Shown: positions 1 to 64,000 of the stretch, in pieces
How the letters are laid out: every line of letters begins with the position of its first letter
Position numbering within the stretch: position 1 is the first letter of the stretch
Assembly (NCBI GenBank): GCA_020073005.1
Contig: JAIQFX010000044.1
Location: 20,878-84,877 of the forward strand
Reading direction: 5' to 3'
Source: Terriglobia bacterium
Lineage (GTDB): Bacteria > Acidobacteriota > Vicinamibacteria > Vicinamibacterales > CAVVIG01
Length of the DNA stretch: 64,000 bases
The notes under the pieces: generated by a model
Database searches by the model: none
What the model saw: the letters and a program-made list of their open reading frames with translations, nothing else
Told to the model about the DNA's origin: nothing
Position numbers and translations under genes: made by a program

Positions 1-1
1 A

Positions 2-622
2 TGGCAAAGCATCGATTGCCTGATTTGCTGCGCGGGAATTCAAGGTCCGCTGGGCCCCGCGATGAAGATCAACGCGCAAGCGTGGAGCGAGAGCGTGGCG
101 ACCAATCTCCACGGCACGTTTAACACGCTGCTTGCACTGCACGAGTTGCTGTTGCGCACGGCGCGCCGGGCGAAAATAATCTGCTTTTCTGGCGGCGGCT
201 CGACGGCACCCCGCCCGTTCTTCACGCCATACGCGGTGGCCAAGGCAGGCATCGTTCGCATGGTCGAGAATCTCGCCCATGAATGGGCTGCGCTGCCGAT
301 CGATATCAATGCGCTTTCCCCAGGCGCGGTTAACACTCGAATGACCGATGAAGTACTAGCGGCAGGCCCCGCCGTGGTCGGACAGGTGGAATATAGAAAG
401 ACACTGGCGCAAAAACAAACCGGAGCCACGCCACTGGTAAAGGTCAGCGAAGTCAGCGACTTTCTACTTTCGCCGGCATCAGATGGTATTTCGGGCCGCC
501 TGGTCAGCGGACTCTGGGATCCCTATCACTCTCTGTCTGCAAAGCGGGAGCAACTACGAGAGTCCGACATCTATACGCTGCGGCGTATCGTACCGCAGGA
601 CCGCGGCCTGGATTGGAAATGA
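2..622 (+). CDS. SDR-family oxidoreductase, 5' end outside window
   Basis: Frame open from base 2 (..IDCLICCAGIQGPLG..), catalytic YAVAK, C-terminus SDIYTLRRIVPQDRGLDW shared with the SDR at 15142. Confidence 0.85.
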   Translation, partial: WQSIDCLICCAGIQGPLGPAMKINAQAWSESVATNLHGTFNTLLALHELLLRTARRAKIICFSGGGSTAPRPFFTPYAVAKAGIVRMVENLAHEWAALPIDINALSPGAVNTRMTDEVLAAGPAVVGQVEYRKTLAQKQTGATPLVKVSEVSDFLLSPASDGISGRLVSGLWDPYHSLSAKREQLRESDIYTLRRIVPQDRGLDWK

Positions 623-647
623 GGGGCAGGTCAATGCCACTGCCGTC

Positions 648-1820
648 ATGACGCTTGCCGCAGGTGCACAGGGGCCTGTGGCTGCACACCGGGACGTCCT
701 GGTGCTGATGACCGGTGCGTTCAGGCTCGGAGGCGGGATTGCGGCGTCGAATCGCCTCGTCCTCAAAGCGCTGTCCGACCCGGCACAGGGTGCGGCACGT
801 CTGACGGTCCTCGCCTTCAACGAGCCGATCGGCAGCAGAGCCGACGGTGCGTATCTCGATCTCTCCCGTAGCGACTGGCGCGCCTTTGGACGCAGGTATG
901 CAGCCTTCATCGCCGCTGCGTGGCGGCAGGCCCTCGGCCGTCAATGGGATCTGATTCTAGTCGACCACGTGGGGATCGCGTGCGCGCTCGCGCCGCTCGC
1001 GCGCCTGGGACTGTGTTCTTACGTTCTCATGTGTTACAGAGGCGAGCTGACGCCAAGCGATCTGTCGCCGCGACGCCGCGTCGCCCTCTTCGCGGCCACG
1101 CGCCGCATCGCAACGTCCGACGCTACCGCGGCGTACATCCGGGAACGTTTCCCGACACTGGACGCGGCGGTCAGCGAACTGGCGATCGATCCAGAAACCG
1201 CACTCGCGACACCACCGCAAACAACGACGCTCGTTCTCGCCAACGTCGCGGGGGAGCAACATCCCATCGGGCCCCGGATGGTGCTGTGCGTCGGACGGAT
1301 GGAGCGGACCCAGCGCCATAAGGGTCAGGACGTGCTGATCCGGGCGACGCCGGCGATCCTCCGGCGATTCCCTGACGCACAGATCGTTCTCGCAGGTGGC
1401 GGCGACTGGTACGACGAGCTTGCGCAGGTGGCGCGCGCCGAAGGCGTGTCGAGGTCGGTGTTCCTCACCGGCTTCGTCGCCACGGATCTGCGCGACGAAC
1501 TATACGGGCGTTGCGCTGTTTTCGCGATGCCGAGTCATGGGGAAGGTTTCGGGCTCGTGCACCTCGAAGCCATGCGCTGGAGCAAGCCATGTATCGGCGG
1601 CGCGCTCGATTCCGCGCGCGATCTCATCGTGGATGGTGAGACAGGAGTGCTCCTCGCCGACCCCCGGGATTCGGCTCTCGTGGCAAAGGCAATCGTCGAT
1701 CTGCTCTCCGATCCACAGCTCGCGGCGGCCTTCGGCGCCGGCGGACGACGACGTCTCGAGGAGCGCTATCTGTTCCCCCATTTCCAAGCACGCTTCTATC
1801 GCGCGCTTGGGTGGGCCTGA
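648..1820 (+). CDS. Glycosyltransferase family 4
   Basis: VGRM..HKGQD and EGFGLVHLEAM (E-x7-E) GT-B motifs; start moved from 483 to ATG 648. Confidence 0.88.
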   Translation: MTLAAGAQGPVAAHRDVLVLMTGAFRLGGGIAASNRLVLKALSDPAQGAARLTVLAFNEPIGSRADGAYLDLSRSDWRAFGRRYAAFIAAAWRQALGRQWDLILVDHVGIACALAPLARLGLCSYVLMCYRGELTPSDLSPRRRVALFAATRRIATSDATAAYIRERFPTLDAAVSELAIDPETALATPPQTTTLVLANVAGEQHPIGPRMVLCVGRMERTQRHKGQDVLIRATPAILRRFPDAQIVLAGGGDWYDELAQVARAEGVSRSVFLTGFVATDLRDELYGRCAVFAMPSHGEGFGLVHLEAMRWSKPCIGGALDSARDLIVDGETGVLLADPRDSALVAKAIVDLLSDPQLAAAFGAGGRRRLEERYLFPHFQARFYRALGWA

Positions 1821-1823
1821 GAG

Positions 1824-3035
1824 ATGCGGGTCGGAATCGATGCGTCGAACATTCGTGAGGGCGGCGGCGTGACGCACCTTTGCGAATTGCTCGCCGCGGC
1901 CGAGCCGTCGCGCGACGGCGTCTCTCGCGTCGTCGTCTGGGGCAGTCGCCGCACCCTCGACCTCTTGCCCGAGCGCCCCTGGCTCACACGCGAATGGGTG
2001 TCCGCACTCGATGGTGGACTCGTGGCGCGCGTGGGCTGGCAGCACCATCGATTGCACACGGCAGCGCGCGGCCGGTGCGACGCGCTGTTCATCCCTGGCG
2101 GAATGTACACAGGTCCGTGGCGACCGTTCGTGGCGATGTCGAGGAACCTGCTGCCGTTCGACGCGCGCGAACGCCGTCGCTACGGATGGTCGGCGGCGCG
2201 ACTTCGGTTGATGCTGCTCGCGCGCGCACAGACGTTCACGTTCCGGCGGGCATCGGGCGTGATCTTTCTCACGGAGGCCGCGCGCACGCGCGTGGAGGCG
2301 TCGACCGGCCCGTTGGATGCGTCTGTCGCCATCATCCCGCACGGAGTGTCGGAGCGCTTCCGGGCAGAGCCCAGGAAGCAAGAGCCCATCGAGGCGTACT
2401 CGATGGACCGTCCGTTTCGCTGGTTGTATGTGTCGAGCATCGATCGATACAAGCACCAGTGGCACGTCGCTGAGGCGGTGGCCGCGCTCCGCGCGCGAGG
2501 GATGCCGGTCACGCTGGACTTGTTCGGCGTCGCCGAGCCGACGGCGATGAGGCGCCTCGAATCTGTGATCCAGCGACTGGATCATGATGGTCGCTTCCTC
2601 TTCTATCGCGGCCCTATCCGGCACGAGGATTTGCCCGCCGCGTACCAGGCGGCGGATGGCTTTGTCTTCGCATCGAGCTGCGAGACGTTCGGCCAGATTC
2701 TGGTCGAGGCAATGGCCTCGGGTCTTCCCATCGCTTCGTCGGATCGCGCGGTCATGCCAGAGATGGCCGGCGACGCCTGCCGGTACTTCGATCCCGAACG
2801 CTCCGAAACGATCGCCGATGCCCTGGCAGGACTGATGACCACGCCCACTCTGCGCGATCGGAACGCATGGGCCGCCTACGAGCGGGCCAAAGCCTATTCG
2901 TGGCGGCGCTGCGCTGAGCAGACATTCGACTTCATCGTGTCGACGAGCGCCGGAGGTGTTCATTCCGCCCGGGCCGCCCCGCTATACTCGGAGCCGCAAT
3001 CACCCGACAGTCTCACATTTGAGAAGAACCATTGA
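1824..3035 (+). CDS. Glycosyltransferase family 4
   Basis: N-terminal MRVGIDA..GGGV, ETFGQILVEAMASGLP motif. Confidence 0.9.
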   Translation: MRVGIDASNIREGGGVTHLCELLAAAEPSRDGVSRVVVWGSRRTLDLLPERPWLTREWVSALDGGLVARVGWQHHRLHTAARGRCDALFIPGGMYTGPWRPFVAMSRNLLPFDARERRRYGWSAARLRLMLLARAQTFTFRRASGVIFLTEAARTRVEASTGPLDASVAIIPHGVSERFRAEPRKQEPIEAYSMDRPFRWLYVSSIDRYKHQWHVAEAVAALRARGMPVTLDLFGVAEPTAMRRLESVIQRLDHDGRFLFYRGPIRHEDLPAAYQAADGFVFASSCETFGQILVEAMASGLPIASSDRAVMPEMAGDACRYFDPERSETIADALAGLMTTPTLRDRNAWAAYERAKAYSWRRCAEQTFDFIVSTSAGGVHSARAAPLYSEPQSPDSLTFEKNH

Positions 3036-3042
3036 CCCCATC

Positions 3043-3957
3043 ATGAAGATTCTGATCACTGGGAGCAGAGGCTGCATCGGGCGCACGCTGGTCGCTGAGT
3101 TGGAGCGTCGCGGTCACGACGTCTGGGGCTGTGACCTTGCCCACGCGGGGCGCGCGAGGTACACCCGATGCGATGTCCGCGTGTATCGCCAGCTCGAGCG
3201 CCTCTTCGATGAGCACGCCTTCGAATATGTCTACAACCTTGCCGCCGAGTATGGCCGTTGGAACGGCGAGGACTACTACGAGAATCTCTGGACGAGCAAT
3301 GTCGTGGGCGCGAAGAACATCCTGCGGCTCCAGGAACGTCGCCGCTTTCGCCTGATCCAGTTCAGCAGCGCGGAGGTTTACGGCGACTACGACGGGCGCA
3401 TGGAAGAGTCCGTGATGGATACGGTGCCCCTCAAGCAGATGAACGACTACGCGATGACGAAGTGGGTGAACGAGATGCAAGTGCTGAACTCCGCCGCCAT
3501 GTTCGGCACCGAAAGCGTGCGGGTGCGGCCTGTGAACGTGTACGGGCCCGGCGAGGAATACACGCCGTACCGCGGGGTGGTGCCTGCCTTCATTCACAAG
3601 GCGCTCGCTCGGCAGCCCTATACGGTGTACCTCGGCCACAAGCGCATCTTTGACTATGTCGAGGACACCTGCCGCACGTTCGCCAACATCGTCGACAACT
3701 TCATCCCGGGCGAGGTCTATAACGTGGGCGGACCGCAGGAGTGGGAGCACGAAATCAAGTACCTTTCAGACCTCATCCTTGCCCATCTCGGTCTCGATGA
3801 TTCCCTCGTCACATACAAGGAAGCGGAACCGTTCACGACCCGCGTCAAGACCATCGATACCACCAAAGCCAAGCGGGATCTCCGGCACGAGTCCCGTATT
3901 GACATTGAGGTCGGCATCCCGCGGACCATCGACTGGATGAAAGCGCAGTCTCGCTGA
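3043..3957 (+). CDS. NAD-dependent NDP-sugar epimerase/dehydratase
   Basis: MKILITGSRGCIG Rossmann motif, SSAEVYG, YAMTK; start at ATG 3043. Confidence 0.88.
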   Translation: MKILITGSRGCIGRTLVAELERRGHDVWGCDLAHAGRARYTRCDVRVYRQLERLFDEHAFEYVYNLAAEYGRWNGEDYYENLWTSNVVGAKNILRLQERRRFRLIQFSSAEVYGDYDGRMEESVMDTVPLKQMNDYAMTKWVNEMQVLNSAAMFGTESVRVRPVNVYGPGEEYTPYRGVVPAFIHKALARQPYTVYLGHKRIFDYVEDTCRTFANIVDNFIPGEVYNVGGPQEWEHEIKYLSDLILAHLGLDDSLVTYKEAEPFTTRVKTIDTTKAKRDLRHESRIDIEVGIPRTIDWMKAQSR

Positions 3958-4985
3958 TGGCAATCTTCGATCCCTCGATGTATGACGGCGAGACGGTCCT
4001 CGTGACCGGCGGAGCAGGAGCCATCGGCAGCAATCTCACGCGCGCGCTGGCCGAGGCTGGCGCCCGCGTGATTGTGCTCGACGACCTCTCGTCTGGCGAG
4101 CGATGGAACGTGCCTTCACTGTCTCGAGTACTCTTTTCTGAAGGCAGCGTGCTCGACGAGGTGAAGCTCAAGCGCGTCTTCTTCGAGCGTCCCGCCATTG
4201 TTTTTCATCTCGCAGCCTTTTTCGCAAACCAGAACAGCGTAGACCATCCCGAGCACGACCTCATGGTCAACGGGCTGGGCACCCTCCGGCTTCTGCAGTA
4301 CTCGGCGCTGGCGGGAGTGGAGCGCTTCGTGTACGCGTCCTCGGGTTGTTCGATCTACGGGAGCGCTGCGCCGTTGCCACTTCGCGAGGAGTTTACGTCG
4401 CTCCATCTGAGTTCCCCCTACCAGATAACCAAGATGCTCGGCGAGCTCTACGCGAACTTCTTCCAGCATCACTACGATCTCAAAGTGGTGAAGCCGCGGT
4501 TCTTCAACTCCTATGGTCCTGGAGAAATCCCCGGCCAGTACCGCAACGTCATCCCCAACTTCATCTACTGGGCCATGCGCGGGGAGCCGCTGCCCATCAC
4601 CGGTTCCGGCGAGGAGACGCGTGACTTCACCTTCGTGGGCGACATCGTGAACGGGCTCCTGCGCGCGGGAGTCATGGAGAGCGCGGTCGGGCAGGAGTTC
4701 AATCTCGCCTCGGGACGGGAAACGCGGATCGTTGATGTGGCCAACTTGATCCTCGCCGCCACCGGCAGCAAGGCCGGCATCCGCTTCGCGGAGCGTCGGA
4801 AGTGGGACACGAAGAGCCGTCTGCTCGCTTCGATCGATCGCGCCCGCACCGTCATTGGTTACGATCCCCGTACGACGTTCGAGACGGGGCTCGAGCGGAC
4901 CGTACAGTGGTTCCGCGATCACCGCGAACGGATTGACGCGGCAGCCCGCTTCGGCCCCGGCGCTTCGTCCGCGGTGAGGAGCTGA
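3957..4985 (+). CDS. NAD-dependent NDP-sugar epimerase/dehydratase
   Basis: TGGAGAIG, YQITK, RFFNSYGP, RDFTFV; start overlaps upstream stop. Confidence 0.9.
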   Translation: MAIFDPSMYDGETVLVTGGAGAIGSNLTRALAEAGARVIVLDDLSSGERWNVPSLSRVLFSEGSVLDEVKLKRVFFERPAIVFHLAAFFANQNSVDHPEHDLMVNGLGTLRLLQYSALAGVERFVYASSGCSIYGSAAPLPLREEFTSLHLSSPYQITKMLGELYANFFQHHYDLKVVKPRFFNSYGPGEIPGQYRNVIPNFIYWAMRGEPLPITGSGEETRDFTFVGDIVNGLLRAGVMESAVGQEFNLASGRETRIVDVANLILAATGSKAGIRFAERRKWDTKSRLLASIDRARTVIGYDPRTTFETGLERTVQWFRDHRERIDAAARFGPGASSAVRS

Positions 4986-4989
4986 GCCG

Positions 4990-6090
4990 ATAATCTCCGT
5001 CCTTGCCGTGTTCGGCACGCGGCCCGAAGCGATCAAGCTGGCGCCGGTGATCCTCGAGCTGCGCCGACACTCCGACGTCGTGCGCACTGCCGTCTGCGTC
5101 ACCGCTCAGCACCGCGAGATGCTCGATCCCGTGCTGACGTGGTTCGACATCGTTCCCGACTACGACCTCAATCTCATGCAGCCAGACCAGAGCCTGGCCG
5201 GCTTTGCGAGCCGCTCGCTCATCGCCATCGACGATGTGCTGGAGAAAGCGCGGCCGGACGTAGTGCTCGTCCAGGGCGACACCACAACCGTAGTGACGGC
5301 TGCGCTGGCCGCCTTCTACCGGCGCATCCCCGTGGGTCATGTGGAGGCCGGGTTGCGCACTGGCGACAACGAAAATCCGTTTCCCGAGGAGATGAACAGG
5401 CGGATGGCCGGGGTGCTCGCCGTCCACCATTTCGCGCCCACCGAGCGGGCGGCGGCGGCCCTGCGCGCCGAGCGCGTGCCCGAGCATCACATCCATGTCA
5501 CGGGCAACACGGTGGTGGACGCGCTTCTCATGACGGTGGCGCGCCCCGTGCCGCTCGACTTCGACTTCGACCCCGCAGAGGGACGGATGATTCTCGTTAC
5601 CGGCCACCGCCGCGAGAGTTTCGGGGCACCGCTCGAATCGATCTGTCACGCTCTCGTTGACATCGCCGCTCGTCATCCCGACGTGCGGATCGTCTATCCT
5701 GTTCACCTCAATCCCAACGTTCGGGGCCCGGTGCAGCGCCTGCTCGCGGGTCGGGAACGCATCCACCTGATCCCGCCCCAGCGCTACGAGATTTTTGCCG
5801 CGCTCATGAAGCGCGCGTATCTCATTCTCACCGACTCCGGCGGTATCCAGGAGGAGGCCCCTGTTCTCGGCAAGCCGGTCCTTGTCTTGCGAGACACGAC
5901 CGAGCGATCGGAAGCCGTCGAAGCGGGCACTGCACGCCTGGTCGGCACCGATCGCGCGCGCATCGTCGCTGAGACGGAACGACTGCTTACTGACGAGCGT
6001 GCCTATCGCTCCATGGCCACCGCGGGCAGCCCGTTCGGTGACGGCCGCGCGGCCGAGCGCATCGTGAACATCCTGCTCGCCGCCGAGTGA
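4990..6090 (+). CDS. wecB: UDP-N-acetylglucosamine 2-epimerase (non-hydrolysing)
   Basis: FGTRPEAIK, VQGDT, HVEAGLRT, PFPEEMNR, TDSGGIQEEAP, SPFGDG; start is ATA 4990 (see finding) or GTG 5008. Confidence 0.93.
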   Translation: MISVLAVFGTRPEAIKLAPVILELRRHSDVVRTAVCVTAQHREMLDPVLTWFDIVPDYDLNLMQPDQSLAGFASRSLIAIDDVLEKARPDVVLVQGDTTTVVTAALAAFYRRIPVGHVEAGLRTGDNENPFPEEMNRRMAGVLAVHHFAPTERAAAALRAERVPEHHIHVTGNTVVDALLMTVARPVPLDFDFDPAEGRMILVTGHRRESFGAPLESICHALVDIAARHPDVRIVYPVHLNPNVRGPVQRLLAGRERIHLIPPQRYEIFAALMKRAYLILTDSGGIQEEAPVLGKPVLVLRDTTERSEAVEAGTARLVGTDRARIVAETERLLTDERAYRSMATAGSPFGDGRAAERIVNILLAAE

Positions 6091-7346
6091 ACGACGTGAC
6101 GGTTCGGCGGATGCGCGTCGCAATCCTGTCGCAGACCTACTTTCCTGAGCCGGACCCGAAAATGCAGATCCTCGCCGCGGGCCTCGTCGAGCGCGGCCAC
6201 ACGGTGACGACGATCACCGCGTTTCCGAACTACCCGGCAGGCAAGATCTATCCCGGCTACCGCCAGCGACCTTGGCAGCGCGAGAAGATCGACGGGGTGG
6301 AAGTCGTCCGCTTGCCCATCTATCCGGATCGAAGCCGCTCGCCCATCCGGCGCTCGGCAAACTATCTGAGCTTCCCCGCCGTGGCGTCCCTGCTCGGCCC
6401 AGTCCTCAGCGGCCCCATGGACGTCTTACTCGTCTACCACCCGCCGCTCACTCTCGGCATCCCCGCCTGGATCATCAGCCGCCTCAGACGCGCGCCGTTC
6501 GTGTTCGAGATCCAGGATATGTGGCCGGAGACGCTGCCAGCGACCGGCATGGTCGACAATGCCGCCGTACTCGGGGCTCTAGCTCGCCTGGGGACGTTCG
6601 TGTATCGGAAGGCGGCGGCCATCACGGTGATCTCGCCAGGATTTCGGAAAAATCTCATCGACAAGGGCGTTGCCGTCGGCAAGATCCATGTGTTCCCCAA
6701 CTGGGCGTACGAAGGCATGTACGAGACCGTCGCGCGCGACGACTCACTGGCGCGGGAGTTCGGCTTGGCGGGGCGCTTCAACGTGATGTATGCGGGGAAC
6801 TTCGGGCCGGCCCAGGATCTGGACAACGTGCTAAAGGCGGCCGTCCTGCTCCGCGATCTCCCCGAGGTTCAGTTCGTCCTTCTCGGCGACGGTGTCGAGC
6901 AAGCCGACCTTGAAACCGCGGCGCGGACGCGCGGTATCACGAACGTCCGCTTCATCCCGCGGCAGCCCATGCGAGACATGCCGTCGTGGTATGCATGGGC
7001 CGACGCGTTGCTCGTGCATCTTCGGGACGACCCGCTATTCGCCATCACCATTCCTGGCAAGACGCAGTCCTCGCTCGCGAGTGGCCGGCCGGTGATTGCC
7101 TGCGTGCGAGGCGATGCCGCCGATCTCGTGCTGGAGGCGGACGCCGGGCTGGCGGCTGAACCATCCAATCCAAAGTCCCTCGCCGACGCCGTACGTCGCA
7201 TGCGCGGCCTTTCCGAGGAACAGCGAGCGGTGCTGGGAGCGGCTGGCCGTCGGTACTACCGTGAGCACCTTGCGCCCGACGTGCTCATCGGTCGCTACGA
7301 GCGCCTGCTGGCCGATGTGGTCACGGCCGCGGCGGCGGCGCGGTGA
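6087..7346 (+). CDS. Glycosyltransferase family 4, WbuB-like
   Basis: TAFPNYPAG, EIQDMWPE, YAGNFG..QDL, TIPGK motifs. Confidence 0.88.
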   Translation: MNDVTVRRMRVAILSQTYFPEPDPKMQILAAGLVERGHTVTTITAFPNYPAGKIYPGYRQRPWQREKIDGVEVVRLPIYPDRSRSPIRRSANYLSFPAVASLLGPVLSGPMDVLLVYHPPLTLGIPAWIISRLRRAPFVFEIQDMWPETLPATGMVDNAAVLGALARLGTFVYRKAAAITVISPGFRKNLIDKGVAVGKIHVFPNWAYEGMYETVARDDSLAREFGLAGRFNVMYAGNFGPAQDLDNVLKAAVLLRDLPEVQFVLLGDGVEQADLETAARTRGITNVRFIPRQPMRDMPSWYAWADALLVHLRDDPLFAITIPGKTQSSLASGRPVIACVRGDAADLVLEADAGLAAEPSNPKSLADAVRRMRGLSEEQRAVLGAAGRRYYREHLAPDVLIGRYERLLADVVTAAAAAR

Positions 7347-7389
7347 CCGAGCGCCAGTAATTCTCCGAAAGCCCATCGCAGAAGACTCG

Positions 7390-8214
7390 ATGTCTCAGCG
7401 GATCGAAGATTTCAAAGAGCTGGCCCGGCATGTTCGGCTGACGGCCGTCAGGATGACCCACGCTGCACCCAGCGCTCACGTCGGAGGCTCATTGTCGATG
7501 GCCGACCTCCTGGCGGTGCTCTATGCGGGCATACTCCGCGTGGACGCCGCCAATCCGATGTGGGAGGAGCGGGACCGATTCATTCTCAGCAAGGGGCACG
7601 CTTGCGCCGGACTCTATGCCGTTCTTTCCAAGAGGGGGTTCTTTCCGGAGACGTGGTTGGAGTCCTTCTATAAGGACGGCGGGAAGCTATTCGGGCACGC
7701 GACGCACACCGGGGTCCCCGGTATTGAAGTCTCCACGGGCTCGCTAGGCCACGGCCTTTCGATCGCGTGCGGTATGGCCCTCGCGGCCAGAATCGACGGC
7801 CGCAAGCACCGCGTGTATTGCATGCTCAGCGATGGCGAGTGCGACGAGGGCTCGACCTGGGAGGCGGCGCTCTTCGCCGGACACCACGGCCTGGACAATC
7901 TCGTGGTCATCGTGGACTACAACCGGATCCAGAGCCTGGGGCATACGAAAGATGTCCTGGATCTGGATCCCCTAGCCCAGAAGTGGAGAAGCTTCCGCTG
8001 GGCCGCCCGCGAAGTCGACGGCCATGATGTCAGGTTGATCGACGAAACACTTCAGGAGGTTCCCTTCGAAGTCGGCAGGCCTTCCTGCGTGATCGCTCAC
8101 ACCGTCAAGGGCAAAGGCGTGAGCTTCATGGAAGACAAGTTGCTCTGGCATTATCGAAACCCGTCGATCGAAGAGTACGCCGCAGCAGTGGCTGAGCTCG
8201 AGAGGAAGAGTTGA
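7390..8214 (+). CDS. Transketolase, N-terminal (ThDP-binding) subunit
   Basis: HVGGSLS, DRFILSKGH, STGSLGHG, SDGECDEG..DYN ThDP motif, HTVKGKG; ATG 7390. Confidence 0.92.
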   Translation: MSQRIEDFKELARHVRLTAVRMTHAAPSAHVGGSLSMADLLAVLYAGILRVDAANPMWEERDRFILSKGHACAGLYAVLSKRGFFPETWLESFYKDGGKLFGHATHTGVPGIEVSTGSLGHGLSIACGMALAARIDGRKHRVYCMLSDGECDEGSTWEAALFAGHHGLDNLVVIVDYNRIQSLGHTKDVLDLDPLAQKWRSFRWAAREVDGHDVRLIDETLQEVPFEVGRPSCVIAHTVKGKGVSFMEDKLLWHYRNPSIEEYAAAVAELERKS

Positions 8215-9137
8215 GGACCGCGTTCATCAACGCCCTCGAGGAACTCGCGGCCGAAGACCCTCGCATCACTTTGCTCACCGGAGATCTCGGCTTCTCGGTC
8301 TTTGAGCCCTTCATTGCGAGGTTTCCCAGGCAGTTCCTCAATTGCGGCGTCGCCGAACAGAACATGACCGGCGTAGCGGCGGGCATGGCGCTTTCCGGGA
8401 AGGTTGTGTTCACGTACAGCATCGGCAATTTCTCCACCCTGCGCTGCCTGGAACAGATCCGCAACGATGCGTGCTATCACGGGGCCAATGTCAAAGTGGT
8501 GAGCGTGGGTGCGGGTCTCGCGTACGGGCCGCTGGGCAGTTCGCACCACGCCCTGGAAGACCTCGCTATCCTGCGCGCTCTTCCTGAAATGACGGTCGTT
8601 GCTCCCGGAGATCCGATCGAAGCCGCTGCAGCCACGAGGGCGCTTGTCAGCCATGACGGTCCTTGTTACCTGCGGCTCGGCAAGTCGGGAGAGCCGCGCG
8701 TACATGCTGAAGTCCCGGACTTCGCTCTCGGACGGGCCATTCGCGTGAGCGACGGCAACGATCTGACGCTGATCGCCACGGGAACGACACTGAAGGCCTG
8801 CTGTGATGCCGCCGCGAAGCTGAGCGCTGAAGGAACGTCAGTCAGGCTCTTGAGCATGCACACGATCAAGCCGCTCGACGTCGAGGCCGTCCGCCGGGCG
8901 GCGAAGGAGACGAGCGCCATCGTGACGGTCGAGGAGCACAGCGTTACCGGAGGATTGGGCGGGGCGGTCGCCGAGGTTCTGGCTCAGTCCGACGGAAGGC
9001 GAGTTCCCTTTCTCATCATGGGCGTTCGTAGTGGATTCTGTCGCGTGGTCGGAAGCCAGGAATATCTCAAGGCGCAGTGCGGGCTGACGGTCGACGACAT
9101 CGTCGTCAACGCGAACCGACTGATTCGCCGACTATGA
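8211..9137 (+). CDS. Transketolase, C-terminal (pyrimidine-binding) subunit
   Basis: GVAEQNM, EQIRND, HHALED, VEEHSVTGGLG; TTG start overlapping upstream stop. Confidence 0.92.
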   Translation: MRTAFINALEELAAEDPRITLLTGDLGFSVFEPFIARFPRQFLNCGVAEQNMTGVAAGMALSGKVVFTYSIGNFSTLRCLEQIRNDACYHGANVKVVSVGAGLAYGPLGSSHHALEDLAILRALPEMTVVAPGDPIEAAAATRALVSHDGPCYLRLGKSGEPRVHAEVPDFALGRAIRVSDGNDLTLIATGTTLKACCDAAAKLSAEGTSVRLLSMHTIKPLDVEAVRRAAKETSAIVTVEEHSVTGGLGGAVAEVLAQSDGRRVPFLIMGVRSGFCRVVGSQEYLKAQCGLTVDDIVVNANRLIRRL

Positions 9138-10264
9138 GTGTAAGAAGAGACACTGTGGAAAGGAAGACCGTCAAGTTCGTCGTTCCCTCACGGACTTATT
9201 CCGCCCTGAAGGAAGAACTGGACGCCGTCTATTTCGACGTGATGGCCAAAGGTGCTCTGATCGACCGCGAGCATCTCAAGAACTTCGAGGCGAACCTCGC
9301 GAACTTTGTAGGTACCAAATACGCCGTGGGCCTCAATAGCGGCTACGATGCCTTGCACGTGTCGTTGCGCGCTGCCGGCATTGGCCCCGGCGACGAAGTG
9401 ATTGTTCCGGCCCACACCTTCGTGGCCACTTGCTCTGCGGTGGTCAACGCCGGCGCGACGCCCGTCCTTGTCGATGTGGCTGACGACTTTAACATCGACG
9501 TCACGAAGATTGAGCCGGCGATCACTAGCGAGACACGCGGCATCATTCCAGTGCACCTGAGCGGCTGGATGGCAGACATGCCAGCGCTGATGACGATTGC
9601 GCGGAAACACGACTTGGTGGTGGTCGAAGACGCTTGTCAGAGTCTTGGCAGCAGCATCAACGGCAAAGGTGCCGGATCGTGGGGTCTGACCGGTTGCTGG
9701 AGCTTCTACCCCTTCAAGATCTTAGGCGGTTACGGCGACGGTGGGGCTATCACGACCAATGACGAAGAAGTGGCGCTCTACGCACGGCGGATGCGCTACA
9801 ACGGCGAGGACCGCAAGACCGGCGAGTATCACGGACATGGATTCACGTGCCTGCTCGACAACTTGCAGGCGGCGTTTCTCGACGTCAAACTGCGGCACTT
9901 GCCGTCATCGATCGTGCGCCGCAAGGCCATCGCCGGACGTTACCGTGACGCGTTATCCGACCTTTCTGATCTGACGCTGCCGCACTACACAAGGCCTGGG
10001 TTCGATCATGTTTACCAGAACTATACGGTGCGATCCAGGCAAGGGAACGCCTTTTCCGAATACATGAAGATGAACGGCGTGGAAGTTCTCACGCAGTTCC
10101 GCAAGCCTTACTATCGCCACGCGGCGCTGAAGCTGGTCGACCGAGGTTTTCCGGTGACCGAAGCGATTAGCCGCGAAGTGTGCTCGCTGCCGATGGCGGT
10201 CGAAACTGCAGACGATGAGGTCGAGTACGTGATCCAGGTGGCGCGGGCGTTCTACGGGAAGTAA
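9134..10264 (+). CDS. DegT/DnrJ/EryC1/StrS sugar aminotransferase
   Basis: GIGPGDEVIVP, EDACQ, SFYPFKILG (PLP lysine), GDGGAI. Confidence 0.92.
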   Translation: MSVRRDTVERKTVKFVVPSRTYSALKEELDAVYFDVMAKGALIDREHLKNFEANLANFVGTKYAVGLNSGYDALHVSLRAAGIGPGDEVIVPAHTFVATCSAVVNAGATPVLVDVADDFNIDVTKIEPAITSETRGIIPVHLSGWMADMPALMTIARKHDLVVVEDACQSLGSSINGKGAGSWGLTGCWSFYPFKILGGYGDGGAITTNDEEVALYARRMRYNGEDRKTGEYHGHGFTCLLDNLQAAFLDVKLRHLPSSIVRRKAIAGRYRDALSDLSDLTLPHYTRPGFDHVYQNYTVRSRQGNAFSEYMKMNGVEVLTQFRKPYYRHAALKLVDRGFPVTEAISREVCSLPMAVETADDEVEYVIQVARAFYGK

Positions 10265-10270
10265 ACACGG

Positions 10271-11017
10271 ATGAAACGCGCGTTGGACGTCGTGGTGTCG
10301 GCAGGCGCGCTACTCCTCCTCTCGCCGCTCCTCGTGATTGTGGGCGTCGCCGTTTGGCTGCAAGACTTCCGCTCGCCGTTCTATGTTGCCCCACGCGTCG
10401 CCCGTGGTGGCAGAACGTTCGCGATGGTCAAATTTCGCTCGATGACCTCCGGCGCTGACCGATCTCACGTGGACTCCACCGCCGCCAATGACAGTCGGAT
10501 CACTGCGCTTGGCCGAATCCTGAGGGCCTACAAACTTGACGAGTTGATGCAGTTGTGGAACGTGCTGAAGGGCGAGATGAGCCTGGTGGGCCCGAGGCCG
10601 CAGGTCCGGCGCGACGTGGAGTTGTACACCGCTGTGGAATTTGATCTGCTCACGGTTCAGCCGGGAATAACGGATCTCTCATCGATCGTCTTTTCGGATG
10701 AGGGAGAGATCCTCAGGGGTACCATCGATCCAGATCTCGCCTACAACCAGCTCATCCGGCCGTGGAAGAGCCGATTAGGTCTGCTCTATGTGCGGTCTCG
10801 ATCGCTAAGGCTCGATTTCGAACTGATCGGCCTGACCATCGTTGCTTTGTTCTCACGCAGGCGGGCCCTTCTTGGCGTTCAACGCATTCTCGAGCGCCTC
10901 GGCGCAGACGAGGCAACGCGCCAAGCCGCGCGGCGGAACGCGACGCTCGCGCCCCATCCGCCGCCGGGCGCCGCGGATGTCGTCGCATCCCGGTCATTCG
11001 TTACGAACCGTCCTTGA
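10271..11017 (+). CDS. Priming sugar-phosphate transferase (WcaJ/PglC family)
   Basis: KRALD, KFRSM, KLDEL, NVLKGEMSLVGPRP, PGIT. Confidence 0.92.
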   Translation: MKRALDVVVSAGALLLLSPLLVIVGVAVWLQDFRSPFYVAPRVARGGRTFAMVKFRSMTSGADRSHVDSTAANDSRITALGRILRAYKLDELMQLWNVLKGEMSLVGPRPQVRRDVELYTAVEFDLLTVQPGITDLSSIVFSDEGEILRGTIDPDLAYNQLIRPWKSRLGLLYVRSRSLRLDFELIGLTIVALFSRRRALLGVQRILERLGADEATRQAARRNATLAPHPPPGAADVVASRSFVTNRP

Positions 11018-11022
11018 GTTCA

Positions 11023-12891
11023 ATGCGAACCGCTTTTTTCAGCCTTGTGGATCGCTACAGGCGTGTCCTCGTTGTCGGTCTCCACATTGCGCTCATCGTC
11101 CTGTCTAATTACTTTGCATTCTGGCTTCGATTTGACGGGCAGATTCCGAACACGGAATTCGGACTCCTTCTCGACATGCTTCCCTGGCTCATCGCCATAC
11201 GCGCGATCAGCTTTCTCCCCTTCAGGCTGTACGAAGGACTCTGGCGATACGCCAGCATATGGGACCTGCGAAATATCGTCGCAGGAGTTGCAACCAGCTC
11301 CGCGGTCTTCTTCGTGTTTGCGCATTCGATTCTCGGACTCACGCGGTATCCGAGATCCGTTTTTCTGATCGATGCGCTCCTTCTCGTGTGCTTCATGGGA
11401 GGCGCGCGCCTCGGCCGGCGCATCTACCGGGAGCTGGCGCATGTCGATCGCGACAAGCGGGTGCTGATCTATGGCGCCGGCGATGCGGGCGAGATGATCG
11501 TCCGCGACATGAAGAACAACGCGTACTACGACTACGAGCCGATCGGTTTCGTGGACGATGATCCAAGGAAGACGGGCGCCCGGATCCACGGCGTGGCGGT
11601 GCTCGGCACTCGCATGGCGTTGCCATCGATCATCGAGGCACATCGGCCGCACGAAGTGCTGGTCGCGATGCCGTCCGCCGGCGCGGCCACCATTCGAGAG
11701 GTCGTCCGTGCGCTCGAGCCTTACAAGGTTGCGATCAAGACGCTGCCGGGCCTTCCCGATGTGATGGACGGCCGTCTGCTCGTCAGCCAGATCCGCAACT
11801 TGAAGATCGAAGATCTGCTGGCGCGCGCGCCGGTCGGTCTGGACACCGCGCCGCTCTCACGCCTCATCAAGGGCAAGCGCGTGCTGGTGACGGGCGCCGG
11901 CGGCTCCATTGGCTCGGAGCTGTGTCGTCAGATCGCACAGCTCGAACCTGAGACGCTGACCCTATACGAGCGATATGAGAACGGTCTGTTCGCTGTCGCG
12001 AACGATCTGGCGACTCGCAATTTGCGTTGCACCGTGCAGTCTCTGGTAGGCGACATCACAGACAGGAATCGGCTCGATACCGTGATGGACGCCTGCCGGC
12101 CAGCCATCATCTTTCATGCCGCCGCGCACAAGCACGTGCCGCTGATGGAGGGGAATCCCTGCGAGGCCGTGAAGAACAATGTCATCGGCACTCGCACCGT
12201 GATGGAGGTTGCCGCCAGCCATGGCGTGGAGCGATTCATCCTGATCTCGAGCGACAAGGCCGTGAATCCCTCGAGCGTGATGGGCACCACTAAACGAGTG
12301 GCCGAATTACTTGTCCAGGCGATGAACCGGCAAGGCCGAACGGCATTTCTCGCTGTCAGATTCGGAAACGTCCTGGCCAGCAACGGAAGCGTCGTGCTGA
12401 CGTTCATGGAACAGATCAAAGCCGGCGGCCCGGTGACGGTCACCCATCCCGACATGCGCCGCTACTTCATGTTGATCTCGGAGGCGGTGCAATTGGTGCT
12501 CAACGCCGCCGCGCTTGCCGAGGCGGGCGCGGTGTACGTCCTCGAAATGGGCGATCAGGTGAAGCTCGTGGACATGGCGCGCAATCTGATCCGCTTGTCG
12601 GGTTTCGTTCCAGACGAGGAGATTCCGATCGTCTTCACCGGCCTTCGCCCGGGCGAGAAGCTCTTCGAGGAGATTGCCGGGGACGACGAGCGCGCAGAAC
12701 CATCTGGCCTCGAGAAGGTCCTTCGCGTGCGGCCGCTCGCCTCCCGAAGCTTCGATGCCATCACGGTACAGATCGACAAGCTCGAACGCCTCGCGACCGA
12801 CGGGGACGTCCCCGGCACGCTCCGGCAGCTCGGCCAGATCGTCCCCGCGTTCCAGCGAGTTGCTGCACCTGCAACGTCCGTCGCGCCGTGA
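11023..12891 (+). CDS. UDP-GlcNAc 4,6-dehydratase, CapD/PglF family
   Basis: N-terminal TM helices, GAGDAG, TGAGGSIGSE, HAAAHKHVP, SSDKAVNP, RFGNVLASNGSV, GLRPGEKL. Confidence 0.93.
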   Translation: MRTAFFSLVDRYRRVLVVGLHIALIVLSNYFAFWLRFDGQIPNTEFGLLLDMLPWLIAIRAISFLPFRLYEGLWRYASIWDLRNIVAGVATSSAVFFVFAHSILGLTRYPRSVFLIDALLLVCFMGGARLGRRIYRELAHVDRDKRVLIYGAGDAGEMIVRDMKNNAYYDYEPIGFVDDDPRKTGARIHGVAVLGTRMALPSIIEAHRPHEVLVAMPSAGAATIREVVRALEPYKVAIKTLPGLPDVMDGRLLVSQIRNLKIEDLLARAPVGLDTAPLSRLIKGKRVLVTGAGGSIGSELCRQIAQLEPETLTLYERYENGLFAVANDLATRNLRCTVQSLVGDITDRNRLDTVMDACRPAIIFHAAAHKHVPLMEGNPCEAVKNNVIGTRTVMEVAASHGVERFILISSDKAVNPSSVMGTTKRVAELLVQAMNRQGRTAFLAVRFGNVLASNGSVVLTFMEQIKAGGPVTVTHPDMRRYFMLISEAVQLVLNAAALAEAGAVYVLEMGDQVKLVDMARNLIRLSGFVPDEEIPIVFTGLRPGEKLFEEIAGDDERAEPSGLEKVLRVRPLASRSFDAITVQIDKLERLATDGDVPGTLRQLGQIVPAFQRVAAPATSVAP

Positions 12892-13847
12892 ACACGTACT
12901 TCGTTACTGGTGCGGGCGGCTTCATTGGCAGCAACCTGGTGGACAGCCTCATTGCCGGCCGCCACCAGGTCGTCGGCTACGACAACTTCTCGACCGGCCA
13001 GCAGCTGTTTCTCGGTCTTGCATCGCCCTCGCCGTCATTCCGACTTGTTCGGGGCGACGTTCTCGACCTGCCACTGATGACGGAGGCGATGAAGGGCTGC
13101 GATTTCGTCTTCCATCTGGCGGCAAACGCCGACGTTCGTTTCGGAACCGAACATCCGCGAAAAGATCTCGAGCAGAACACGGTCGCCACCTTCAATGTAC
13201 TCGAAGGGATGCGCGCCAACGGCATTCGGCGGATCGCGTTCTCTTCGACCGGCTCCATCTACGGTGAGCCGGACATCCATCCGACGCCTGAGACAGCGCC
13301 CTTTCCGGTACAGACCTCGCTCTACGGCGCGTCGAAGCTCGCCTGCGAGGGACTGATCCAAGCGTACTGTGAAGGCTTCGGATTCCAAGGCTACATCTTC
13401 CGCTTCGTGTCGATTCTAGGCGAGCGGTACTCGCACGGCCACGTTTTCGATTTCTATCGAAGCCTGCGTGCAAATCCGAACGAGCTGCGTGTGCTCGGCG
13501 ACGGCCGACAGCGCAAGTCGTACCTCTACGTTCAGGACTGCATCGACGCCATGCGCATCGCCATCGAGAAGGCGCAAGACAGGGTGAACGTTTTTAACCT
13601 TGGCACAGATGAGTACTGTCAGGTGACGGACTCAATCGGTTGGATCACCAGTCACCTTGGGATCGACCCGGTGAGGCGCTACACCGGAGGCGAGCGCGGA
13701 TGGATCGGCGACAGCCCGTTCATCTTCCTCGACACCACGAAGATCCGATCGCTCGGCTGGAAGCCGAAGCTGTCGATTCGCGATGGCATCATCAGGACGC
13801 TGGACTACCTCAAAGAAAACTCCTGGCTGTTCGACGAGCGTTCATGA
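12888..13847 (+). CDS. NAD-dependent epimerase/dehydratase
   Basis: TGAGGFIG, HLAANADVR, YGASK. Confidence 0.9.
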   Translation: MNTYFVTGAGGFIGSNLVDSLIAGRHQVVGYDNFSTGQQLFLGLASPSPSFRLVRGDVLDLPLMTEAMKGCDFVFHLAANADVRFGTEHPRKDLEQNTVATFNVLEGMRANGIRRIAFSSTGSIYGEPDIHPTPETAPFPVQTSLYGASKLACEGLIQAYCEGFGFQGYIFRFVSILGERYSHGHVFDFYRSLRANPNELRVLGDGRQRKSYLYVQDCIDAMRIAIEKAQDRVNVFNLGTDEYCQVTDSIGWITSHLGIDPVRRYTGGERGWIGDSPFIFLDTTKIRSLGWKPKLSIRDGIIRTLDYLKENSWLFDERS

Positions 13848-15145
13848 AGGTGTGCGTGCTCGGGCTCTGGCACTTAGGCACGGTAACCGCCGCCTGCCTG
13901 GCGTCGGCCGGCCACGATGTGACTGGCATCGACTTCGACCCGGCTGTCGTCGCAGGCCTCGCCGGCGGCACGCCGCCGGTGTTTGAGCCTGGACTTGAAG
14001 ATCTGGTCAAGACTGGTCTCGCCAGCTTTCGCTTGCGCTTCACGACCGATGTCGCCGCTGTAGCGGGCGCCGACGCGGTCTGGATTGCGTGGGACACTCC
14101 GATAGACGACGAGGACCGGGCGGACGTGGAGTACGTGATCGAACGGACCGCCAGACTGTTTCCGCATCTTCGCAACGGTGCGTTCGTTCTCGTATCGTCA
14201 CAGGTGCCCGTCGGAACGACGCGGCGCCTCGAGCAGGCATTTGCGAGCGAGTCGCAAGGCCGCGTCGTTGGGTTCGCCTACTCTCCGGAGAATCTGCGGC
14301 TCGGCAGGTCGATCGCAGTGTTCACGCAGCCCGACCGCGTCGTCGTTGGCGTGCGTACGTCCGCTGACCGGGAGAACGTGACGATGCTGCTGCGGCCGTT
14401 CGCCGAACGGATCGAGTGGATGTCGGTCGAATCGGCCGAGATGACCAAGCATGCGCTCAACGCGTTCCTCGCCACTTCGATCACCTTCATCAACGAGATT
14501 GCGGCAGTGTGCGAACAGGTCGGCGCCGACGCGAGCGAAGTGGAGCGCGGGCTCAAGTCCGAGTCTCGGATCGGGCCGAAGGCCTATCTCTCGCCAGGAA
14601 GTGCGTTCGCCGGCGGCACGCTCGCGCGTGACGTCGTGTTTTTCTCGCAGCTCGGTCAGGCACACGGTGTGGCCACGCATCTCCTGTCGTCCGTCAAGGC
14701 GAGCAATGACGCGCACAGAACGTGGGCCGCACAGCGGCTCGACCAGTCGCTCAAGGGCGTGTCTGGGAAGGCGGTTGCTGTCTGGGGTCTTACCTACAAA
14801 CCGGGTACCGACACGCTGAGGCGATCGAGCTCCATTGAGCTGTGTCAGTGGCTCATCGCTCGGGGCGCGACCGTTCGCGCACACGACCCAGCAGTGCGAG
14901 CCCTTCCGGCAGGTTTCGTCGACCACTTCAGTCTTGCCGAGAACGCCCTCTCTGCGGTGCAGGGGGCGTCGGCGCTGGTTGTCGCCACGCCATGGCCTGA
15001 GTATGGAGAGATCGCCGCCGAAGACGTGACCGCGCGGATGATTCGACCGTTGGTGATTGACGCGAATCGCTCGACCGGCAAGACCCTCGGTGCGTGCGCC
15101 GACATCGAATACGTGAGCGTGGGGAAGGCCGGCACAAGAAGATGA
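13844..15145 (+). CDS. UDP-glucose/GDP-mannose dehydrogenase family protein lacking the catalytic Cys
   Basis: GLWHLG, PVFEPGL, YSPENLR, SAEMTKHALN, GLTYKPGTD; FAGGTLARD replaces FGGSCxPKD. Confidence 0.85.
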   Translation: MKVCVLGLWHLGTVTAACLASAGHDVTGIDFDPAVVAGLAGGTPPVFEPGLEDLVKTGLASFRLRFTTDVAAVAGADAVWIAWDTPIDDEDRADVEYVIERTARLFPHLRNGAFVLVSSQVPVGTTRRLEQAFASESQGRVVGFAYSPENLRLGRSIAVFTQPDRVVVGVRTSADRENVTMLLRPFAERIEWMSVESAEMTKHALNAFLATSITFINEIAAVCEQVGADASEVERGLKSESRIGPKAYLSPGSAFAGGTLARDVVFFSQLGQAHGVATHLLSSVKASNDAHRTWAAQRLDQSLKGVSGKAVAVWGLTYKPGTDTLRRSSSIELCQWLIARGATVRAHDPAVRALPAGFVDHFSLAENALSAVQGASALVVATPWPEYGEIAAEDVTARMIRPLVIDANRSTGKTLGACADIEYVSVGKAGTRR

Positions 15146-16014
15146 CGAGACCGCTCGAAGGACGCACCGCGCTCATTACCGGAGCCAATCAAGGGCTGGG
15201 CCTCGCTATCGCTCGCGCCTACGTCGAAGCTGGCGCCAGTGTGTTCATGTGCGCCCGTGGCGTCGCACTGCTGGAAGAAGCCCGCACGGAGGTTGCCGCC
15301 GTCGCGAGGCACGACCAGGTGGTCCTGGCTCGCACCGCAGACGTCTCCCGGCAGAAAGACGTCGACGAGTTGGCGCATGCGGTACTCGAAGCGTTTCCGC
15401 AACTGCACGTGCTCGTCAACAATGCTGGTGTGTACGGCCCAATGGGCCCCATCGAGGATGTGGACTGGGACGCCTGGGTGCGCGCGATCGAGATCAACCT
15501 GTTCGGATCGATCCTGATGTGTCGTGCGCTGCTGCCGCATTTCAAGGCGCAACGCTACGGCAAGATCGTTCAACTGTCAGGCGGCGGCGCAACCAACCCG
15601 CTGCCCCGTATCAGCGCGTACGCCGCCTCGAAAGCGGCCATCGTCCGCTTCGCGGAGACGCTCGCCGAAGAAGTGCGCGATGAGCGCATCGACGTCAATT
15701 CGATTGCGCCCGGCGCGCTGAACACGCGGCTGCTCGATGAGGTGCTGGCGGCTGGGCCCCGGGCAGTCGGCAAGGAGTTCCACGAGCGCATGGTGAAGAC
15801 GAAGGCGCAAGGCGGCACTCCGCTGGAGAAGGGCGCCGCTCTCGCGGTGTTTCTCGGATCAGCCGCGAGCGACGGGGTCACCGGTAAGTTGCTGAGCGCG
15901 GTGTGGGATCCGTGGGAGACACTACCGCAGCATCGCGATGACCTCCAGCAGACCGATGTCTACACGCTCCGACGCATCACGCCAGCGGACCGCGGTCTGT
16001 CATGGGGCAAATGA
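15142..16014 (+). CDS. SDR-family oxidoreductase
   Basis: TGANQGLG, NNAG, YAASK; paralog of the gene at 2-622. Confidence 0.9.
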   Translation: MTRPLEGRTALITGANQGLGLAIARAYVEAGASVFMCARGVALLEEARTEVAAVARHDQVVLARTADVSRQKDVDELAHAVLEAFPQLHVLVNNAGVYGPMGPIEDVDWDAWVRAIEINLFGSILMCRALLPHFKAQRYGKIVQLSGGGATNPLPRISAYAASKAAIVRFAETLAEEVRDERIDVNSIAPGALNTRLLDEVLAAGPRAVGKEFHERMVKTKAQGGTPLEKGAALAVFLGSAASDGVTGKLLSAVWDPWETLPQHRDDLQQTDVYTLRRITPADRGLSWGK

Positions 16015-17015
16015 CGGGCAGCGCGGGGCTTTCGGCTGAGCGTGCTGGCGTTGCCATCGTTGGCTGCGGCGCGATCGGTCAGAAGCGCGCGCGGGCCCTG
16101 GCCGGCTCACGGCTCGTCGCATGCGCTGACATCGACCGCGGCCTGGCCGATTCGTTGGCGCGCACCGCGCCTGGAGTGGTCGCAACAGACGACTGGCGAG
16201 CCGCAGTCGATCGCGGTGACGTCGATGTCGTCGTCGTGTCGACGACGAACGACCGGCTGAAGGAGATCGCATGCGGTGCGATTGCGGCCGGCAAACACGT
16301 GCTCGTCGAGAAACCAGCAGGCCGGTCGGTGGCGGAGATCGACGCGTTGATTCAAACGGCGACCCGGTACCGCCGGTTGGTCCGGGTCGGCTTCAATCAT
16401 CGATACCATCCTGCGCTCCTGAAGGCGCGTGAACTCTTCGACTCAGGCGCGCTCGGCGAGATGATGTTCGTCCGTGGCCGTTACGGACACGGCGGCCGCC
16501 TCGGGTACGAGAAGGAATGGCGTGCCAATCCCGCGCTGTCAGGCGGCGGTGAGTTGATCGACCAGGGCGTGCACCTGATCGACCTGTCGCGCTGGTTTCT
16601 CGGCGACTTCACGGTGGTGGACGGATTTGCCCACACCTACTTCTGGCAGATGCCGGTGGACGACAATGCGTTCTTGCTTCTCCGGACTGCGCAAGATCAG
16701 GCGGCGTTCCTCCACGTCAGCTGCACCGAATGGAAGAACCTGTTCTCTTTCGAGATCTATGGAAAGGACGCAAAGCTTCACGTGGAGGGGCTCGGCGGCA
16801 GTTACGGCGTCGAACGACTGACGCTCTACAAGATGCTGCCGGAGATGGGACCGCCGGAGACGACCATCTGGGAATACCCACGCGGGGATCAATCGTGGGA
16901 GCTCGAGTTTGCAGAATTCCTCGATGACATCCGCCTAGACCGCACGCCATCGGCCAGTCTCACCGACGCACGGGCGACGTTGACCATCGTCGAGGAAGTG
17001 TATCGCCACCGATGA
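16011..17015 (+). CDS. Gfo/Idh/MocA family oxidoreductase
   Basis: GCGAIG, HVLVEKP, GFNHRY, GGGELIDQGVHLID. Confidence 0.9.
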   Translation: MTGSAGLSAERAGVAIVGCGAIGQKRARALAGSRLVACADIDRGLADSLARTAPGVVATDDWRAAVDRGDVDVVVVSTTNDRLKEIACGAIAAGKHVLVEKPAGRSVAEIDALIQTATRYRRLVRVGFNHRYHPALLKARELFDSGALGEMMFVRGRYGHGGRLGYEKEWRANPALSGGGELIDQGVHLIDLSRWFLGDFTVVDGFAHTYFWQMPVDDNAFLLLRTAQDQAAFLHVSCTEWKNLFSFEIYGKDAKLHVEGLGGSYGVERLTLYKMLPEMGPPETTIWEYPRGDQSWELEFAEFLDDIRLDRTPSASLTDARATLTIVEEVYRHR

Positions 17016-17992
17016 TCATCACGCGCAGCCCTCTGCGAATCACATTGGGCGGTGGAGGAACCGACCTTCCGTCGTACTACCGGCAGCACGGCGGATTCCT
17101 GATTGCCGCGGCCATCGACAAGTATGTCTACGTCACGGTCATGCGGCCGTTCTCGGAAGGGATCTACCTCAAGTACTCGAAGCTCGAACACGTAGAGAAG
17201 ACAGACGAGATCCAGCACCCGATCATTCGTGAAGCGATTCAGATGCTCGGGTTCAACACACCACAAGTTGAGATTACGACGCTGGCTGACATTCCGGCCG
17301 GAACCGGCCTCGGCTCGTCGGGGAGCTTCTCGACCGCGCTGCTGAAGGCGTTGTACGCGCACCGGCGCCGGCTGCTGCATCCGAGCGAGCTGGCGGAGCT
17401 GGCGTGCGAGATCGAGATCAACCGTCTCGGCGAGCCGATCGGCAAGCAGGATCAGTACGCCGCGGCCTACGGCGGAGTTACCTGCTTCACCTTCAATCCG
17501 GACGGACGTGTCGATGCGCGTCCGCTGAAGGTGAGCATCGATGGCCTTTTCGAGCTCGAAGACAACTTGCTCCTCTTCTTCACTGGATTCTCACGCAATG
17601 CGGGCTCGATTCTTGCCGACCAGAAGCAGCGCACAGAGCGGTCTGACGCGGCGATGCTCGAGAACCTCCACTACGTGAAGGAGCTCGGCCTACGGAGTCT
17701 GAACGCACTCGAAAGTGAGAAGGTTGCGTTGTTTGGGGAGTTGATGCACGAGCATTGGGAGCACAAGAAGCGCCGGTCCGACGGCATGAGCAACCCGAAG
17801 ATCGACGAGTGGTACGAGCTCGGCCGGAAGAATGGCGCCATCGGCGGAAAGCTGGTCGGCGCAGGCGGCGGCGGGTTTCTTCTCTTCTATTCCGAGGATC
17901 ACAAACGTCTGAGGGCGGCGATGGCCAAGGCGGGGCTCGAAGAAGTGCGTTTCCGCTTCGACTTCGAAGGCACGAAGGTGCTGTTCGGATGA
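17012..17992 (+). CDS. hddA: D-glycero-alpha-D-manno-heptose 7-phosphate kinase (GHMP kinase)
   Basis: PLRITLGGGGTD, PAGTGLGSS, GKQDQY, GAGGGG. Confidence 0.88.
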   Translation: MIITRSPLRITLGGGGTDLPSYYRQHGGFLIAAAIDKYVYVTVMRPFSEGIYLKYSKLEHVEKTDEIQHPIIREAIQMLGFNTPQVEITTLADIPAGTGLGSSGSFSTALLKALYAHRRRLLHPSELAELACEIEINRLGEPIGKQDQYAAAYGGVTCFTFNPDGRVDARPLKVSIDGLFELEDNLLLFFTGFSRNAGSILADQKQRTERSDAAMLENLHYVKELGLRSLNALESEKVALFGELMHEHWEHKKRRSDGMSNPKIDEWYELGRKNGAIGGKLVGAGGGGFLLFYSEDHKRLRAAMAKAGLEEVRFRFDFEGTKVLFG

Positions 17993-18699
17993 TCCTGCCG
18001 GTAGTCGTTCTGGCCGGCGGCCTGGCCAGGCGCTTGGGGCCTGTGACGGAACGTATTCCAAAGTCGCTCGTGGACGTTGCTGGCGAACCGTTTGCCGTCC
18101 GCCAGATCGAATTGTTGAGCCGCCACGGGCTCACCGACATCACGTTCCTGGTCGGTCACCTTGGCGAGATGATCGCTGACCGCCTGGGCGACGGCAGCCG
18201 ATGGAATGTGCGCGTGAGCCACGTGTTCGACGGCCCACGTCCGCTGGGCACCGGGGGGGCGATTTGCAGAGCGCTGCCCGCGCTGGGCGATTCGTTCTTC
18301 GTGCTCTACGGTGATTCGTACCTGGAGTGCGATTACGATGCGATCGAGCGGGCGTTCCTCGCGAGCGACAAGCGCGGCCTGATGACCGTCTACCGCAACG
18401 AGAATCGGCTGGATCGCAGCAACGTTCTCTATGCCGATGGCCGCATCGCTCGCTACGACAAGCAGCACCGCACGCCGGATATGCGGCACATCGATTATGG
18501 CCTTGGCGCCTTCCGGAAATCTGCGTTCGCCGGCCGCGGCGAGGAGGCCTTCGACCTCGTCACCGTCTACCAGGATCTGCTCGCGAACGACGATCTTGCC
18601 GGGTTCGAAGTGCCGGACCGCTTCTACGAGATCGGCTCACCCGAAGGTCTCGAAGAGACCCGGGCGTATCTTGCTGCGAAGGGAATCGTCGCTCGATGA
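17989..18699 (+). CDS. hddC: Sugar-1-phosphate nucleotidyltransferase, HddC-like
   Basis: LAGGLARRL..PKSL, PLGTGGA, YGDSY; adjacent to hddA and gmhA. Confidence 0.8.
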   Translation: MILPVVVLAGGLARRLGPVTERIPKSLVDVAGEPFAVRQIELLSRHGLTDITFLVGHLGEMIADRLGDGSRWNVRVSHVFDGPRPLGTGGAICRALPALGDSFFVLYGDSYLECDYDAIERAFLASDKRGLMTVYRNENRLDRSNVLYADGRIARYDKQHRTPDMRHIDYGLGAFRKSAFAGRGEEAFDLVTVYQDLLANDDLAGFEVPDRFYEIGSPEGLEETRAYLAAKGIVAR

Positions 18700-19328
18700 G
18701 CTACGCCAGACAACATCTTGACGAAACGGCCCGCGTGATCGCCGGCCTCGACGCGATGGAAATCGAGAAGATGGTCACGTTGCTGGTCGATTTGCGTGCG
18801 CGCGGGGGCCGCCTCTTCTTTCTGGGTGTCGGCGGCAGCGCCGCCAACTGTTCGCATGCGGTGAACGACTTCAGGAAGATCGCTGGAATCGAAGCGTACA
18901 CACCCGTCGACAACGTGTCCGAGTTGACGGCTCGCACGAACGACGAGGGATGGGAGCACGTCTTTGCAGCCTGGTTGAAGGGCAGTCGCCTGCAGGCGAA
19001 GGACATGGTGTTCGTCTTCTCAGTCGGCGGCGGCAGCCTCGAGCGCAACATCAGCCCGAACATTGTGCTCGCCCTCCAGTACGCGCGGCAGGTGGGTTCG
19101 CAGATCGTAGGCGTCGTCGGACGCGACGGCGGTTACACCGCGCAGGTGGCACACGCCTGCGTGATCGTGCCGACGGTCAATCCGGACACCATCACCCCGC
19201 ACACGGAAGCGTTTCAGGCGGTCGTGTGGCACCTCCTCGTCTCGCATCCCGCGCTCAAGGCGGCGCAGACAAAATGGGAATCGACGTCGGCCGTCGTCGC
19301 GCCGTCTTCCTCGACAGAGACGGCGTAA
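18696..19328 (+). CDS. gmhA: Sedoheptulose-7-phosphate isomerase (SIS domain)
   Basis: GVGGSAANCSH, TARTND, GRDGG. Confidence 0.82.
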   Translation: MSYARQHLDETARVIAGLDAMEIEKMVTLLVDLRARGGRLFFLGVGGSAANCSHAVNDFRKIAGIEAYTPVDNVSELTARTNDEGWEHVFAAWLKGSRLQAKDMVFVFSVGGGSLERNISPNIVLALQYARQVGSQIVGVVGRDGGYTAQVAHACVIVPTVNPDTITPHTEAFQAVVWHLLVSHPALKAAQTKWESTSAVVAPSSSTETA

Positions 19329-19834
19329 TCAACCGCGCCGTCGTGCGCGATGGAAAGCCGCATCCGCCAACAGACGCCGATCACGTCGACGTGCTCCCGG
19401 GCGTCGCTGCGGCGTTGGGACGCCTGAAGGCCGCCGGATACCTGCTGATCGTGGTCACCAACCAACCTGACGTGGCGCGCGGCACACAATCCCGCGAAGC
19501 GGTCGAAGCGATTCACGCGCGTCTGGCCTCGGAGTTGCCGATCGACGACTTCCGGGCCTGTTATCACGACGATCGTGATGCCTGTGCGTGTAGAAAGCCG
19601 AAGCCCGGACTCATCATTGATGCGGCACTCGCCCATGGCGTGGACTTGCGGGAGAGCGTCATGGTTGGAGACCGCTGGCGCGACATCGAAGCCGGCCGGC
19701 GGGCCGGCTGCCAGACAGTGTTCGTGAACCACGAGTACGAGGAACGGAAGCCGGAGAAACCGGATGCCGTCGTGGGGGCGCTCGAAGAAGCTGCGACGTG
19801 GATCCTCTCAGATCCTGGGGGCCGGCCTTCATGA
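19274..19834 (+). CDS. gmhB: Heptose-1,7-bisphosphate phosphatase (HAD IIIA)
   Basis: FLDRDGVIN, VTNQP, C-x-H..CACRKPKPG, MVGDRWRD. Confidence 0.9.
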   Translation: MGIDVGRRRAVFLDRDGVINRAVVRDGKPHPPTDADHVDVLPGVAAALGRLKAAGYLLIVVTNQPDVARGTQSREAVEAIHARLASELPIDDFRACYHDDRDACACRKPKPGLIIDAALAHGVDLRESVMVGDRWRDIEAGRRAGCQTVFVNHEYEERKPEKPDAVVGALEEAATWILSDPGGRPS

Positions 19835-20547
19835 AACCGCTCGATCAGTTGTCGGTGAAGATCTTCGCGGACGGAGCGGACCTGCCGGGCATGCTTGAAA
19901 TGTACCGTACGCCGTTTATCAAGGGATTCACCACCAATCCGACGCTGATGAACAAGGCCGGCATTCGTGATTATCGCGCCTTCGCGCGGCAGGTGCTGGA
20001 CGCGATCCCGGACCGGCCGATCTCTTTTGAGGTGTTCTCCGACGACTTCGCTGAGATGGGGCGCCAGGCTCGTGAAATTGCCGGATGGGGCCAGAACGTT
20101 TACGTCAAGATTCCGATCACGAACACGAGGAGAGAACCCGCCTACGATCTGGTACACACACTGAGTCACGCTGGCGTCAAGGTCAACGTCACCGCGCTAA
20201 TGACGCTGGAGCAGGTCCGCGATGTTGGTTGCGCCGTCGCGGGCGGCGCACCATCGTGCGTCTCCATGTTCGCTGGACGCATCGCCGACACCGGGCGCGA
20301 TCCCGTCCCTATGATGGCGACCGCGGTCGAGATGCTGCAGGTGGCACCTGAAGCCGAACTCATCTGGGCCAGTCCGCGCGAGCTGCTCAACATCTTCCAC
20401 GCCGAGTCGGTCGGGTGCCACATCATCACTGTGACGAACGACATCCTGAAGAAGCTCGCAATCGTGGGAAAGGACCTCGCCGACTACTCGCTCGACACAG
20501 TGAAGATGTTCTTCGACGATGCCAGCGAGGCCGGCTTTGATCTCTAG
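19831..20547 (+). CDS. tal: Transaldolase (short TalC/FSA type)
   Basis: GFTTNPTL, VYVKIP Schiff-base Lys, NVTA, SMFAGRIAD. Confidence 0.88.
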   Translation: MKPLDQLSVKIFADGADLPGMLEMYRTPFIKGFTTNPTLMNKAGIRDYRAFARQVLDAIPDRPISFEVFSDDFAEMGRQAREIAGWGQNVYVKIPITNTRREPAYDLVHTLSHAGVKVNVTALMTLEQVRDVGCAVAGGAPSCVSMFAGRIADTGRDPVPMMATAVEMLQVAPEAELIWASPRELLNIFHAESVGCHIITVTNDILKKLAIVGKDLADYSLDTVKMFFDDASEAGFDL

Positions 20548-20565
20548 GAACCGAAGACTCCTCAG

Positions 20566-22008
20566 GTGACATCGCCGGCACATTTCGAAGTGTCCTGGCG
20601 CGTCGTCGCTGCACTCGTGCTGGCTTCGTGGGGAGCGCTCACCTTCGGAGCGGTGTACCCCTGGGCATTCCTACCGCTGTTTGCGGGATGTGCAGTCGTC
20701 GGTACCGCGACGATGCTGCAGCGCACGGGCGGCGGAAGGACGGAAATACTTCTCGCGGCTTCGTTGGCTGTTGTCGTCGTGGCCATCGGCGTGCAACTCA
20801 TTCCCCTACCTGTCGAGAGCGTGCGCTGGCTCAGTCCGGAAACCGACGTGTTCCTGCGGCGCTACGAAATCAGCTATCCCGGATCGCTGCAGTATCATCC
20901 GCTCTCGATCAAACCGCACGTGACAGTTCTCGCCCTGATGGCGACTGCGGCTCTGGGCGTGTTGCTGGTCGGACTGGCGCGCACGCTCACGCGCGACGAT
21001 ATCCTGCAGATTCCCCGTGGCGTGAGCATCCTTGGTGTCGTGCTCGCGGTTGTGGGCGTGGCGCAGAAGGCCATGTGGAACGGCAAGATCTACGGCTTCT
21101 GGACGCCGATCGACGTGGGCGATTCGTTCGGTCCGTTCGTCAACCGCAACCACTTCGCGGGCTGGATGCTGATGGCGCTGCCACTCGTGGTCGGTTACTT
21201 CGCCGCGCGCGTGGCTCGCGGGATGCGACAGGTCAAGCCAGGCTGGAGAAACCGCCTGGTCTGGTTCTCGTCCGCTGATGCGAGCGAGACGATACTGGTG
21301 GGCTTCGCCGTGCTCCTGATGGCGCTCGCCCTGACGCTGACCACGTCGAGATCCGGCATGCTGGGCCTGCTGGCGGCCTTGGTCATCTCGGGATGGTTCG
21401 TCGCGCGGCGGCAGGCCACAGGTTCTCGACGGGTGATCGCAGGGGGCTACCTGATGTTCGTGGCGCTCGTGGCCGCAGGCTGGACCGGCTTCGATCGGAT
21501 TGCCGCTCGCTTCGCCGAAGGCAACGCCGCTGATGCCGGTGGCCGTCTGGGAATCTGGGGCGATACGTGGCGTCTGGCCAGCCGGTTTCCGATCGCGGGC
21601 ACCGGCCTCAACACCTTCGGTGTGGCCACGCTCTTCTACCAGACGGGTGATCTGAAGGAACACTTCGCGGAGGCGCACAACGATTACCTTCAACTCCTGG
21701 CTGAAGGCGGAGCGCTCGTGTGCATCCCGGCGGCCCTCGCGATCCTCGCCTTCGCGTGGACTGTCCATCGTCGATTCCGCGAGGTGTCCGTCGAGAGCTC
21801 CGACTACTGGATCCGGGTCGGAGCCGTCACTGGTATTCTGGCGATCGCGCTGCAGGAGTTCAGCGACTTCAGCTTGCAGATGCCCGGCAACGCGGTGCTC
21901 TTCTGTGTGCTGCTCGCAGTCGCCGTTCGCCATTCGGGGCCGGGACGCCGGATCTCCGCACGGGCCTGGACGCCCGCACACAACTCTGCAAATTGTGAAG
22001 GTGCATGA
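20566..22008 (+). CDS. O-antigen ligase/polymerase family membrane protein
   Basis: Many TM helices, GPFVNRNHFAG, TTSRSG, GTGLNTF, EAHNDYLQ. Confidence 0.88.
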   Translation: MTSPAHFEVSWRVVAALVLASWGALTFGAVYPWAFLPLFAGCAVVGTATMLQRTGGGRTEILLAASLAVVVVAIGVQLIPLPVESVRWLSPETDVFLRRYEISYPGSLQYHPLSIKPHVTVLALMATAALGVLLVGLARTLTRDDILQIPRGVSILGVVLAVVGVAQKAMWNGKIYGFWTPIDVGDSFGPFVNRNHFAGWMLMALPLVVGYFAARVARGMRQVKPGWRNRLVWFSSADASETILVGFAVLLMALALTLTTSRSGMLGLLAALVISGWFVARRQATGSRRVIAGGYLMFVALVAAGWTGFDRIAARFAEGNAADAGGRLGIWGDTWRLASRFPIAGTGLNTFGVATLFYQTGDLKEHFAEAHNDYLQLLAEGGALVCIPAALAILAFAWTVHRRFREVSVESSDYWIRVGAVTGILAIALQEFSDFSLQMPGNAVLFCVLLAVAVRHSGPGRRISARAWTPAHNSANCEGA

Positions 22009-22321
22009 ATTGCAGCAGTGTCCCCGATGCCGGTCGCAGGAGATTCATTGCTCGCGCTCGAAAACCAGATGGGAGATGTGGCGGAAAGCGATCACCGGCA
22101 AGCGACCTTACCGCTGTCGAGCCTGCGGATGGCGCGGGTGGGGGGTCGATCCTGGCCCCAAGTTCGATGCCCTTCAAGTTGAACTCGCCACACGCGCGCT
22201 TGCCCCGGAACCCCCGAATCTCAAGGGCACCGCGCTCGCGCCGCAAGAGAGCACGTCTGTCGTCGACCTGAAGGAACTCGATTCCTTCGCGAGCAGCAGG
22301 CAGAAGCCGGACTCAGACTGA
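22001..22321 (+). CDS. Small Zn-ribbon protein (copy 1)
   Basis: CPRC..RPYRCRACGWRGW; start uncertain (GTG 21995 or 22001). Confidence 0.7.
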   Translation: MHELQQCPRCRSQEIHCSRSKTRWEMWRKAITGKRPYRCRACGWRGWGVDPGPKFDALQVELATRALAPEPPNLKGTALAPQESTSVVDLKELDSFASSRQKPDSD

Positions 22322-22398
22322 ACGCAGGCCTTCTCACGCTATATATAGATGTTGCCCATTCCCCGTGGTAGTCTAAAGACGACCATAAAGTGCTTTTA

Positions 22399-22677
22399 AT
22401 GACCGAATGTCCAAAATGCGGGTCCGCGGAGGTTCATCGTTCTCGGGCCCGAAATACGTGGGAGCAGTGGCGCAAGACAGTCACGAGCAGGCGGCCGTAT
22501 CGATGTCACGCCTGCAACTGGCGTGGCTGGGCCGCCGACAGTGGGCCGCGATTCCCTCAAAGTGAAGTTGACTACGCCAACCGCTCGTTGAGCCCACGAC
22601 ATCCCAATCTCGAGGACGCGGATCTCGACCGCCTGGATTATTCAGAACCCGCCGGCCGCAAAACGGAAGTGAGCTAG
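22399..22677 (+). CDS. Small Zn-ribbon protein (copy 2)
   Basis: CPKC..RPYRCHACNWRGW, paralogous to copy 1; TAAAGT 7 nt upstream of the ATG. Confidence 0.75.
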   Translation: MTECPKCGSAEVHRSRARNTWEQWRKTVTSRRPYRCHACNWRGWAADSGPRFPQSEVDYANRSLSPRHPNLEDADLDRLDYSEPAGRKTEVS

Positions 22678-22684
22678 CTGCTCG

Positions 22685-23416
22685 TTGCCCCTTCGCATCG
22701 CATTCGACCTCGACGGCGTCCTCGCGGACATGGACACCGAGCTCGTCCGCCACGCCGAGGCCCTCTTCGGCGAGCCGATGACGCGCAAACTCGAAGAGCG
22801 CACGGCCGATGCCGAAGATCCCGCCAAGCCCGGCGACGCGAAAACAGCCGTCGACGATGTGCCGGTCAGTACGCGCCTGCACATGACCGCGCGCCAGACG
22901 CGACGGCTGTGGCAACACGTCGGGTCGATCAACGGCTTCTGGGAAGGCTTGAAAGAAATCGAACCGGGTACCGTTGCACGGCTGGCCGCCGTCGCCGCCG
23001 ATCGCCGCTGGGAAGTCATCTTCCTCACCAAGCGGCCGGACACGGTCGGCGCCATCGCCCAGGTCCAGAGCCAGCGCTGGCTCGAGGCGAAAGGCTTCGC
23101 ACTGCCCAGCGTCTACGTCGTTCAGGGATCGCGAGGGCTCATCGCCGCCGCGCTGCACCTGGACATCGTCGTCGACGACCGCCCCGAGAATTGCCTCGAC
23201 GTCGTCGTCGACTCGAAAGCGCGCGCGATTCTCGTCTGGCGCGACGATGAGAAGAACCTGCCGGCCACGGCGCGTCGCCTGGGAATCGGCGCCGTGAAGA
23301 CCGTCGCCGAGTGCCTGGATATCCTGACGAAAGTCGACTCGCCGGAAGGCGATCAGCCTGGCATCATGGCGCGCGTGATGAAACTGCTCGGCCTAAACGA
23401 AACCGCCCGCGTCTAG
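22685..23416 (+). CDS. HAD-superfamily hydrolase, NT5C-like
   Basis: FDLDGVLAD motif I, LTKR motif II, VDDRPEN motif IV. Confidence 0.7.
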   Translation: MPLRIAFDLDGVLADMDTELVRHAEALFGEPMTRKLEERTADAEDPAKPGDAKTAVDDVPVSTRLHMTARQTRRLWQHVGSINGFWEGLKEIEPGTVARLAAVAADRRWEVIFLTKRPDTVGAIAQVQSQRWLEAKGFALPSVYVVQGSRGLIAAALHLDIVVDDRPENCLDVVVDSKARAILVWRDDEKNLPATARRLGIGAVKTVAECLDILTKVDSPEGDQPGIMARVMKLLGLNETARV

Positions 23417-23749
23417 CGCACTAAGCCCCGCCTCTCCCACCTCGAAGTCGTACACCCACGCTGAACTGAACGACAGACCGAACCGCGCGCCGAGCTCCGC
23501 GTGCGAGGGATGCCGGAGGTACGTCTGCACGCCGGCGACATCGTCGAACTCGATGACGGCGATGTAATCGGCGGCGTCGGGCGTGCCGTGCTCGTACCCG
23601 GCGCCGTGCGTGACGCGCTTGCCGACACGCACGCCGCGCACGGTCGGAATCTCGCGGACGGCCCGCTTGAACGCGTCCACGAACGCCGTCCGATCGGCGG
23701 GCGCGAGATCAGGTTTGCGCTTCATCAAAACGACATGCCAGAGCATCAC
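23393..23749 (-). CDS. Dabb family (stress-responsive A/B barrel) protein
   Basis: HVVLMK..IPTV..EFDD..YLRHPSH pattern. Confidence 0.75.
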   Translation of the reverse strand: MMLWHVVLMKRKPDLAPADRTAFVDAFKRAVREIPTVRGVRVGKRVTHGAGYEHGTPDAADYIAVIEFDDVAGVQTYLRHPSHAELGARFGLSFSSAWVYDFEVGEAGLSALDAGGFV

Positions 23750-24525
23750 TCACTCCGATACCAGCCGCGCCACCAGTAGTACGGAATCCCAATCAGCTCG
23801 TGGACGACGCCGTTGCTGAACTCCAGGCCGGCGCGCGACGGCTCCAGCCAGTCTGCCCAGGAGTCCTGAAAGTACGCATTGGGCGCGATTGCAGGGATCG
23901 CCTTGATTCCCTGTGCATGAAATACTCCCAGCGAGCGACGCATGTGCACGTCAGACGTGACGAGCACCACATGCTCGATGCCGCGCTCGCGCAGCATCTC
24001 CGCGATGATGACGGCTTCGTCGTGCGTGTCGCGCGAATCATTCTCGACGAGGATGCGCGACGGCGAGACGCCAAGGCCGACCAGGAGATCGCGCATCATC
24101 GTGCCGCTCGGCACCTTGGCGCGTTCCGTCGGAAGGTTGCCCCCCGAACTGACGATGACCGCATCCGGCAGCAGCCGCGCCACACGCGCGGCCTCGAGTG
24201 TCCGCGCGGCGCTGGATTCGTTGGACACGCCGAGCCGCTGATGCTCAAAGCCGGAGACCGTGATGCCGCCGCCGCCGAGCAGCACGATGGCCGTCCGCCC
24301 CGCCGGCACATCGGCCTTCGTGAACTCGTGATACCCGGCGGCGAGGACGCGCGTGACGCCGGCGGGAACGGCATACACGCTCGCGACGCCGAACCAGATC
24401 ACGACAGCCAGCAGACAACGACGCGGCCACAGCGATCGCGGACGGATTAGTCCGAGCACGGCGACGACCAGCATCGCCGTCAGGCATCCGTTGATTGTGA
24501 AGAGGAACGAAACGACTCGAGACAT
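23746..24525 (-). CDS. YdcF/ElyC (DUF218) family protein
   Basis: N-terminal TMs, IVLLGGG, SSGG, ENDSRDTHDEA, LVTSDVHMRR, HELIG. Confidence 0.85.
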   Translation of the reverse strand: MSRVVSFLFTINGCLTAMLVVAVLGLIRPRSLWPRRCLLAVVIWFGVASVYAVPAGVTRVLAAGYHEFTKADVPAGRTAIVLLGGGGITVSGFEHQRLGVSNESSAARTLEAARVARLLPDAVIVSSGGNLPTERAKVPSGTMMRDLLVGLGVSPSRILVENDSRDTHDEAVIIAEMLRERGIEHVVLVTSDVHMRRSLGVFHAQGIKAIPAIAPNAYFQDSWADWLEPSRAGLEFSNGVVHELIGIPYYWWRGWYRSE

Positions 24526-24537
24526 CGAGCGCGCGTC

Positions 24538-25107
24538 CTAACTGTGCTCGGGGGGCTCGTCGTCGCGCTTCTTGCGCGGCCAGCTCTGCGTGGGCCCGGT
24601 GTGTGGGCGGAACGGCTTGCGCCCGCTCGTGGAATTCTTACCCTGCCACGGTTTTCGCGGTCCTCCCGGGCCAGCGGGTTTGCCCTGGGCTCCGCCGAGA
24701 GGTTTGCCCTGCCAGGGTCTTCTTTGAGCCCGCGGCCCGGTCGGCTTCGTCTGCCACGGGCGATCGCCAGACGGCTTTGCTGGCTTTCCTGACCAGGCCC
24801 GTTTGTCGCCGCGCGGCGGCTTGCCGCTCCACGGTCGATCGCGTCGCGTTGGACCCGGCGGTTTCGGTGTCCACGGACGCGCCTCGCGCGGCGGACCGAG
24901 TTTCTCGCGATCGGCGCGCAGGTCCGGTTTGTCCGACCACGCACGCTCCGGCCGATTCTTTTTCTTGAACCGATCGCGCGGATCCTTGTGCGCGCCGCCC
25001 GGCCGCCAGTCGCGGCCGCGCTTCTCCATCGGCGGCTTCGGTCGCTGCTTCGCCGCGAGCTCGGCCTCCGGCGAGTCCCACACCTTGCCACGAGCGAACC
25101 ACTTCAT
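24538..25107 (-). CDS. Basic low-complexity protein with repeated PW-x-x-KP motifs
   Basis: WRPGGAHKDPR followed by about 7 R/K-P/A-W-x-x-K repeats; start uncertain (25107 or further upstream). Confidence 0.6.
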   Translation of the reverse strand: MKWFARGKVWDSPEAELAAKQRPKPPMEKRGRDWRPGGAHKDPRDRFKKKNRPERAWSDKPDLRADREKLGPPREARPWTPKPPGPTRRDRPWSGKPPRGDKRAWSGKPAKPSGDRPWQTKPTGPRAQRRPWQGKPLGGAQGKPAGPGGPRKPWQGKNSTSGRKPFRPHTGPTQSWPRKKRDDEPPEHS

Positions 25108-25153
25108 GACGACGTTCGTGCTCTTGCGCTGGAGCCGCGCCGATGTCGATGGA

Positions 25154-25179
25154 CATGTGCTGCACATGCAAAATATCCT
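25154..25179 (+). promoter_or_regulatory. vapBC operator palindrome and -10 element
   Basis: Perfect inverted repeat CATGTGC-T-GCACATG (25154-25168); TATCCT at 25174-25179, 6 nt before the antitoxin ATG. Confidence 0.6.
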
Positions 25180-25185
25180 GATTGC

Positions 25186-25416
25186 ATGTCACGCATGATT
25201 CAGCTGCGGGATGTTCCCGATGCGCTGCACCGGACGCTGAAGGCCCGCGCGGCGCTGGCCGGCATGTCGCTCTCGGACTATCTTCTGGCGGAGATTCGTC
25301 ACGTCGCCGAGCGGCCAACACTCAGCGAACTGCGCCAACGTCTACAGCGACGCGAGCGCATCACGCTGCCGCAGCCGGCCGCCCGCGCCGTTCGCGCCGA
25401 ACGGGACGCCCGGTGA
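25186..25416 (+). CDS. Ribbon-helix-helix antitoxin (FitA/VapB-like)
   Basis: MIQLRDVPDALHRTLKARAALAGMSLSDYL RHH signature; stop overlaps PIN gene start. Confidence 0.85.
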   Translation: MSRMIQLRDVPDALHRTLKARAALAGMSLSDYLLAEIRHVAERPTLSELRQRLQRRERITLPQPAARAVRAERDAR

Positions 25417-25730
25417 TCGTCCTCGATGGCTCTGCCGCCATCGAATGGCTGCTTCGGACGGACACCGGGCTGCGGGTCGAAGAACGCATCTTCGCGCGCG
25501 CCGTCACGGCATTGCGCGGGAAGGACGCGCTCGACGACCTCTCCGACCTCGCGCTCACCCGCTATCCCGATGATGTCCTGCTCGGGCGGATGTGGGAACT
25601 GCGCGACAACCTGACCGCATACGACGCAGCGTACGTCGCCCTGGCGGAAGCGCTCGACGCCCCGTTGGTGACGTGCGACGCCAAACTCGCGTCGGCCCCA
25701 GGTCATCGTGCCCGTATCGAGGCGGTGTAG
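25413..25730 (+). CDS. vapC: VapC/PIN toxin, apparently with an internal in-frame deletion (possible pseudogene)
   Basis: IVLDGSA, NLTAYDAAYVALAEAL, LVTCD present; only about 105 aa and the central Glu-bearing helix is absent. Confidence 0.75.
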   Translation: MIVLDGSAAIEWLLRTDTGLRVEERIFARAVTALRGKDALDDLSDLALTRYPDDVLLGRMWELRDNLTAYDAAYVALAEALDAPLVTCDAKLASAPGHRARIEAV

Positions 25731-25904
25731 CGCGGATGACGCGCCCCGCCGGGTCGCTTCACGATCATGGCAATTCGCTCCAACAGTGATGCGCAATCGC
25801 TAGGCAAAGATCGCCACAGTTCCCGACTCGGCCACGGATTTTCTGGAGATTTCGCGCGGCATACCGAATGCACGAGCCGCAGCGACGATCAGAACGGACC
25901 GTCA

Positions 25905-26492
25905 ATGGCCAATGCTAGAATCACGACCAGGATGGACGTTCGCGAACGGTTGTTCACTGCGGACGAGTATCATCGCCTCGCCGAGGTTGGCATCCTCCAC
26001 GAGGACGATCGGGTCGAGCTGCTCGACGGGGTCATCGTCGAGATGAGTCCCATAGGCGTCAGCCACGCCTCCTGTGTCGATCGACTGATGGCCCTCCTGC
26101 AGCGCCGCTACGGCGATCGCGCCATCATCCGCGTCCAGGGGCCGATTCGGCTGAACATGTACTCCGAGCCACAGCCGGACCTGTCGATCCTGAAGCCGCG
26201 CGCCGACTTTTACGGCGGCGCGCATCCCGGTCCGAGCGATGTCCTGGCGGTGATCGAAGTCGCCGATACATCGCTGCGGTTCGACCGCGACGTCAAGATG
26301 CCGCTGTACGCTCGCGCAGGAATCGCCGAATGCTGGCTGATCGATCTCGGAACCGACACGGTGGAGGTGTTCACCCAGCCGAGCTCCACCGGGTATCTGG
26401 CTTCGCACGTTGCCTCGCGGGGCGACCGTCTGCCCACGCACGCATTGGCGAGCATCGATCTCACGGTCACCGATGTTCTCGGCGACCGCTGA
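25905..26492 (+). CDS. Uma2 family endonuclease-fold protein
   Basis: FTADEYHRL, RVELLDG, SEPQPD, IEVADTS, K..LYARAGI.E.WLID; start 25905 or 25932. Confidence 0.88.
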   Translation: MANARITTRMDVRERLFTADEYHRLAEVGILHEDDRVELLDGVIVEMSPIGVSHASCVDRLMALLQRRYGDRAIIRVQGPIRLNMYSEPQPDLSILKPRADFYGGAHPGPSDVLAVIEVADTSLRFDRDVKMPLYARAGIAECWLIDLGTDTVEVFTQPSSTGYLASHVASRGDRLPTHALASIDLTVTDVLGDR

Positions 26493-26588
26493 CGTTCCCC
26501 ACGCCGAGTCGAATCCCGGAGCGCCGTCAGATTTGCGTTGATCCCGGCGTCACGTACTTGGACAATACGCCGAGAATCGAGGCCCCCC

Positions 26589-27104
26589 ATGCTGCGGCGT
26601 ATCTCCTCGCTCGCGCTCGTGTGTGCGTTGCTGGCGGCCGGCGTGCCGGTCTCAGCCGCAGTCAAGACCAGACAGGCCGAGGGCACCGGCCGGATCAGCG
26701 GCACGGCCAAGGACGCCAAAGGCGTCAACCTGGCGAATCACACCGCGAGACTGCGGAATATTTCGACCGGACAGATCGCCGGTGAAACGACGACCAACGC
26801 CAGCGGGCAGTGGTCGTTCGCCGGCCTGAATCCCGGTCAGTACGTCGTCGAGATCGTCAACCCGGCAGGCCTCGTCGTCGCGACGACCACGCCGATTTCG
26901 CTGACCGTCGGCGCCATGGTGGCGGCGGGCGTCAGCATCACGGCGTCCGCTGCCGCGGCCGGCACCGCCGGAGCAGTTGCCGCCGCCGCGGCGGCCGGCG
27001 GCGGATTCTTCGGCAGCACCGCCGGCGCCGTGCTGCTGGCCGCGGTCGGCGCGGGCATCGGCACCACGGTCGCCGTCGTGCAGACCGCCAGTCCCTCTCG
27101 ATAA
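26589..27104 (+). CDS. Secreted protein with carboxypeptidase-regulatory-like beta-sandwich and C-terminal Ala/Gly-rich hydrophobic segment
   Basis: Signal peptide, GRISGTAKD..TTNASGQWSFAGLNPGQYVV, C-terminal ..AVLLAAVGAGIGTTVAVVQTASPSR. Confidence 0.75.
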   Translation: MLRRISSLALVCALLAAGVPVSAAVKTRQAEGTGRISGTAKDAKGVNLANHTARLRNISTGQIAGETTTNASGQWSFAGLNPGQYVVEIVNPAGLVVATTTPISLTVGAMVAAGVSITASAAAAGTAGAVAAAAAAGGGFFGSTAGAVLLAAVGAGIGTTVAVVQTASPSR

Positions 27105-27135
27105 CTGCCGCCGCTCGCGAGCGAGCCCGCAGCCG

Positions 27136-30100
27136 TCACTTCGCGCCGCGTCGCGCCGCCGCGGTGTGACGCGCAATCAGCCCGAAGTTCTTCGGCGTCG
27201 CGTCCCGCTCGAGCGCCTGCAGGCGCGCCACGCCCGCGGCAGTCTGGCCCGACTGCATCTCGATCTCGCCCAAGGCGAGCCGCGCCTCGAACTGCGGCCA
27301 CACCATCAGCCCTTTGGTCGCGGTCGCGAGCGTTGCGTTCAGCGCTCTTATTCCATCAGCGCTCTTACCGGTGGCGGCCGCCGTTCGCGCGCCCGTAATG
27401 TCGAACACCAGTCGCGTGTCGCGCGGCAACGTGGCGAGAGCCGCCGCCGGCAGCGACTGCGCACGGGCCACCGCCTTTGCGGCCTCGACCGCCTTTCCTT
27501 CTGCGAGCAGAGCTCGCGCGACCGCGTCGAGCGCGAGCGCTTCACCGTCGGCGCGCTTTTGCGCGGCGAACTGATCGGCGATCGTGCGCGCCGCAGTCTC
27601 AGCGTCGGCAGGCCGGCCTTCCTCGATCGCAATCTGGGCGAGCGCGATCTGCGTCTGCGCCGCGCCGAATTTGTCGCCGAGCTGCTGCCAGCCCGCGAGC
27701 GCCGCCTCGTAGGTCTTCCGCGCCGCAGGCACATCTCCCTGGAGCATCAAGACCTGACCCAGGCGCGACTGCGCGCTGAGCGTGCGACCGCGGCTCGCGT
27801 TGGCCGCGAGCGCGTCGTCGAACGCCTTCTTCGCCTCGGCGAGCCGACCTTGCTGCTGCAGCCCGATACCGCTGTTGGTCAGCGCGCTCGCCACGCCCTC
27901 CTGATCCTTCAGGTCGCGATACACCGCCACGGCTTCGTCGAAGTTCTTCGCCGCCGCCGCGTAGTCGCCTTCCTGCAACAACGCGAACCCGAGATTGGTG
28001 AGCGCGCCGCCGATGCCGGTCTTCCTGCCGATCTCGCGCTGAATCTTCAAGGCGTCCGCAAACAGCGGCCGCGCGCCAGCGGCATCGCCGCTGTTGAGGA
28101 GCAGGCTCGCAAGGTTGTTCAGAATGTCCGCCTCGCCGCTCTTGTTGCCAACGTCGCGATAGCTGGCGAGCGCGTCCTCGTACATCTTTCTGGCGCCAGG
28201 CAGATCGCCCTGGTAGACGCTGACGTTGCCCATGTTCTGCTGCGTCTGCGCGATGCCGGTCCGGTTGCCGATCTGCCGGTACGTCGTGAGCGCCTGCGCG
28301 TGCATGTCACGCGCCTCGGCGAGCTGGCCCCGCTGCCACAGAATCGTGCCGATGTTGTTCATCGTCGCGGCGACGCCGGCGAGGTCGCCGATCGCGCGCC
28401 GGATCGTCAGCGCCTGCTGGAACATTTCACGCGCCTGATCGAGATAGCCCTGATCCTTCAGCAGCAGCCCTTGGTAGTTCACGGCGCGCGCGACGCCCCC
28501 GCGGTCGCTCGCCGTGACGAAGATCGACTTGGCGTCCTCGAGCGCGGCGGCGGCGTCCGGCAGCTGCCCCAGATTCCGCAGCGCCCACCCTTCCGCGAGC
28601 CTGGCGTTGCCCACGATCAACCGCGCGCCAGTTTTCGTCCCCTTGGCGGCCGCGTTCGCCGCGGCCGTCCGTTCGCGCTTGAAGTCGGAGAGGGCCGCCG
28701 CTGTATTCGCTTCAGCGAGGTCGATGCGCGGATCGTCGTTCGCCGGCGCCGGCAGCTTGCGAAGGGCGTCGAGCGTCCCCAGCGCTTCACGGCCCTTGCC
28801 TGCCGCCGTCTGCGAGCTGGCCAGCCGCAGCCCGTAGTCCAGACTGTCGGGAAAGAAGCCGAACAGCTTTTCGTACGTCGCGGCCGCCTGATCCCATTCC
28901 TGCGCCGCTTCGTGGTACCGCGCTTCGACGACGTAGCGATCCTCGCGGCTGGCGCTCGTGGACAGATCGAACGCCTTCTTCGCTTCAGCGCGGGAGTTCC
29001 CGTCGTAGCCCATCGCGGACCAGGCCGCCGCGAGCGCCGTGTGCGCAAGCGCATGCTTCGGATCCGCGATCACCGCGCGCTCGAGCAGACCCTTCGCGCC
29101 CAGCGCGTCGGCCACGCGCAGCTTGGCCACGCCTTCGGCGTACAGCCGGGCGGCTTCGGCGTTCGCCGGCAGCGCCGCCTGTACGCTCTGCGCGTCCGCG
29201 GCCGAGAGCGCGCCGAGCCCGAGCTTGGCGCGCAGCTGCTCACCGGCTCGCGTCGCCAGATCGATGAGGTCGGATTCACCGACGGTTTCGCCGACGGTCG
29301 CGATCGTCTCGCCTGATGTCGTGTCCTGCATGCGCAGATCGAGACGGACTCTTCCGCCGCTGGCGAGATACGACCCGAGCACGATCACGTCCGTTCCAAG
29401 ATTTGCGCGAATCCGGCCGAGCGTGTCCTTCGGATACGCGTCAGCCTCGCTCAGCCCCAGGTCCGTCTTCACGCGCGCCACGGTGTCGCTGCTGCTCGTC
29501 TGCAACTGTTCGCCGGCGCCGAGCTCCGTGGTGAGCATTTCGGAAAGCGCCGTCGAGATCCACGCGCTCTCCGGCTTCGCGGAGCTGTTCTTGAAACCGA
29601 TCACGGCGACGCCGCGCCGCGCCTTCACGGCCGCTGCCGCGGGACGTCCGGCGTTTCCAGCGGAACTCGCCTGCGATCGGACGAGCGACGGGACGTAGCG
29701 AACGCCGAGCGCCGTCACAACCAGGAGCGCAGCCGCGCCCGCGCCGATGACGAGCGCGCGCTGTTTTCGCCGCCGCCGCTCATCGAGCTCGCGCCGGCCG
29801 GCGGCGACTTCACCGCCCGCGAGCGCCTTGAGGACGTCGCCCGCGCTGGAAAAGCGATCCGCCGGATTGCGTTCGAGACACCGCAGGATGGTCGCTTCCC
29901 AGCGCTGGTCGAGATCCTTCACATGCGTCCGCGGAGGCGGCGGCGGCTCGCTCAGTCTCTTGACCGCGGTCGTCAACGGCGAGTCGCTCGTGAAGGGGCG
30001 CCGTCCCGTGACCATCTCGTACATGACGATGCCGAGCGCGTAGATGTCCGCGGCCTCGGTGATCGTGCCGCCGGTGACCTGCTCCGGCGCCATGTAGTCC

Positions 30101-30801
30101 GGCGTGCCGAGCGTGTCGCCGTACGTCGTCAGCGCCGTCCTCATCGTCGTGCCGCCACTGCCGCCGCTATAGGCCAGCCCGAAGTCGGTGACGACGGCCC
30201 GTACATCCTGTCCACTCTTGGACGGGACGAGCATCACGTTCGCGCTTTTCAGATCGCGGTGCACGATGCCGGCCGCGTGCGCGGCGTCGAGCGCGGCGGT
30301 GACCTGCGCGATGATCGCGATCGCATCCGCGGGCGCCATGCGGCCTTCGCGTTCGAGCCGCTCGTGCAGCGTTTCACCGCTGAGCAGTTCCATCGTCAGG
30401 AACGTGAGCCGCTCGACGTCGTCTGAACGCTCCGCAACGTCGCTTGGGCGCTCGGGCTCCGGCCACTGGTGATGGAAGATGTCGAAAATGCGCGAGACGT
30501 TGGGATGCGTGACCTTGCGCGCCAGCTGGATCTCGCGCTTGAAGCGCGCCAGCGCCATCGGGTCTTCCGCGATGTCTGGACGGATCGTCTTGAGCGCGAC
30601 GTTCTCGTTCAGCTCGATGTCGTGCGCTTCGTAGACTTCGCCCATGCCGCCGCGGGCGATGAAGCGCACGATCGTGAAGCGCTCGGCGAGCACCAGTCCG
30701 GCCTCGAGCGCAGGGGGCGCGACACGCGGCGCGCGGTTGACGCGTCCCGACTGGCTGAGCCGCAGCGTCGCGCGATCGTCCGGAACGTTCTCGTTAGACA
30801 C
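27136..30801 (-). CDS. Hanks-type Ser/Thr protein kinase with TM helix, TolB_N-like segment and TPR array
   Basis: RGGMGEVY, ALKT, HRDLKSAN, TDFGLA, YMAPE; TM near aa 350; many TPR repeats. Confidence 0.93.
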   Translation of the reverse strand: MSNENVPDDRATLRLSQSGRVNRAPRVAPPALEAGLVLAERFTIVRFIARGGMGEVYEAHDIELNENVALKTIRPDIAEDPMALARFKREIQLARKVTHPNVSRIFDIFHHQWPEPERPSDVAERSDDVERLTFLTMELLSGETLHERLEREGRMAPADAIAIIAQVTAALDAAHAAGIVHRDLKSANVMLVPSKSGQDVRAVVTDFGLAYSGGSGGTTMRTALTTYGDTLGTPDYMAPEQVTGGTITEAADIYALGIVMYEMVTGRRPFTSDSPLTTAVKRLSEPPPPPRTHVKDLDQRWEATILRCLERNPADRFSSAGDVLKALAGGEVAAGRRELDERRRRKQRALVIGAGAAALLVVTALGVRYVPSLVRSQASSAGNAGRPAAAAVKARRGVAVIGFKNSSAKPESAWISTALSEMLTTELGAGEQLQTSSSDTVARVKTDLGLSEADAYPKDTLGRIRANLGTDVIVLGSYLASGGRVRLDLRMQDTTSGETIATVGETVGESDLIDLATRAGEQLRAKLGLGALSAADAQSVQAALPANAEAARLYAEGVAKLRVADALGAKGLLERAVIADPKHALAHTALAAAWSAMGYDGNSRAEAKKAFDLSTSASREDRYVVEARYHEAAQEWDQAAATYEKLFGFFPDSLDYGLRLASSQTAAGKGREALGTLDALRKLPAPANDDPRIDLAEANTAAALSDFKRERTAAANAAAKGTKTGARLIVGNARLAEGWALRNLGQLPDAAAALEDAKSIFVTASDRGGVARAVNYQGLLLKDQGYLDQAREMFQQALTIRRAIGDLAGVAATMNNIGTILWQRGQLAEARDMHAQALTTYRQIGNRTGIAQTQQNMGNVSVYQGDLPGARKMYEDALASYRDVGNKSGEADILNNLASLLLNSGDAAGARPLFADALKIQREIGRKTGIGGALTNLGFALLQEGDYAAAAKNFDEAVAVYRDLKDQEGVASALTNSGIGLQQQGRLAEAKKAFDDALAANASRGRTLSAQSRLGQVLMLQGDVPAARKTYEAALAGWQQLGDKFGAAQTQIALAQIAIEEGRPADAETAARTIADQFAAQKRADGEALALDAVARALLAEGKAVEAAKAVARAQSLPAAALATLPRDTRLVFDITGARTAAATGKSADGIRALNATLATATKGLMVWPQFEARLALGEIEMQSGQTAAGVARLQALERDATPKNFGLIARHTAAARRGAK

Positions 30802-32296
30802 GAGTGCCTGCTGCAGGCTGTCGAGCCGCCATCATCTTCGCGCGGATCTGGATGATTTCATCCTCGCACCGGTCGAAGGCCTCGACGACGGCGGGATCGA
30901 ACTGCTTGCCGGGCTCGGCGCGGATGCGCCGGCCGGCTTCGTCGGCGGGAAGCCCGGCGCGATACGGACGATCCGACGTCATCGCGTCGTAGGTGTCGGC
31001 CACGGCCATCAACCGCGCGTGCAGATGGATGCGTTCGCCGGCGAGGGCGTCCGGATAGCCCTTCCCGTCCCATCGCTCGTGATGGCCGCGAATCGAGGGC
31101 AGCGATTCCTGCAGGAACGGCAGACCCGACAGCATCTCGTGACCGATCGTGACGTGACTTTCCATCATCGCGCGTTCGTCCGGATCGAGATGCCCGGGCT
31201 TCTGCAACACGCGGTCGGGAATGCCGACCTTGCCGATGTCGTGCAGCATGCCGGCGCGACGGATGATCTCGAGCGCGGGCGCGTCGAGTCCGGTGAATCT
31301 CGCGAGGGCGAGCGTGTACGCGGTCACGCGCTCCGAATGACCGGCCGTGTAGCGATCTCTGGCTTCGATCGACTTCGCAAACGCCTCGAGCGTCGATCGG
31401 AAATGCGCCTCGCGATCGGCGTACAGCTTGCCGGTCTCGAGCGCGGTGGCGGCATGCGCGGCAAAGCCGGAGGCGTACTCGACGTCGGCGGGCGCGAATC
31501 CCGCGCCGCCATGACGGTCCGCGTACAGCGCGCCGATCGGGCCGGTGCGGCCGAGCAACGGTACGCAGATGATGCTGCGCGCACCGGCCTTCATGATGCT
31601 CATGGCGTCCTGAAACCGGCGATCGCCGCGCACGTCCACGAGGACGACGGCCTCACGGGCGTCGATCGCTTCGCGCACGACTGTCGCGCTGGCGAATTCC
31701 GATACCGACGCGTATTCGCCCGCCGGACGCACGGCCCGCGGCGCGAGCGTCCCGGTCCCGGCGTCGTAGAACAGGATGGCGCTGCGGTGCGGCTTCAGGA
31801 TCTCGGTCAGCCGGTCGAGCACGTGCTCGAGCAGGACACCCAGATCGGCAAACGCCATCAGCTCCCGGCTGGTGGCCAGAAGCGCCTCGAGCACGCGCCG
31901 ATCGACCTTCGTGTGGGCGTCGGGCGCCATCGCAAAGCGCGTCATCGATCCCCACGCCGGCGCGTCAGCGACGCTGCGGGACGGCGCGGTGCCGTTGTCG
32001 GCGAGGAACTCGAGGGCGCCGATCGTCAGCTGATCGCCGGCGGCGATTCGCGCCGTGGAGACGCGCGCGCCGTTGACGAAAATGCCGTTCGTGCTGCCGA
32101 GATCCTCCGCCGTCACCTCGCCGTCGCCGGCCATCGTCAGCCGCATGTGCTGCCGGGACAGGCTGATGTCGTCGATGGAGATATCCGCGCTCGCCCCGCG
32201 GCCCACGACCTTCGATTCACCGGGATTGACGACGATCGTCGGCACCGCGCGATGCGCCGTCAGCGGTCTCAGCCGGATGAGCGGCATCGGGTCCAT
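30794..32296 (-). CDS. FHA-GAF-HD-GYP cyclic dinucleotide phosphodiesterase
   Basis: FHA (VVGR, SRQH, DLGSTNG), GAF, HSERV, LHDIGK, HHERWDGKGYP, DAMTSDRPYR. Confidence 0.92.
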   Translation of the reverse strand: MDPMPLIRLRPLTAHRAVPTIVVNPGESKVVGRGASADISIDDISLSRQHMRLTMAGDGEVTAEDLGSTNGIFVNGARVSTARIAAGDQLTIGALEFLADNGTAPSRSVADAPAWGSMTRFAMAPDAHTKVDRRVLEALLATSRELMAFADLGVLLEHVLDRLTEILKPHRSAILFYDAGTGTLAPRAVRPAGEYASVSEFASATVVREAIDAREAVVLVDVRGDRRFQDAMSIMKAGARSIICVPLLGRTGPIGALYADRHGGAGFAPADVEYASGFAAHAATALETGKLYADREAHFRSTLEAFAKSIEARDRYTAGHSERVTAYTLALARFTGLDAPALEIIRRAGMLHDIGKVGIPDRVLQKPGHLDPDERAMMESHVTIGHEMLSGLPFLQESLPSIRGHHERWDGKGYPDALAGERIHLHARLMAVADTYDAMTSDRPYRAGLPADEAGRRIRAEPGKQFDPAVVEAFDRCEDEIIQIRAKMMAARQPAAGTRV

Positions 32297-32299
32297 TCT

Positions 32300-33769
32300 C
32301 TACGCTCTTTCGATCCGCTTGAGTTTTTCGACGAGCGTGGTGCGCTTCAGATTGAGCAGCTTCGCGGCCTGCCCTTTGTTCCCGCCCGTGCGCTCGAGCG
32401 CGCGCTGCACGAGGTCGCGCTCGATCCCGCCGATGAAGTCGTCCAGGTCCAGTCCGCCTTCGGGCAGCGTGACCGCCGACGCCAGCGCCGCTTCCTGCGC
32501 CTGCTGAATCTCGTTCGGCAGATCGCCGGCGTCGATCTGCGCGCGGCCCGCGCTGAAGGCGACCGCGCGCTCGACCGCGTTCTCGAGCTGCCGCACGTTG
32601 CCCGGCCAGTGGTACGCCATCAGCCGGCGCATCGCGTCCTGCGACACGCTTTTGCGGACAGATCGCTCGCCTGAAAGACTCGCGCTACGTTCGCCCGCGC
32701 TACGTTCGCTCGCGCTACGTTCGCCCGCGCTACGTTCGCCCGCGCTGCGATCGCCGCTGGCGAGCTTGTCGAGGAAATGCTGGACCAGCAGCGGGATGTC
32801 CTCTTTGCGCTCGCGCAGCGGCGGCAGCTGGACCGGAATCACGTTCAGCCGGTAGAACAGGTCCTCGCGAAACGTCCCCTCGGCCACGAGCCGTCCGAGA
32901 TCGCTGTTCGTTGCCGCGATCACGCGCACATCCACCTTGATGGTGTGATTCGAGTCGCCGACGCGCTCGAACTCACGCTCCTGCAGCACGCGCAGCAGCT
33001 TCATCTGCAGCGCCGCGCTCATCGTGCCGACTTCGTCGAGGAACAGCGTGCCTTTGTGCGCCTGCTCGAGCCGGCCCTGCCGGTTGCCGACGGCGCCCGT
33101 GAACGCGCCGCGGACGTGGCCGAACAGTTCGGCCTCGAGCAGCGTCTCGGGAATGGCGCTGCAATTGAGCGCGACGAACCGGTGCAGGCGCCGCGGACTG
33201 CCCTGATGGATCGCGCGCGCCACGACTTCCTTGCCGGTCCCGGTTTCGCCAGTAATAAGGATGGTGCTGCCCGTGGGCGCGACGGTTTCGAGCAGCTGAA
33301 ACAGCCGCGACATCGCCTGCCCGCGTCCGACGACGCCTTCGAAGCGATCGCGTTTCTCGAGCTGCGCCCGCAGGTACGCGTTTTCCGATTTCAGCCGGCG
33401 CTGTTCGATCGCCGAGTCGAGCACGTGGAGCAGCTCGTCGATCTGAAACGGCTTGCTGACGAAATCCCACGCGCCGCGCTTGATGGCTTCGACCGCGTCC
33501 TTCACGGTGCCGTAGCCGGTGACGACGATCGCGATGATGTCCGGATACCGTTCGACGGCGCCTTCGACGACGGCCGAACCGTCGACGCCGGGCAAACGGA
33601 GATCAGTAATGATGATGTCGAACGCGAAGTCGGCCAGCTTGGCGAGCGCCGCTTCGCCCGTGTCGACCTGCTCGACCTGATAGCCGCGGTCCGCCAGCTG
33701 CTCCGCGATCGCCACCCGCAGAGGGGCCTCGTCTTCGACCAGCAAGAGATGTTTTGTAGAATCAGTCAT
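32300..33769 (-). CDS. Sigma54-dependent response regulator (REC-AAA+-Fis HTH; NtrC/FlrC-like)
   Basis: REC (VEDE, TDLRLP, SKP), GETGTGKE, GAFTGA, FLDEV, WPGNVRQLEN, C-terminal HTH. Confidence 0.95.
   Translation of the reverse strand: MTDSTKHLLLVEDEAPLRVAIAEQLADRGYQVEQVDTGEAALAKLADFAFDIIITDLRLPGVDGSAVVEGAVERYPDIIAIVVTGYGTVKDAVEAIKRGAWDFVSKPFQIDELLHVLDSAIEQRRLKSENAYLRAQLEKRDRFEGVVGRGQAMSRLFQLLETVAPTGSTILITGETGTGKEVVARAIHQGSPRRLHRFVALNCSAIPETLLEAELFGHVRGAFTGAVGNRQGRLEQAHKGTLFLDEVGTMSAALQMKLLRVLQEREFERVGDSNHTIKVDVRVIAATNSDLGRLVAEGTFREDLFYRLNVIPVQLPPLRERKEDIPLLVQHFLDKLASGDRSAGERSAGERSASERSAGERSASLSGERSVRKSVSQDAMRRLMAYHWPGNVRQLENAVERAVAFSAGRAQIDAGDLPNEIQQAQEAALASAVTLPEGGLDLDDFIGGIERDLVQRALERTGGNKGQAAKLLNLKRTTLVEKLKRIERA
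32664..32755 (-). repeat. In-frame REP-like element plus five 15-bp tandem repeats inside the activator gene
   Basis: Unit cgcgctacgttcgcc at 32681-32755 encoding SAGER-type repeats; reverse complement of 32664-32688 matches 61621-61645 at 22/25 nt. Confidence 0.85.
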
Positions 33770-33895
33770 TTAGCGGAGCGCCAGTATTTTGACACTCGGC
33801 GGCCCCCCGTGTCCATATCCGGTCGTTCGCCTTCTTCACGTCCTGACTATTCCCGGCCCGGCCTCCCACCGATAGAGGGGGCTGGAGGAAAGAAC

Positions 33896-34114
33896 GTGGA
33901 GCGAAAAACCATCTCGATCATGAAGGCCTGTGAGCTGGTCGGCGTCAGCCGCCGCACGATTTACAATTGGCTCTCGAGCGGCAAGATCGAATACGTGCGC
34001 ACGGCCGGCGGTTCAGTACGCATCTTCGTCGACACGCTGTGGCGCGACCCGAACAACGCCAGTCGCCCCGCGGTCCAGACGATGTGGCAGACCGAAGGCC
34101 GGAATCAGGCCTGA
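33896..34114 (+). CDS. Single-domain excisionase/BldC-like (MerR-type HTH) DNA-binding protein
   Basis: GGAGG SD, GTG start, ISIMKACELVGVSRRTIYNWLSSGKIEYVRTAGGSVRI. Confidence 0.85.
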   Translation: MERKTISIMKACELVGVSRRTIYNWLSSGKIEYVRTAGGSVRIFVDTLWRDPNNASRPAVQTMWQTEGRNQA

Positions 34115-34368
34115 TGCCGCGTCCGTTCAGCGTCGAGGAACTGCTCGCCAGGGGACCAATGGACGAATCACCCGAATTGCGTCTCCTGTTCCACCGCCTC
34201 AACAATCAGCTCGGGATCATCCTGGCGCACGCAGAATTGCTCGAAGCGAAAGCGCCCGACGACATGAATCGGGCGCGAGCGGGCCAGGTTGTCTCGAGCG
34301 CGCTCGAGGCGATGGGCACCGCCAAGGAAATCCGACGTCTCGCCGCCCCTTCGGTCGATCCCCAGTAA
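34114..34368 (+). CDS. Stand-alone HisKA/DHp-like mini-protein
   Basis: LFHRLNNQLGIILAHAELL resembles an H-box helix, followed by a second helix; no ATPase domain; start 34114 or 34159. Confidence 0.7.
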   Translation: MPRPFSVEELLARGPMDESPELRLLFHRLNNQLGIILAHAELLEAKAPDDMNRARAGQVVSSALEAMGTAKEIRRLAAPSVDPQ

Positions 34369-34393
34369 ACTCACACAATAACGTAATTCAGCC

Positions 34394-34439
34394 GTCATTT
34401 TTTTGGCTGACTGGACCTGTAAATCGTCAAACAATTGAC
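34394..34439. promoter_or_regulatory. Tandem enhancer-like sites GTCA-N6-TGAC
   Basis: GTCAttttttTGGC 34394-34407 and palindromic GTCAaacaatTGAC 34426-34439, 32 bp apart, in an AT-rich island upstream of a sigma54 promoter. Confidence 0.6.
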
Positions 34440-34573
34440 GATATTGCGCTCGTTCGGACGCCATTCCGCAGCCGGGTCCAGAAATAGACCACGCCGATAA
34501 ATACCTGAAATAAAGCGTCTTAGCGTGTACTTCGTCGCGTTAGTGGTGAGCTCCAGAACACGAGCCCAATTGT

Positions 34574-34588
34574 TGGTACCGGCGTTGC
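34574..34588 (+). promoter_or_regulatory. Sigma54 (-24/-12) promoter of the FliA/WhiG gene
   Basis: TGGTAC-cggcg-TTGC fits TGGYAC-N5-TTGC; AGGAG SD at 34613. Confidence 0.7.
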
Positions 34589-34624
34589 GATAGCGCGCAA
34601 CTGTCGGAAACCAGGAGACACCAC

Positions 34625-35569
34625 ATGCGTGTTCAGCCCGTTGCCGCCAATCAGAACCGCCGTATCGTCGCCAGCTTGCCGTTTGTCGAGGCGCTGGCTC
34701 GACGAATGGCTGCGTCGATGCCGAATTCGATCGACATCGGCGATCTCGTGCAGGACGGCGTGCTCGGTCTCATCGATGCCGCGCATCGCTTCGATGAAGA
34801 TCGCGGCATCAAGTTCGAGACGTTCGCGGAACGGCGCGTGCGCGGCGCGATGATCGACGCGCTTCGCAAGGACGCGTGGCCCCGCGGCGTCCGCCGCCAG
34901 CGGCGCGAGCTCGACGCGGCCCGCGAAGCGCTGCGCCGCGAGCTGGGACACGAGCCGTCGATGGCCGACCTCGCCGCGCGCGTCGGCTCGGACGAGAAAC
35001 GGCTGAGCCGGACCATCGTGCGCATCAACACGATCGAAGCGACGTCGCCGCTCGCGACGGGCGAGCACATGGACGAGAACTCGCTGCCGACCGTGCTCGT
35101 GCCGTCGGAGCCCGACGCGCCGGACATGGCCTACGAAAAGGCCGAGACGCGCGACCGCGTGCGCGCCGCGATTCAATCGCTCCCCTGGCGCGAGCGGAAA
35201 GTGATCGGGCTCTACTACTACGGCGAAGTGACGATGAAGCAGATCGGCGCCGAGATCGGCGTCAACGAATCGCGCGTCTCGCAGCTTCATGCGCGCGCGA
35301 TCCGCCGCCTGCGCGACGCGATCGGCGACATGAACCCGCAGAAGATCGCCGAGATGCGCCGTCAGCTGATCGCGTTCGCGGTGAAGAAGCCGGTGATGGC
35401 GAAGGCGGACGTTCGCTCTGCGTATAAGCCGGACGCGACGATGACCGCCGAGACGGTCGCCACGCCGCACGCCGTCGTCCTGCCGTACAAGGCGACGAAA
35501 CGTACGGCGCCCGTGAAGGCGACGCTCAAGATGGCGCGGTCGCGGCAGGCAGTCGCGGCGGCGAGGTAG
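34625..35569 (+). CDS. fliA: FliA/WhiG-family (sigma28) RNA polymerase sigma factor with basic C-terminal extension
   Basis: DLVQDGVLGLIDAA.RFD, KFETFA..RVRGAMIDALR, LYYY.E.TMKQIG..IGVNESRVSQLH. Confidence 0.88.
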   Translation: MRVQPVAANQNRRIVASLPFVEALARRMAASMPNSIDIGDLVQDGVLGLIDAAHRFDEDRGIKFETFAERRVRGAMIDALRKDAWPRGVRRQRRELDAAREALRRELGHEPSMADLAARVGSDEKRLSRTIVRINTIEATSPLATGEHMDENSLPTVLVPSEPDAPDMAYEKAETRDRVRAAIQSLPWRERKVIGLYYYGEVTMKQIGAEIGVNESRVSQLHARAIRRLRDAIGDMNPQKIAEMRRQLIAFAVKKPVMAKADVRSAYKPDATMTAETVATPHAVVLPYKATKRTAPVKATLKMARSRQAVAAAR

Positions 35570-35572
35570 CGG

Positions 35573-37096
35573 TCAGGAGAGGCCGTCGCGCACCGCGCGC
35601 AGCAGGTCGCCCAGGCGGAACGGTTTCGCCAGCCACCGGCAGCCGCTCTCCTGAAGAAACTTCTCCGCGTCGGTGCCGGCCACGTCACCCGTGACGAAGA
35701 TCACGCGTTTGGCCAGCGCCGGCGCCGCGGACGCGAGCTCGCGCGAGAACGACTGGCCGTCGAGCCGCGGCATCTTCAAGTCACAAATCACCAGATCGAA
35801 CGGCTCGGCTTTGATCTTCGCGAGCGCCTCGATGCCGTCCACCGCGTGCTGGACGACGTAGCCCGCGTCGCGCAGCGCGTCGACGACGGCGCTCGCCAGC
35901 TTCGTCTCATCCTCGACGACGAGAATCGCCGCGCCGACGACCGCCTTGACGGGCTCGGACAGGCGCGCCTTCATGCCGCCCTCCGGCCCGAGCTTCCTGC
36001 CGCTGACCGGGACCTCGACGAAGAATGACGCGCCGGCGTTCGGACGCGACTCGAGCCGGATGCGGCCGCCGTGCTCCTGCACGATCGCGTACGCGACGGT
36101 CAAGCCGAGTCCCGTCCCCTTGCCGACTTCCTTCGTGGTGAAGAACGGATCGAAGATCTTCGGCTGCAGCTCGTCCGGAATCCCAGGGCCATCGTCGTTG
36201 ATCTCGAGAATGACGGATTCCTGCTCGGCGTTGTGCCACGTGCGCACGACGAGGACGCCGCGTCCGTGCGCCGACAGCATCGCCTGCTCGGCGTTGATCA
36301 CGAGATTCAGCAGCACCTGCTGGAGCTGATGGCCGTCCGCGAACACCTGCGGCAGGCCGGCGGCCAGCGCGTCGATCACGCTGATGTTGGTGACGCGCTG
36401 ATCGTACGCGCGCAGCGCCAGCGTTTCGCGGACCACTTGATTGATGTCCACCATCGCGCGCGTCGTCTGACGCTTGCGGGCGAAGGTGAGCAGGTTGCGG
36501 ACGATCCGTGCGGCGCGTTCGGCCTCCGACTGGATCGTCTCCACGCCGCGGCGCACCGGATCGTCGAGCGTGCGCTGCGACAACCGCTCGGCCCAGCTGA
36601 GGATCGTCGCCAGCGGATTGTTCAGCTCGTGCGCGACGCCGGACATCGTCTGGCCGAGCGCGGCCATCTTCTCCGCCTGCAGCAGCTGGTGATAAATGTC
36701 GCGCGTCTCGTCGTCGAGCTTCTTGCGCTCGCTCACGTCGCGGATCAGCGCCTCGACGCGGACCGTGCCGTCCTCCGCCGGCGGATCCGCGCGCGCCGTC
36801 AGCTCCACCCAGGCGGGATTGCCGTCCGCGCGGCGCAGGCGCATCAGATAGTTGTTCACCGATCCATCGGTCGAGAGACGCTCGACGAGCGCGACGCGCG
36901 CCTGCGGATCGACGAATCGCTCGTGATCGAACGGACGGACGTCGCCCTCCGGCGCCTCGCTCGGGTACCCGAAGATCAGTTTGAGGTGGGGATTGGCGGC
37001 AATCGTCGACGTGGTCGCGGGACCGATCGTCCCGATGTACACGCCTTCGTGCACGGCCTCGAACAGCCGCGCGAATGCCGATGCGCGTCGCTCCAC
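35573..37096 (-). CDS. Cytoplasmic PAS-HisKA-HATPase-REC hybrid histidine kinase
   Basis: PAS, AHELNNP, NLVINA, DDGPG, FFTTK..GKGTGLGL, REC (EDE, CDLKMP, AKP). Confidence 0.93.
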   Translation of the reverse strand: MERRASAFARLFEAVHEGVYIGTIGPATTSTIAANPHLKLIFGYPSEAPEGDVRPFDHERFVDPQARVALVERLSTDGSVNNYLMRLRRADGNPAWVELTARADPPAEDGTVRVEALIRDVSERKKLDDETRDIYHQLLQAEKMAALGQTMSGVAHELNNPLATILSWAERLSQRTLDDPVRRGVETIQSEAERAARIVRNLLTFARKRQTTRAMVDINQVVRETLALRAYDQRVTNISVIDALAAGLPQVFADGHQLQQVLLNLVINAEQAMLSAHGRGVLVVRTWHNAEQESVILEINDDGPGIPDELQPKIFDPFFTTKEVGKGTGLGLTVAYAIVQEHGGRIRLESRPNAGASFFVEVPVSGRKLGPEGGMKARLSEPVKAVVGAAILVVEDETKLASAVVDALRDAGYVVQHAVDGIEALAKIKAEPFDLVICDLKMPRLDGQSFSRELASAAPALAKRVIFVTGDVAGTDAEKFLQESGCRWLAKPFRLGDLLRAVRDGLS

Positions 37097-37114
37097 TGTC
37101 GGATTATACGGGCT

Positions 37115-37183
37115 TGGTGACTGGTGACTGGTGACTGGTGACTAAAGACGGGTGCGTTCTTTCCAGCCACCAGCCACCAACCC
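37115..37183. repeat. Facing heptamer tandem repeats
   Basis: (TGGTGAC)x4 at 37115-37142 and (CCAGCCA)x2 plus CCAACCC at 37163-37183. Confidence 0.85.
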
Positions 37184-37798
37184 TCACTTCGTCGGCGCCG
37201 GCGCCGTCGGCGTATGCGTCGGATAGGTGCCCGACCACTTTTTTTCGTTCGCGGCCCGAATGTCCCGCACCGAGGCGCCCGAGTTGTACATCTGCATCGC
37301 GTCACGCGCGACGTCCAGGCAGATGGCTCATGTCATGCCGTGCGGCTCCCACTGCGTCACGTCGCCCTTCGCGTCCCGGGCCGTGACGAAGCAATCTTCG
37401 TTGCCGCGATGTCCGGAATGCTCGCAGCCGCAGTAGCACGGCACGTAGCTCAACACTTCCGGATGCTCGGCGGCGAACTTGTACGCCGCGCGCACGGTTT
37501 CCATCGGCCGCGCCGGCGGCTCGGGATCGAAGGGCAGCGGCGGCAGATTCTCCTGAGGATGCGGACCGAGCTTCGCCGATTCCGGCGGATCGACCACGGC
37601 CGGCAGTGGCGCCGTTTGCGCGGCCGGCTGCGTCGCAGCGGGACCCGACGATCGCATGTAGACCAGCGCGCCGCCGATCACGAGAATCAGCGCGGCGCCC
37701 GCGAGCATCATCGGCATCGATGATCGCGGCGGCTCTGCCGGTGGTGTCGAGGATGCCCCCGGCCGGGCCTGCGCTTTGGCGGAAGATTTGCGACCCAT
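37184..37798 (-). CDS. PCYCGC-motif membrane-anchored protein with in-frame UGA (probable selenocysteine, UxxC)
   Basis: TM helix, YVPCYCGC, H..NEDCF, EPHGMT-TGA(37328-37330)-AICLDVA; frame continues 47 codons to TGA at 37184. Confidence 0.8.
37289..37325 (-). promoter_or_regulatory. Candidate bacterial SECIS hairpin
   Basis: Immediately 3' of the UGA: CAUCUGC..GUCGCG-CGUGA-CGCGAU-GCAGAUG; apical loop 21 nt from the UGA with G at position 2 followed by U. Confidence 0.65.
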
Positions 37799-37849
37799 CA
37801 TTTTCATTTTACCGTGCATTCCGCTTTGGGCTAAAGTGCGATCGGTCCC

Positions 37850-39049
37850 ATGAATCTTGTTGGGCGTCAGGACCGCCTGTTGCTCGGCGGTCTGGCCGTC
37901 GCCGTGATCGTCGTCTTCGCGCGGCCGATCGAGCGCTACGGCCTCAGCCTGGCGCGCGAAGCCGAGCGCAGCTCCGGCCTCGCCCTCGTGCCCGCGCTGC
38001 TGATTCTGGTCGCGGTTTTCCTCTTCCATCAGCAAGGCAAACGTCAGGAAGCGAGAGCGCGCACCACGGCGGCGGAAGCCGACGCGAAACAGGCGGGCGC
38101 GCGCGCCGCGGAGATGGAGCGGCTCGTCAATCTCGGTCAGGCGCTCGCCCGATCGCTCGATCTGGAAACGATTCGCGACGCCGTGCTGCAGCACCTGCCC
38201 AAGCTCGCGGGCACCGAGGACGTCTGGATCCTTCTGCGCGTGAGCGGCCACTGGCAGGCGCTGGTCGGCCCGGCGCGCGACACGCGCCGCGAGATCGAGC
38301 GCGCGCGCGAGCACGTGGCCGATCGCGCGCTGGCCGGCGATCTCGCACCCGAGGGTCTGGCCGCCGACGGACAGTATTGCCTGCGGCTCACGGCGGGCGG
38401 GGACATCGTCGGCGTGCTCGGCGTGCCCGAGACCGACGGCCCGATCCAGGAGGCGCGGAAGCGCGTGCTGGCGACGGCCGGGGCGCTGCTCGGCATCTCG
38501 CTTCGCAACGCGCAGCTGTTCCACGAAATCCGCGAGACCAGCCTCCGCGACGGCCTGACCGGCTGCTACAACCGCACGCACGCGCTCGAAGTGATCGACT
38601 CGGAGCTGCGCCGCGCCCGGCGATCGCAGATGCCGATGTCGCTCATCATGTTCGATCTCGATCACTTCAAGGACGTCAACGATCGCTACGGCCATCTCTG
38701 CGGCGACGCGGTGCTGGCGGGCGTCGGCGTCAAGATGCGCGACGCCCTCCGCGGCAGCGATCTGAAATGCCGGTACGGCGGCGAAGAATTTCTCGTGCTG
38801 CTGCCGGAGACGCCGCTCGAAGGCGCCAAGCGCGTCGCGGACTCGCTGCGCCGCGAGCTCGCGGACATGCGCATCACGTGGAAGGACGATTCGCTCACGG
38901 TGACGGCGAGCTTCGGCGTCTCCGTCGCGCTGCCGGCCGAAGTCGACGGCCAGGCGCTCATCGCCCGCGCGGACGCGGCCCTCTACCGCGCCAAAGATCA
39001 GGGACGCAACTGCGTCCGCCTTTCGATCGAAACCGCCGTCGTCGCATAA
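37850..39049 (+). CDS. Membrane-anchored GAF-like/GGDEF diguanylate cyclase
   Basis: Two TMs, DGLTG, DLDHFK.VND.YGH..GD, RGSD I-site, RYGGEEF. Confidence 0.93.
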   Translation: MNLVGRQDRLLLGGLAVAVIVVFARPIERYGLSLAREAERSSGLALVPALLILVAVFLFHQQGKRQEARARTTAAEADAKQAGARAAEMERLVNLGQALARSLDLETIRDAVLQHLPKLAGTEDVWILLRVSGHWQALVGPARDTRREIERAREHVADRALAGDLAPEGLAADGQYCLRLTAGGDIVGVLGVPETDGPIQEARKRVLATAGALLGISLRNAQLFHEIRETSLRDGLTGCYNRTHALEVIDSELRRARRSQMPMSLIMFDLDHFKDVNDRYGHLCGDAVLAGVGVKMRDALRGSDLKCRYGGEEFLVLLPETPLEGAKRVADSLRRELADMRITWKDDSLTVTASFGVSVALPAEVDGQALIARADAALYRAKDQGRNCVRLSIETAVVA

Positions 39050-39078
39050 GCCCCACGCGCACGTGGTACCGTAATTCG

Positions 39079-39981
39079 GTGTCACACACGACCCGGCGCG
39101 CGTATCTGGCCTGGATCGCCGTGTGCCTGATCTGGGGCACGACGTATCTCGCCATCCGCATCTCGCTCGAGACCATTCCGCCGCTGCTGATGGCGGCGAT
39201 CAGATGGATCGTCGCGGGCACGCTGCTCATCACGATCCTCAAGATCCGCGGCGAGCGCCTGCCGGGGCCGCGCGCGTGGCCGTCGCTCGCCATCCTCGGC
39301 GTACTGCTGCTCGGCTTCGGCAACGGCGCGGTCGTCTGGGCCGAGCAGACCGTGCCGAGCGGCCTGACGGCCGTGCTCGTCGCCACCTGTCCGTTCTGGA
39401 TGGTCGGCATCGACGCGGTGATGCCGGACGGCGCGCGCCTGACGATCACGCGCGTGGCCGGACTGGCGGTCGGGTTCGGCGGCATCGTCATTCTGGTCTG
39501 GCCGGAAATCCACGCGAGCGACGCCGGCGGCCGCGCGTTCCTCGGCGGCGTGATTGCGGCGCAGATCGCGTGCGTCGGCTGGGCGATCGGATCGTCGTAC
39601 GCCCGCCACCGCGGGCGCGGTCACGCGCGCGACGAAAACGTCCTCGCGACGGCGGCGTTCGAGATGCTGTTCGGCGGCATCGTGCTGCTCGTCGCCGGAC
39701 TCGTCTTGCGCGAAGCCTCGCACCTGGCCTTCACGCCGAGGACGACAGCCGCGCTCGTCTACCTGATCTTCTTCGGCGCGATCGGCGGCTTCACGGCGTA
39801 CGCGTACGCGCTCAAGCATCTTCCCGTCGCCACGGTGTCGCTCTACGCGTACGTCAATCCGATCATCGCGGTCGTGCTCGGGACGATCGTGCTCAGCGAG
39901 CCGCTGAATGCGCGGATGGTGATCGCCGCAGCGGTCGTGCTGGGCGGAATGGCGATGGTCAGGGCTGAAGCGAGAGCCTAG
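39079..39981 (+). CDS. EamA/DMT family transporter (YedA-like)
   Basis: IWGTTYLAIR, about 10 TMs, YAYVNP..AV.LG...L.E; GTG 39079. Confidence 0.9.
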   Translation: MSHTTRRAYLAWIAVCLIWGTTYLAIRISLETIPPLLMAAIRWIVAGTLLITILKIRGERLPGPRAWPSLAILGVLLLGFGNGAVVWAEQTVPSGLTAVLVATCPFWMVGIDAVMPDGARLTITRVAGLAVGFGGIVILVWPEIHASDAGGRAFLGGVIAAQIACVGWAIGSSYARHRGRGHARDENVLATAAFEMLFGGIVLLVAGLVLREASHLAFTPRTTAALVYLIFFGAIGGFTAYAYALKHLPVATVSLYAYVNPIIAVVLGTIVLSEPLNARMVIAAAVVLGGMAMVRAEARA

Positions 39982-40015
39982 AAGTCAGAACTGAGAAGTT
40001 GGAACTGAAAAGTGA
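39981..40015. repeat. Degenerate heptamer tandem repeat
   Basis: gaagtca gaactga gaagttg gaactga aaagtga. Confidence 0.7.
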
Positions 40016-40653
40016 AGACGCGCACACGTTTTGTCATCGTCCTGATCTCCGCGCTCCTGACGCCAGCTGCATCACTCGCACAGGACGCGGCACCGCCTTC
40101 TTCGCCGCAGACTGATACGAGGGGCCGCGTCGTGGATGCCGTGCAGTTTCTCGCCGGCGGCGCGCTCGGGTTGGCGATGCACGAGAGCGGGCATCTGATC
40201 GTCGACGGGATGTTCGACGCGCAGCCGCGACTCGAAGGCATCCGGTTCGGGCCGTTTCCGTTCTTCGCGATCACTCACAACGCGAACGTGTCGCCTCGGC
40301 GCGAGTTCACGATCTCGTCCGCGGGATTCTGGGTGCAAAGCCTGTCGAGCGAGTGGCTGCTCACGCGCGATCGCCTTCGCGAGGAGCACGCGCCGGTCGC
40401 CAAGGGCGTGCTCGCGTTCAACGTCCTCGATTCGGTGGGCTACGCCGCGGTGGCGCTGGCGAAAGCCGGCCCCGTCGAGCGCGACACGCGAGGGATGGCG
40501 TCGGGAATCGACGTGGACGAACGTGCCGTCGCGCTCGTCGTGCTCGCGCCGGCGGCGTTCGACGCGTATCGGTATTTCCATCCGGACGCGCGCTGGGCGG
40601 TGTGGGCGTCGCGGATCGCGAAGATCGGTTCGGTGACGCTCGTTGTGAAATGA
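40012..40653 (+). CDS. Exported/membrane protein with HExxH motif
   Basis: Signal peptide, LAMHESGH, hydrophobic segments. Confidence 0.65.
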   Translation: MKTRTRFVIVLISALLTPAASLAQDAAPPSSPQTDTRGRVVDAVQFLAGGALGLAMHESGHLIVDGMFDAQPRLEGIRFGPFPFFAITHNANVSPRREFTISSAGFWVQSLSSEWLLTRDRLREEHAPVAKGVLAFNVLDSVGYAAVALAKAGPVERDTRGMASGIDVDERAVALVVLAPAAFDAYRYFHPDARWAVWASRIAKIGSVTLVVK

Positions 40654-40656
40654 CGC

Positions 40657-41112
40657 CTACGTCTCTTCCGGCTTCGGCCCGAGCGCGAACGTCATCGAGC
40701 CTTCGGCGACCGTGATTCCGTTCACCGTCGCGACGCCTTTGAGCAGTCCCATCCGGGTGCGCAGCCGCACGACGTTGGCTTCGATCACGACGACGTCGCC
40801 CGGGTGCACGGCGCGGCGGTAGCGCACGCGCTCGATGCCCGCGAAGAAGGGCAGGCGCTGGCGGTTCTCGGGCTTGGCGAGGATGAGGATCGCGCCGACC
40901 TGCGCCACGGCCTCGGTGAGGATCGTCGGCGGCATCACGGGCGGGCCCTGCGTCGAGTACGACAGGTAGCGTTCGTTGTGCGAAACGTTCTTGATGCCGA
41001 CGATGCGCTTGTCGACTTCGAATTCGATGATGCGGTCGACCAGCAGGAACGGATAGCGGTGCGGCAGGATCCGTTCGATGTCGGCGTGGTCGAGCGGCAG
41101 CTTCAGGTCCAT
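40657..41112 (-). CDS. FabZ-like hotdog protein with degenerate active site
   Basis: ILPHRYPFLLVDRI, GIKNVS..E, EAVAQ, V.PGD; the GHFP motif is absent. Confidence 0.8.
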   Translation of the reverse strand: MDLKLPLDHADIERILPHRYPFLLVDRIIEFEVDKRIVGIKNVSHNERYLSYSTQGPPVMPPTILTEAVAQVGAILILAKPENRQRLPFFAGIERVRYRRAVHPGDVVVIEANVVRLRTRMGLLKGVATVNGITVAEGSMTFALGPKPEET

Positions 41113-41153
41113 GGGAAGGAAGCGATTATACTTCGGGGTGAGTTCTCGCCCTG

Positions 41154-42923
41154 ATGTCGACACCCGGCAACACCGCCCACACCGCGACCACCAACGACCA
41201 GCTCACGACGCTGTTCGCGCTCGGGCGCGAGGTGGCGTCGGTCCTCGATCTCGACGAGCTGCTCCGCAAGATTCCCGAGCTGATCGCGCGCCTGACGAAG
41301 TTCAAGGCGTTCGCGGTGTACCTGCTGGAGCCGAAGAAGGGCGAGCTGACGATCGCGTACTCGGTCGGCTATCCCGACGCGGCCAAGAAGCTGCACGTCA
41401 AGGTCGGGCGCGGTCTGGTCGGCGCCGCCGTCGCCGAGGGTCAGCCGATTCTCGTCAACGACGTCCTGACGGATCCGCGGTACGTCGAAGCCGTCCCCGG
41501 ATCGCGCGCCGAGCTCGTCGTGCCGCTCCGCCGCAAGGGGCGCGTGATCGGCGCCCTCAATCTGTTGAGCGACACGCCACACCAGTTCACCGAGACCGAC
41601 GAGACGATGCTGCGGCAGTTCGGCGCGTACGTGGCGGTGTCGATCGAGAACGCGCTGCTCATCGAGCACGATCGCGAGTACACGGCGACGCTCGAGACGC
41701 TCGCGGAAATCGCGCACGAGTTCGCGGCGATTCTCGATCTCGACGAGCTGCTGACCCGCCTGGCGCAGCTGACGCGCCGCGTGATCGACTACCGCACGTT
41801 CGGCATCTTCCTGCTGAACGAGGAGATGGGCGAGCTCGAGATGAAAGCGGCCGTGCGCTACGGCGATCGCGTGAACGCGCCGCGCGTGAAGCTCGGCCTG
41901 GGGCTCGTCGGCTACGCCGCGCTGCACAAGGAGGTCGTCCTCGTGCCGGACGTCTCGGCCGACCCCCGCTACATCAAGGTCGTCCACGATGCGCGGTCCG
42001 AGCTCGTGATCCCGCTGATGGTGCACGATCGCTGCATCGGCGTCTTCGATCTGGAGAGCCCGGAGCTCGACGCGTTCACGAAGAGCCACGCCGAGATCCT
42101 CACGCTGCTCGCGAGCCAGGCGGCCGTCGCCATCGAGAACGCGCGCCTGTATCAGACGATCCGCGCGAACGAGATCCGTCTCGAGAAGGAGATCCGGTTC
42201 GCCCAGCGCGTGCAGATGGCGCTGTTGCCGACGGAGCTGCCCAAGCGCATGAAGCACGTGGACGTCGCCGCGCGCTTCGAGCCCGCGCGCGGACTCGGCG
42301 GCGATCTCTACGACTTCCTCGCGCCCGAGCCCAACACGCTCGCGGTCGCCGTCGGCGACGTCTCGGGCAAGGGCGTGCCGGCCGCGCTCTACAGCGCGTT
42401 CGCCGGCGAGCTGATTCGATCGCGCACGTTCCGGCGCCGCTACGCGCTCGATCGCTTCACGCCGGCGGGCATCCTCGAGTCGACCAACATGATTCTCTGC
42501 GAGCGGCAGCTCGAGGAGTATTTCTGCACGCTCTGCTACGCGCTCTTCGATTTCAAGCGGCGCAGCGTCACGATCGCGAACTCCGGACTTCCGTATCCCG
42601 TGCGCTGTCGCGGCGACGAGGTCCACCAGATCGTGCTGCCGGGCATTCCACTCGGCGCGCTGGCCGGATCGAAGTACGACGAGCTGACGTTCGATCTCGC
42701 GGCGGGGGACGTGTTCGTGTTCTGCTCGGACGGCGTGTTCGAAGCCAACGACGCGGGCGGCCGGGAGTTCGGCGCCGAGCGGCTGCTGCAGGTGGTCGGC
42801 GACACGCGCCAGAAAGCCGCGAAAGAGATCGTCGCCGCGATTCTGGCCGCTGTTCAGGAATTCCGCGGAGGCGCGCCGCCGAACGACGACTTGACGACCG
42901 TCGCGGTGAAGATCACGACGTGA
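41154..42923 (+). CDS. GAF-GAF-PP2C (RsbU/SpoIIE-type) phosphatase
   Basis: Two GAF repeats, GGDLYD, GDVSGKG, SDGVFEA, DDLT. Confidence 0.92.
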   Translation: MSTPGNTAHTATTNDQLTTLFALGREVASVLDLDELLRKIPELIARLTKFKAFAVYLLEPKKGELTIAYSVGYPDAAKKLHVKVGRGLVGAAVAEGQPILVNDVLTDPRYVEAVPGSRAELVVPLRRKGRVIGALNLLSDTPHQFTETDETMLRQFGAYVAVSIENALLIEHDREYTATLETLAEIAHEFAAILDLDELLTRLAQLTRRVIDYRTFGIFLLNEEMGELEMKAAVRYGDRVNAPRVKLGLGLVGYAALHKEVVLVPDVSADPRYIKVVHDARSELVIPLMVHDRCIGVFDLESPELDAFTKSHAEILTLLASQAAVAIENARLYQTIRANEIRLEKEIRFAQRVQMALLPTELPKRMKHVDVAARFEPARGLGGDLYDFLAPEPNTLAVAVGDVSGKGVPAALYSAFAGELIRSRTFRRRYALDRFTPAGILESTNMILCERQLEEYFCTLCYALFDFKRRSVTIANSGLPYPVRCRGDEVHQIVLPGIPLGALAGSKYDELTFDLAAGDVFVFCSDGVFEANDAGGREFGAERLLQVVGDTRQKAAKEIVAAILAAVQEFRGGAPPNDDLTTVAVKITT

Positions 42924-42976
42924 TTTGAGGATCTGAGGATCTGAGGATTTGAGGATCTGAGGAAGTGAGGAAGTGG
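42923..42976. repeat. Octamer tandem repeat
   Basis: atttgagg atctgagg atctgagg atttgagg atctgagg aagtgagg aagtgg. Confidence 0.85.
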
Positions 42977-43062
42977 TCGCGCCGAATCGTGAGTGAAGAC
43001 CGAGGTGCGGCGATGCCAGCGCCTGCCTGAAGTTACGCACCCCGTGATTCGACGCGACCGGT
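42975..43062 (-). ncRNA. Candidate structured small RNA
   Basis: 14-bp outer stem (42975-42988/43046-43059) and 8-bp inner stem, both using G-U pairs on the minus strand; sigma54-like promoter directly upstream. Confidence 0.4.
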
Positions 43063-43072
43063 GATCCCTACA

Positions 43073-43088
43073 TCAAATCGCGTGCCCG
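43073..43088 (-). promoter_or_regulatory. Sigma54-like promoter
   Basis: Minus strand GGGCAC-gcgat-TTGA with correct -24/-12 spacing and a variant -12. Confidence 0.4.
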
Positions 43089-43185
43089 AAAACCGGCGCG
43101 AAAATGGCCGAAAAACGCTGATTGCGGTCTGGCGGGCGTCCTGCCCGCAGTACGGTCGACCTCAACCGGAGACATTCCGCGCCAC

Positions 43186-44337
43186 CTATGAGCTCGCCGC
43201 CTTCTTTTCGGCTGGTTCTTCAGGCGCGATGGCCACGACGCTCGCTAGATGCGCAGCGATGATCCCCGCGAGCGCTTGAACCGCTTGCGAGGTTTCCGCG
43301 CCGCCGCGGATCTCGGCGGAGAACACGCCGACGCAGCCGTCCGCCGTGAGAATCGGCGCCACCACGGCGCCGTTGCCGCCGCCGGGACGCGCGAGCACGA
43401 TCTGCAGCGTGCCCGATCGGTACGCGGCCGCCGCGGCGTTGTCCGCGGATCTCGGCATCGCCTGAATGCGCGCCACCGTCTGCGGACTGTAGCCGTGCGT
43501 CAGCGCCGGCTGCAGCGTCGCGCCGTCCGGACTTCCCATCCACACGACGATGCCGCTCGCGTCCAGCGCTTCGGCGGCGCGGCCCAGCAGCCGCTCGAGC
43601 TCGTGCGAATCTCTGACGCGCCCGAAGTCGGTCGCCAGCGCCGCGGCGTTGACGAGCACGGCCGAGGCACGCGCCACGGGCGGCTCGACGCGCGCGGCCG
43701 GCTGTGCCGCCGGCGGCGCGATGGCAACGGTCGGCGCTTCCAGCGCCACCGCGGTGAACAGCAGGACGACGACGATCAGGCAGGCGAGCGCGGCAGATGA
43801 AGCGATCGCGAGCGTCTGGCGCGCTCGAAGCGCGGCTGTGCGCGTCGCGTACGTCTGACGCTCGGTCGCTGTCGCCAGCTCCAGCTGGCGCGCGGCCGCC
43901 GCGATCGCGTTCGCGCCGTCGGAGAAGATCGTGTCGCCCGCGGTCAGCAGCTGTCCGGATTTCACGAGATCCCGCGCGCGCGCGTCGACTTTCTGAAACT
44001 CCACGACCGCGCCGGCGGCCTGGTCGAGCGCGCCCTGCACGTCGGCGTTCTGCGACGACTCCCGCAGCGCGTCGAGCGTGCTGGTCACCCCCATCGTGCC
44101 GGCCGCCACCTTCGGCGTCCAGAACGCGACACCCTGGCCCGCGGCGACGTAGGCCTGCTCGCCCGCGCGCACATCCGCCAGCGCGCCGGCCGCGTCACGC
44201 GCGCGCTGTTCGAACACGCGCGCGGCGGCGGCGAGATTCCCGATCTGCGTTTCGTAATTGAAGAATAAAAGACCGGCGGCGGCGAGTCCGATCCACGCGG
44301 CAGCACCGAGCGTCAATCGAATCGCGCGGGATCGCAT
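43186..44337 (-). CDS. Two-TM sensor-like protein: periplasmic helical bundle plus cytoplasmic GAF-like domain
   Basis: TM at aa 8-26 and about 176-198; C-terminal GAF-like pattern (VVAPIL..GCVGVF). Confidence 0.6.
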   Translation of the reverse strand: MRSRAIRLTLGAAAWIGLAAAGLLFFNYETQIGNLAAAARVFEQRARDAAGALADVRAGEQAYVAAGQGVAFWTPKVAAGTMGVTSTLDALRESSQNADVQGALDQAAGAVVEFQKVDARARDLVKSGQLLTAGDTIFSDGANAIAAAARQLELATATERQTYATRTAALRARQTLAIASSAALACLIVVVLLFTAVALEAPTVAIAPPAAQPAARVEPPVARASAVLVNAAALATDFGRVRDSHELERLLGRAAEALDASGIVVWMGSPDGATLQPALTHGYSPQTVARIQAMPRSADNAAAAAYRSGTLQIVLARPGGGNGAVVAPILTADGCVGVFSAEIRGGAETSQAVQALAGIIAAHLASVVAIAPEEPAEKKAASS

Positions 44338-44388
44338 GCGAGGCCCTTGGGGGGAAGTCAGCGAACGTCAGAGTATCATAAGCGTTCC

Positions 44389-46950
44389 ATGCCGGCGACG
44401 GTGATGTGGCTGCTGTTGGCCATGACTGGAATGACTGCGACGCCTCAATCGCCGGCGCGCGGCGTCGCCGTGGCCGGCGTCGTGCAGGATCAGACCGGCG
44501 CGATTCTGCCGGGCGCGCAGATCACACTGCTGGTGTCCGGTTCCGCCGCTCCGTCGCAAACGGCCGTCAGCGATGCCGCCGGCGCGTTTCGCTTCGACCG
44601 CGTGCCGCCCGGCACGTACGACATCCGCACCGAGTTTCCAGGTTTCAACACGAACGTCGCCCACGTGCGCGTCACGACCCGCGCGCCGGGCTCGACGACG
44701 GTCGTCATGACGATCGAGGGATTCACGCAGGAAGTGTCGGTCGGCGGCGCCGGGACGGAGACGAGCACGAACACGGCCGCGAACCTGAACGCGATCACGC
44801 TGGACGAGGACACGCTCGACGATCTGCCCGTCCTCGACCAGGATATCGTCGCCGCCGTGTCGCGCTTTCTCGACTCGAGCGCGATCGGGACCGGCGGGAC
44901 GACGATCCTCGTCGACGGCATCGAGGTGAACACGCTGGCGCTCTCGGCGTCGGCCGTGCAGCAGATCAAGATCAATCAGGATCCGTACGCCGCGGAGTTC
45001 ATGCGTCCGGGCCGCGGCCGCATCGAGATCATCACCAAGCCCGGCGGCAAGGACTACAGCGGCACGTTCAACCTCCGCTTCCGTGACTCGGCGTTCTACG
45101 CCCGCAACGCGTTCGCGGCGACGAAGCCGCCCGAGCAGCGCCGGATCTACGAGGGCACGCTCGGCGGGCCGGTCCCGGGCGCGCAGAAGACGAACTTCCT
45201 GTTCTCGGGCTCGTACGACAGCGAGGCCAACCAGTCGATCGTGTTCGCCGACACGCCCGCGGGCGCGGTCAACGTCAACGTCGCGACGCCCTACACGCAC
45301 CTGCTGGCCGCCGGCACGTGGAATCACCAGCAAGGCGACAACACCACGCAGTCGATCCGGTTTTCGCATCTGTACAACAGGAACACCAGCCAGGGCGTCG
45401 GCGGCGTGAATCTGCCGGAAGTCGGCTTCAACCACGAAGACACCGAAGACGAGGCGACGTTCAGCCAGCAGACGATCTTCTCGCCGACGCTGCTCAACGA
45501 TTTCAAACTGCTCGTCGGCGTCGAGAACGAGCCTCGCACGAGCCTGAACGCGGCCCCGCGCATCGTCGTGCAGGACGCGTTCACCGGCGGCGGCGCTCAG
45601 CAGGATCAGCTGCGCACGGAGCATCACTTCACGCTCGTCGAAGCGATCACGTGGTCGCCCGCGAACCACACGATCAAGTTCGGGCTGAACATTCCCGACT
45701 GGAGCTGGCGCGGCAACGAGGACAACACCAACACGGGCGGCACGTTTTATTTCTCGAGCCTCGCGGACTACACGGCCGGCCGCCCGTACTCGTTCATCCA
45801 GCAGGCCGGCGACGGCCACACGCTCTTCCTCGAGAAAGTCGTGAGCGGCTTCGTGCAGGACGAGATCCGGCTGCGGCCGAACTTCTCGGTCGACGTCGGC
45901 CTGCGCTACGACTGGCAGAACTACTTTCACGACCAGGACAACTTCGCGCCGCGCGGGTCGTTTGCGTACGCGGTGGACGAGAACCGCCGCACGATTCTTC
46001 GCGGCGGGGCGGGCGTCTTCTACGATCGCACCGGTCCGGGGCCGATTCAGGATTTGTTGCGCTACGACGGCCAGCATCTGCAGCGCTACGTGCTCACCGA
46101 TCCCGGCTATCCGAATCCGCTCAAGCCAGGGCAGAGCCTGAGCGCGCAGCCGGTCAGCCTCGTGCAGCTGTCGCCGGACGTCGTGATTCCGTTCACGGTG
46201 CAGTACAGCGTCGGCGTCGAGCGTCAGCTCCGGCCCAAGACGACGCTCGCGATCAACTTCATCGGATCGCGCGGCGTGGACATGTTCCGCTCGCGCGACG
46301 TCAACGCGCCGCCGCCGCCGTTGTACCTCGCGCGGCCGGATCCGGCGTACAGCGTCGTGCGGCAGATCGAATCGGCCGGCACGATGCGGACGTCGTCGCT
46401 GCAGTTCACGCTGCGCGGCCAGATGTCGCGGTTCTTCAGCGGCTCGGCCGAGTACAACTTCGGCCGCGCCTACAACGACACGAGCGGCATCGGCTGGATG
46501 CCGCCCAACAGCTACGACCTGTCGCTCGAGTACGCGCGCGCGGATTTCAACACGCGGCACCGCGTCGATCTGTTCGGCACGGTGACGCCGGCGCCGGGCA
46601 TGAACTTCGGCGTCTCGCTCGGTCTGTATTCAGGACGGCCGTATTCGCTGTCGACGGGGCAGGACCTTTTCAATACGGGGACGGCGAACGCGCGGCCGGC
46701 CGGCGTGCCGCGCAACAGCCTCGAAGGGCCCGGCACGATCAATCTGGATCTGCGCTGGTCGCGCGAGTTCGTCGTCTCGATGCAGGGAACGCGCAAGCGC
46801 ACGGCGACGATTGGCGTCGACGCGTTCAACGTGCAGAACCGCATCAACTACAGCACTCCGATCGGCAACCTCAGCTCGCCGTTCTTCGGCCAGTCGATCT
46901 CGGCGCAGGCTCCGCGCCGTCTGCAGTTCTCGGTGCGAATTCGGTACTGA
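44389..46950 (+). CDS. TonB-dependent-receptor-like outer membrane protein (carboxypeptidase-regulatory domain plus beta-barrel)
   Basis: Signal peptide, GVVQDQTGAILPGA, YAAEF, FVQD, GLRYD, APR, C-terminal RRLQFSVRIRY. Confidence 0.88.
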   Translation: MPATVMWLLLAMTGMTATPQSPARGVAVAGVVQDQTGAILPGAQITLLVSGSAAPSQTAVSDAAGAFRFDRVPPGTYDIRTEFPGFNTNVAHVRVTTRAPGSTTVVMTIEGFTQEVSVGGAGTETSTNTAANLNAITLDEDTLDDLPVLDQDIVAAVSRFLDSSAIGTGGTTILVDGIEVNTLALSASAVQQIKINQDPYAAEFMRPGRGRIEIITKPGGKDYSGTFNLRFRDSAFYARNAFAATKPPEQRRIYEGTLGGPVPGAQKTNFLFSGSYDSEANQSIVFADTPAGAVNVNVATPYTHLLAAGTWNHQQGDNTTQSIRFSHLYNRNTSQGVGGVNLPEVGFNHEDTEDEATFSQQTIFSPTLLNDFKLLVGVENEPRTSLNAAPRIVVQDAFTGGGAQQDQLRTEHHFTLVEAITWSPANHTIKFGLNIPDWSWRGNEDNTNTGGTFYFSSLADYTAGRPYSFIQQAGDGHTLFLEKVVSGFVQDEIRLRPNFSVDVGLRYDWQNYFHDQDNFAPRGSFAYAVDENRRTILRGGAGVFYDRTGPGPIQDLLRYDGQHLQRYVLTDPGYPNPLKPGQSLSAQPVSLVQLSPDVVIPFTVQYSVGVERQLRPKTTLAINFIGSRGVDMFRSRDVNAPPPPLYLARPDPAYSVVRQIESAGTMRTSSLQFTLRGQMSRFFSGSAEYNFGRAYNDTSGIGWMPPNSYDLSLEYARADFNTRHRVDLFGTVTPAPGMNFGVSLGLYSGRPYSLSTGQDLFNTGTANARPAGVPRNSLEGPGTINLDLRWSREFVVSMQGTRKRTATIGVDAFNVQNRINYSTPIGNLSSPFFGQSISAQAPRRLQFSVRIRY

Positions 46951-46963
46951 CGGCGGAAGGGCG

Positions 46964-47485
46964 TCACCGGCGGTCGAACAGAGCCTCGCGAACCTGTGCG
47001 CCACAACCAGGACAGACGTCAGGTCGAAAGTCCTCGGGGTGCGCCTTCACATACGCGTCCAGCGGCTCCCACTCATTCGACCGCGGATTGCGGATGTTCT
47101 TGCAGACGCTGCACACGCCGAGCATGCTTTCGAGCAGGTACGTGTGTTTCAGCTCCCGCATCTGCCGGGCGGTGCGATCGATCAGCCAGGCAAACGACGC
47201 AAACACCGTGATGCGGATCGCGGCGTTGATCGATGACTCCTGGAAGCTCCACGGCGGATTCCAGATGGTCCTGAAGTAGAGGCGGCAGAGCGGAAGGACA
47301 ACCGCCAACGCGAGGCCCCAGACTCGACCGCTGAACCACGACGCGAGGCTGATCGGCGCCAGATAGACCACCGGGAACTCGATCACGGGCCCGGTCTCGT
47401 AGTCGATCGCCAGGCACGCGACGCTCAGCGCCACCCAGGAGAACCAGTGACCCCGCTTCCGCCTCCGGGGCTCAGGTTCAGCCAT
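46964..47485 (-). CDS. Small membrane protein with C-terminal CxxC..CxxC domain
   Basis: 3-4 TMs, then LGVCSVCKNIR..W..VCPGC. Confidence 0.7.
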   Translation of the reverse strand: MAEPEPRRRKRGHWFSWVALSVACLAIDYETGPVIEFPVVYLAPISLASWFSGRVWGLALAVVLPLCRLYFRTIWNPPWSFQESSINAAIRITVFASFAWLIDRTARQMRELKHTYLLESMLGVCSVCKNIRNPRSNEWEPLDAYVKAHPEDFRPDVCPGCGAQVREALFDRR

Positions 47486-47503
47486 GGAAGCCTCGCTTCT
47501 GCC

Positions 47504-48772
47504 TCATCGAAGCGCGCCGGTCTGGTACTTCAGCACGGAGGTTCGCGTCTGGTACTCGAACCGCGCGCTCGCCTGGGCGATCTCGGCCTGCGTCTTGCTC
47601 AACTGCGCCTGCGTCAGCTCCACGATCGAGCTCAGCCCGAGGTTGTAGCGCGCCTGCGCGAGGTCGAGCGCCTGCGTGGCCTGCTCGAGGAGCTGATCGG
47701 TGAGCGCCAGACGCTCGAATGCGCTCCTGGCGTCGAGCCAGGCGACGCGGACGTCGCGCGAGATCTGATTCTGAATGTCGAGCAGGCGCTGGCGCTCGGC
47801 TTCCGCCCGGAACATCGCCTCGGCGTGGCGCGCCGGGTAGAGGCTGCCGTTGAACACCGGCACGTTGACGTTCACGCCGACCGCGGCGTAGTGATCGTTC
47901 AGCGTGTCCTGCCGGTACGGGATCGCGCCGAACGCGCCCACGGCGCTGATGGACGGCAGCGCGAGGTCTCCCTCGGCGTCCGCGAACCGCGCGACGGCCT
48001 CCGACGAAAATCTCGCGGCCGCCACCTCCGGCCGATCGCGCATCGCGGCCGCAATCAGCGCCGTCTCGTCCTGCGGCGGAGGCGGAGGCTGCTGTTCCTC
48101 GACGAGCGTGTACTCGCGCTCTTCAGACGATCCCATCGCGGCGGCGAGGTCCGCGTAGGCGCCCTTGAGATCGTTCTGCGCCTGTACGAGCAGCAGCCGC
48201 GCCTCGCTCAGGTTCACGTTCGCGAAGCTGACGTCGAGGCCGGACTTCAAGTTGCTGGCCGCGAGCGCCGTCACCTGATCGGCGACGACCTTGCGCGTGT
48301 CGACGGTGTCCAGCGCGACGCGCTGCACGGCCTGCGCGCGCATCACGTTGAAGTACGCGCGGTCGACGCGGACGAGCACGTCGGCCTTCCGGCTCGAGAC
48401 GGTCTGATCCTGCGCCTGCGCGAAGAGCGACGCGCTCTCGGAGAGCGCGTGGGTGCGTCCGAAGTCGGTGACCATCTGGCTGATGGTCACGCCGGTCGCA
48501 AACCGATCGTAGATGACCGGATTGTTCAACCCGCCCGCGGCGATGCGGCTGGCGTTCTGCGAGTCGGCGCCGGTCACGCTGCCGTAGACCGTCGGAAAGT
48601 ACGTCGAGCGCGTTTCGCGCACGACTTCGGCCGCGGCTTTCGCCGAGGCCTGCTGCTGCTGGATCTGCGGGTGATGCTGCAGCGCCGCGTCTTCGGCCTG
48701 CTTCAGCGTCAGCGTCTGCGCCGCCGCCGGCGCGGCGGCGAGCAGGCCAATCAACACGAACGCGCGTCTCAT
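47504..48772 (-). CDS. TolC-family outer membrane efflux protein
   Basis: LTLKQA..AL..HP, ARYNLGL, VPVFNG; ATG 48772. Confidence 0.9.
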   Translation of the reverse strand: MRRAFVLIGLLAAAPAAAQTLTLKQAEDAALQHHPQIQQQQASAKAAAEVVRETRSTYFPTVYGSVTGADSQNASRIAAGGLNNPVIYDRFATGVTISQMVTDFGRTHALSESASLFAQAQDQTVSSRKADVLVRVDRAYFNVMRAQAVQRVALDTVDTRKVVADQVTALAASNLKSGLDVSFANVNLSEARLLLVQAQNDLKGAYADLAAAMGSSEEREYTLVEEQQPPPPPQDETALIAAAMRDRPEVAAARFSSEAVARFADAEGDLALPSISAVGAFGAIPYRQDTLNDHYAAVGVNVNVPVFNGSLYPARHAEAMFRAEAERQRLLDIQNQISRDVRVAWLDARSAFERLALTDQLLEQATQALDLAQARYNLGLSSIVELTQAQLSKTQAEIAQASARFEYQTRTSVLKYQTGALR

Positions 48773-51700
48773 CGAGCCCTCCGGTACACGAGCAGGTACG
48801 CGGCCGGCACGATGAAGACCGTCAGCCCGACCGACACGATCAAGCCGCCGATGATCGCGCGCGCCAGCGGCGCGTACGCCTCGCTGCCGATGCCGAGCTT
48901 GAGCGCCATCGGTACGAGACCGATGATCGTCGCGAGCGACGTCATCAGAATCGGGCGCAGCCGGATCCGGCACGAATTCACGACGGCGTCGAGCAGCGGC
49001 ATGCCGTCCGCCTCGAGGCGATGCGTGAACTCGACGATGAGGATGCTGTTCGACACGACCATGCCGACCATCATCAGCACGCCCATCAGCGACTGCACGT
49101 TGAGCGTCGTGCCGGTCAGCCAGAGCGCGAGCAGCACGCCCGTGAGGCCGGTCGGCACCGCGAGCAGAATCAGGAACGGATCGACGAACGATCTGAACTG
49201 CGCGACGAGAATCAGGTAGAGCAGGACGAGCGCGAGGATCAGGCCGAGCGCGAAGCTGGTGAACGACGCCTGCATGCCCTGCACCATCCCGCGCATCGCG
49301 ACGCGCACGCCCGCCGTCCGCTTCATCGACGCGAGCACACGGTTGATGCCGCCGGCGAGCGTGCCGAGATCCTCGCCGATCGGGTTTACGTAGATGTCGA
49401 TCACGCGCTGAATCTGGTAGTGATCGATTTCGGTCGGCGACTTCATCGGCGTGATGGACGTCACCGCGTCGAGCAGCGTCGGGTCCTTCACCCGCATGGC
49501 GTGCAGCGGCATGTTCCGCAGATCGAGCAGGCTCTTGATCTCATCCTCGGGATACTGCACCGTCAGCATGTAGTCGTTGCCGCTCTTCGGGTCCACCCAG
49601 TAGCTCGGCGCGATCATCTGGTTCGACGTCAGCGCCGTGATCACGTTGCCCACGACCTCGCGCTGATCGAGACCGAGCTCCGCCGCGCGCTCGCGGTTGA
49701 TGTCCAGGCGCAGCGACGGGTAATCGAGATCCTGCGGAATGAAGACGTCGCTGGCGCCGGGCAGCTTCCGGATGTCGGCCGCGAGATCGGTGGCCGTGTT
49801 GAACACGGCGTCGAGATTCGATCCGCTGAGCTGGACGTCGATCGGCGCCGGCAGCCCCTGGTTCAGGACGGCGTCGACCATGCCGCCCGACTGGAAGTAC
49901 GTGCTCAGGTGCGGCAGCTCGCTGGCGATCGCGCGTCGCGTGCGCTCCATGTACTCGTAGCTGCCGACGCGGTGGTTCTCCTTGAGCGCCACCTGCACGG
50001 TCGCCGTGTGCGGCCCGGCGTTGCTCGTGTAGATCGACGAGAAGCCCGGCTGGACGCCGATGTTCGACGCGATGAGGTCCAGATCCTCCGGCGCGACGAC
50101 CTTGCGCACGAGCGCTTCGACGCGATCGACGTCGCTCGTCGTGACCTCGATCCGCGATCCCGTCGGCGACTTCACGTTGATGACGAACTGGCCGGCGTCG
50201 GTGCGCGGGAAGAACGCGACGCCGAGGAGCGGATAGAGCAGCAGGCTCACCAGGAACAGCGCCGTGATTGCCGCGACGACGAGCCGCGGCGCGACGAGCG
50301 CCTTTCGCACCGTCTGCTCGTACCAGGTCAGCAGCCGGCCGAATTGAGCGGCGAACGCGGCGTTGAAGCGCTGGCCGAACGACAGCTTCACGCCCGGCAC
50401 GGCGTTCGCGCCTTCGGGATGCCCGGCCGGATCGTGAGTGCCGGGTTCGGCCGGACCGTGACCCTTCATCAATCGCGCGCAGAAGAGCGGCACGACCGAG
50501 CACGCGACGAAATACGACGCGACGAGCGACAGGACGACCGACAGCGCCAGCGCCGAGAACAGGAACCGGCTCACGCCGTAGAGGAACGTCACCGGGAAGA
50601 ACACGACCGAGCTCGTGAGCGTCGCGGCGAGCACGGCCATCGCGACTTCCTCGCCGCCCTTCTCGGCCGCGATCTCGGGCGGCTCGCCCATCTCCAGGTG
50701 CCGGAAGATGTTCTCGAGCACGATGACGGCGTTGTCGATCAACCGCGAGAACACCAGCGCGAGGCCGGCGAGAATCATCGTGTTGATCGAGCTGCCGCCG
50801 AAGTAGAGCATGATGAACGCGGCGAGCGCCGAGAGCGGAATCGACAGGAACACCGCGACCGTCGCGCGGAAGCTGCCGAGGAAGACGAGCACCATCACAC
50901 CGGTCAGCAGCAGGCCGACGCCGCCTTCGCGCACGAGCGTCTCGATCGCGCGCTTGACGAAGAGCGACTGATCGAACACGACCGACGGCACGAGCTGCGA
51001 CGGAACGTCCACGAGCCGGCCGACGAGGTCCTTGATGCCGTCGACGACGGCGATCGTGTTCGTGTCGCCGCCCTGCTTCATCACCGGCAGGTAGACAGAC
51101 GGCTGGCCGTCCACCTTCACGACGTTGACCTGAATCTGGTGGCCGTCCTCGGCCCAGCCGACGTCGGAGACGCGGACGGTCGACTGGCCGACGGCTTTCA
51201 GCGGGATCTGATTGATCTCGGGAATGGTCCGGAACTGGCTGTTGGTGAAGATCGTGTAGTCGAACGGCCCGAGCTTGACGTCACCCGACGGCAGAATCAG
51301 GTTGGCGTTGTTGACCGCGCGGACGACGTCCATCGGGCTCATCTCGTACGCGTGGAGCTTCGACGGATCGACGTAGACCATGATCTGCCGGTACTTCCCG
51401 CCGAACGGCGGCGGAATCGACGCGCCCGGTACGCTCGCGAGCTGGTTGCGGACGGTGAACTGCCCGAGGTCGCGCAGCGCGGTCTCGTTCAATCCTTCGC
51501 CCTTCAGCGTGATGAGGCACACGGGCAGGCTCGACGCGTCGAACTTCTGCACGATCGGCGGCAGCGTGCCCGGCGGCAGCCGTCGCAGGTCCGCCATCGC
51601 GAGGTTCGAGATCTCGTTCACGTCGGAGTCGGCGTCGGTGCCCGGCTGGAAATACACCTTGATGATGCTGACGCCCGGGAGCGACCGCGACTCCATGTGA

Positions 51701-51927
51701 TCGATGCCGGCGCCCAGCGTGAAGAAGCGCTCGAACCGCCCGGTGATGTCGGTCTCGATCTGCTCGGGCGGCATGCCGTTATAAAACGTCGCGACGACGA
51801 CTTCGGGAATGTTGATGTTCGGAAACAGATCGACCGGCATCCGCACCACGCTCGTCAAGCCGATGACGATGACGATGAGGCAGATGACGACGATCAGGTA
51901 CGGATTGCGGATCGAGAAACGCGCCAT
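48769..51927 (-). CDS. RND efflux permease (AcrB/CusA superfamily)
   Basis: MPVDLFPNI, SIPLS, IDNAVIVLENI, RLRPILMT. Confidence 0.93.
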   Translation of the reverse strand: MARFSIRNPYLIVVICLIVIVIGLTSVVRMPVDLFPNINIPEVVVATFYNGMPPEQIETDITGRFERFFTLGAGIDHMESRSLPGVSIIKVYFQPGTDADSDVNEISNLAMADLRRLPPGTLPPIVQKFDASSLPVCLITLKGEGLNETALRDLGQFTVRNQLASVPGASIPPPFGGKYRQIMVYVDPSKLHAYEMSPMDVVRAVNNANLILPSGDVKLGPFDYTIFTNSQFRTIPEINQIPLKAVGQSTVRVSDVGWAEDGHQIQVNVVKVDGQPSVYLPVMKQGGDTNTIAVVDGIKDLVGRLVDVPSQLVPSVVFDQSLFVKRAIETLVREGGVGLLLTGVMVLVFLGSFRATVAVFLSIPLSALAAFIMLYFGGSSINTMILAGLALVFSRLIDNAVIVLENIFRHLEMGEPPEIAAEKGGEEVAMAVLAATLTSSVVFFPVTFLYGVSRFLFSALALSVVLSLVASYFVACSVVPLFCARLMKGHGPAEPGTHDPAGHPEGANAVPGVKLSFGQRFNAAFAAQFGRLLTWYEQTVRKALVAPRLVVAAITALFLVSLLLYPLLGVAFFPRTDAGQFVINVKSPTGSRIEVTTSDVDRVEALVRKVVAPEDLDLIASNIGVQPGFSSIYTSNAGPHTATVQVALKENHRVGSYEYMERTRRAIASELPHLSTYFQSGGMVDAVLNQGLPAPIDVQLSGSNLDAVFNTATDLAADIRKLPGASDVFIPQDLDYPSLRLDINRERAAELGLDQREVVGNVITALTSNQMIAPSYWVDPKSGNDYMLTVQYPEDEIKSLLDLRNMPLHAMRVKDPTLLDAVTSITPMKSPTEIDHYQIQRVIDIYVNPIGEDLGTLAGGINRVLASMKRTAGVRVAMRGMVQGMQASFTSFALGLILALVLLYLILVAQFRSFVDPFLILLAVPTGLTGVLLALWLTGTTLNVQSLMGVLMMVGMVVSNSILIVEFTHRLEADGMPLLDAVVNSCRIRLRPILMTSLATIIGLVPMALKLGIGSEAYAPLARAIIGGLIVSVGLTVFIVPAAYLLVYRRAR

Positions 51928-53141
51928 TACGGTTTTCCTTCCGCGGCCTGGGTCTCGCTGACCTTCGGCGTGGCGGCGGTGCCGGCTTTCAACTGACTGC
52001 GGCTGCCGACGACGACGAGGTCGTTTTCAATCAGCCCCGAGGTGATTTCGACGCGATCCGGCAGCTCGAGGCCGGTCTTCACCGCGCGGCGCTCGAGCGT
52101 GCCGCCGTTGACGACCATCACGCTGGTCTTCTGTTCGTCACGATCGAGCGCCTGCACCGGCACGATCAGCGCGCCCGTGATGCGATCGAGCGCGATGTCC
52201 GCGTACGCGTACATGCCGGGAATCAATTCGAGGTTCGCGTTGGCCACGTCCACCTCGGTCTCCATCGTCCGGGTATCGGCGCTGAGTCTTTCGGCGAAGC
52301 GCGCGATCTTTCCGGGATACGTGCGGCCGAGCGCCTGCACGCGCACGTCGACCGGTTCGCCGAGCCGGATGCGCGTGACGGCGGATTCGGGAACAGGAAT
52401 CGTCAGGCGGAGCAGCCGGTTCTCCGACAGCCTGACGATCGGCATCGTCTGCGTCTGCGACGCGGTGCCGGCCTGAATCATCGCGCCGGTGTCGGCGTAG
52501 CGATGCGTGATCACGCCTTCGAACGGCGCCGTGATGCGCGCGTACGCGAAGAGCGTCTGCGTCTTGTTCTGCGTCGCTTTCGAGACCTCGAGTTGCTGTT
52601 CGGCAGCGGCGAGCGTGGCCTGAGCCGTCGCCACCTGCGCTTCGGCGATGCGATCGCGCGCCGTGGCATCGTCGACGTCCTGCTGCGCGACGAGGTTGGG
52701 CCGTTCCTTGATGACGGCGGCCAGCCGCGTCGACGAGAGGTGCGCCACCTGGTGCGCGGACTCCGCGCGTTCGAGATCCGCTTTCGCGCGGCGGATCTCT
52801 TCGGCGTTCCGCCGGACGGCGGCATCGTCCTGGCGCATTTCGTCCTGCAGCTCGGGAATCTCGAGCACCGCGAGCAGCTGTCCCGCCTTCACGCGGTCGC
52901 CGACGTCGACCCCGATCGATTTCACGTAACCGGCGACCTTCGCGTGGACGTCGATCTCCTGGTACGGCCTGAACTCGGCCGCCAGCGACAGCGTCTGCGT
53001 CAGGTCGCCGCGCGCGACCCTGGCCACCGCGACGGTCGGCGGCGCCGCGGCCGACTGATTGTCGGCGGCGCGCGTGGAGGAACAGCCGGCGCTCGCCAGC
53101 GCGACGCCGAGGATGACAGCCGTAACGTGTGTCGTCGTCAT
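51927..53141 (-). CDS. RND periplasmic adaptor (MFP), lipoprotein
   Basis: Lipobox SAGC, VDVGDRVKAGQLLA, ITAPFEG, LIPGMY; ATG 53141. Confidence 0.92.
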   Translation of the reverse strand: MTTTHVTAVILGVALASAGCSSTRAADNQSAAAPPTVAVARVARGDLTQTLSLAAEFRPYQEIDVHAKVAGYVKSIGVDVGDRVKAGQLLAVLEIPELQDEMRQDDAAVRRNAEEIRRAKADLERAESAHQVAHLSSTRLAAVIKERPNLVAQQDVDDATARDRIAEAQVATAQATLAAAEQQLEVSKATQNKTQTLFAYARITAPFEGVITHRYADTGAMIQAGTASQTQTMPIVRLSENRLLRLTIPVPESAVTRIRLGEPVDVRVQALGRTYPGKIARFAERLSADTRTMETEVDVANANLELIPGMYAYADIALDRITGALIVPVQALDRDEQKTSVMVVNGGTLERRAVKTGLELPDRVEITSGLIENDLVVVGSRSQLKAGTAATPKVSETQAAEGKP

Positions 53142-53839
53142 GTGCGATGTACCTTTGAACCGTTGATGATCGCGCGGAGCCCTTCGATGGAAAACTCCGC
53201 CGATTTGCAGAAGTCGATCACTCGCTGCTCGCGCGCCTGCATTTCCTGCGCGACCCAGGGAATCTCGGCCGCGATCGCCGGCGGGATGCTCTGCAGGCCG
53301 TGACAGTCGCCGAAGAGCATGTCTCCCGTCCGCACGCTCAAGCCGGCGACTTCGACGGGCTCGCCGAAATCGACGATGTGCACGTACGCGTGCGAGACCG
53401 AAATCGATCCGGCGAACAACTGCAGGCCCGTGCGGCCGACGCCGTCGAGATCGCGCACCGCGCCGTTGGTCGCGTACGCGTGGCAGTCGAGCGCGCGGAG
53501 GATGTTGGCGTGCACCTCGCCGACGAGCGCGCCGCGGCCGATGAAGTCGTCGACGTCCTGGACGACGATGATGCGCGGCGCCGGCACCGTGCCGATATAG
53601 GTCCACCAGTCGGTGCGGTCGAAGTAGTTGTGGCCGACGGGCGGCGGCGTCGACGCGCGAATGCGCGCCGTGACCGCGTGACCGACCACCGGCGCCTGGC
53701 GTTCGAACAGGCAGCGGATGCGGCCGTCGGTGAACCCCTCGTTGCGGAGCCGGACGTCGAACGTTTCGATGGCATTCGCGATGGCGCAGCCGTCAAGTCG
53801 GCGAAGCGCGGTCGCGAGACCGGCGTCGAGTGCGTGCAT
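53138..53839 (-). CDS. RraA/HMG-aldolase family protein
   Basis: VGHAVTA, ALVGEV, TNGAVRD, GDMLFGDCHG. Confidence 0.82.
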   Translation of the reverse strand: MHALDAGLATALRRLDGCAIANAIETFDVRLRNEGFTDGRIRCLFERQAPVVGHAVTARIRASTPPPVGHNYFDRTDWWTYIGTVPAPRIIVVQDVDDFIGRGALVGEVHANILRALDCHAYATNGAVRDLDGVGRTGLQLFAGSISVSHAYVHIVDFGEPVEVAGLSVRTGDMLFGDCHGLQSIPPAIAAEIPWVAQEMQAREQRVIDFCKSAEFSIEGLRAIINGSKVHRT

Positions 53840-53857
53840 GAATGAGACTCCTCGCGC

Positions 53858-53954
53858 AGTCCGCCTGCGGCGGACACTACCGAACACGAGTCCGCCTGAA
53901 GGCGGACACTACGGCGGAGAAATGGACCAGTCGTGGCGGCCGGCTTCAGCCGGC
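53858..53954. repeat. Cluster of GTAG-type REP-like palindromes
   Basis: agtccgcc-tgc-ggcggacactac 53858-53880, agtccgcc-tgaa-ggcggacactac 53889-53912, inverted degenerate copy 53933-53954. Confidence 0.8.
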
Positions 53955-53961
53955 TCCGGTC

Positions 53962-54273
53962 CTAGGCGAGGGGCGGCGCGCGAAGCGCTTCGGGCGGAGC
54001 GGTTTCCGGCGAGGGAACGGGATCGCGGTCGGCGACGGGGCACACGCGCTCGATCGTGGGCGTCGGCGCGGCGAGCGGCTCGCTCGAGGCGACCGGGCGC
54101 GGCATGTCGATCAGGATCTTCGAGGGCGGACAGTCCGCCGACTTGCTGAACGACGCGGTCAGGGTTGCGGCCGTCGATCGTTGGTCGAGCTGCTGGTACA
54201 CGCGCGTCAGCGAGGGCACGCACAGCAGGACGAGCACGAGCAGCGCGGCGAACGGATGGCGCACGAAACTCAC
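53962..54273 (-). CDS. Leader ORF with N-terminal signal/TM and C-terminal RAPP motif (candidate arrest peptide)
   Basis: FAALLVLVLLCVP, Pro-rich linker, ends ALRAPPLA-stop; start GTG 54273 or 54264. Confidence 0.65.
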   Translation of the reverse strand: MSFVRHPFAALLVLVLLCVPSLTRVYQQLDQRSTAATLTASFSKSADCPPSKILIDMPRPVASSEPLAAPTPTIERVCPVADRDPVPSPETAPPEALRAPPLA

Positions 54274-54341
54274 TCTACGTCCGTTAGCCGTTCAAAAGCA
54301 ACGGTTTGGCCTGTAGCGTGTTCCTTACTCGGGGTCGCGAA

Positions 54342-54776
54342 TCACCCCTCGCGAACTTCTGGCTCGAGGCGGATCGGCGTCGAGAGCGACGCCGAAACGA
54401 GACACGCCTTCTCGCTCTTCTCCATGACGCGCAAGGCCCGCGCGTGATCCGTGCCCGGGGCGACGGTCATCCGCGGGCGCAGGACGATCTCGGTGAACCG
54501 CGTGACGCCGTCCACACGATCGACCGTGCCCGCGATGTCGACGTCGAGCGCCGTGAACTGCACTTTCGACAGGGCGGCGACCGAGCGGAGCGTCAGCATG
54601 AAGCACGTCTCCACGGCCGCGAGCAGCAGATGCTCGGGACTCCACGCGTCGCCGGGGCCGTCGAAGTCCTTCGGCGCCGCCGCGGACAGCTCGGGCAGCC
54701 CGTTGGTCGTCAGCCGGACGTATCCCGTGGGTCCGCCCGCGAGGTGCGCGTCGTAATGATGAGGAAAGGGTTGCAT
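54342..54776 (-). CDS. OsmC/Ohr family protein
   Basis: FDGPGDAWSPEHLLLAAVETC and KACLVSASL (two Cys). Confidence 0.88.
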   Translation of the reverse strand: MQPFPHHYDAHLAGGPTGYVRLTTNGLPELSAAAPKDFDGPGDAWSPEHLLLAAVETCFMLTLRSVAALSKVQFTALDVDIAGTVDRVDGVTRFTEIVLRPRMTVAPGTDHARALRVMEKSEKACLVSASLSTPIRLEPEVREG

Positions 54777-54792
54777 GAGGCCGAGGTCTCCT

Positions 54793-55002
54793 TCAGTGCG
54801 CGATGGGACTGCGCTGATCGGGCACGCCCGCCGATCGCAGAATCGACATCATCGGGCACCAGCCCGTGAACGCCGACTGCGTGAGGTTTACGCCGACGAA
54901 CAGCGTGAACCACAGAAAGTACGGATGCACGAACATGCCGAGCAGCACGCTCGCGGCGACGAAGACGCCGGCGATCAGCCGGATCATCGGTTCAACGGTC
55001 AT
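54793..55002 (-). CDS. DUF2892/YgaP-like small membrane protein
   Basis: [29 protein letters not shown]. Confidence 0.85.
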
Positions 55003-58000
55003 GATAATGCTCCTCTCCGGTGCGTCAGGTAATACGTGATCGGAACGGTCATGCGCGACAGCAGCAGCGACGCGACTTCGCCCGCCATCAGCGAGATGGC
55101 GAGGCCTTGAAAGATCGGATCGAACAGGATGACGGCCGAGCCGGCGATGACGGCGGCCGCGGTCAGCGCCATCGGTCGGAACCGCACGGCCCCGGCGTCC
55201 ACGACGGCGGCTTCGAGCGGCATGCCGTCCCGCACGCGCAGCTCGATGAAGTCCACGAGGATGATCGAGTTGCGGACGACGATGCCCGCGCCGGCGATGA
55301 AGCCGATCATCGACGTGGCCGTGAAGAACGCGCCGAGGAGCGCGTGCGCGGGCAGAATGCCGACGAGCGAGAACGGAATGGCCAGCATGATCGTCAGCGG
55401 CGTGATGAACGACTGGAACCATCCCATGATGAGGATGTAAATCAGGACCAGCACGGCCGCGAACGCGATGCCGAGATCGCGGAAGACCTCGTACGTGATG
55501 TGCCACTCGCCGTCCCACTTCATCGCGTACTTCGAGCTGTCGAACGGCTGGCGCGTGTTGTAGACCTCGAGGCCGTAGCCCTCTGGAAACCTGATCGACC
55601 CCAGCGCCTTGTTCATCTGCAGAATCGCGTAGACCGGACTCTCGATCGATCCGGCGACGTCGCCCGTCACGTACGTCACCGGAAGCAGGTTCTTGTGATA
55701 GACGCTCTGCTCCTCGACCGCGGGCACGGCGCGCGTCAGCTCGCCGACGGCGACGGACTGCAGACCCCGGAGGCGAATCGCGCGGACGGCGTCGAGCGAT
55801 CCGCGATCCTCGCGCGGGAGGCGCAGCACGATCGGCACGTCCTCGCGGGCGCGCGGATCGTGGAGCAGGCCGGCGGCCGCACCGGATCCGGCCATGCGCA
55901 CGACGGCCGCAACGCTCGACGGCGCGACGCCGGCGGCGGCGGCCTTCTCGGTGTCGACGTCGAGCTGCCACTTCGGCCGCGCGGACTCGACGTACCAGTC
56001 CGCGTCGACGACGCCGGCCGTGTGCTCGAACGTCGCGCGGACCTGTCGCGCGAGATCGAGGCGGCGTGCGGCATCGGGTCCGTAGACTTCGGCAACCAGC
56101 GTCTGCAGCACCGGCGGACCCGGCGGCACTTCGACGACCTGAAGATGCGCGCCGAGGCGCTCGGCGACCGGCGCGAGCGAGACGCGGATGCGCTTGGCGA
56201 TCGCGTGGCTCTGCTCGCGGCGCTCGTCCTTGCCGACGAGCAACAGCTGCAAATCCGCCAGGCTCGGATCGCGGCGCAGGAAGTAGTGCCGCACCAGCCC
56301 GTTGAACGTGTACGGCGCGGACGCGCCGGCGTAGCTCTGGACGCTGACGACCCGCGGATCTTTCAGCGCTTCATCGGCGAGCGCGGTCGCGACTCGTGAC
56401 GTCGTCTCGAGCGAGGTGTCGTCCGGCATCCGGATCATCACCTGGAGTTCGCTCTTGTTGTCGAACGGCAGCATCTTCACCGTCACGGCGCCCACCGGCA
56501 CGAGCACGACCGCGCCAAGCAGCAGCGCCGCGATCAAGGCGAGGAAGCCGGCGCGGGCGCCGGCGCGATGAATCAGCGGACCCATCACTCGGCGATAGAG
56601 CGCGGTGAGCCGATCCTCGCCGGCATCACCATGGGCGCTTTCGCGCCCATCATGAGTGGCATGGCGCTTCAGCAGGCGGACCGCCGCCCAGGGAGTCACG
56701 ATGAACGCGACGACGAGCGAGAAGAGCATCGCGGCCGTCGCGCCGACCGGGATGGGCCGCATGTACGGACCCATCAGCCCGCCGACGAACGCCATCGGCA
56801 GGATCGCGGCGACGACGGTCAGCGTCGCGAGGATCGTCGGATTCCCGACCTCGTCGACGGCGCGAATCGCGACCGCCTCCAGATTTCCCCCGGCCATTCG
56901 CGCGTGACGCACGATGTTCTCGACGACGACGATCGCATCGTCGACGAGGATGCCGATCGAGAAGATGAGCGCGAACAGCGTGATGCGGTTCAGCGTGTAG
57001 CCGTAGAGATAGAAGACGAACAGCGTCAGCGCGAGCGTGACGGGAATCGCCGTCAGCACGACGAGCGATTCGCGTCGGCCGAGCGTCAGCCAGATGAGCA
57101 CGGAGACCGAAAGGATGGCGAGCAGCATGTGCCAGAGCAGCTCGTTCGATTTCTGCTCGGCCGTCTCGCCGTAATTTCTCGTGATGGACAGCTGCACGTC
57201 GCCCGGCAGCGAATAGCCGCGCACGGTGTCCAGCTTCTGTTCGATCGTGCGCGTGAGCTGAATCGCGTTCACGCCCTTGCGCTTGGCAATCGTCAGCGTG
57301 ACGGCGGGGAACGATTGGCCGTGCTTCGGGTGATAGCTGACGTAGTCGACCGGCTCGCCGCCGCCGTCCGTGACCGACGCCACATCGTCGAGATGCACCG
57401 GCGCGCCGCCGGCGTGGCCGACGACGATGCGCTTCAGCGACGCGATCGAGTCCGGCCACGCGCCGGCTTCGAGCCGCGTGACGGCGCCGCCGCTGACGAT
57501 GTCGCCGGCGGATGTCCTCGCGTTCGCCGCCGAGAGCGCCTGCTGGACGGACAGCGGATCGAGATCGCGCGCGGCGAGCGCGGCCGGGTCGAGATCGATC
57601 GTGAGCTGGCGAGGCTGGCCGCCGGTGATCGTCACTTCGGAGATGTCCGGGACTTCCTTGAGCGTGTCATGCAGCTGCGCCGCCATTTGCCGCAGTTGCA
57701 CGTGGTCGTACGGCGCACCCCACAGCGTGATCGCCATCACCGGCACATCGTCGATCGAGCGCGCCTTCACGAGCGGAAGCGAGACGCCCGGCGGCAGGCG
57801 ATCGAGATTCGCGGACAGCTTCTGATTCAGGCGCACGAGCGCCTTCTCCTCGTCCTGGCCGACGAGAAAACGGACGACGACCATCGCGCGGCCGGCGCTC
57901 GACGTGGAATAGAGGTACTCGACGCCCGGCACTTCCCAGAGCAGCTTCTCCATCGGCCGCGTCACGCGCTGTTCGACTTCGCCCGGCGACGCGCCCGGCA

Positions 58001-58172
58001 TCTCGACGAACACGTCGATCATCGGGACGATGATTTGCGGCTCTTCCTCGCGCGGCAGCGCGACGACGGCGTAGACGCCCATCAGAAGCGACGCGAGGAT
58101 GAACGCGGGCGTCAGCTTCGAATGGATGAACGCGCCGGCGAGTCGCCCCGCCATGCCGACGTGACGTGTCAT
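54999..58172 (-). CDS. RND efflux permease
   Basis: [38 protein letters not shown]. Confidence 0.93.
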
Positions 58173-59338
58173 CGGCGATCTCCGGTCACGCGCGCGCCGT
58201 CGGTCAGCGCGGGCGATGGCGTGGCGACGAGCGGTTCGCCAGTGGTCAGGCCCGAAAGAATTTCAATTCTCTCGTCGGTCGCTGGCCCGGCCGAGACCGG
58301 CCGCAGCCGCGCGTGCCCTTCACCGTCGACGGCGAAGACGAACGTCATCTGCCCGCGATGAATCACGGCCGACGCGGGAACAGTGAGCGCGTCATGCGTC
58401 TCGGCGACGATGCGCGCGCGGCCGAACGCGCCCGATTTGAGCGCCGGCGACAGCGGCACGTCGATCTTCGCGATGAACCCGTGACCGGTCGGATCGAGGC
58501 GCGAGATTTCGGACACGCGCCCGGCCTGCCAATCCTTTGCCGCGGACTCGTCCAATCGGATCTGCACCTGCTGTCCGACGGCGAGGCCGCTCGCGCGCGA
58601 CTCGTCGAGCCGGACTTCCAGCCGGAAAGACGATGTGTCTTCGAGCGTCAGCAGCGGCGCGCCCGGTGTCGCGAGCGTTCCGGGATCGACCGCGCGGTCG
58701 GCGACGATGCCGTCGAACGGCGCGGTCAGCGTGGTGTACGAGAGCGCGATCGCCGCGCCGTTGACCGACGCCTCGGCGGCCTTCAGCCCCGCGGCCGCTT
58801 CGGCCGCATGCGCGTCCGCGCCGGCCACGCGCGCTTCGGCCGCACGCAGCGCGGCGACGGCTTCGTCGAGCTCCTGCGCGGTCGCCGATCGCGTCGCGGC
58901 GAGACGGCTCATGCGATCGTGAGTCGCCGACGCCAGCATCAGCCCGGCGGCGGCGCCTTTCTGCTCGGATTCCGCGCCGCGGATCGCCTGCTGCGCCGCC
59001 GTCAGCGCGGCGGCGGCGCGATCGGACTGCGCGCGCATCTCGCGGCTGTCGAGCACGACGAGCACCTGACCCTGCCTGACGCGATCGCCGGGACGGACGC
59101 GGACTTCGGCGATGGGCGCCATCACGCGGCTCGCAATCGCCGACGTCAAACGCGCGCGCAGCACGCCGCCGGCTTCGACGTGCGACGGAATGCGCGCGGC
59201 TTCGGCGCGAACGATCGTCGCCTCGACCTTCGGCGTCGTCTCGGTGATCGGAGCTTTCGCCGAAGGCGCGGCGCACGCGATCGAGAGGGCGGCGATGGAT
59301 AAAAAAACGATCAGAGGTTTCACGTTCAGGCCTCGCAT
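58169..59338 (-). CDS. RND periplasmic adaptor (MFP), lipoprotein
   Basis: Lipobox [24 protein letters not shown]; ATG 59338. Confidence 0.9.
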
Positions 59339-59340
59339 GA

Positions 59341-60681
59341 TTACGGTTTCCGTCCGACCGCACGATCGAGCATCGCGCGGCTGACCACGGCGTCCACGAG
59401 GGCGTTGATGCGCTGCGACTCGGCGTCGAGCACGGCGGACGATGCGCGAAGCACGTCGGTCGCGCCGGCGACGCCCGCGTCGAACCGGTTCCGGATGATG
59501 CGTTCGCTCTCGCGCGCCTGCGCGACGGTGGCCTGTCCGACGGCCTGCCGGGCGCGGGCCGATTCGAGGCGCCGCAGCGCCGTGACGATCTCGACCTGCG
59601 CGGCCGCGCGCGCTTCGTCGCGATCCAGCCGCGAGCGCGTCGCGGTCTCGGCCGCGGCCTGCACGTGCGCGCGCTCGGCGCCGCCGAGCGACAAATTCCA
59701 TCGCAGCTCGGCGCCGACGATCCACGACGACGCGCGATCGGTGAGCTGCGTGCCTGCGACTTCGTAGCCGGCCTGCGCACCCACTTGTGGAAACCACGCC
59801 GCGCGGGCGAGCGTGCGGCCCGTGTCCGCGAGCTGCTCGGCCGCCGCGCTCCGGCGGAGATCGGGACGCGACGCGTCGGCTTCGGCGAACAGCGCCGCCA
59901 GCGACGACGCACTGGTCTCGCCCGGTGCCGGCGGTGGCTCCTGCACGGCGAACTCGCGGTCGATCGGCGATCCCATCAAGCGGTTCAGTTCGGCGCGCGC
60001 GACGGCGTAGTCGCCGGCCGCCTGAATGCGCCGCTGCCGCACGTCGGCGAGGTGGACGGCCAGCGCGAGGACGTCGGCGTCGGTCATCGTGCCCGCGTCC
60101 CGGCGCCGTTCGGCGCGCGCGACGTCTTCCTGCGCCGCGGCGATCGCGCCGTCGGCGGCGCGCGCCATCGCGTCGGCGGCGACCGCGCGGCCGTACGCCT
60201 GGCTCACCGCGACCGCGAGGCCGGACGCCGCTTCGTCGGCGCCGAGGCCGGCGATGTCCTGCTGCAGCCGGGCCGACCGCACCGAGGCGCGCGTCCGCCC
60301 CGCGTCGAAGATCTGTTGATCGATGGAGAAGGCGCCGCGGAAGAATCCCGTCGGGTCCGGCGAGTTGAGGGCGTCGATGGCGAAGTTGGCCGCGCCGAAC
60401 TTGCGCGCGGAGAGCAGCGAGCTGAACACGAAGACCGGCTGATCGCCGCGCTGCCACGATTCGGTGAACGAGACGCGCGGGAAGAATCCGGCGCGCGCTT
60501 CGGTGACGTGGGCCGCCGATTCGCGCGCGGCCGACTGCGCGCCCAGCAGCGAGCGATTGTGCGCAAGCGTTTCCTGTACGGCCTGCTCGAGCGTCAGCGG
60601 CGTCTGGGCCCGCGCCGTCGAGGGCGACAGTGCCAGGGACGCGAGCACGGCGAGGCGGGTGAGGCGCAAAACGGGGCTCAT
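59341..60681 (-). CDS. TolC-family outer membrane efflux protein
   Basis: Signal peptide, LTLEQAV..N, FPRV, RFDAGV. Confidence 0.9.
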   Translation of the reverse strand: MSPVLRLTRLAVLASLALSPSTARAQTPLTLEQAVQETLAHNRSLLGAQSAARESAAHVTEARAGFFPRVSFTESWQRGDQPVFVFSSLLSARKFGAANFAIDALNSPDPTGFFRGAFSIDQQIFDAGRTRASVRSARLQQDIAGLGADEAASGLAVAVSQAYGRAVAADAMARAADGAIAAAQEDVARAERRRDAGTMTDADVLALAVHLADVRQRRIQAAGDYAVARAELNRLMGSPIDREFAVQEPPPAPGETSASSLAALFAEADASRPDLRRSAAAEQLADTGRTLARAAWFPQVGAQAGYEVAGTQLTDRASSWIVGAELRWNLSLGGAERAHVQAAAETATRSRLDRDEARAAAQVEIVTALRRLESARARQAVGQATVAQARESERIIRNRFDAGVAGATDVLRASSAVLDAESQRINALVDAVVSRAMLDRAVGRKP

Positions 60682-60725
60682 CGTGTGTACAGATTCAAAC
60701 GGGGCGATTTGGTGACACGGCTACA

Positions 60726-61379
60726 ATGGCCGCGTCGAATCGCGCTGTGACCAAAACACGGAATTCGCATCTCTCCCCTGAAGAGAACGACACGAGCGAC
60801 ACGCGCGTAGCGGAGTGCGCGCGTCTGGTTCGTCAGGCCGCCGCCGGCGATCGCGACGCCATGGAGCGTCTGCTGATGCAGGCGCAGGAGGTGGCGTTCC
60901 GCTTCAGCTTTCTCGTCTGCGGCCATGCGCAGGACGCGGAAGACGTCATGCAGGATGCCTTGCTAAAGACGTACCGTCACATCGGGCGCATCCGCGAGCC
61001 CGAGCACTTCCGGACCTGGCTGTACAAGACCGTGCGCAACACGTGTCTGATGAAACGCCGCCGACGCGTGGACGAACCGTCGCATCTGCTGTCGATCGAG
61101 CAGGGCGGACCGGCGTCGGGCGACGGCTTCACGGCGGTCGATGTGGAAGATCCGGCGCAGGGACCGGACGAAGCGGCGATGAATACGTGGCTCGGCGAGC
61201 GCCTGCGCGCCGCGCTGAAGGCGCTGCCGCCGTCGTATCGCATGATCGTGTTCCTGCGCGAAATGGAAGGGCTCTCGACGCGCGAGGTCGCGAAGGTGAC
61301 CGGCATCTCCGAAGCGAACGTGAAGACGCGGCTGCATCGCGCGCGCGGGATTCTACGAGAGCAGTTGGAGGATGTATGA
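60726..61379 (+). CDS. ECF RNA polymerase sigma factor
   Basis: DAEDVMQD, FRTWLY, LP..YR....LREMEGLST.EVA, VKTRLHRAR; start uncertain. Confidence 0.92.
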   Translation: MAASNRAVTKTRNSHLSPEENDTSDTRVAECARLVRQAAAGDRDAMERLLMQAQEVAFRFSFLVCGHAQDAEDVMQDALLKTYRHIGRIREPEHFRTWLYKTVRNTCLMKRRRRVDEPSHLLSIEQGGPASGDGFTAVDVEDPAQGPDEAAMNTWLGERLRAALKALPPSYRMIVFLREMEGLSTREVAKVTGISEANVKTRLHRARGILREQLEDV

Positions 61380-61624
61380 AGGCCGGTGACTGCGCGGCGA
61401 TCCTCGCGCATATCTCCGCGTACCTGGACGGCGAGCTCGAGGCGACCGAGTGCGACGCGATCGAGCGCCACTGCCGCGAGTGCGATTCGTGCGCGTCGGT
61501 GGTCGCAGGTCTGCGTCACACCGTCGGGCTGTGCCGCGAGGCCGGGAGCGCGCCGCTGCCGGACGTCGTGCGAGCGAAAGCCCGTGAGAGCGTGAAGAAG
61601 CTGCTCGCCGAAAAGAAGTCGTAG
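61376..61624 (+). CDS. Soluble zinc-finger (ZAS, zf-HC2) anti-sigma factor
   Basis: C..ISAYLDGEL..HCRECDSC (HxxxCxxC), extra Cys residues, no TM. Confidence 0.88.
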   Translation: MKAGDCAAILAHISAYLDGELEATECDAIERHCRECDSCASVVAGLRHTVGLCREAGSAPLPDVVRAKARESVKKLLAEKKS

Positions 61625-61646
61625 GGCGAGCCTTTCAGGCGAGCCC
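61621..61646 (+). repeat. GTAG-type REP-like palindrome
   Basis: gtagggcgagcctttcaggcgagccc right after the anti-sigma stop. Confidence 0.65.
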
Positions 61647-61701
61647 GCCCGCTGGTGGCTGGGGACGGGTGGCTGGGGCTGATATACGATGCTCGCCACG
61701 C

Positions 61702-64000
61702 ATGCCTGACCTGGCGCCAGAGGCCAAAGCCCGCGAGCAGATCGACGCGCTCCTCACTGCCGCCGGCTGGACGCTGCAGGACTACACCCGTTTCGATGGC
61801 TCGGCGTCGCGCTTCATCGCGCTGAGAGAGATACCCATCACGCGGGGCCGTTGCGACTATCTATTACTTATAGATAAGAATCCGCTCGGCGTCATCGAGG
61901 CCAAGAAGGCCGGGACCAGGCTGTCGATGGTGGCGGAGCAGTCGGCGTTCTACGGCGCCAACCTGCCGGATTTCCTTCAGCGCCCGATCGGACCGTTGCC
62001 GTTCTACTACGAGTCAACCGGCATCGAGACGTTCTTCCGCGACGCGCGCGATCCGGATTCGCGATCGCGCCGTGTCTTCGCGTTCCATCGCCCGGAGACG
62101 CTTCTTGAATGGTCCGGCGAAGCCGACACGCTCCGCGCGCGACTGCGGACGCTGCCGCTGCTCGCCACCGATGGGATGCGCGGCTGCCAGATCGAAGCGA
62201 TCACCAGCCTCGAGAAGTCGTTCGCCGGCGCCAGGCCGCGCGCGCTGATCCAGATGGCGACCGGCGCGGGCAAGACGTACACCGCCTGCGCGTTCATCTA
62301 TCGGCTCATCAAGCACGCCGGCGCGCGGCGCGTGTTGTTCCTCGTCGACCGTTCGAACCTCGGCCGGCAGGCAACGGCGGAATTCCAACAGTTCGTCACG
62401 CCGGAGACCGGCCGCAAGTTCACCGAGCTGTACAACGTGCAGCACCTGATGTCGAATCAGCTCGACTCGGTCTCGCGCGTCACGATCTGTACGATTCAGC
62501 GGTTGTATTCGATGCTTCGCGGCGAAGAGCTGCCCGAGGAGATCGACGAGATCTCGGGATTCGAGCTGGCTGCCGCCGATGGCCGCGAGCGGGAAGTGAG
62601 GTACAACCCTTCGATCCCCATCGAGACGTTCGACTTCATCGTCACCGACGAGTGCCATCGGTCCATCTATAACCTGTGGCGGCAGGTGCTCGAGTACTTC
62701 GACGCGTTCCTCATCGGCCTCACCGCGACGCCGTCCAAGCAGACGATCGGGTTCTTCGATCAGAACCTGGTCACCGAGTACAACCACGAGCGCGCCGTCG
62801 CCGACGGCGTCAACGTGGGCTACGACGTCTACCGCATCAAGACGCAGGTCACCGATCAGGGCGCGACGGTCGAGAAGGGCTTTTACGTAGACAAGCGCAA
62901 CAAGGAGACGCGCGTTCTCCGCTGGCAGCAGCTCGACGAGGACCTCACGTACGGCGCGGGCGACGTCGATCGCTCCGTTGTCGTGCCGTCGCAGATTCGG
63001 ACCGTCGTTCAGGCGTTCAAGGACGCGCTGTTCACCGAGCTGTTCCCGGGCCGGACGCTCGTCCCCAAGACGCTCATCTTCGCCAAAGACGACTCGCACG
63101 CCGAGGACATCGTCCGCATCGTGCGCGACGTGTTCGGCAAGGGCAACGACTTCGCGAAGAAGATCACGTACAAGACGTATAACGTCGAGACCAAGCGTAT
63201 CGAGAAGTCCGAGAACCTGATTCAGGAATTCCGCACGTCGCCGCAGCTTCGCATCGCCGTGACCGTGGACATGATCGCGACCGGGACGGACATCAAGCCG
63301 CTCGAGTGCCTCGTGTTCCTGCGCGACGTGCGCAGCCGCGTCTACTTCGAGCAGATGAAGGGCCGCGGCACGCGCGTCCTGACGCCGACGGATCTGCAGG
63401 CGGTGAGCGGCGCCGACGCCCGCGCCAAGACGAACTTCATCATCGTGGACGCCGTCGGCGTGTGCGAGAGCGACAAGACCGACTCGCGTCCGCTCGAGCG
63501 GCAGCGCACGGTGAAGTTCGGCCAGCTCATGCTGGGCGTGTCGCTCGGGAAGCGCGACGAGGACACGCTGACGACGCTTGCCGGCCAGACGCTCGCCGAG
63601 ATGTCGGGAGCGCTTCTGCGCGCCATCGATCCGGATGCGATCGCGCAGAAGGCCACCGGTCGAGCGGGCGCCAGCCCCTCGGAAGTGCTGCCCGAGCCGT
63701 TCGAGGCCGCGCGGAAGGCGCTCGCGAACGAGGCGTGCGCGCCGTTCGACAAGCCGGCGCTGCGCGACATCCTCGCCAAGGCGAAGCAGGACGCCGAGCA
63801 GACCATCGACACCGTGACGATCGACGCCGTTACGGAGCAGAGCTTCGACGCGGCGGCGAAGGACAAGGCCGAGAGCCTCGTGACCAGTTTCCGCGCATAT
63901 ATAAAGGAGCATCACGCCGAGATCACCGCTCTGCGGATTCTCTACAGCCGGCCGTACGCGCAGCGGCTGACCGAGCCAATGCTGAAGGAGCTGGAGCGGA
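61702..64000 (+). CDS. hsdR: Type I restriction-modification restriction subunit R, 3' end outside window
   Basis: Missing from the ORF track (no stop in window). MPDLAPEAKAREQID..GW, CDYLL..VIEAKK nuclease motif, MATGAGKT, FLVDR, DECHRS, GLTATP, TGTD, QMKGRGTR. Confidence 0.92.
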   Translation, partial: MPDLAPEAKAREQIDALLTAAGWTLQDYTRFDGSASRFIALREIPITRGRCDYLLLIDKNPLGVIEAKKAGTRLSMVAEQSAFYGANLPDFLQRPIGPLPFYYESTGIETFFRDARDPDSRSRRVFAFHRPETLLEWSGEADTLRARLRTLPLLATDGMRGCQIEAITSLEKSFAGARPRALIQMATGAGKTYTACAFIYRLIKHAGARRVLFLVDRSNLGRQATAEFQQFVTPETGRKFTELYNVQHLMSNQLDSVSRVTICTIQRLYSMLRGEELPEEIDEISGFELAAADGREREVRYNPSIPIETFDFIVTDECHRSIYNLWRQVLEYFDAFLIGLTATPSKQTIGFFDQNLVTEYNHERAVADGVNVGYDVYRIKTQVTDQGATVEKGFYVDKRNKETRVLRWQQLDEDLTYGAGDVDRSVVVPSQIRTVVQAFKDALFTELFPGRTLVPKTLIFAKDDSHAEDIVRIVRDVFGKGNDFAKKITYKTYNVETKRIEKSENLIQEFRTSPQLRIAVTVDMIATGTDIKPLECLVFLRDVRSRVYFEQMKGRGTRVLTPTDLQAVSGADARAKTNFIIVDAVGVCESDKTDSRPLERQRTVKFGQLMLGVSLGKRDEDTLTTLAGQTLAEMSGALLRAIDPDAIAQKATGRAGASPSEVLPEPFEAARKALANEACAPFDKPALRDILAKAKQDAEQTIDTVTIDAVTEQSFDAAAKDKAESLVTSFRAYIKEHHAEITALRILYSRPYAQRLTEPMLKELER

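Follow-up and report, generated by a model that had tools for sequence, protein, structure and literature searches.

A conserved DHp-like mini-protein at a sigma-54/sigma-28 regulatory locus of Vicinamibacterales

Genes and sites at the locus

The window is the whole 64,000-nucleotide stretch of DNA under analysis, and the region of interest lies at positions 32300-37096. It encodes an NtrC-type activator on the minus strand, an HTH protein, a very small protein (referred to here as the mini-protein) and a FliA/WhiG sigma factor on the plus strand, and a PAS-HisKA-HATPase-REC kinase on the minus strand. The genes for the kinase, mini-protein, activator and sigma factor were all found where an earlier note on this DNA had placed them. 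The title of that note gave a wrong gene order: along the DNA the genes run ntrC (-), HTH (+), mini (+), sigma (+), kinase (-). A fifth gene, of the HTH_17/excisionase type and directly 5' of the mini-protein gene, had not been named. The features are the following:

30794..32296, minus strand: FHA-GAF-HD-GYP protein (Pfam), 3-nt gap downstream of ntrC
32300..33769, minus strand: NtrC-family sigma-54 activator, REC - AAA+ - HTH_8 (Pfam)
33780..33793: GYCA-N6-TGRC-type palindrome GCCAGTATTTTGAC, third of the locus, in the ntrC/HTH intergenic region
33847..33875, plus strand: putative promoter of sigma-28 type for the HTH-mini operon (-35 element CTATTCC, 33847-33853; -10 ACCGATAG, 33868-33875)
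33896..34114, plus strand: HTH_17/excisionase-family DNA-binding protein, 72 aa
34114..34368, plus strand: mini-DHp protein of 84 aa (69 aa if started at the ATG at 34159)
34392..34442: tandem pair of enhancer-like sites, one degenerate (34392-34411), one perfect (34423-34442)
34574..34588, plus strand: sigma-54 promoter of the sigma-28 gene, TGGTAC-N5-TTGC
34625..35569, plus strand: FliA/WhiG-family (sigma-28) sigma factor, 314 aa
35573..37096, minus strand: hybrid histidine kinase (PAS)-HisKA-HATPase-REC, 507 aa
37850..39049, plus strand: GGDEF diguanylate cyclase (Pfam GGDEF, E 1.7e-46), conserved next to the kinase

Synteny is well conserved. The HTH and mini-protein genes are adjacent in 44/48 and 80/80 loci, ntrC is divergent in 47/48 and 78/80, and the kinase gene is convergent with the sigma gene in 41/48. 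The kinase occurs in 74 of the 80 mini-bearing loci, and its receiver is kept by 73 of these 74. The GGDEF neighbour is present in at least 19/80 loci, a lower bound because the flanks stop at about that point. The FHA-GAF-HD-GYP gene is seen in only 1/80 loci, most of the 4-kb flanks stopping short of its position, and its product is a candidate, not an established, member of the module.

The activator matches the Pfam models Sigma54_activat (E 3.1e-70), Response_reg (E 1.6e-24) and HTH_8 (E 3e-12). It has a Walker A motif at aa 174, an intact receiver Asp and, as had been claimed for it, an intact GAFTGA motif (aa 221), and it combines the REC, GAFTGA-bearing AAA+ and Fis-type HTH domains of NtrC-family enhancer-binding proteins. 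In the kinase, HisKA (aa 146-209), HATPase_c (253-363) and REC (390-502) were recovered, the H-box being AHELNNPL, while the PAS domain also ascribed to it is matched only weakly (E 0.001, under the cut-off). The closest curated matches of the kinase and activator are AtoS/ZraS and AtoC/ZraR. The sigma factor scores 197.1 bits with TIGR02479 FliA_WhiG (cut-off 189.6); its Sigma70 regions 2 and 4 are over the Pfam cut-offs, and region 3 scores 20.6 versus 25.3. It is the only gene in its genome above the FliA/WhiG family cut-off, and orthologues (58-100% identity) were found inside Vicinamibacterales only, with 401 genomes of the phylum searched. The HTH protein matches Pfam HTH_17 (E 3.6e-9) and TIGR01764 (42.1 bits, cut-off 28.8), and its gene has a GTG start with GGAGGA 6 nt upstream. 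A BldC identity was rejected, the model score being 24.5 where 77 is needed.

A free-standing DHp-like hairpin

The mini-protein carries the motif LLFHRLNNQLGIILAHAELL, with its His codon at 34192-34194, and its gene occurs once in its own genome. It is present in 360/401 genomes of Vicinamibacterales, an order of soil Acidobacteria, including 299/327 of high quality, and is a real, old gene rather than the decayed kinase fragment allowed for in the earlier note. At E<=0.01 the family comprises 7874 protein clusters, the best 120 of which have 81-99% identity and lengths of 81-90 aa; the public names shown are nearly all 'hypothetical protein', with one 'two-component sensor histidine kinase'. 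At E<=1e-3 there are 391 representatives, and the best 150 of them measure 55-182 aa and include no fused forms.

In the window, the HTH stop codon and the upstream ATG of the mini-protein gene share bases (TGATG). Together with the adjacency of the pair across loci, this could mean that the mini-protein works with the co-transcribed HTH_17 protein or has another phosphate-free role, but such a reading is highly improbable. The ATG at 34159, 45 nt further down, is the more widely conserved start, and the upstream one is missing altogether from several loci. Moreover, 4/48 loci have the mini-protein with no detectable HTH gene, and none was found beside its distant relatives.

The His is kept in 47/47 and 148/150 sequences and aligns on the kinase H-box His in helix 1, so the invariance that had been proposed as a check nearly holds. 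Among the 150 representatives, Asn at His+4 is kept in 150, Leu14 in 150, Glu26 in 149 and Arg40 in 149. At His+1, the acidic residue is replaced, most commonly by Arg, Gln or Thr. In HisKA domains, an acidic His+1 is reportedly required for the kinase reaction only, and Thr or Asn at His+4 for the phosphatase reaction only (PMC3510030).

The AF2 model (pLDDT 90.3) is a helical hairpin with helices at residues 5-30 and 35-62, and the chain ends 7-10 residues past helix 2. This is the form of a DHp, in which two antiparallel helices make a hairpin of some 60-70 residues. Curated models give no match to it, either in Pfam, HisKA included, at E<=10 or in NCBIfam at E<=1, and its profile found no kinase H-box among PDB sequences; homology to HisKA/DHp rests on hhalign and on genome-scale ranking. 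Compared with AHDFNNLL-type DHps of its own genome, hhalign gave a probability of 90% (E 1.5e-6). In the profile search of that genome, the H-box of the neighbour kinase led the non-self matches (E 0.0025), followed by another kinase (0.0053) and another mini ORF (0.006), and both kinase alignments span the H-box His. The nearest relatives outside the family are kinase H-boxes, and HisKA is annotated on 23% of members in one Atlas cluster. The top Foldseek rows include DHp domains from ZraS, GacS and ERS1 (TMq 0.70-0.75), none of the matches being at E<=0.001, since hairpins of two helices are common. The hairpin model, the His alignment and the hhalign probability support the claim that the mini-protein is DHp-like, and judged from sequence it appears to be a free-standing HisKA-type DHp hairpin of kinase descent.

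Like the HisKA (PF00512) DHps of the AHDFNNLL, CckA-like type, it is a hairpin of ~60 residues whose His lies near the start of helix 1. Its helix 1 shares with kinases of its own genome the His, Asn+3, Asn+4, Leu+6, Ile+9, Leu+10, Ala+13, Glu+14, Leu+15 and Leu+16. Unlike HisKA kinases, it has no sensor domain, ATP-binding domain or membrane part; the acidic His+1 is replaced, and the Pro at His+5 of the neighbour kinase is Gln.

Several other identities were rejected. For Hpt (PF01627), there is no Pfam match, and the model has two helices instead of a monomeric four-helix bundle. FlgM (PF04316) likewise gives no Pfam match. The c-di-GMP motif of RsiG, E(X)3S(X)2R(X)3Q(X)3D, reported on a coiled-coil helix (PMC8325347), is absent by eye from the mini-protein and from the family consensus.

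Conserved promoters and the sigma-28 connection

Three promoter or operator elements are conserved at the locus. The sigma-54 promoter TGGTAC-N5-TTGC is kept in 75/77 related loci, where shuffles give 0.05 expected, and in 44/46 of another set. The enhancer-like palindrome is kept in 65/77 loci (0.4 expected from shuffles). Its perfect copy in the window, ATCGTCAA-N4-TTGACGAT at 34423-34442, lies 148 bp upstream of the sigma-54 promoter, and relatives have tandem palindromes 147-150 and 179-182 bp upstream. The sigma-54 promoter and enhancer-like sites reported before the sigma-28 gene are present, far above chance, and the order-wide conservation of both backs the proposed sigma-54 to sigma-28 step. 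In 56/80 loci, the 160 nt upstream of the HTH start also contain a site of the GYCA-N6-TGRC type (0.9 expected from shuffles).

The third element precedes the HTH gene. CCGATA is found 26-33 nt before its start in 79/80 and 42/44 loci (2.55 and 1.05 expected), and TAAWC-N17-CGATA in 47/80 and 19/44 (0.05 and 0.0 expected). In a position table of 110 sites, C/T/A/A stand at -22 to -19 in 100/97/86/78; the window's own -35 (CTATTCC) deviates from TAAW. The sigma-28 promoter consensus of E. coli is TAAA-N15/16-GCCGATAA-like, and the conserved CTAAW-N17-CCGATA has a spacer one base longer than this consensus. As the HTH-mini operon carries a putative sigma-28-type promoter, the mini-protein would be produced by the cascade and in turn act back on it; the conserved promoter is thus predicted to close a feedback loop.

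The earlier note had also proposed motility as an output. Motility cannot mean flagella here, because a genome-wide search found neither flagellin nor FlhA. Sigma-28-like sites are present before type IV pilus genes, and type IV pili are a candidate output.

The flgM gene also has a sigma-28-type promoter, and that of the mini-protein operon could accordingly mark an anti-sigma factor or modulator of sigma-28, either FlgM-like or RsiG-like and armed with c-di-GMP, whose kinase motif is an inherited scaffold. The mini-protein gene lies just upstream of the sigma gene order-wide, the genome has no FlgM match, and the module has GGDEF and HD-GYP genes on its flanks. Some distant relatives sit in flagellar clusters or operons of other Acidobacteriota, and another is found directly before a FliA-like gene in G082, so that a role as a sigma-28 partner would fit too. 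Precedent comes from Rubrobacter, where WhiG is reportedly sequestered, and type IV pili controlled, by RsiG proteins, which are small and helical (PMC8325347). This reading is nevertheless improbable. Besides the missing RsiG motif and FlgM match, the His and the Asn at His+4 are among the residues that the order family has in common with the three distant relatives. Other DHp-only ORFs adjoin receiver proteins with no sigma gene near: the second one of the window's own genome runs into the start of a further REC-AAA+ activator gene and is adjoined by a REC-HD-GYP protein and a hybrid kinase, and a 68-aa ORF in another family, a weak match (E 8.2e-5), lies 3 nt before a REC-HD-GYP gene. Nor would joint loss with the kinase REC be expected of a sigma-28 modulator.

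Receiver links and the proposed role

In the genus g54, both the mini-protein and the kinase REC are missing from all three genomes (3/3). This co-loss counts as a single evolutionary event. Elsewhere, the module is intact after loss of the mini-protein in four or five lineages: activator, sigma factor and HTH protein are intact in G222, G012 and G038, activator and sigma factor in G532, and the kinase, with its REC, in G222, G532 and G038. The own genome has 9 hybrid kinases, found with home-made profiles, and one Hpt match, in a 944-aa frame on contig C12 that shares the size and contig of one hybrid kinase; a free-standing Hpt was not found in the genome. The DHp-only ORFs beside receiver proteins, the co-loss and the near-absence of Hpt are counted as a link to receivers.

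The earlier note regarded the mini-protein as a phosphate shuttle. As an obligatory bridge between kinase and activator, it would have phosphate pass from kinase His to kinase REC, mini-protein His and activator REC as the sole route. A hybrid kinase with an intact receiver, the lack of a free Hpt, the near-invariant His and the co-loss in g54 are consistent with such a shuttle. So is the structure prediction that the note had suggested. For two mini-protein chains with the activator REC, the predicted complex scored 0.52 (median of 3 runs) compared with 0.10 for the best of 3 controls; on a benchmark, the score mark is reached by 58/80 solved complexes and 2/110 mismatched pairs, and at scores <=0.60 by only 7 of the 80 solved complexes and by both mismatches. 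The runs agreed in at least 86% of contacts, with a partner pLDDT of at least 85. As kinase-regulator complexes have already been solved, the pass may reflect memorised structures, and the prediction lends weak support to a contact of the mini-protein with the activator REC. An obligatory shuttle is nonetheless unlikely: activator and sigma genes remain intact where the mini-protein is lost, which argues against a bridge of this kind. The AtoS/ZraS and AtoC/ZraR types, which the kinase and activator match best, transfer phosphate directly, and with a sigma-28-type promoter on its operon an obligatory upstream step would need its own output.

RetS is known to block GacS through DHp mimicry in a mixed bundle. 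The mini-protein might inhibit the hybrid kinase in the same way, pairing with its DHp and blocking autophosphorylation. The GacS DHp, from the RetS co-complex, is fourth in Foldseek, the neighbour kinase H-box is the best non-self match in the genome, and induction by sigma-28 would yield negative feedback. Helix 1 of the mini-protein, however, resembles AHDFNNLL-type kinases more than the AHELNNPL of the neighbour; mimicry does not need a near-invariant His and Asn at His+4, nor does it predict co-loss with REC. This possibility is consequently considered very unlikely.

The preferred reading, given slightly less than an even chance, is that of an accessory DHp-only protein exchanging phosphate with receivers of the module and tuning activator phosphorylation, not that of an obligatory shuttle. 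Flat distance correlations between the mini-protein and candidate partners count against it, as does the REC kept in G222, G038 and G532 after loss of the mini-protein. The mini-protein presumably pairs into a four-helix bundle. With the His and the Asn at His+4, the phosphatase residue of HisKA kinases, retained and the acidic neighbour for autophosphorylation lost, it would swap phosphoryl groups with the C-terminal REC of the kinase and/or the REC of the activator, thereby setting the amount of phosphorylated activator. The phosphorylated activator would then bind the tandem palindromes and fire the sigma-54 promoter of the sigma-28 gene. Sigma-28 would in turn transcribe the HTH-mini operon, with pilM-Q as candidate further targets. 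Mini-protein and kinase receiver would form an accessory feedback branch.

Spo0B and ChpT consist of a DHp-like hairpin with a transferable His, followed by a C-terminal CA-like alpha/beta domain. The mini-protein resembles them in having such a hairpin, which would pass phosphate between two receivers. It stops after the hairpin and seems dispensable to the module in several lineages. The description as a minimal ChpT-like protein stands as regards the DHp-like fold and the kept His, but the CA-like domain that defines ChpT/Spo0B is absent, and the mini-protein is therefore placed outside this family. Two sources describe 'HisKA, no HATPase' proteins, which P2CS calls 'possible incomplete histidine kinases' (PMC5847659) and for which a phosphoacceptor, phosphotransfer or phosphatase role has been proposed (PMC5847659; bioRxiv 10.64898/2026.02.27.708494). 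As described there, they share with the mini-protein a HisKA-like domain, a conserved His and the lack of an ATPase; the archaeal ones have N-terminal PAS/GAF domains, whereas the mini-protein is a bare hairpin and belongs to a single tight family that spans the order and keeps its synteny.

With respect to the circuit, the module shares with the WhiG-RsiG-c-di-GMP switch (PMC8325347) a sigma-28-family factor in a non-flagellated host, pili as candidate output and a connection to c-di-GMP, whose enzymes are neighbours. The likeness to flagellar hierarchies is that an NtrC-type activator drives a sigma-28 gene. Such sigma-54 to sigma-28 hierarchies include FlrA/FlrC, FleQ/FleR and FlgR. In contrast to both, the own genome lacks flagellar genes and FlgM, the mini-protein lacks the RsiG motif, and the small regulator is kinase-derived.

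On the boldest reading, the mini-protein might be the first natural free-standing DHp acting as a phosphotransfer or phosphatase protein, a third kind beside Hpt and Spo0B/ChpT, born in the flagellar regulation of Acidobacteriota and kept by the non-flagellated Vicinamibacterales, which would use it and the sigma-54 to sigma-28 cascade together as a type IV pilus switch that regulates itself. As a joint claim, this is possible but doubtful. If the hairpin does exchange phosphate with receivers, no natural working part of a two-component kinase could be smaller, and it would offer a simple handle on hybrid-kinase signalling where genomes have almost no Hpt, and a compact part for synthetic phosphorelays. 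The circuit would represent a flagellar-type hierarchy outliving the flagellum, in which a sigma-54 activator leads to sigma-28 and sigma-28 to its own modulator, and a role would be given to a large family to which Pfam is blind and whose public names, as shown, reveal no function.

Gene content and order of the module

The module comprises the genes of an activator, an HTH protein, the mini-protein (a bare DHp hairpin of 69–84 aa), a sigma factor and a hybrid kinase. Together with the adjoining genes, these are arranged in the window as follows.

Genes of the module and its surroundings (window coordinates)
30794–32296, minus strand: FHA-GAF-HD-GYP gene, following ntrC
32300–33769, minus strand: NtrC-family activator (ntrC) with REC, a sigma-54 AAA+ domain carrying GAFTGA at aa 221, and HTH_8
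33896–34114, plus strand: HTH_17/excisionase-type gene, 72 aa, divergent from the activator gene, with a GTG start and GGAGGA 6 nt upstream
34114–34368, plus strand: mini-protein gene, following the HTH gene
34625–35569, plus strand: FliA/WhiG sigma gene (TIGR02479, 197.1 bits against a cut-off of 189.6)
35573–37096, minus strand: hybrid kinase with HisKA, HATPase_c and REC and a weak PAS match, convergent with the sigma gene
Adjoining the kinase gene: GGDEF gene

[quoted passage not shown] The gene order given there had to be revised to ntrC / HTH, mini, sigma / kinase, with an HTH gene that had not been named. This arrangement, in which ntrC and the kinase gene lie on one strand and the three genes between them on the other, is conserved in the loci of relatives. 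Among 48 loci, ntrC is present in 47, HTH in 44, sigma in 46 and the kinase in 41, the misses falling mostly at contig or locus ends; among 80 independent named loci, the corresponding counts are 78, 80, 77 and 74.

Several further features were observed at the locus. In many relatives (for example L112:2671–3660, and many of loci L109–L132), ntrC and HTH are separated by an inserted gene, some 1.1 kb long, for a D-2-hydroxyacid dehydrogenase; the window has none at this place. The low-complexity insertion at aa 338–370 of the activator (window 32300–33769, minus strand), built of repeated SAGER-like units (SGDRSAGERSAGERSASERSAGERSASLSGERS), divides the AAA+ lid match into two stretches. The FHA-GAF-HD-GYP gene is followed, with an 8-nt overlap, by the gene of a 1221-aa Ser/Thr kinase with TPR repeats (27136–30801, minus strand), and the pairing of an FHA domain with such a kinase hints that the module receives an additional input. 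For the HTH protein, membership in BldC was rejected (24.5 bits against a cut-off of 77).

The mini-protein: distribution, fold and ancestry

The mini-protein gene is real and old. The earlier note had allowed for its absence from relatives; it is single-copy in the own genome (GCA_020073005.1) and occurs in 35 of 41 relatives. Within the order Vicinamibacterales, 360 of 401 genomes have it (a tally counting two unpublished genomes, G674 and G694, both of which match and neither of which enters any other result), as do 299 of the 327 high-quality ones. Strong matches (E<1e-13) are confined to the order in a sample of 401 phylum genomes. The protein has no Pfam match even at E≤10 and no NCBIfam match even at E≤1. 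At E≤0.01 it matches 7874 protein clusters, the best 120 of which show 81–99% identity and lengths of 81–90 aa; the names shown among these are 'hypothetical protein' and one 'two-component sensor histidine kinase'. When the profile was run against 1.84 billion representatives, 391 proteins passed E≤1e-3 and 265 passed E≤1e-10, with no fused form among the best 150 of the 391, all of 55–182 aa. Which start codon is used is uncertain. An ATG that overlaps the HTH stop in the window (TGATG) would give 84 aa, and the start common to the order, at window position 34159 and 11 codons ahead of the His, gives 69 aa. In one relative a stop stands just before the common start, and in three there is no start further upstream.

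An AF2 model from a 47-sequence alignment predicts a hairpin with helices at residues 5–30 and 35–62 (pLDDT 90.3). No PDB structure reached E≤0.001 in a Foldseek comparison with this model; near the top of the ranking stand the DHp domains of ZraS (rank 1), GacS (rank 4, RetS co-complex) and ERS1 at TMq 0.70–0.75, in the company of unrelated hairpins. Among PDB sequences, the family profile gave four matches, the best at E 0.088 and none a kinase H-box. In the own genome, with the ORFs of all six frames searched, the same profile has as its best non-self match the H-box of the neighbouring kinase (E 0.0025); next come another kinase (E 0.0053), another small ORF (E 0.006) and yet another kinase, with the H-box His inside the alignment in all three kinases. 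Comparison by hhalign with the AHDFNNLL-type DHps of the own genome gave a probability of 90% (E 1.5e-6), and in the ESM Atlas the mini-protein falls among Acidobacteriota clusters of 67–73 aa, in one of which 23% of the members carry HisKA. By virtue of these ties to kinases, the mini-protein is a kinase-derived DHp. A recent fragment of the neighbouring kinase, whose H-box (AHELNNPL) is of another type, it is not, which speaks against the decayed-kinase origin considered earlier.

The His proved nearly invariant: His12 is kept in 148 of 150 representatives (the best 150 of 391). Leu14 and Asn16 (His+4) are kept in all 150, and Glu26, Arg40 and Ala41 in 149. At His+1, the three commonest residues are Arg (108), Gln (20) and Thr (9). 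In HisKA kinases, according to one report (PMC3510030), an acidic residue at His+1 is needed for the kinase reaction only, and Thr or Asn at His+4 for the phosphatase reaction only. By analogy with this other family, the mini-protein would thus lack the residue specific to the kinase reaction but retain the one acting on receiver~P. That the protein instead inhibits the kinase through mimicry, an alternative already named in the earlier note, is considered quite improbable.

Free-standing DHp-only genes recur beside receiver proteins. On contig C1 of the own genome (L063:6649–6852, plus strand), a second such ORF of 68 aa (LLHQFKNHLAIVVGFCDLLL) matches many kinase DHps at E of about 1e-8. With its stop codon this ORF overlaps the start of a further REC-AAA+-HTH_8 activator gene (L063:6852–8237), and genes for a REC-HD-GYP protein, a kinase, a hybrid kinase and a single REC surround it. 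In a third family of the phylum (genome G150, L240:1480–1686), a 68-aa H-box hairpin ORF, a weak match (E 8.2e-5), stands between a gene for a CRP-type regulator and, across a 3-nt gap, a REC-HD-GYP gene.

A separate group of proteins of about 80 aa occurs in 3/3 genomes of family f29 of the phylum (G067, G082 and G049; L222, L223 and L224). The f29 profile, run against the phylum, has the Vicinamibacterales mini-proteins as its next-best matches, and the mini-protein as query matches few small ORFs outside the order, the f29 ORFs being some of them. All three f29 proteins retain the His and the Asn at His+4. One f29 gene immediately precedes a FliA-like gene and neighbours MCP and CheR genes. 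The other two belong to flagellar operons: the first lies immediately upstream of fliL, the second falls between flgE and fliO; fliO-fliP, and in a single case fliR-flhB-flhA as well, lie beyond. A word-index search with the distant relative from the flagellar cluster returned just two proteins. From the f29 relatives and their flagellar neighbours, the family appears to be older than the order and to have arisen in a flagellar context.

Promoters and a candidate output of the cascade

The sigma-54 promoter and enhancer-like sites previously described at the sigma gene are conserved. The spacer separating the mini gene from the sigma gene contains TGGYAY-N5-TTGC in 44/46 and 75/77 loci (shuffles, 0.05), and palindromes of the form GTCAN-N4-NTGAC occur 147–150 or 179–182 bp upstream of it in 65/77 loci (shuffles, 0.4). 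These palindromes are arranged as a tandem pair some 32 bp apart, a spacing like that of the NtrC sites at glnAp2. A palindrome of this type stands upstream of the HTH gene in 56/80 loci (shuffles, 0.9). As a conserved element of the mini-sigma spacer in the window, GCCGATAA was rejected, being present in only 5/76 loci.

A new finding is a putative sigma-28-type promoter on the HTH-mini operon. CCGATA is present 26–33 nt before the HTH start in 79/80 and 42/44 loci (expected, 2.55 and 1.05), with CTAAW at a fixed distance from it, and TAAWC-N17-CGATA precedes the gene in 47/80 and 19/44 loci (expected, 0.05 and 0.0). Such a promoter would make the mini-protein an output of the very cascade that holds its gene. 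A role as partner of the HTH protein, or some other role, is regarded as very unlikely.

The own genome, 100% complete by marker genes, encodes one RpoN and, with a score above the family cut-off, just one FliA/WhiG; searches for Flagellin_N, FHIPEP and FlgM found none. That the mini-protein acts on this sigma factor, as an anti-sigma or sigma modulator, is thought unlikely. A second FliA-like gene of about 40% identity occurs in some genomes of the order (e.g., G038:C3:2945225–2945926), and the own genome has none.

A strict sigma-28 regular expression gave 0 matches in the own genome and 0 in the control. The position matrix built from the HTH promoters gave 14 matches above 14 bits against 9 in reversed/complemented controls, that is, no genome-wide enrichment. 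Two of these matches precede pilM and pilO of a pilM-pilO-secretin cluster (L189, C41:100500–109500). In 30 pilM loci of relatives (L192–L221), all 18 matches above 12 bits fall at two positions: 108–214 nt before pilM (12/30 loci) and 12–21 nt before pilO (6/30), the latter at or just beyond the end of the preceding gene; the rest of that strand and the whole opposite strand are free of such matches. The position of the pilO site is one caveat; another is that genome G026, whose locus has strong sites, lacks an orthologue of the window's sigma factor. Type IV pili are thus a candidate output of the cascade, in agreement with a report on WhiG in Rubrobacter (PMC8325347). For the motility output proposed earlier, pili are a candidate, and neither Flagellin_N nor FHIPEP was found in this genome.

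Genomes lacking the mini-protein and its proposed role

Orthologues of the window's sigma factor (58–100% identity) are restricted to the order in the 401 phylum genomes searched. Of the 41 mini-less order genomes, 20 were listed; among the mini-less genomes examined, nine also lack this orthologue (G002, G010, G026, G459, G463, G680, G431, G508 and G579; G514 is a tenth if counted), and in these the whole module is absent or unassembled. Four others, and genus g54, keep the module without the mini-protein. In G038, an inserted ORF of 454 aa, transposase-like as judged by eye (L068:9327–10691), occupies the very place of the mini gene between HTH and sigma; in G012, unrelated DNA replaces the mini gene, the activator, HTH and sigma genes are kept and no kinase is seen before the contig end; G222 has the module without the mini gene; and in G532, the HTH and mini genes are both absent. 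The kinase REC is kept in G038, G222 and G532. The module can thus be maintained in the absence of the mini-protein; this speaks against an obligatory forward shuttle of the ChpT type, as the earlier note had proposed; such a role is now judged unlikely.

Genus g54 (G366, G493 and G522) lacks the mini gene, and its kinase stops at about residue 366–389, without REC; in mini-bearing loci, 73/74 kinases extend to residue 502 or beyond. The joint loss in one lineage suggests that the kinase receiver and the mini-protein work as a unit, with the limited support of a single event. In a mirror-tree comparison of 51 loci with all domains, the mini-protein correlates equally weakly with every candidate partner (r 0.15–0.28; partial r −0.11 to 0.12). 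Of the structure predictions with receivers that the earlier note had advised, one was run, pairing two copies of the mini-protein with the REC of the activator, each supplied as a 41-row alignment. The score of 0.52 (median of three runs), against 0.10 for the best of three controls, gives weak support; the mark was reached by 58/80 solved complexes and 2/110 mismatched pairs, at 0.60 or below by 7/80 and both mismatches. Contacts agreed by at least 86% between runs, and the partner pLDDT was at least 85. This score may reflect likeness only, because kinase-regulator complexes have already been solved.

Home-made iterated profiles count about 40 kinases, 66 receiver ORFs and nine hybrid kinases in the own genome; the sole Hpt match lies in a 944-aa frame on contig C12, matching one of the nine in size and contig. 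The nearest known kinds to the mini-protein are HisKA DHp domains, Spo0B and ChpT, and the 'HisKA, no HATPase' proteins. Spo0B and ChpT have an extra domain, unlike the mini-protein. The open literature yielded no account of a free-standing DHp protein or of this circuit, except for the passage on 'HisKA, no HATPase' proteins, catalogued, with function untested, in PMC5847659.

The most likely reading, advanced tentatively, is that the mini-protein is an accessory DHp-only protein that would exchange phosphate with the receivers of the module and, together with the kinase's REC, may form a feedback branch induced by sigma-28.

Follow-up and report, generated by a model that had tools for sequence, protein, structure and literature searches.

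The apparent stop codon inside a membrane-anchored gene of the window, that is, of the whole stretch of 64,000 nucleotides that was analysed, is almost certainly read as selenocysteine, as judged by comparison of homologous sequences. The best explanation overall, and a highly probable one, is that the product of this gene is a selenoprotein of 204 residues that belongs to the PCYCGC/CYCXC family, is decoded via a SECIS element and may carry a Sec/Cys extracytoplasmic metal or thiol centre. In the proposed mechanism, a short hairpin in the coding sequence, located 21 nt past the UGA, would recruit SelB loaded with Sec-tRNA(Sec), the UGA at 37330-37328 would be decoded as Sec157, and translation would run 47 codons further. 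The product is predicted to be a type-II membrane-anchored protein, composed of a short basic cytoplasmic tail, one transmembrane helix and a Pro-rich linker, with a compact, mostly helical domain that would sit outside the cytoplasmic membrane.

The reading frame and its in-frame UGA

The features of the gene, in positions of the window, are the following:

37184..37798, minus strand: full selenoprotein gene, 204 codons plus the terminal TGA (37184-37186), with the ATG at 37796-37798
37718..37798, minus strand: putative cytoplasmic N-terminal tail, residues 1-27 (MGRKSSAKAQ...), with 5 Arg/Lys, its topology assigned by the positive-inside rule
37655..37717, minus strand: predicted single transmembrane signal-anchor, residues 28-48 (MPMMLAGAALILVIGGALVYM), a hydrophobic stretch read from the sequence
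37205..37501, minus strand: PCYCGC domain, residues 100-198 (Pfam PF13798, E 4.7e-26)
37424..37441, minus strand: P-C-Y-C-G-C motif, residues 120-125, whose P and three C are invariant in 53 sequences
37328..37330, minus strand: in-frame UGA, almost certainly selenocysteine 157, at the TGA/Cys column and in the first position of U-A-I-C
37319..37321, minus strand: Cys160, the UxxC partner of Sec157, an invariant column placed in the first turn of helix 158-172 in the model

In translation, the minus-strand open reading frame is interrupted after ...EPHGMT by an in-frame TGA (37330-37328), and the frame past this codon reads AICLDVARDAMQMYNSGASVRDIRAANEKKW... for 47 further codons, until a second TGA is reached at 37186-37184. 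When the internal TGA is translated as U, the read-through product has 204 amino acids, the special codon being residue 157. Every statement that the original prediction had made about the sequence at this point was reproduced. The start codon at ATG 37798 (MGRKSSAKAQ...) matches that of the relatives, in which an upstream stop is found 1-4 codons ahead of the same MGRKSS, and this motif is retained in many relatives of the same family, even when they are only ~50% identical overall.

The N-terminal membrane anchor that had been proposed was likewise recovered, as a 21-residue hydrophobic stretch, read from the sequence, with 5 Arg/Lys ahead of it and 1 behind. According to the positive-inside rule, this asymmetry places the domain outside the cytoplasmic membrane. 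The lipoproteins found among the homologues of other phyla fit with an extracytoplasmic domain, considering that the Gemmatimonadota forms carry lipobox-like N-termini and that RefSeq names the Bacillota and Burkholderia homologues (lipo)proteins. The basic tail, the transmembrane anchor and the Pro-rich linker are clade-specific additions to a domain that matches PF13798 with 92 bits against a cut-off of 25, in a match that runs across the TGA. An AlphaFold2 model of residues 77-204, with a mean pLDDT of 96.5, is mostly helical and contains one two-strand hairpin, and in this model U157 directly precedes the long helix 158-172.

The read-through protein was searched in whole genomes with stops read through, which covered 60 relatives and 400 genomes from the phylum. 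Among the 58 homologous loci, the variable column of H-G-x-x-[U/C]-x-x-C was occupied by TGA in 20 and by TGC or TGT in 38, with conservation continuing after it; thus, the alignment agreed with the earlier proposal that the TGA stands at the first Cys of an H-x3-C-x2-C motif, interchangeable with Cys at a single column. More TGA forms at this column were identified in two relatives (G048 and G049), in three divergent paralogues of one genome (G307) and in four Gemmatimonadota loci, found via named records, and, overall, at least 29 homologous copies of the gene, spread over two phyla, have TGA there. Over 53 aligned domains, no variation was found at P120, C121, C123, C125, G129, H130, C136, H153, U/C157, C160 or G174, and very little in a TPTP motif close to the C-terminus. 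Since C160, G174 and TPTP are all encoded 3' of the UGA, the segment that follows it is under selection at the protein level.

A true stop or nonsense codon, which would leave a 156-residue product alone and turn the downstream frame into a decaying remnant or a sequencing error, is therefore very improbable. Gene callers do terminate the protein at this codon, and the free energy of the hairpin described below is unexceptional. However, the TGA recurs at one column across both phyla, the 47 downstream codons are conserved, including two invariant residues, and the stump would lack Cys160 and, according to the model, the two final helices of a domain that is well packed. Additionally, a TGA form was never found in selA-negative genomes, and the TGA is also present in contigs from other studies. 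In fact, contigs of three other runs (X2, X3 and X4), two of them from a different study, keep the TGA unchanged and differ only at 37192, 37241 and 37800. A sequencing error or a private nonsense mutation is excluded by this persistence, and the TGC or TGT that the original prediction had named as evidence against itself is not what these contigs hold.

The selenocysteine machinery, whose presence had been suggested as a check, was recovered from the assembly: selA (541 bits), selB (348 bits) and selD (349 bits) all score above their curated cut-offs, selD has one in-frame TGA of its own, and a tRNA-Sec scores 60.4 bits, with the anticodon read as UCA by ARAGORN. The selA gene was present in 48 of the 61 genomes examined, in 15 of the 15 genomes with a verified UGA form, while, of the 12 genomes that have the gene but not selA, 0 have an internal UGA, counts which serve as a consistency check and not as a statistic, given that kin are not independent.

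If the UGA were read as a standard amino acid (Trp, Cys or Gly), through a suppressor tRNA or a changed genetic code, the frame would also be open across the codon, but this reading is even less probable than a true stop. The gene and several of its relatives terminate at another TGA, which indicates that TGA is still a stop in these organisms. Moreover, the column is Cys in every homologue without TGA, and the genome combines a complete Sec machinery with a hairpin located where a bacterial SECIS is expected.

A SECIS-like hairpin and the origin of the Sec form

Two nested elements were delimited directly after the UGA:

37295..37313, minus strand: candidate SECIS core, with a stem of 6-7 bp and a 5-nt apical loop CGUGA (37302-37306), delimited by comparison and RNAalifold
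37289..37325, minus strand: whole hairpin in this genome, as folded, which adds a 7-bp lower stem pairing 37319-37325 with 37289-37295

Bacterial SECIS elements, such as that of E. coli fdhF, are hairpins that lie within the coding sequence, directly 3' of the UGA, at a spacing of 16-37 nt. In the present gene, the stem is formed by GUCGCG (37312-37307) and CGCGAU (37301-37296), closed by the loop CGUGA (37306-37302), and the distance from the UGA to the loop is exactly 21 nt, which falls inside that range. A hairpin right after the UGA, with a CGUGA loop at 21 nt, had been described from the sequence beforehand and was found again here. RNAalifold lengthens the stem to 7 bp (37313-37295); the register of the lower stem is not conserved among relatives, and this lower helix is only 75% paired over 20 sequences. 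The conserved G of the apical loop is common to this element and to the bacterial SECIS, whereas the sequence is unrelated to that of E. coli fdhF, the Gemmatimonadota loop (CGGGA) is without the U, and the core varies unusually little for proteins of about 45-100% identity. For the general features of the bSECIS, the figure legends of PMC1976440 and PMC2398784 were followed.

The fold of a 66-nt segment was no more stable than its shuffles (z +0.68, with 152 of 200 shuffles folding at least as well), and an Rfam scan of 36900-38000 returned only chance-level rows, far below the gathering scores. The comparison between Sec and Cys forms was far more discriminating. All 20 of the Sec forms have 6/6 pairs and the loop CGUGA, versus 1 of 38 Cys forms fully paired, and the loop of this single exception (L042) differs; hence, the hairpin is conserved and confined to the UGA forms. 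This extends to the choice of a synonymous codon, since all Sec forms (20/20) encode the Arg of the loop by CGT, which none of the Cys forms with Arg at this position uses (0/8, with CGC, CGG or CGA instead). A composite search pattern, TGA-N15-hairpin, has a single match in the 5.86-Mb genome and none in the reversed control.

Variation within the hairpin points in the same direction. In one relative (L062), the loop-closing pair changes from G-C to C-G through two substitutions, and the Gemmatimonadota forms have the same C-G closing pair together with the loop CGGGA, while in the G307 paralogues the base of the stem is an A-U pair and the loop is CGUGU. Over 30 copies, pairing extends to 96.6% of the cells of the 7-bp helix; 23 copies close the loop with G-C and 6 with C-G (one from Vicinamibacterales and five from Gemmatimonadota), and in none is this pair broken. 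The second position of the loop is a conserved G in 30/30 copies, and GU is found in 25/30. In this set, 0/500 shuffles match the observed pairing or covariation score, with the proviso that ten rows of the alignment were gathered by a pattern that requires the hairpin, nine of which had first been identified by protein homology, the exception being a second copy in L102. In the set of 20 sequences, the covariation is not significant, with 45/500 shuffles attaining the score, because the stem hardly varies. The compensatory change of the closing pair probably reflects only two events, one in L062 and one in Gemmatimonadota, and part of the nucleotide conservation is accounted for by the conserved peptide VARDAM. 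As a comparative example of a bacterial SECIS the locus is very clean, its near-invariant core being kept only together with the UGA, down to one synonymous Arg codon. The selD gene of the same genome also has a hairpin after its own UGA, and the two hairpins have no obvious loop or stem in common.

The history of the Sec form was approached by a quick maximum-likelihood tree, from which the Sec column and the SECIS-encoded residues had been removed. This tree requires at least 8 Sec/Cys changes, two of them forced by well-supported branches, and, the tree being unrooted, their direction is not readable from it. The SECIS core is near-identical in all Sec forms, even in paralogues that are 40% identical, which argues for a single origin of the Sec form, presumably followed by repeated replacement by Cys. 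Thus, the Sec form was probably ancestral to the Vicinamibacterales clade, with several later replacements by Cys probable as well.

Family membership and annotation

The gene is a further member of a selenoprotein family that had already been catalogued (CYCXC/OS_HP4) and is not new in kind. The tables of two reviews (PMC13188914 and PMC9312934) list a "CYCXC family protein (OS_HP4), PF13798, UxxC", and NCBIfam holds the model NF041379, 'CYCXC family (seleno)protein'; the guess that Sec forms of CYCxC proteins might be catalogued already was therefore correct. The main text of PMC1976440 and PMC2398784 does not contain the primary description of OS_HP4. The NF041379 proteins have the same domain and one Sec in UxxC (here U-A-I-C), with Cys homologues too. 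The present clade differs from them by its basic tail, transmembrane anchor and Pro-rich linker, and by falling below the 90-bit cut-off: the full protein scores 71 bits and the domain alone 73.2, with profile positions 11-89 of 90 aligned. When NF041379 was run on 15 sequences, 14, including this protein, scored 63-74 bits, and only L075, a small Cys form of another family of the phylum, passed (115.8 bits). Consequently, the curated model that could rescue the gene falls short of this clade.

In a collection of 5.8 billion proteins, the two closest entries (P0002 and P0003) have 155 and 159 residues, are 90% and 87% identical, and both terminate at ...EPHGMT, which demonstrates that gene callers truncate the gene, as had been anticipated for standard pipelines. 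Full-length matches are at most 66% identical and mostly unnamed or called 'hypothetical protein', P0004 being a Cys form. Therefore, the annotation is here corrected for a gene that is called as a stump of 155-159 residues in this genome and in its close relatives, and Acidobacteriota of soil and groundwater (Vicinamibacterales), as well as Gemmatimonadota, are added to the range of the Sec form of the PCYCGC family.

A natural Cys homologue compared with a protein atlas matched PCYCGC clusters only, which are commonest in Chloroflexota, Acidobacteriota and Bacillota. The PCYCGC (lipo)proteins of Bacillota, Burkholderiaceae and Thermomicrobium share with the present protein the Pfam domain, six conserved Cys and an extracytoplasmic location, and are 35-42% identical over the domain only. 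Those examined are annotated as uninterrupted genes and are presumably Cys forms; they are lipoproteins, whereas the present protein is predicted to be anchored by a transmembrane helix, and they are found in copper/heavy-metal and Dsb islands (6/7 contexts) rather than beside a histidine kinase. The literature on PCYCGC, PF13798 and CYCXC yielded no functional study; in a lipoproteome survey, a PCYCGC lipoprotein of Parageobacillus is described as adjoining an Fe3+-binding protein.

Putative function and genomic neighbourhood

Eight ligand-type residues of the domain are invariant, namely Cys121, Cys123, Cys125, His130, Cys136, His153, Sec157 and Cys160, and the AlphaFold2 model places Sec157-x-x-Cys160 at the N-terminal end of a helix. 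We tentatively favour the reading of the domain as an extracytoplasmic soft-metal (copper-type) or metal-stress thiol/selenol centre, with the Sec/Cys pair as its reactive part, although the case for it is close to balanced. In such a protein, the remaining Cys/His residues would hold a second, structural metal site, and Sec in place of Cys would give a stronger nucleophile or ligand. More broadly, an extracytoplasmic centre of either metal or thiol type is suggested by the eight invariant Cys/His/Sec residues and by the distant homologues that occur in copper/heavy-metal and Dsb islands.

The islands are known from plasmids. A homologue was found in 42 plasmid records, of which seven contexts were opened, and in 6/7 of these the homologues, 35-42% identical, are accompanied by heavy-metal P-type ATPases, ArsR/SmtB regulators, CopD and cation diffusion facilitators, as well as by multicopper oxidase, copper-binding proteins, SCO, DsbA, DsbD and TlpA; these are distant homologues, and plasmids are enriched for such islands anyway. 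The seventh context, a Thermomicrobium megaplasmid, has none of these metal or thiol genes. Nevertheless, the recurrent placement in copper/heavy-metal and Dsb islands provides a testable lead. No metal-related genes adjoin the gene in the window or at the Gemmatimonadota loci, which counts against both the metal and the oxidoreductase readings. In distant homologues from the phylum, the protein is joined to a CxxCH-containing part that weakly matches dihaem cytochrome c.

The main rival to a metal centre is an ordinary thiol/selenol-disulfide oxidoreductase acting outside the cytoplasm, comparable to CcmH, DsbA or TlpA, in which Sec157-Cys160 would alternate between a selenenylsulfide and a reduced state, acting on partner proteins, while the other Cys would form structural disulfides. 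This is possible, if doubtful. A UxxC with U in the first place is the usual layout of redox selenoproteins in the tables of reviews, the motif is predicted to stand at the N-terminal end of a helix, and homologues adjoin DsbA, DsbD, TlpA and BdbC-like genes. However, the islands in question are primarily metal-resistance islands, and two invariant His plus six invariant Cys exceed the needs of a redox pair.

Fold comparisons were brought to bear on the same question. In Pfam, no HMA or thioredoxin family was matched, PCYCGC being the only family at E<=0.1; a sequence profile search of the PDB returned one chance row (E 0.054), Foldseek against the PDB gave nothing at E<=0.001, and the best VIA match, a designed protein (Z 5.3, rmsd 3.0, 65 residues aligned), was not convincing. 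Among natural redox proteins, only CcmH came up in both fold searches; its periplasmic domain (2hl7, 2kw0) is likewise small and helical and has a CxxC redox pair. This match, which would favour an oxidoreductase, is weak (VIA Z 4.2, rmsd 3.7, 75 residues; Foldseek E 3.2, probability 0.14), within the range of scores common for helical proteins, and CcmH has no sequence relation to the present protein and is without its CxCxC and His ligands. An HMA domain was also considered, due to the purely local resemblance of G-M-T-U-x-x-C to the HMA motif GMxCxxC, and was rejected, since no HMA family was matched and the model is mostly helical instead of beta-alpha-beta-beta-alpha-beta.

The gene is located among signalling genes, as the original prediction had recognised, including the two that flank it:

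35573..37096, minus strand: hybrid histidine kinase, downstream on the same strand (Pfam: PAS-like N-terminus, HisKA, HATPase_c and REC)
37850..39049, plus strand: GGDEF diguanylate cyclase, divergent (Pfam PF00990, E 1.7e-46)

Around the locus are also found genes for a Ser/Thr kinase with TPR repeats, an FHA-GAF-HD protein, a sigma-54 activator, a sigma-70-family factor and a GAF-SpoIIE phosphatase. The kinase, in which no transmembrane segment was seen by eye, is directly downstream on the same strand in 46/58 loci, with 58-92% identity, and a GGDEF gene lies within the 1.5-kb flank in 20/58.

This arrangement raises the alternative that the selenoprotein is an outside metal or redox sensor, whose MGRKSS tail would signal to the soluble hybrid kinase and thereby control c-di-GMP. 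Such a role is unlikely, despite the recurrence of the kinase and of the divergent GGDEF gene, the absence of a membrane segment in the kinase, the retention of MGRKSS in distant relatives and the richness of the region in signalling genes. Of 13 related genomes where the search recovered no PCYCGC gene, 11 have a kinase orthologue, indicating that the kinase is independent of the selenoprotein; additionally, order-level relatives carry other N-terminal tails, and neither the Gemmatimonadota Sec forms nor the plasmid homologues have such a kinase adjoining. The two genes may thus be neighbours through conservation of gene order and not as a functional couple. A more elaborate version, in which a selenium-dependent outside sensor of copper-type metal or oxidant load would act through the cytoplasmic tail on the downstream kinase and from there on c-di-GMP and the sigma-factor genes of the island, is more unlikely still. 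If a sensor role were true, selenium supply, by determining whether the full-length protein or the 156-residue stump is made, would gate signalling in Vicinamibacterales.

The Gemmatimonadota Sec forms have amine oxidase, PqqD and epimerase genes as neighbours, and second paralogues lie beside genes for a 2Fe-2S protein and pirin, with no common theme. The three G307 paralogues are preceded by DUF5128-like beta-propeller open reading frames, the matches being weak (E 1e-5 to 1e-3).

Divergent Sec forms and longer homologues

Three PCYCGC paralogues, near-identical to each other and divergent from the read-through query protein (~40% identity), were found in a single locus of another genome, L082 (G307:C1:2542000-2558000), at the following positions within the locus:

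3358-4113, first PCYCGC paralogue copy
6185-6919, second PCYCGC paralogue copy
11958-12713, third PCYCGC paralogue copy

All three carry a TGA at the same column (HARTUPVC), together with the hairpin AUCGCG-CGUGU-CGCGAU. The ORF ahead of each copy weakly matches the DUF5128 six-bladed beta-propeller.

Sec forms were also present in Gemmatimonadota MAG records (L099-L102), with two copies in L102. These proteins have lipobox-like N-termini and lack the His before Sec (..MGFSU..), and their SECIS loop reads CGGGA instead of CGUGA. In other families of the phylum, four homologues of about 300 residues (L073, L074, L076 and L077) have CYCPC in place of CYCGC and an extra C-terminal part with a CxxCH motif, and a Pfam scan gave a weak match to dihaem cytochrome c in two of the three that were scanned.

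A Cys form was found on the L097 contig, entitled in its record as an uncultured Bifidobacteriaceae MAG, within a Vicinamibacterales-type trio of GGDEF (60% identity), PCYCGC (47%) and hybrid kinase (77%) genes; the Bifidobacteriaceae bin label is probably wrong.

The selD gene of the source genome

In the source genome, selD (L001, G000:C133) contains an in-frame TGA (..VACAGUASK..), which makes selenophosphate synthetase a selenoprotein in its own right here. The hairpin downstream of the selD TGA looks different from that of the PCYCGC selenoprotein gene.

Surroundings of the selenoprotein gene in the window

The features considered here are, in window positions:

27136-46950, dense signalling region
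37115-37143, perfect heptamer tandem repeat TGGTGAC x4.1
37163-37179, short repeat CCAGCCA x2.4
37328-39085, minus strand, 585-aa ORF from the ORF list

The signalling region encodes a Ser/Thr kinase with TPR repeats, an FHA-GAF-HD protein, a sigma-54-dependent response regulator, a sigma-70-family factor, the hybrid kinase, the GGDEF protein and a GAF-SpoIIE phosphatase; after these come genes for a TonB-type outer-membrane barrel and an RND efflux pair. The 585-aa ORF starts antisense to the GGDEF gene, enters the selenoprotein gene and stops at the Sec codon; it was rejected as a gene, being the real selenoprotein frame prolonged upstream through GC-rich DNA.

The selenoprotein gene and the kinase are separated by an 87-nt spacer, in which the heptamer repeat is followed by the second, shorter one. 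In other metagenome runs, contig depth rose to 166 versus ~6, with the spike located exactly at the spacer repeat, where many loose contig ends were also observed; thus, this repeat is common to many other loci or organisms.

Follow-up and report, generated by a model that had tools for sequence, protein, structure and literature searches.

A small open reading frame on the minus strand of the window (the whole 64,000-nucleotide stretch of DNA analysed, from a sediment Acidobacterium) very probably encodes a regulatory leader of the RAPP/RGPP arrest type, whose ribosome stalling is predicted from the conserved sequence. The leader family is new but of a kind already known, RAPP upstream open reading frames (uORFs) that precede RND adaptor genes, and the leader is probably a translational switch of an already catalogued type.

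The leader open reading frame occupies positions 53962–54264 (stop included) and encodes 100 amino acids when read from the second of two GTG codons, in agreement with homologues. A longer version, 53962–54273, begins with the GTG at 54273 and encodes 103 aa. The second GTG, at 54264, is probably the true start (MRHPF...) because a conserved −10-like hexamer, TAGAGT (54272–54277, minus strand), overlaps the first GTG; several database homologues are called from the position matching the second GTG. A TAnA[GCA]T hexamer is found 5′ of the leader in 23 of 25 loci, at a position that is constant inside each subgroup, and TAGAGT is the probable leader promoter element. A scan of positions 53700–54500 for consensus sigma-70 promoters and terminators gave 0 and 0. 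The leader has no Shine-Dalgarno (SD) sequence upstream, and translation must therefore be assumed to start on an mRNA with a very short 5′ leader or none. Among the matches listed for the stretch there are no RNA runs; the ten runs covering it in whole or in part are DNA metagenomes. The preliminary description placed a small open reading frame about 120 nt from the operon on the same strand, and the measured gap is 122 nt with both on the minus strand. The frame it delimited is real, but position 53839, given as its start, is the A of the rraA-like ATG and not a boundary of the leader. The C-terminal LRAPPLA-stop had been read correctly (...PPEALRAPPLA-TAG).

The first gene after the leader (53138–53839, minus strand) encodes a 233-aa RraA-like protein (PF03737, 60.6 bits vs. 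a cut-off of 24.5); its NCBIfam matches are all far below the cut-offs, and its sole PDB relative is the uncharacterised 3k4i. It is followed on the same strand by genes for an RND membrane-fusion (periplasmic adaptor) protein (MFP; 51927–53090; HlyD_D23, and TIGR01730 with 181 bits vs. 94.9), an RND permease (48769–51927; PF00873, 673 bits) and a TolC-family outer-membrane factor (OMF; 47504–48973 for the open reading frame as listed; PF02321, 154 bits), whose start codon probably lies around 48770, beyond the RND stop. In NCBIfam the multidrug-type models RND_permease_2 and RND_permease_1 give the best matches to the permease, all below cut-offs (RND_permease_2 556 bits, cut-off 1250; TIGR00914 CusA/CzcA 364 bits, cut-off 701).

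The link between leader and pump operon, claimed earlier for this locus, holds elsewhere. The leader heads an MFP-RND pump in 18 of 20 loci (leader-rraA-MFP in 14, leader-MFP-RND in 4), and of 30 loci with an rraA orthologue, 25 have a family leader upstream (in one case frameshifted). A search for related loci with alignment A1 gave 1 locus. One leader paralogue lies ahead of a TolC-type gene in the same genome and another, elsewhere, ahead of a CarboxypepD_reg receptor-like gene.

The RAPP codons are at positions 53971–53982 of the minus strand. By analogy with the ApdA, ApdP and CruR toeprints in the relevant part of PMC12992588, the expected P-site codon is 53974–53976 and the A-site codon 53971–53973. 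A two-residue tail (Leu-Ala) and the TAG stop follow at 53962–53970 (stop codon 53962–53964). RAPP closes a putative arrest module, D82...LRAPP (53971–54030, minus strand), delimited by a profile anchored on RxPP. A tunnel-length segment of about 20 residues ahead of RAPP is conserved (profile positions −16 to −1), with D/E at −16/−15, L-P at −13/−12, S-P at −10/−9, P at −4, D/R at −3 and L (84%) at −1; the motif itself is R 100%, A 67%/G 33%, P 100%, P 100%.

All 15 database homologues, and all 20 genomic loci of the taxonomic family, have R[AG]PP without exception. Among the best 150 of the 220 clusters found by the profile search described below, 144 carry the motif (RAPP 95, RGPP 48, RAPG 1). 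The motif is followed by 2–9 residues in 144 of these 150 representatives, i.e. it lies inside the last 14, and by 2–6 residues in 19 of the 20 loci. The preliminary description had proposed looking for conservation of RAPP and of its distance to the stop across orthologous operons; both are conserved (20/20 loci, 2–9 residues), and the comparative tests it suggested all came out in favour of its reading.

The N-terminal hydrophobic segment that had been noticed corresponds to F8–L22; its hydrophobic columns are conserved (−90 to −79 in the RxPP-anchored profile), and AlphaFold2 predicts a helix here. The candidate export signal (54199–54252, minus strand) has the hydrophobic core FAALLVLVLLC followed by a conserved VPSLTRV (V-P-x-x-x-R), in which V19, P20 and R24 (103-aa numbering) are invariant or >90% conserved in alignments A1–A3. 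The best 15-residue window of the leader has a mean Kyte-Doolittle hydropathy of 2.79. AlphaFold2 gives a single helix at residues 4–34 (100-aa numbering) and the rest without a fold (pTM 0.32). In the subfamily of the window leader a Val (TRV) stands before the putative signal-peptidase site, and the signal may for this reason be an uncleaved anchor.

A second conserved segment, the mid motif SFSKSADCPPSK (54118–54153, minus strand), lies at a constant distance from the putative arrest site, about 50 residues N-terminal of it. Its pattern is SFxKxxDCPPxK, or F-x-K-x-x-D-x-P-P-x-K in the Cys-free form, and F42 and P49/P50 are conserved in the alignments. The spacing from F to the R of the motif is 54–57 in all 27 pattern-matched sequences (of 36 examined). 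With ungapped RxPP anchoring of 147 sequences, the F stays at −58 to −54 and the PP/K at −50 to −46.

The proline-rich part after the signal does carry the two Cys residues described earlier (C48 and C78), and a third, C18, is inside the hydrophobic segment. None of these is a family trait: no Cys or His is conserved among 147 representatives, 27 of which have no Cys at all and 53 only one, so that the two residues singled out in the earlier account are not conserved across the family. A C18/C48 pair, which seemingly covaries in 20 loci, was considered as a thiol or metal sensor and rejected as a family-wide feature because the association is weak in the 147 representatives (26/37/19/65, odds ratio 2.4, p = 0.019, uncorrected for relatedness) and 27 members lack Cys.

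Scans of the leader against Pfam and NCBIfam found no family, and the leader family, being missing from both, is left unannotated. The window leader gives no match to DUF2946 (PF11162) at E ≤ 0.1, and 0 of 56 members exceed its gathering score of 23.7 bits (best score 15.4 bits; two members have sub-threshold scores with E = 0.032 and 0.41). The window leader has no CxxC. The earlier separation of this peptide from the copper-sensing leaders, made on the missing CxxC, thus stands.

Known arrest systems offer close comparisons, described here from excerpts of the sources cited. RAPP and RGPP are reported to arrest ribosomes most robustly and in an EF-P-refractory manner, and Streptomyces lividans proteins with C-terminal RAPP/RGPP stalled in 7 of 7 cases in vitro and in vivo (PMC12992588). 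Fujiwara, Tsuji, Sakiyama, Niki and Chiba (EMBO J 2025; PMC12992588) catalogued RAPP/RGPP small uORF proteins, and excerpts of their source data tabulate RAPP uORFs upstream of RND adaptor (620 cases) and TolC genes. The novelty supposed in the preliminary description is therefore less than thought. The leader resembles these uORFs in being a small protein with a localisation signal, RAPP/RGPP near the C-terminus and a downstream envelope gene on the same strand; the C-terminal motif, the signal/transmembrane segment and the conserved downstream linkage of RAPP/RGPP arrest leaders (Sakiyama 2021; Fujiwara 2024, 2025) are all present. The hallmark strings CVPSLTRV, LLCVPSL and PSLTR are absent from the portion of the PMC12992588 list searched. 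Unlike the 26 RND-adaptor rows in that portion, which are mostly His/Cys-rich (five are DUF6769), the leader family has no conserved Cys or His, and unlike the adaptor uORFs of PMC12992588 it has in most loci an rraA-like gene between leader and adaptor.

CruR (Bp2923) of Bordetella pertussis, a DUF2946 (PF11162) peptide, is the closest in layout. Stalling on it blocks Rho, so that the downstream genes stay on, the spacing between its CXXC and RAPP is a constant 45 residues (PMC9426467, in part), and its arrest was demonstrated in vitro (PMC12992588, in part). As in CruR, whose RAPP is three residues from the C-terminal end, the peptide is an exported (here, predicted) uORF product with a sensor-type motif at a constant distance from RAPP (about 50 residues, against 45 in CruR, and with a different motif); a C>G region in the uORF and a long GC-rich intergenic region ahead of an envelope gene are also shared. 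The leader family differs in having no CXXC and no Pfam match above threshold, and in the RND pump downstream; CruR precedes a TonB-dependent transporter and responds to copper. CutF, from Rhodobacter capsulatus, uses Cys residues to sense copper in the periplasm (bioRxiv 10.1101/2025.02.05.636593, in part). SecM, ApdA and ApdP share the RAGP/RAPP core at the peptidyl-transferase centre and the N-terminal export signal, and their arrest is released by export (PMC10951233, PMC7897499, PMC10987492, in part). These form a feedback loop on the export machinery because their downstream genes encode Sec/YidC components; unlike the genes controlled by SecM, MifM, VemP, ApdA and ApdP, the downstream genes here (RraA-like, HlyD_D23, ACR_tran, OEP) do not encode localisation machinery.

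RND pumps are usually described under transcription-factor and two-component control. That a stalling nascent peptide may control such pumps is a proposal based on genome statistics (PMC12992588 source data, in part), and efflux-linked uORFs are neither discussed nor tested in the main text of that paper, in which the word "efflux" occurs 0 times. The literature search found no paper testing stalling-peptide control for an efflux pump. The present family is a clean one for such a test, as it is large (220 clusters) and has an invariant arrest core, a tunnel-length module and a second motif on a strict length ruler. In an uncultured acidobacterial order, one leader family serves several envelope operons (RND adaptor, TolC-type, receptor-like). 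The signal sensed is probably not a metal, because the mid motif does not have the Cys/His chemistry of the copper sensors. That the mid motif is a nascent-chain sensor of a non-metal signal (a substrate of the pump, a periplasmic partner or a compound that perturbs the membrane, for example) is a doubtful proposal; if true, this would be the first arrest-peptide switch tuning a multidrug-type RND pump, together with an RraA-like protein, to envelope or xenobiotic stress instead of copper or Sec capacity.

The following sequence of events is proposed; that the ribosome stalls, that this depends on export, which way regulation goes and that Rho takes part are all inferences. The leader would be transcribed from its own promoter with a short 5′ leader or none, and the N-terminal signal sequence would deliver the nascent chain to the Sec translocon. 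At Arg98-Ala-Pro-Pro the last ~20 residues (D..P.SP....P..L-RAPP) would jam the peptidyl-transferase reaction while Pro100 occupies the P site and Pro101-tRNA the A site. The mid motif, ~50 residues back, would at this point be freshly out of the ribosome and translocon. A pull on the chain from export, or capture of the mid motif, would relieve the stall, and slowing of these would lengthen it. The stalled ribosome would boost expression of the rraA-like, MFP, RND and OMF genes. The route rated most likely, which is put forward tentatively and by analogy with the mechanism shown for CruR, is that the stalled ribosome sits on the C-rich stretch at the 3′ end of the leader mRNA, which would keep Rho from loading and so block termination in the hairpin-rich intergenic region.

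The same arrest peptide could instead act in the SecM/CutF mode, where the stalled ribosome melts a structure hiding the rraA-like ribosome-binding site (RBS) and control is translational, without Rho. This is exactly the mechanism reported for CutF, which melts an RBS stem-loop (bioRxiv 10.1101/2025.02.05.636593, in part), and in the minimum free energy fold of the window the last codons of the leader (CCUCGC) pair with GCGAGG of the downstream SD. This tail-SD pairing does not reappear in the folds of other loci (8 loci compared), and the stall site is 49–155 nt from the start codon with unconserved sequence in between. SD unmasking was modelled with a constrained partition function in 22 loci, by placing a 30-nt footprint either at the putative arrest site or, as a control, 60 nt further upstream. 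In every one of the 22 loci the SD is largely paired: its mean unpaired probability is 0.23 on the free RNA, 0.25 when a ribosome occupies RAPP and 0.24 for the control footprint. A gain of at least 0.15 was seen in 1 of 22 loci, equal to the control, and unmasking by the stalled ribosome was rejected. Folding of the leader loci, which the preliminary description had suggested for the interval between stop and SD, thus gives no support to SD unmasking of the CutF type, and such control is rather unlikely here.

Two further readings dispense with arrest as the role of RAPP. One is that the frame is a chance opening in GC-rich DNA and the region a mere long 5′ untranslated leader. R[AG]PP by itself is at chance level in this GC-rich genome: it occurs in the last 12 residues of 130 stop-to-stop frames of ≥40 aa, the control counts being 123 (A[AG]PP) and 185 (reversed motif), and the leader has neither an SD nor a match to any family model. 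The leader is judged to be above chance because it is conserved. The profile search retrieves 220 clusters at E ≤ 1e-3 with frame and length kept; over 8 pairs, codon positions 1, 2 and 3 differ 203, 130 and 362 times, so that the third position dominates; and the Arg, Ala and Pro codons of the motif are synonymous between loci (CGC/CGG/AGA, GCG/GCA/GCT/GCC and CCN). Indels are whole codons, linker alignments are nearly gap-free despite unconserved sequence, and invariant residues are distributed along the whole peptide. The leader is the only one of the 130 frames in which a strongly hydrophobic 15-residue window is also present. A chance frame is accordingly hardly credible. The other reading is a working small exported or membrane protein, e.g. 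an AcrZ-like pump subunit, in which RAPP serves structure or binding. Conservation of V-P-x-x-x-R and of the mid motif exceeds what a plain export signal needs, and the gene always accompanies envelope genes. Against this, the peptide has one predicted helix and otherwise no fold, its linker is variable in sequence and constrained in length, and the motif tolerates only A to G, which yields RGPP, the other strong arrest sequence, and lies 2–9 residues from the stop in 144 of 150 representatives. RAPP-like sequences are reported to be avoided in bacterial proteomes (PMC12992588, in part), and unrelated gene types follow members of the same leader family. A role solely as a working protein is very unlikely; the working-protein and arrest roles are mutually compatible.

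The 122-nt intergenic region (53840–53961, minus strand) has three hairpins with 4-nt loops (53939–53954, 53890–53912 and 53859–53880) and the SD of the rraA-like gene, GAGGAG (53848–53853), 8 nt before the ATG. The fold of the whole region modelled is not unusual (z = −1.08). Two hairpins of the form GTAGTGTCCGCC-N-GGCGGAC were considered as leader-specific elements and rejected, since they are copies of a dispersed palindrome, GTCCGCC-N3-5-GGCGGAC, which has 63 sites in the genome vs. 1 for a control pattern. The hairpin nearest the SD, being such a copy, need not belong to the switch. In 16 of 20 loci a stable hairpin sits immediately before the SD, and the mean folding energy there is −13.2 vs. 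−10.3 kcal/mol for control windows. A post-stop hairpin was rejected as a family feature; by eye it is seen in one genus group, and the 36 nt after the stop average −8.6 vs. −10.3 kcal/mol for the control (20 loci).

An excess of C over G of +0.2 to +0.4 extends over the last 60–80 nt before the stop in 18 of 19 stop-bearing loci, and is weaker, at most +0.2, in L045. This C-richness may merely be a consequence of the Pro/Ala/Ser codons. The genome has rho; with the C>G excess and the pre-SD hairpin as a possible pause site, this is among the points for a Rho step. At one locus (G446, L037) the leader runs in frame into rraA, with no stop between them.

The leader is a minus-strand open reading frame at positions 53962–54273 with a GTG start and a chain length of 103 aa: VSFVRHPFAALLVLVLLCVPSLTRVYQQLDQRSTAATLTASFSKSADCPPSKILIDMPRPVASSEPLAAPTPTIERVCPVADRDPVPSPETAPPEALRAPPLA-stop. 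Its RAPP codons are at 53971–53982 and its stop codon at 53962–53964. Pfam and NCBIfam scans of the genes downstream on the same strand show an RraA-like protein (PF03737, 60.6 bits), an RND periplasmic adaptor (MFP; TIGR01730, 181 bits), an RND permease (positions 48769–51927; PF00873, 673 bits) and a TolC-family outer-membrane factor (OMF; PF02321). An OsmC-like gene lies upstream of the leader. The rraA-like gene starts at 53839, 122 nt beyond the leader, and its Shine-Dalgarno (SD) sequence GAGGAG is at 53848–53853. The open reading frame listing, the translation and the domain scans agree with the preliminary description of the leader and operon. That description names no strand, and its coordinate 53839 marks where the rraA-like gene begins, not the leader.

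The R[AG]PP motif alone is not above chance in this genome, and the case rests on conservation. When all 179 contigs of the genome (5.86 Mb) are translated in six frames, R[AG]PP occurs within the last 12 residues of 130 stop-to-stop frames that are 40 aa or longer; counted likewise, the controls A[AG]PP and the reversed motif reach 123 and 185. A strongly hydrophobic 15-residue window is present in only one of the 130, the leader itself.

A word-indexed protein search yielded 15 leader homologues, one with the source name “MAG: hypothetical protein ... Acidobacteria bacterium”. When the window protein is aligned with 14 homologues, LRAPP, LLCVPSLTRV.Q.LD, F42 and P49–P50 are invariant, and two rows that are only 31%–33% identical still keep these residues. 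Among the taxonomic family's 118 genomes, a six-frame search found the leader in 20 (6 of 43 genera), and [LF]R[AG]PP ends the peptide at all 20 loci. The residues between motif and stop number 2 (three loci), 4 (two), 5 (13) or 6 (one). The motif and its distance to the stop, whose conservation upstream of orthologous operons the preliminary description had singled out as a check, are both kept (20 of 20 loci, with tails of 2–6 residues in 19). Searched with a profile, 1.84 billion cluster representatives gave 220 matching proteins at E ≤ 1e-3, of which 66 reach E ≤ 1e-10; their length is almost always close to 100 aa. The motif is within the last 14 residues in 144 of the best 150 (RAPP 95, RGPP 48, RAPG 1; tails of 2–9 residues). 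The other six comprise fragments, a frameshift-like fusion and peptides with tails lengthened to 13 to 14 residues. The motif codons differ synonymously between loci. Eight pairwise comparisons count 203 differences at the first, 130 at the second and 362 at the third codon position, and every gap spans whole codons. Thus the conserved motif, the synonymous variation, the third-position excess and the whole-codon gaps show that the leader frame is under protein-coding selection.

One locus in another genome (L037, G446:C7, ~39481–39765) has no stop after LRAPP, and the frame stays open into the rraA-like gene for 373 aa in total. Either an assembly indel produced this, or the fusion or stop loss is genuine. 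The cluster representative P0029 resembles this read-through.

The broad profile detected the family in 13 of 401 sampled genomes of the order, in three of its families, and in a 401-genome sample of the phylum only in the window's own genome and one other of the same order; 11 candidates per genome were scored in these samples, and the other genomes are to be read as “not found”, not as “absent”. The order leader, rraA-like gene, MFP is present at 14 of the 20 family loci, and leader, MFP, RND without rraA at four. Of the remaining two, one is at a contig edge and the other, in genome G494, has neither rraA nor MFP within 1.5 kb. The broad-profile loci add two cases of each arrangement. At the G494 locus (L045/L056, contig C98) an LRGPP-type leader is followed by an apparent C-terminal end of a TolC-type gene and a DUF4118-like histidine kinase; from the translations, judged by eye, it looks as if rraA, MFP, RND and most of the OMF were deleted.

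A reverse search from the rraA side found orthologues in 31 of the 118 family genomes. Among the 30 loci returned, the leader was already known at 15, ten more are closely preceded by a family-type open reading frame with R[AG]PP at its end (one frameshifted, one cut by a contig end), and five show no family-type leader. A second, distant paralogue in the window's genome (C141:34514–34798, minus; ...ALRAPPAR-stop, E = 1.5e-9 to the family profile) is 49 nt upstream of an OEP/TolC-family gene. Other paralogues precede a CarboxypepD_reg (receptor-like) gene and a small Collar-domain protein, and a doubtful one precedes a sigma-54 activator.

Three parts stand out as conserved when 147 representatives are anchored ungapped on RxPP. 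The first, a hydrophobic core, lies at –90 to –79 and leads into V-P-x-x-x-R, whose P and R are invariant or >90% conserved in a 114-sequence alignment. This segment reads like a signal-peptide c-region in most members (...TRA, ARA, VRA), whereas the window's subfamily has TRV at this position. The mid motif has F at –58 to –54 and PP/K at –50 to –46 (in the window, SFSKSADCPPSK). The C-terminal module has D/E at –16/–15, L-P at –13/–12, S-P at –10/–9, P at –4 and D/R at –3, and ends in L (84%) at –1, R (100%), A/G (67/33%), P, P. The ~45 residues between mid motif and module are unconserved in sequence, yet their alignment is almost gap-free; the F-to-R distance is 54–57 in all 27 pattern-matched of 36 sequences, the other nine spelling the mid motif differently. 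AlphaFold2 with a 114-row alignment predicts one helix (residues 4–34) and no other structure (pTM 0.32).

The leader is very probably an arrest-type regulatory leader, an interpretation supported by every comparative test run. A survey of arrest uORFs (PMC12992588) describes RAPP and RGPP as robust, EF-P-refractory arrest motifs that proteomes avoid but small exported proteins carry in excess close to their C-termini; it reports that seven of seven Streptomyces lividans RAPP/RGPP proteins, and CruR, stall motif-dependently when the third codon occupies the P site. By its sequence, the leader's C-terminal core matches this class. In length, the conserved –16 to –1 segment would suffice to occupy the upper part of the exit tunnel. 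Some 50 residues separate the mid motif from the peptidyl-transferase centre; the CXXC of CruR has a similar place, 45 residues from RAPP (PMC9426467). Because of these three features the leader may be read as an exported nascent-chain sensor, in which export, or capture of the mid motif, would relieve the stall. We infer that the stalled state would switch the operon on. The stalled state of CruR and CutF turns downstream genes on, according to the CruR paper (PMC9426467) and a preprint abstract (bioRxiv 10.1101/2025.02.05.636593).

The signal itself is unlikely to be a metal, because the family has no conserved Cys or His; 27 of 147 members have no Cys at all, and the lack of CxxC noted in the preliminary description is borne out. 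In SecM also, the stalled state turns downstream expression on. The leader presumably works like DUF2946 leaders and Sec/YidC monitoring substrates. It is set apart from the former by having no model match above threshold (the only DUF2946 hits, in 2 of 56 members, score below it) and no CXXC, and from the latter by its downstream genes.

This kind of leader is already known from the source data of PMC12992588, where the 26 RND-adaptor uORFs examined are mostly His/Cys-rich peptides, five annotated DUF6769. Within it the leader is a new, unannotated family: Pfam and NCBIfam have no model for it, and its hallmark strings (CVPSLTRV, LLCVPSL, PSLTR) do not occur in the examined part of that uORF list, though they may be in the remainder. 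The word “efflux” is not in the survey's main text, and a literature search for a RAPP arrest peptide of an RND efflux pump gave no arrest-peptide paper among the matches listed. The principle of arrest-peptide control is published; a large, clean, metal-free leader family tied to a putatively multidrug-type pump would suit experiments well.

How a stall would reach the operon was considered in two ways. Folding of the stop-to-SD interval, raised in the preliminary description, gave no support to SD-unmasking by a stalled ribosome: modelled at 22 loci, it had no effect beyond control. In a CruR-type step, the ribosome stalled on the leader would instead keep Rho off the message. An excess of C over G is found over the last 60–80 nt before the stop in 18 of 19 stop-keeping loci (weaker in L045), rho is present in the genome, and 16 of 20 loci have a stable hairpin immediately 5′ of the SD (mean –13.2 kcal/mol, against –10.3 in 540 control windows; Mann-Whitney p = 0.002, overstated since the loci are related). 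These properties fit the Rho model without proving it, and the C-richness may simply stem from Pro codons. There are two full-length rho genes (C119:46284–47519, 725 bits; C97:7908–9146, 717 bits), both far above the TIGR00767 cut-off; one may be foreign, as the genome's contamination estimate is 4.63%.

The window's hairpin adjoining the SD is a copy of a dispersed palindrome, GTCCGCC-N3–5-GGCGGAC (loop mostly TTCA/TGAA), with 63 sites in the 5.86-Mb genome vs. 1 for a control pattern. The leader–rraA intergenic region has two copies with a GTAGT 5′ extension (53859–53880 and 53890–53912, minus), and that of another genus (L034) has a similar GTCCGGC-TTCA-GCCGGAC. The palindrome looks like a REP-type element.

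A hexamer, TAnA[GCA]T, is present upstream of the leader in 23 of 25 loci, mostly 7–21 nt before a candidate start codon (20 loci with starts listed). At some loci an earlier in-frame start overlaps or abuts it, and at L035 it is inside the candidate leader. No SD is visible before the leader at the family loci, and a consensus promoter scan of 53700–54500 found nothing. The window copy, TAGAGT (54272–54277), overlaps the first GTG, and the second GTG (54264) is therefore taken as the start. We infer a leaderless or near-leaderless message starting at 54264.

The rraA-like gene (53138–53839, minus), which puts an RraA/aldolase-fold protein at the head of the efflux operon, is the first gene after the leader and is conserved there. 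It has no close relative of characterised function: against every NCBIfam model it scores far under the cut-off, and the one PDB sequence related to it, 3k4i (E = 1.4e-4), is an uncharacterised protein. The translated RND permease at 48769–51927 (minus) reads LIDNAVIVLEN, with Asp-Asn at what we take to be the position of the AcrB-type proton-relay Asp-Asp pair. The window's second permease (54999–58172) carries what is presumably the usual sequence at this site. It belongs to a second OMF-MFP-RND operon directly upstream, within 54999–60681 (minus; RND from the NCBIfam scan, the rest by eye), and a divergent pair beside it (60726–61624, plus) reads, by eye, like an ECF sigma factor and a zinc-finger anti-sigma factor.
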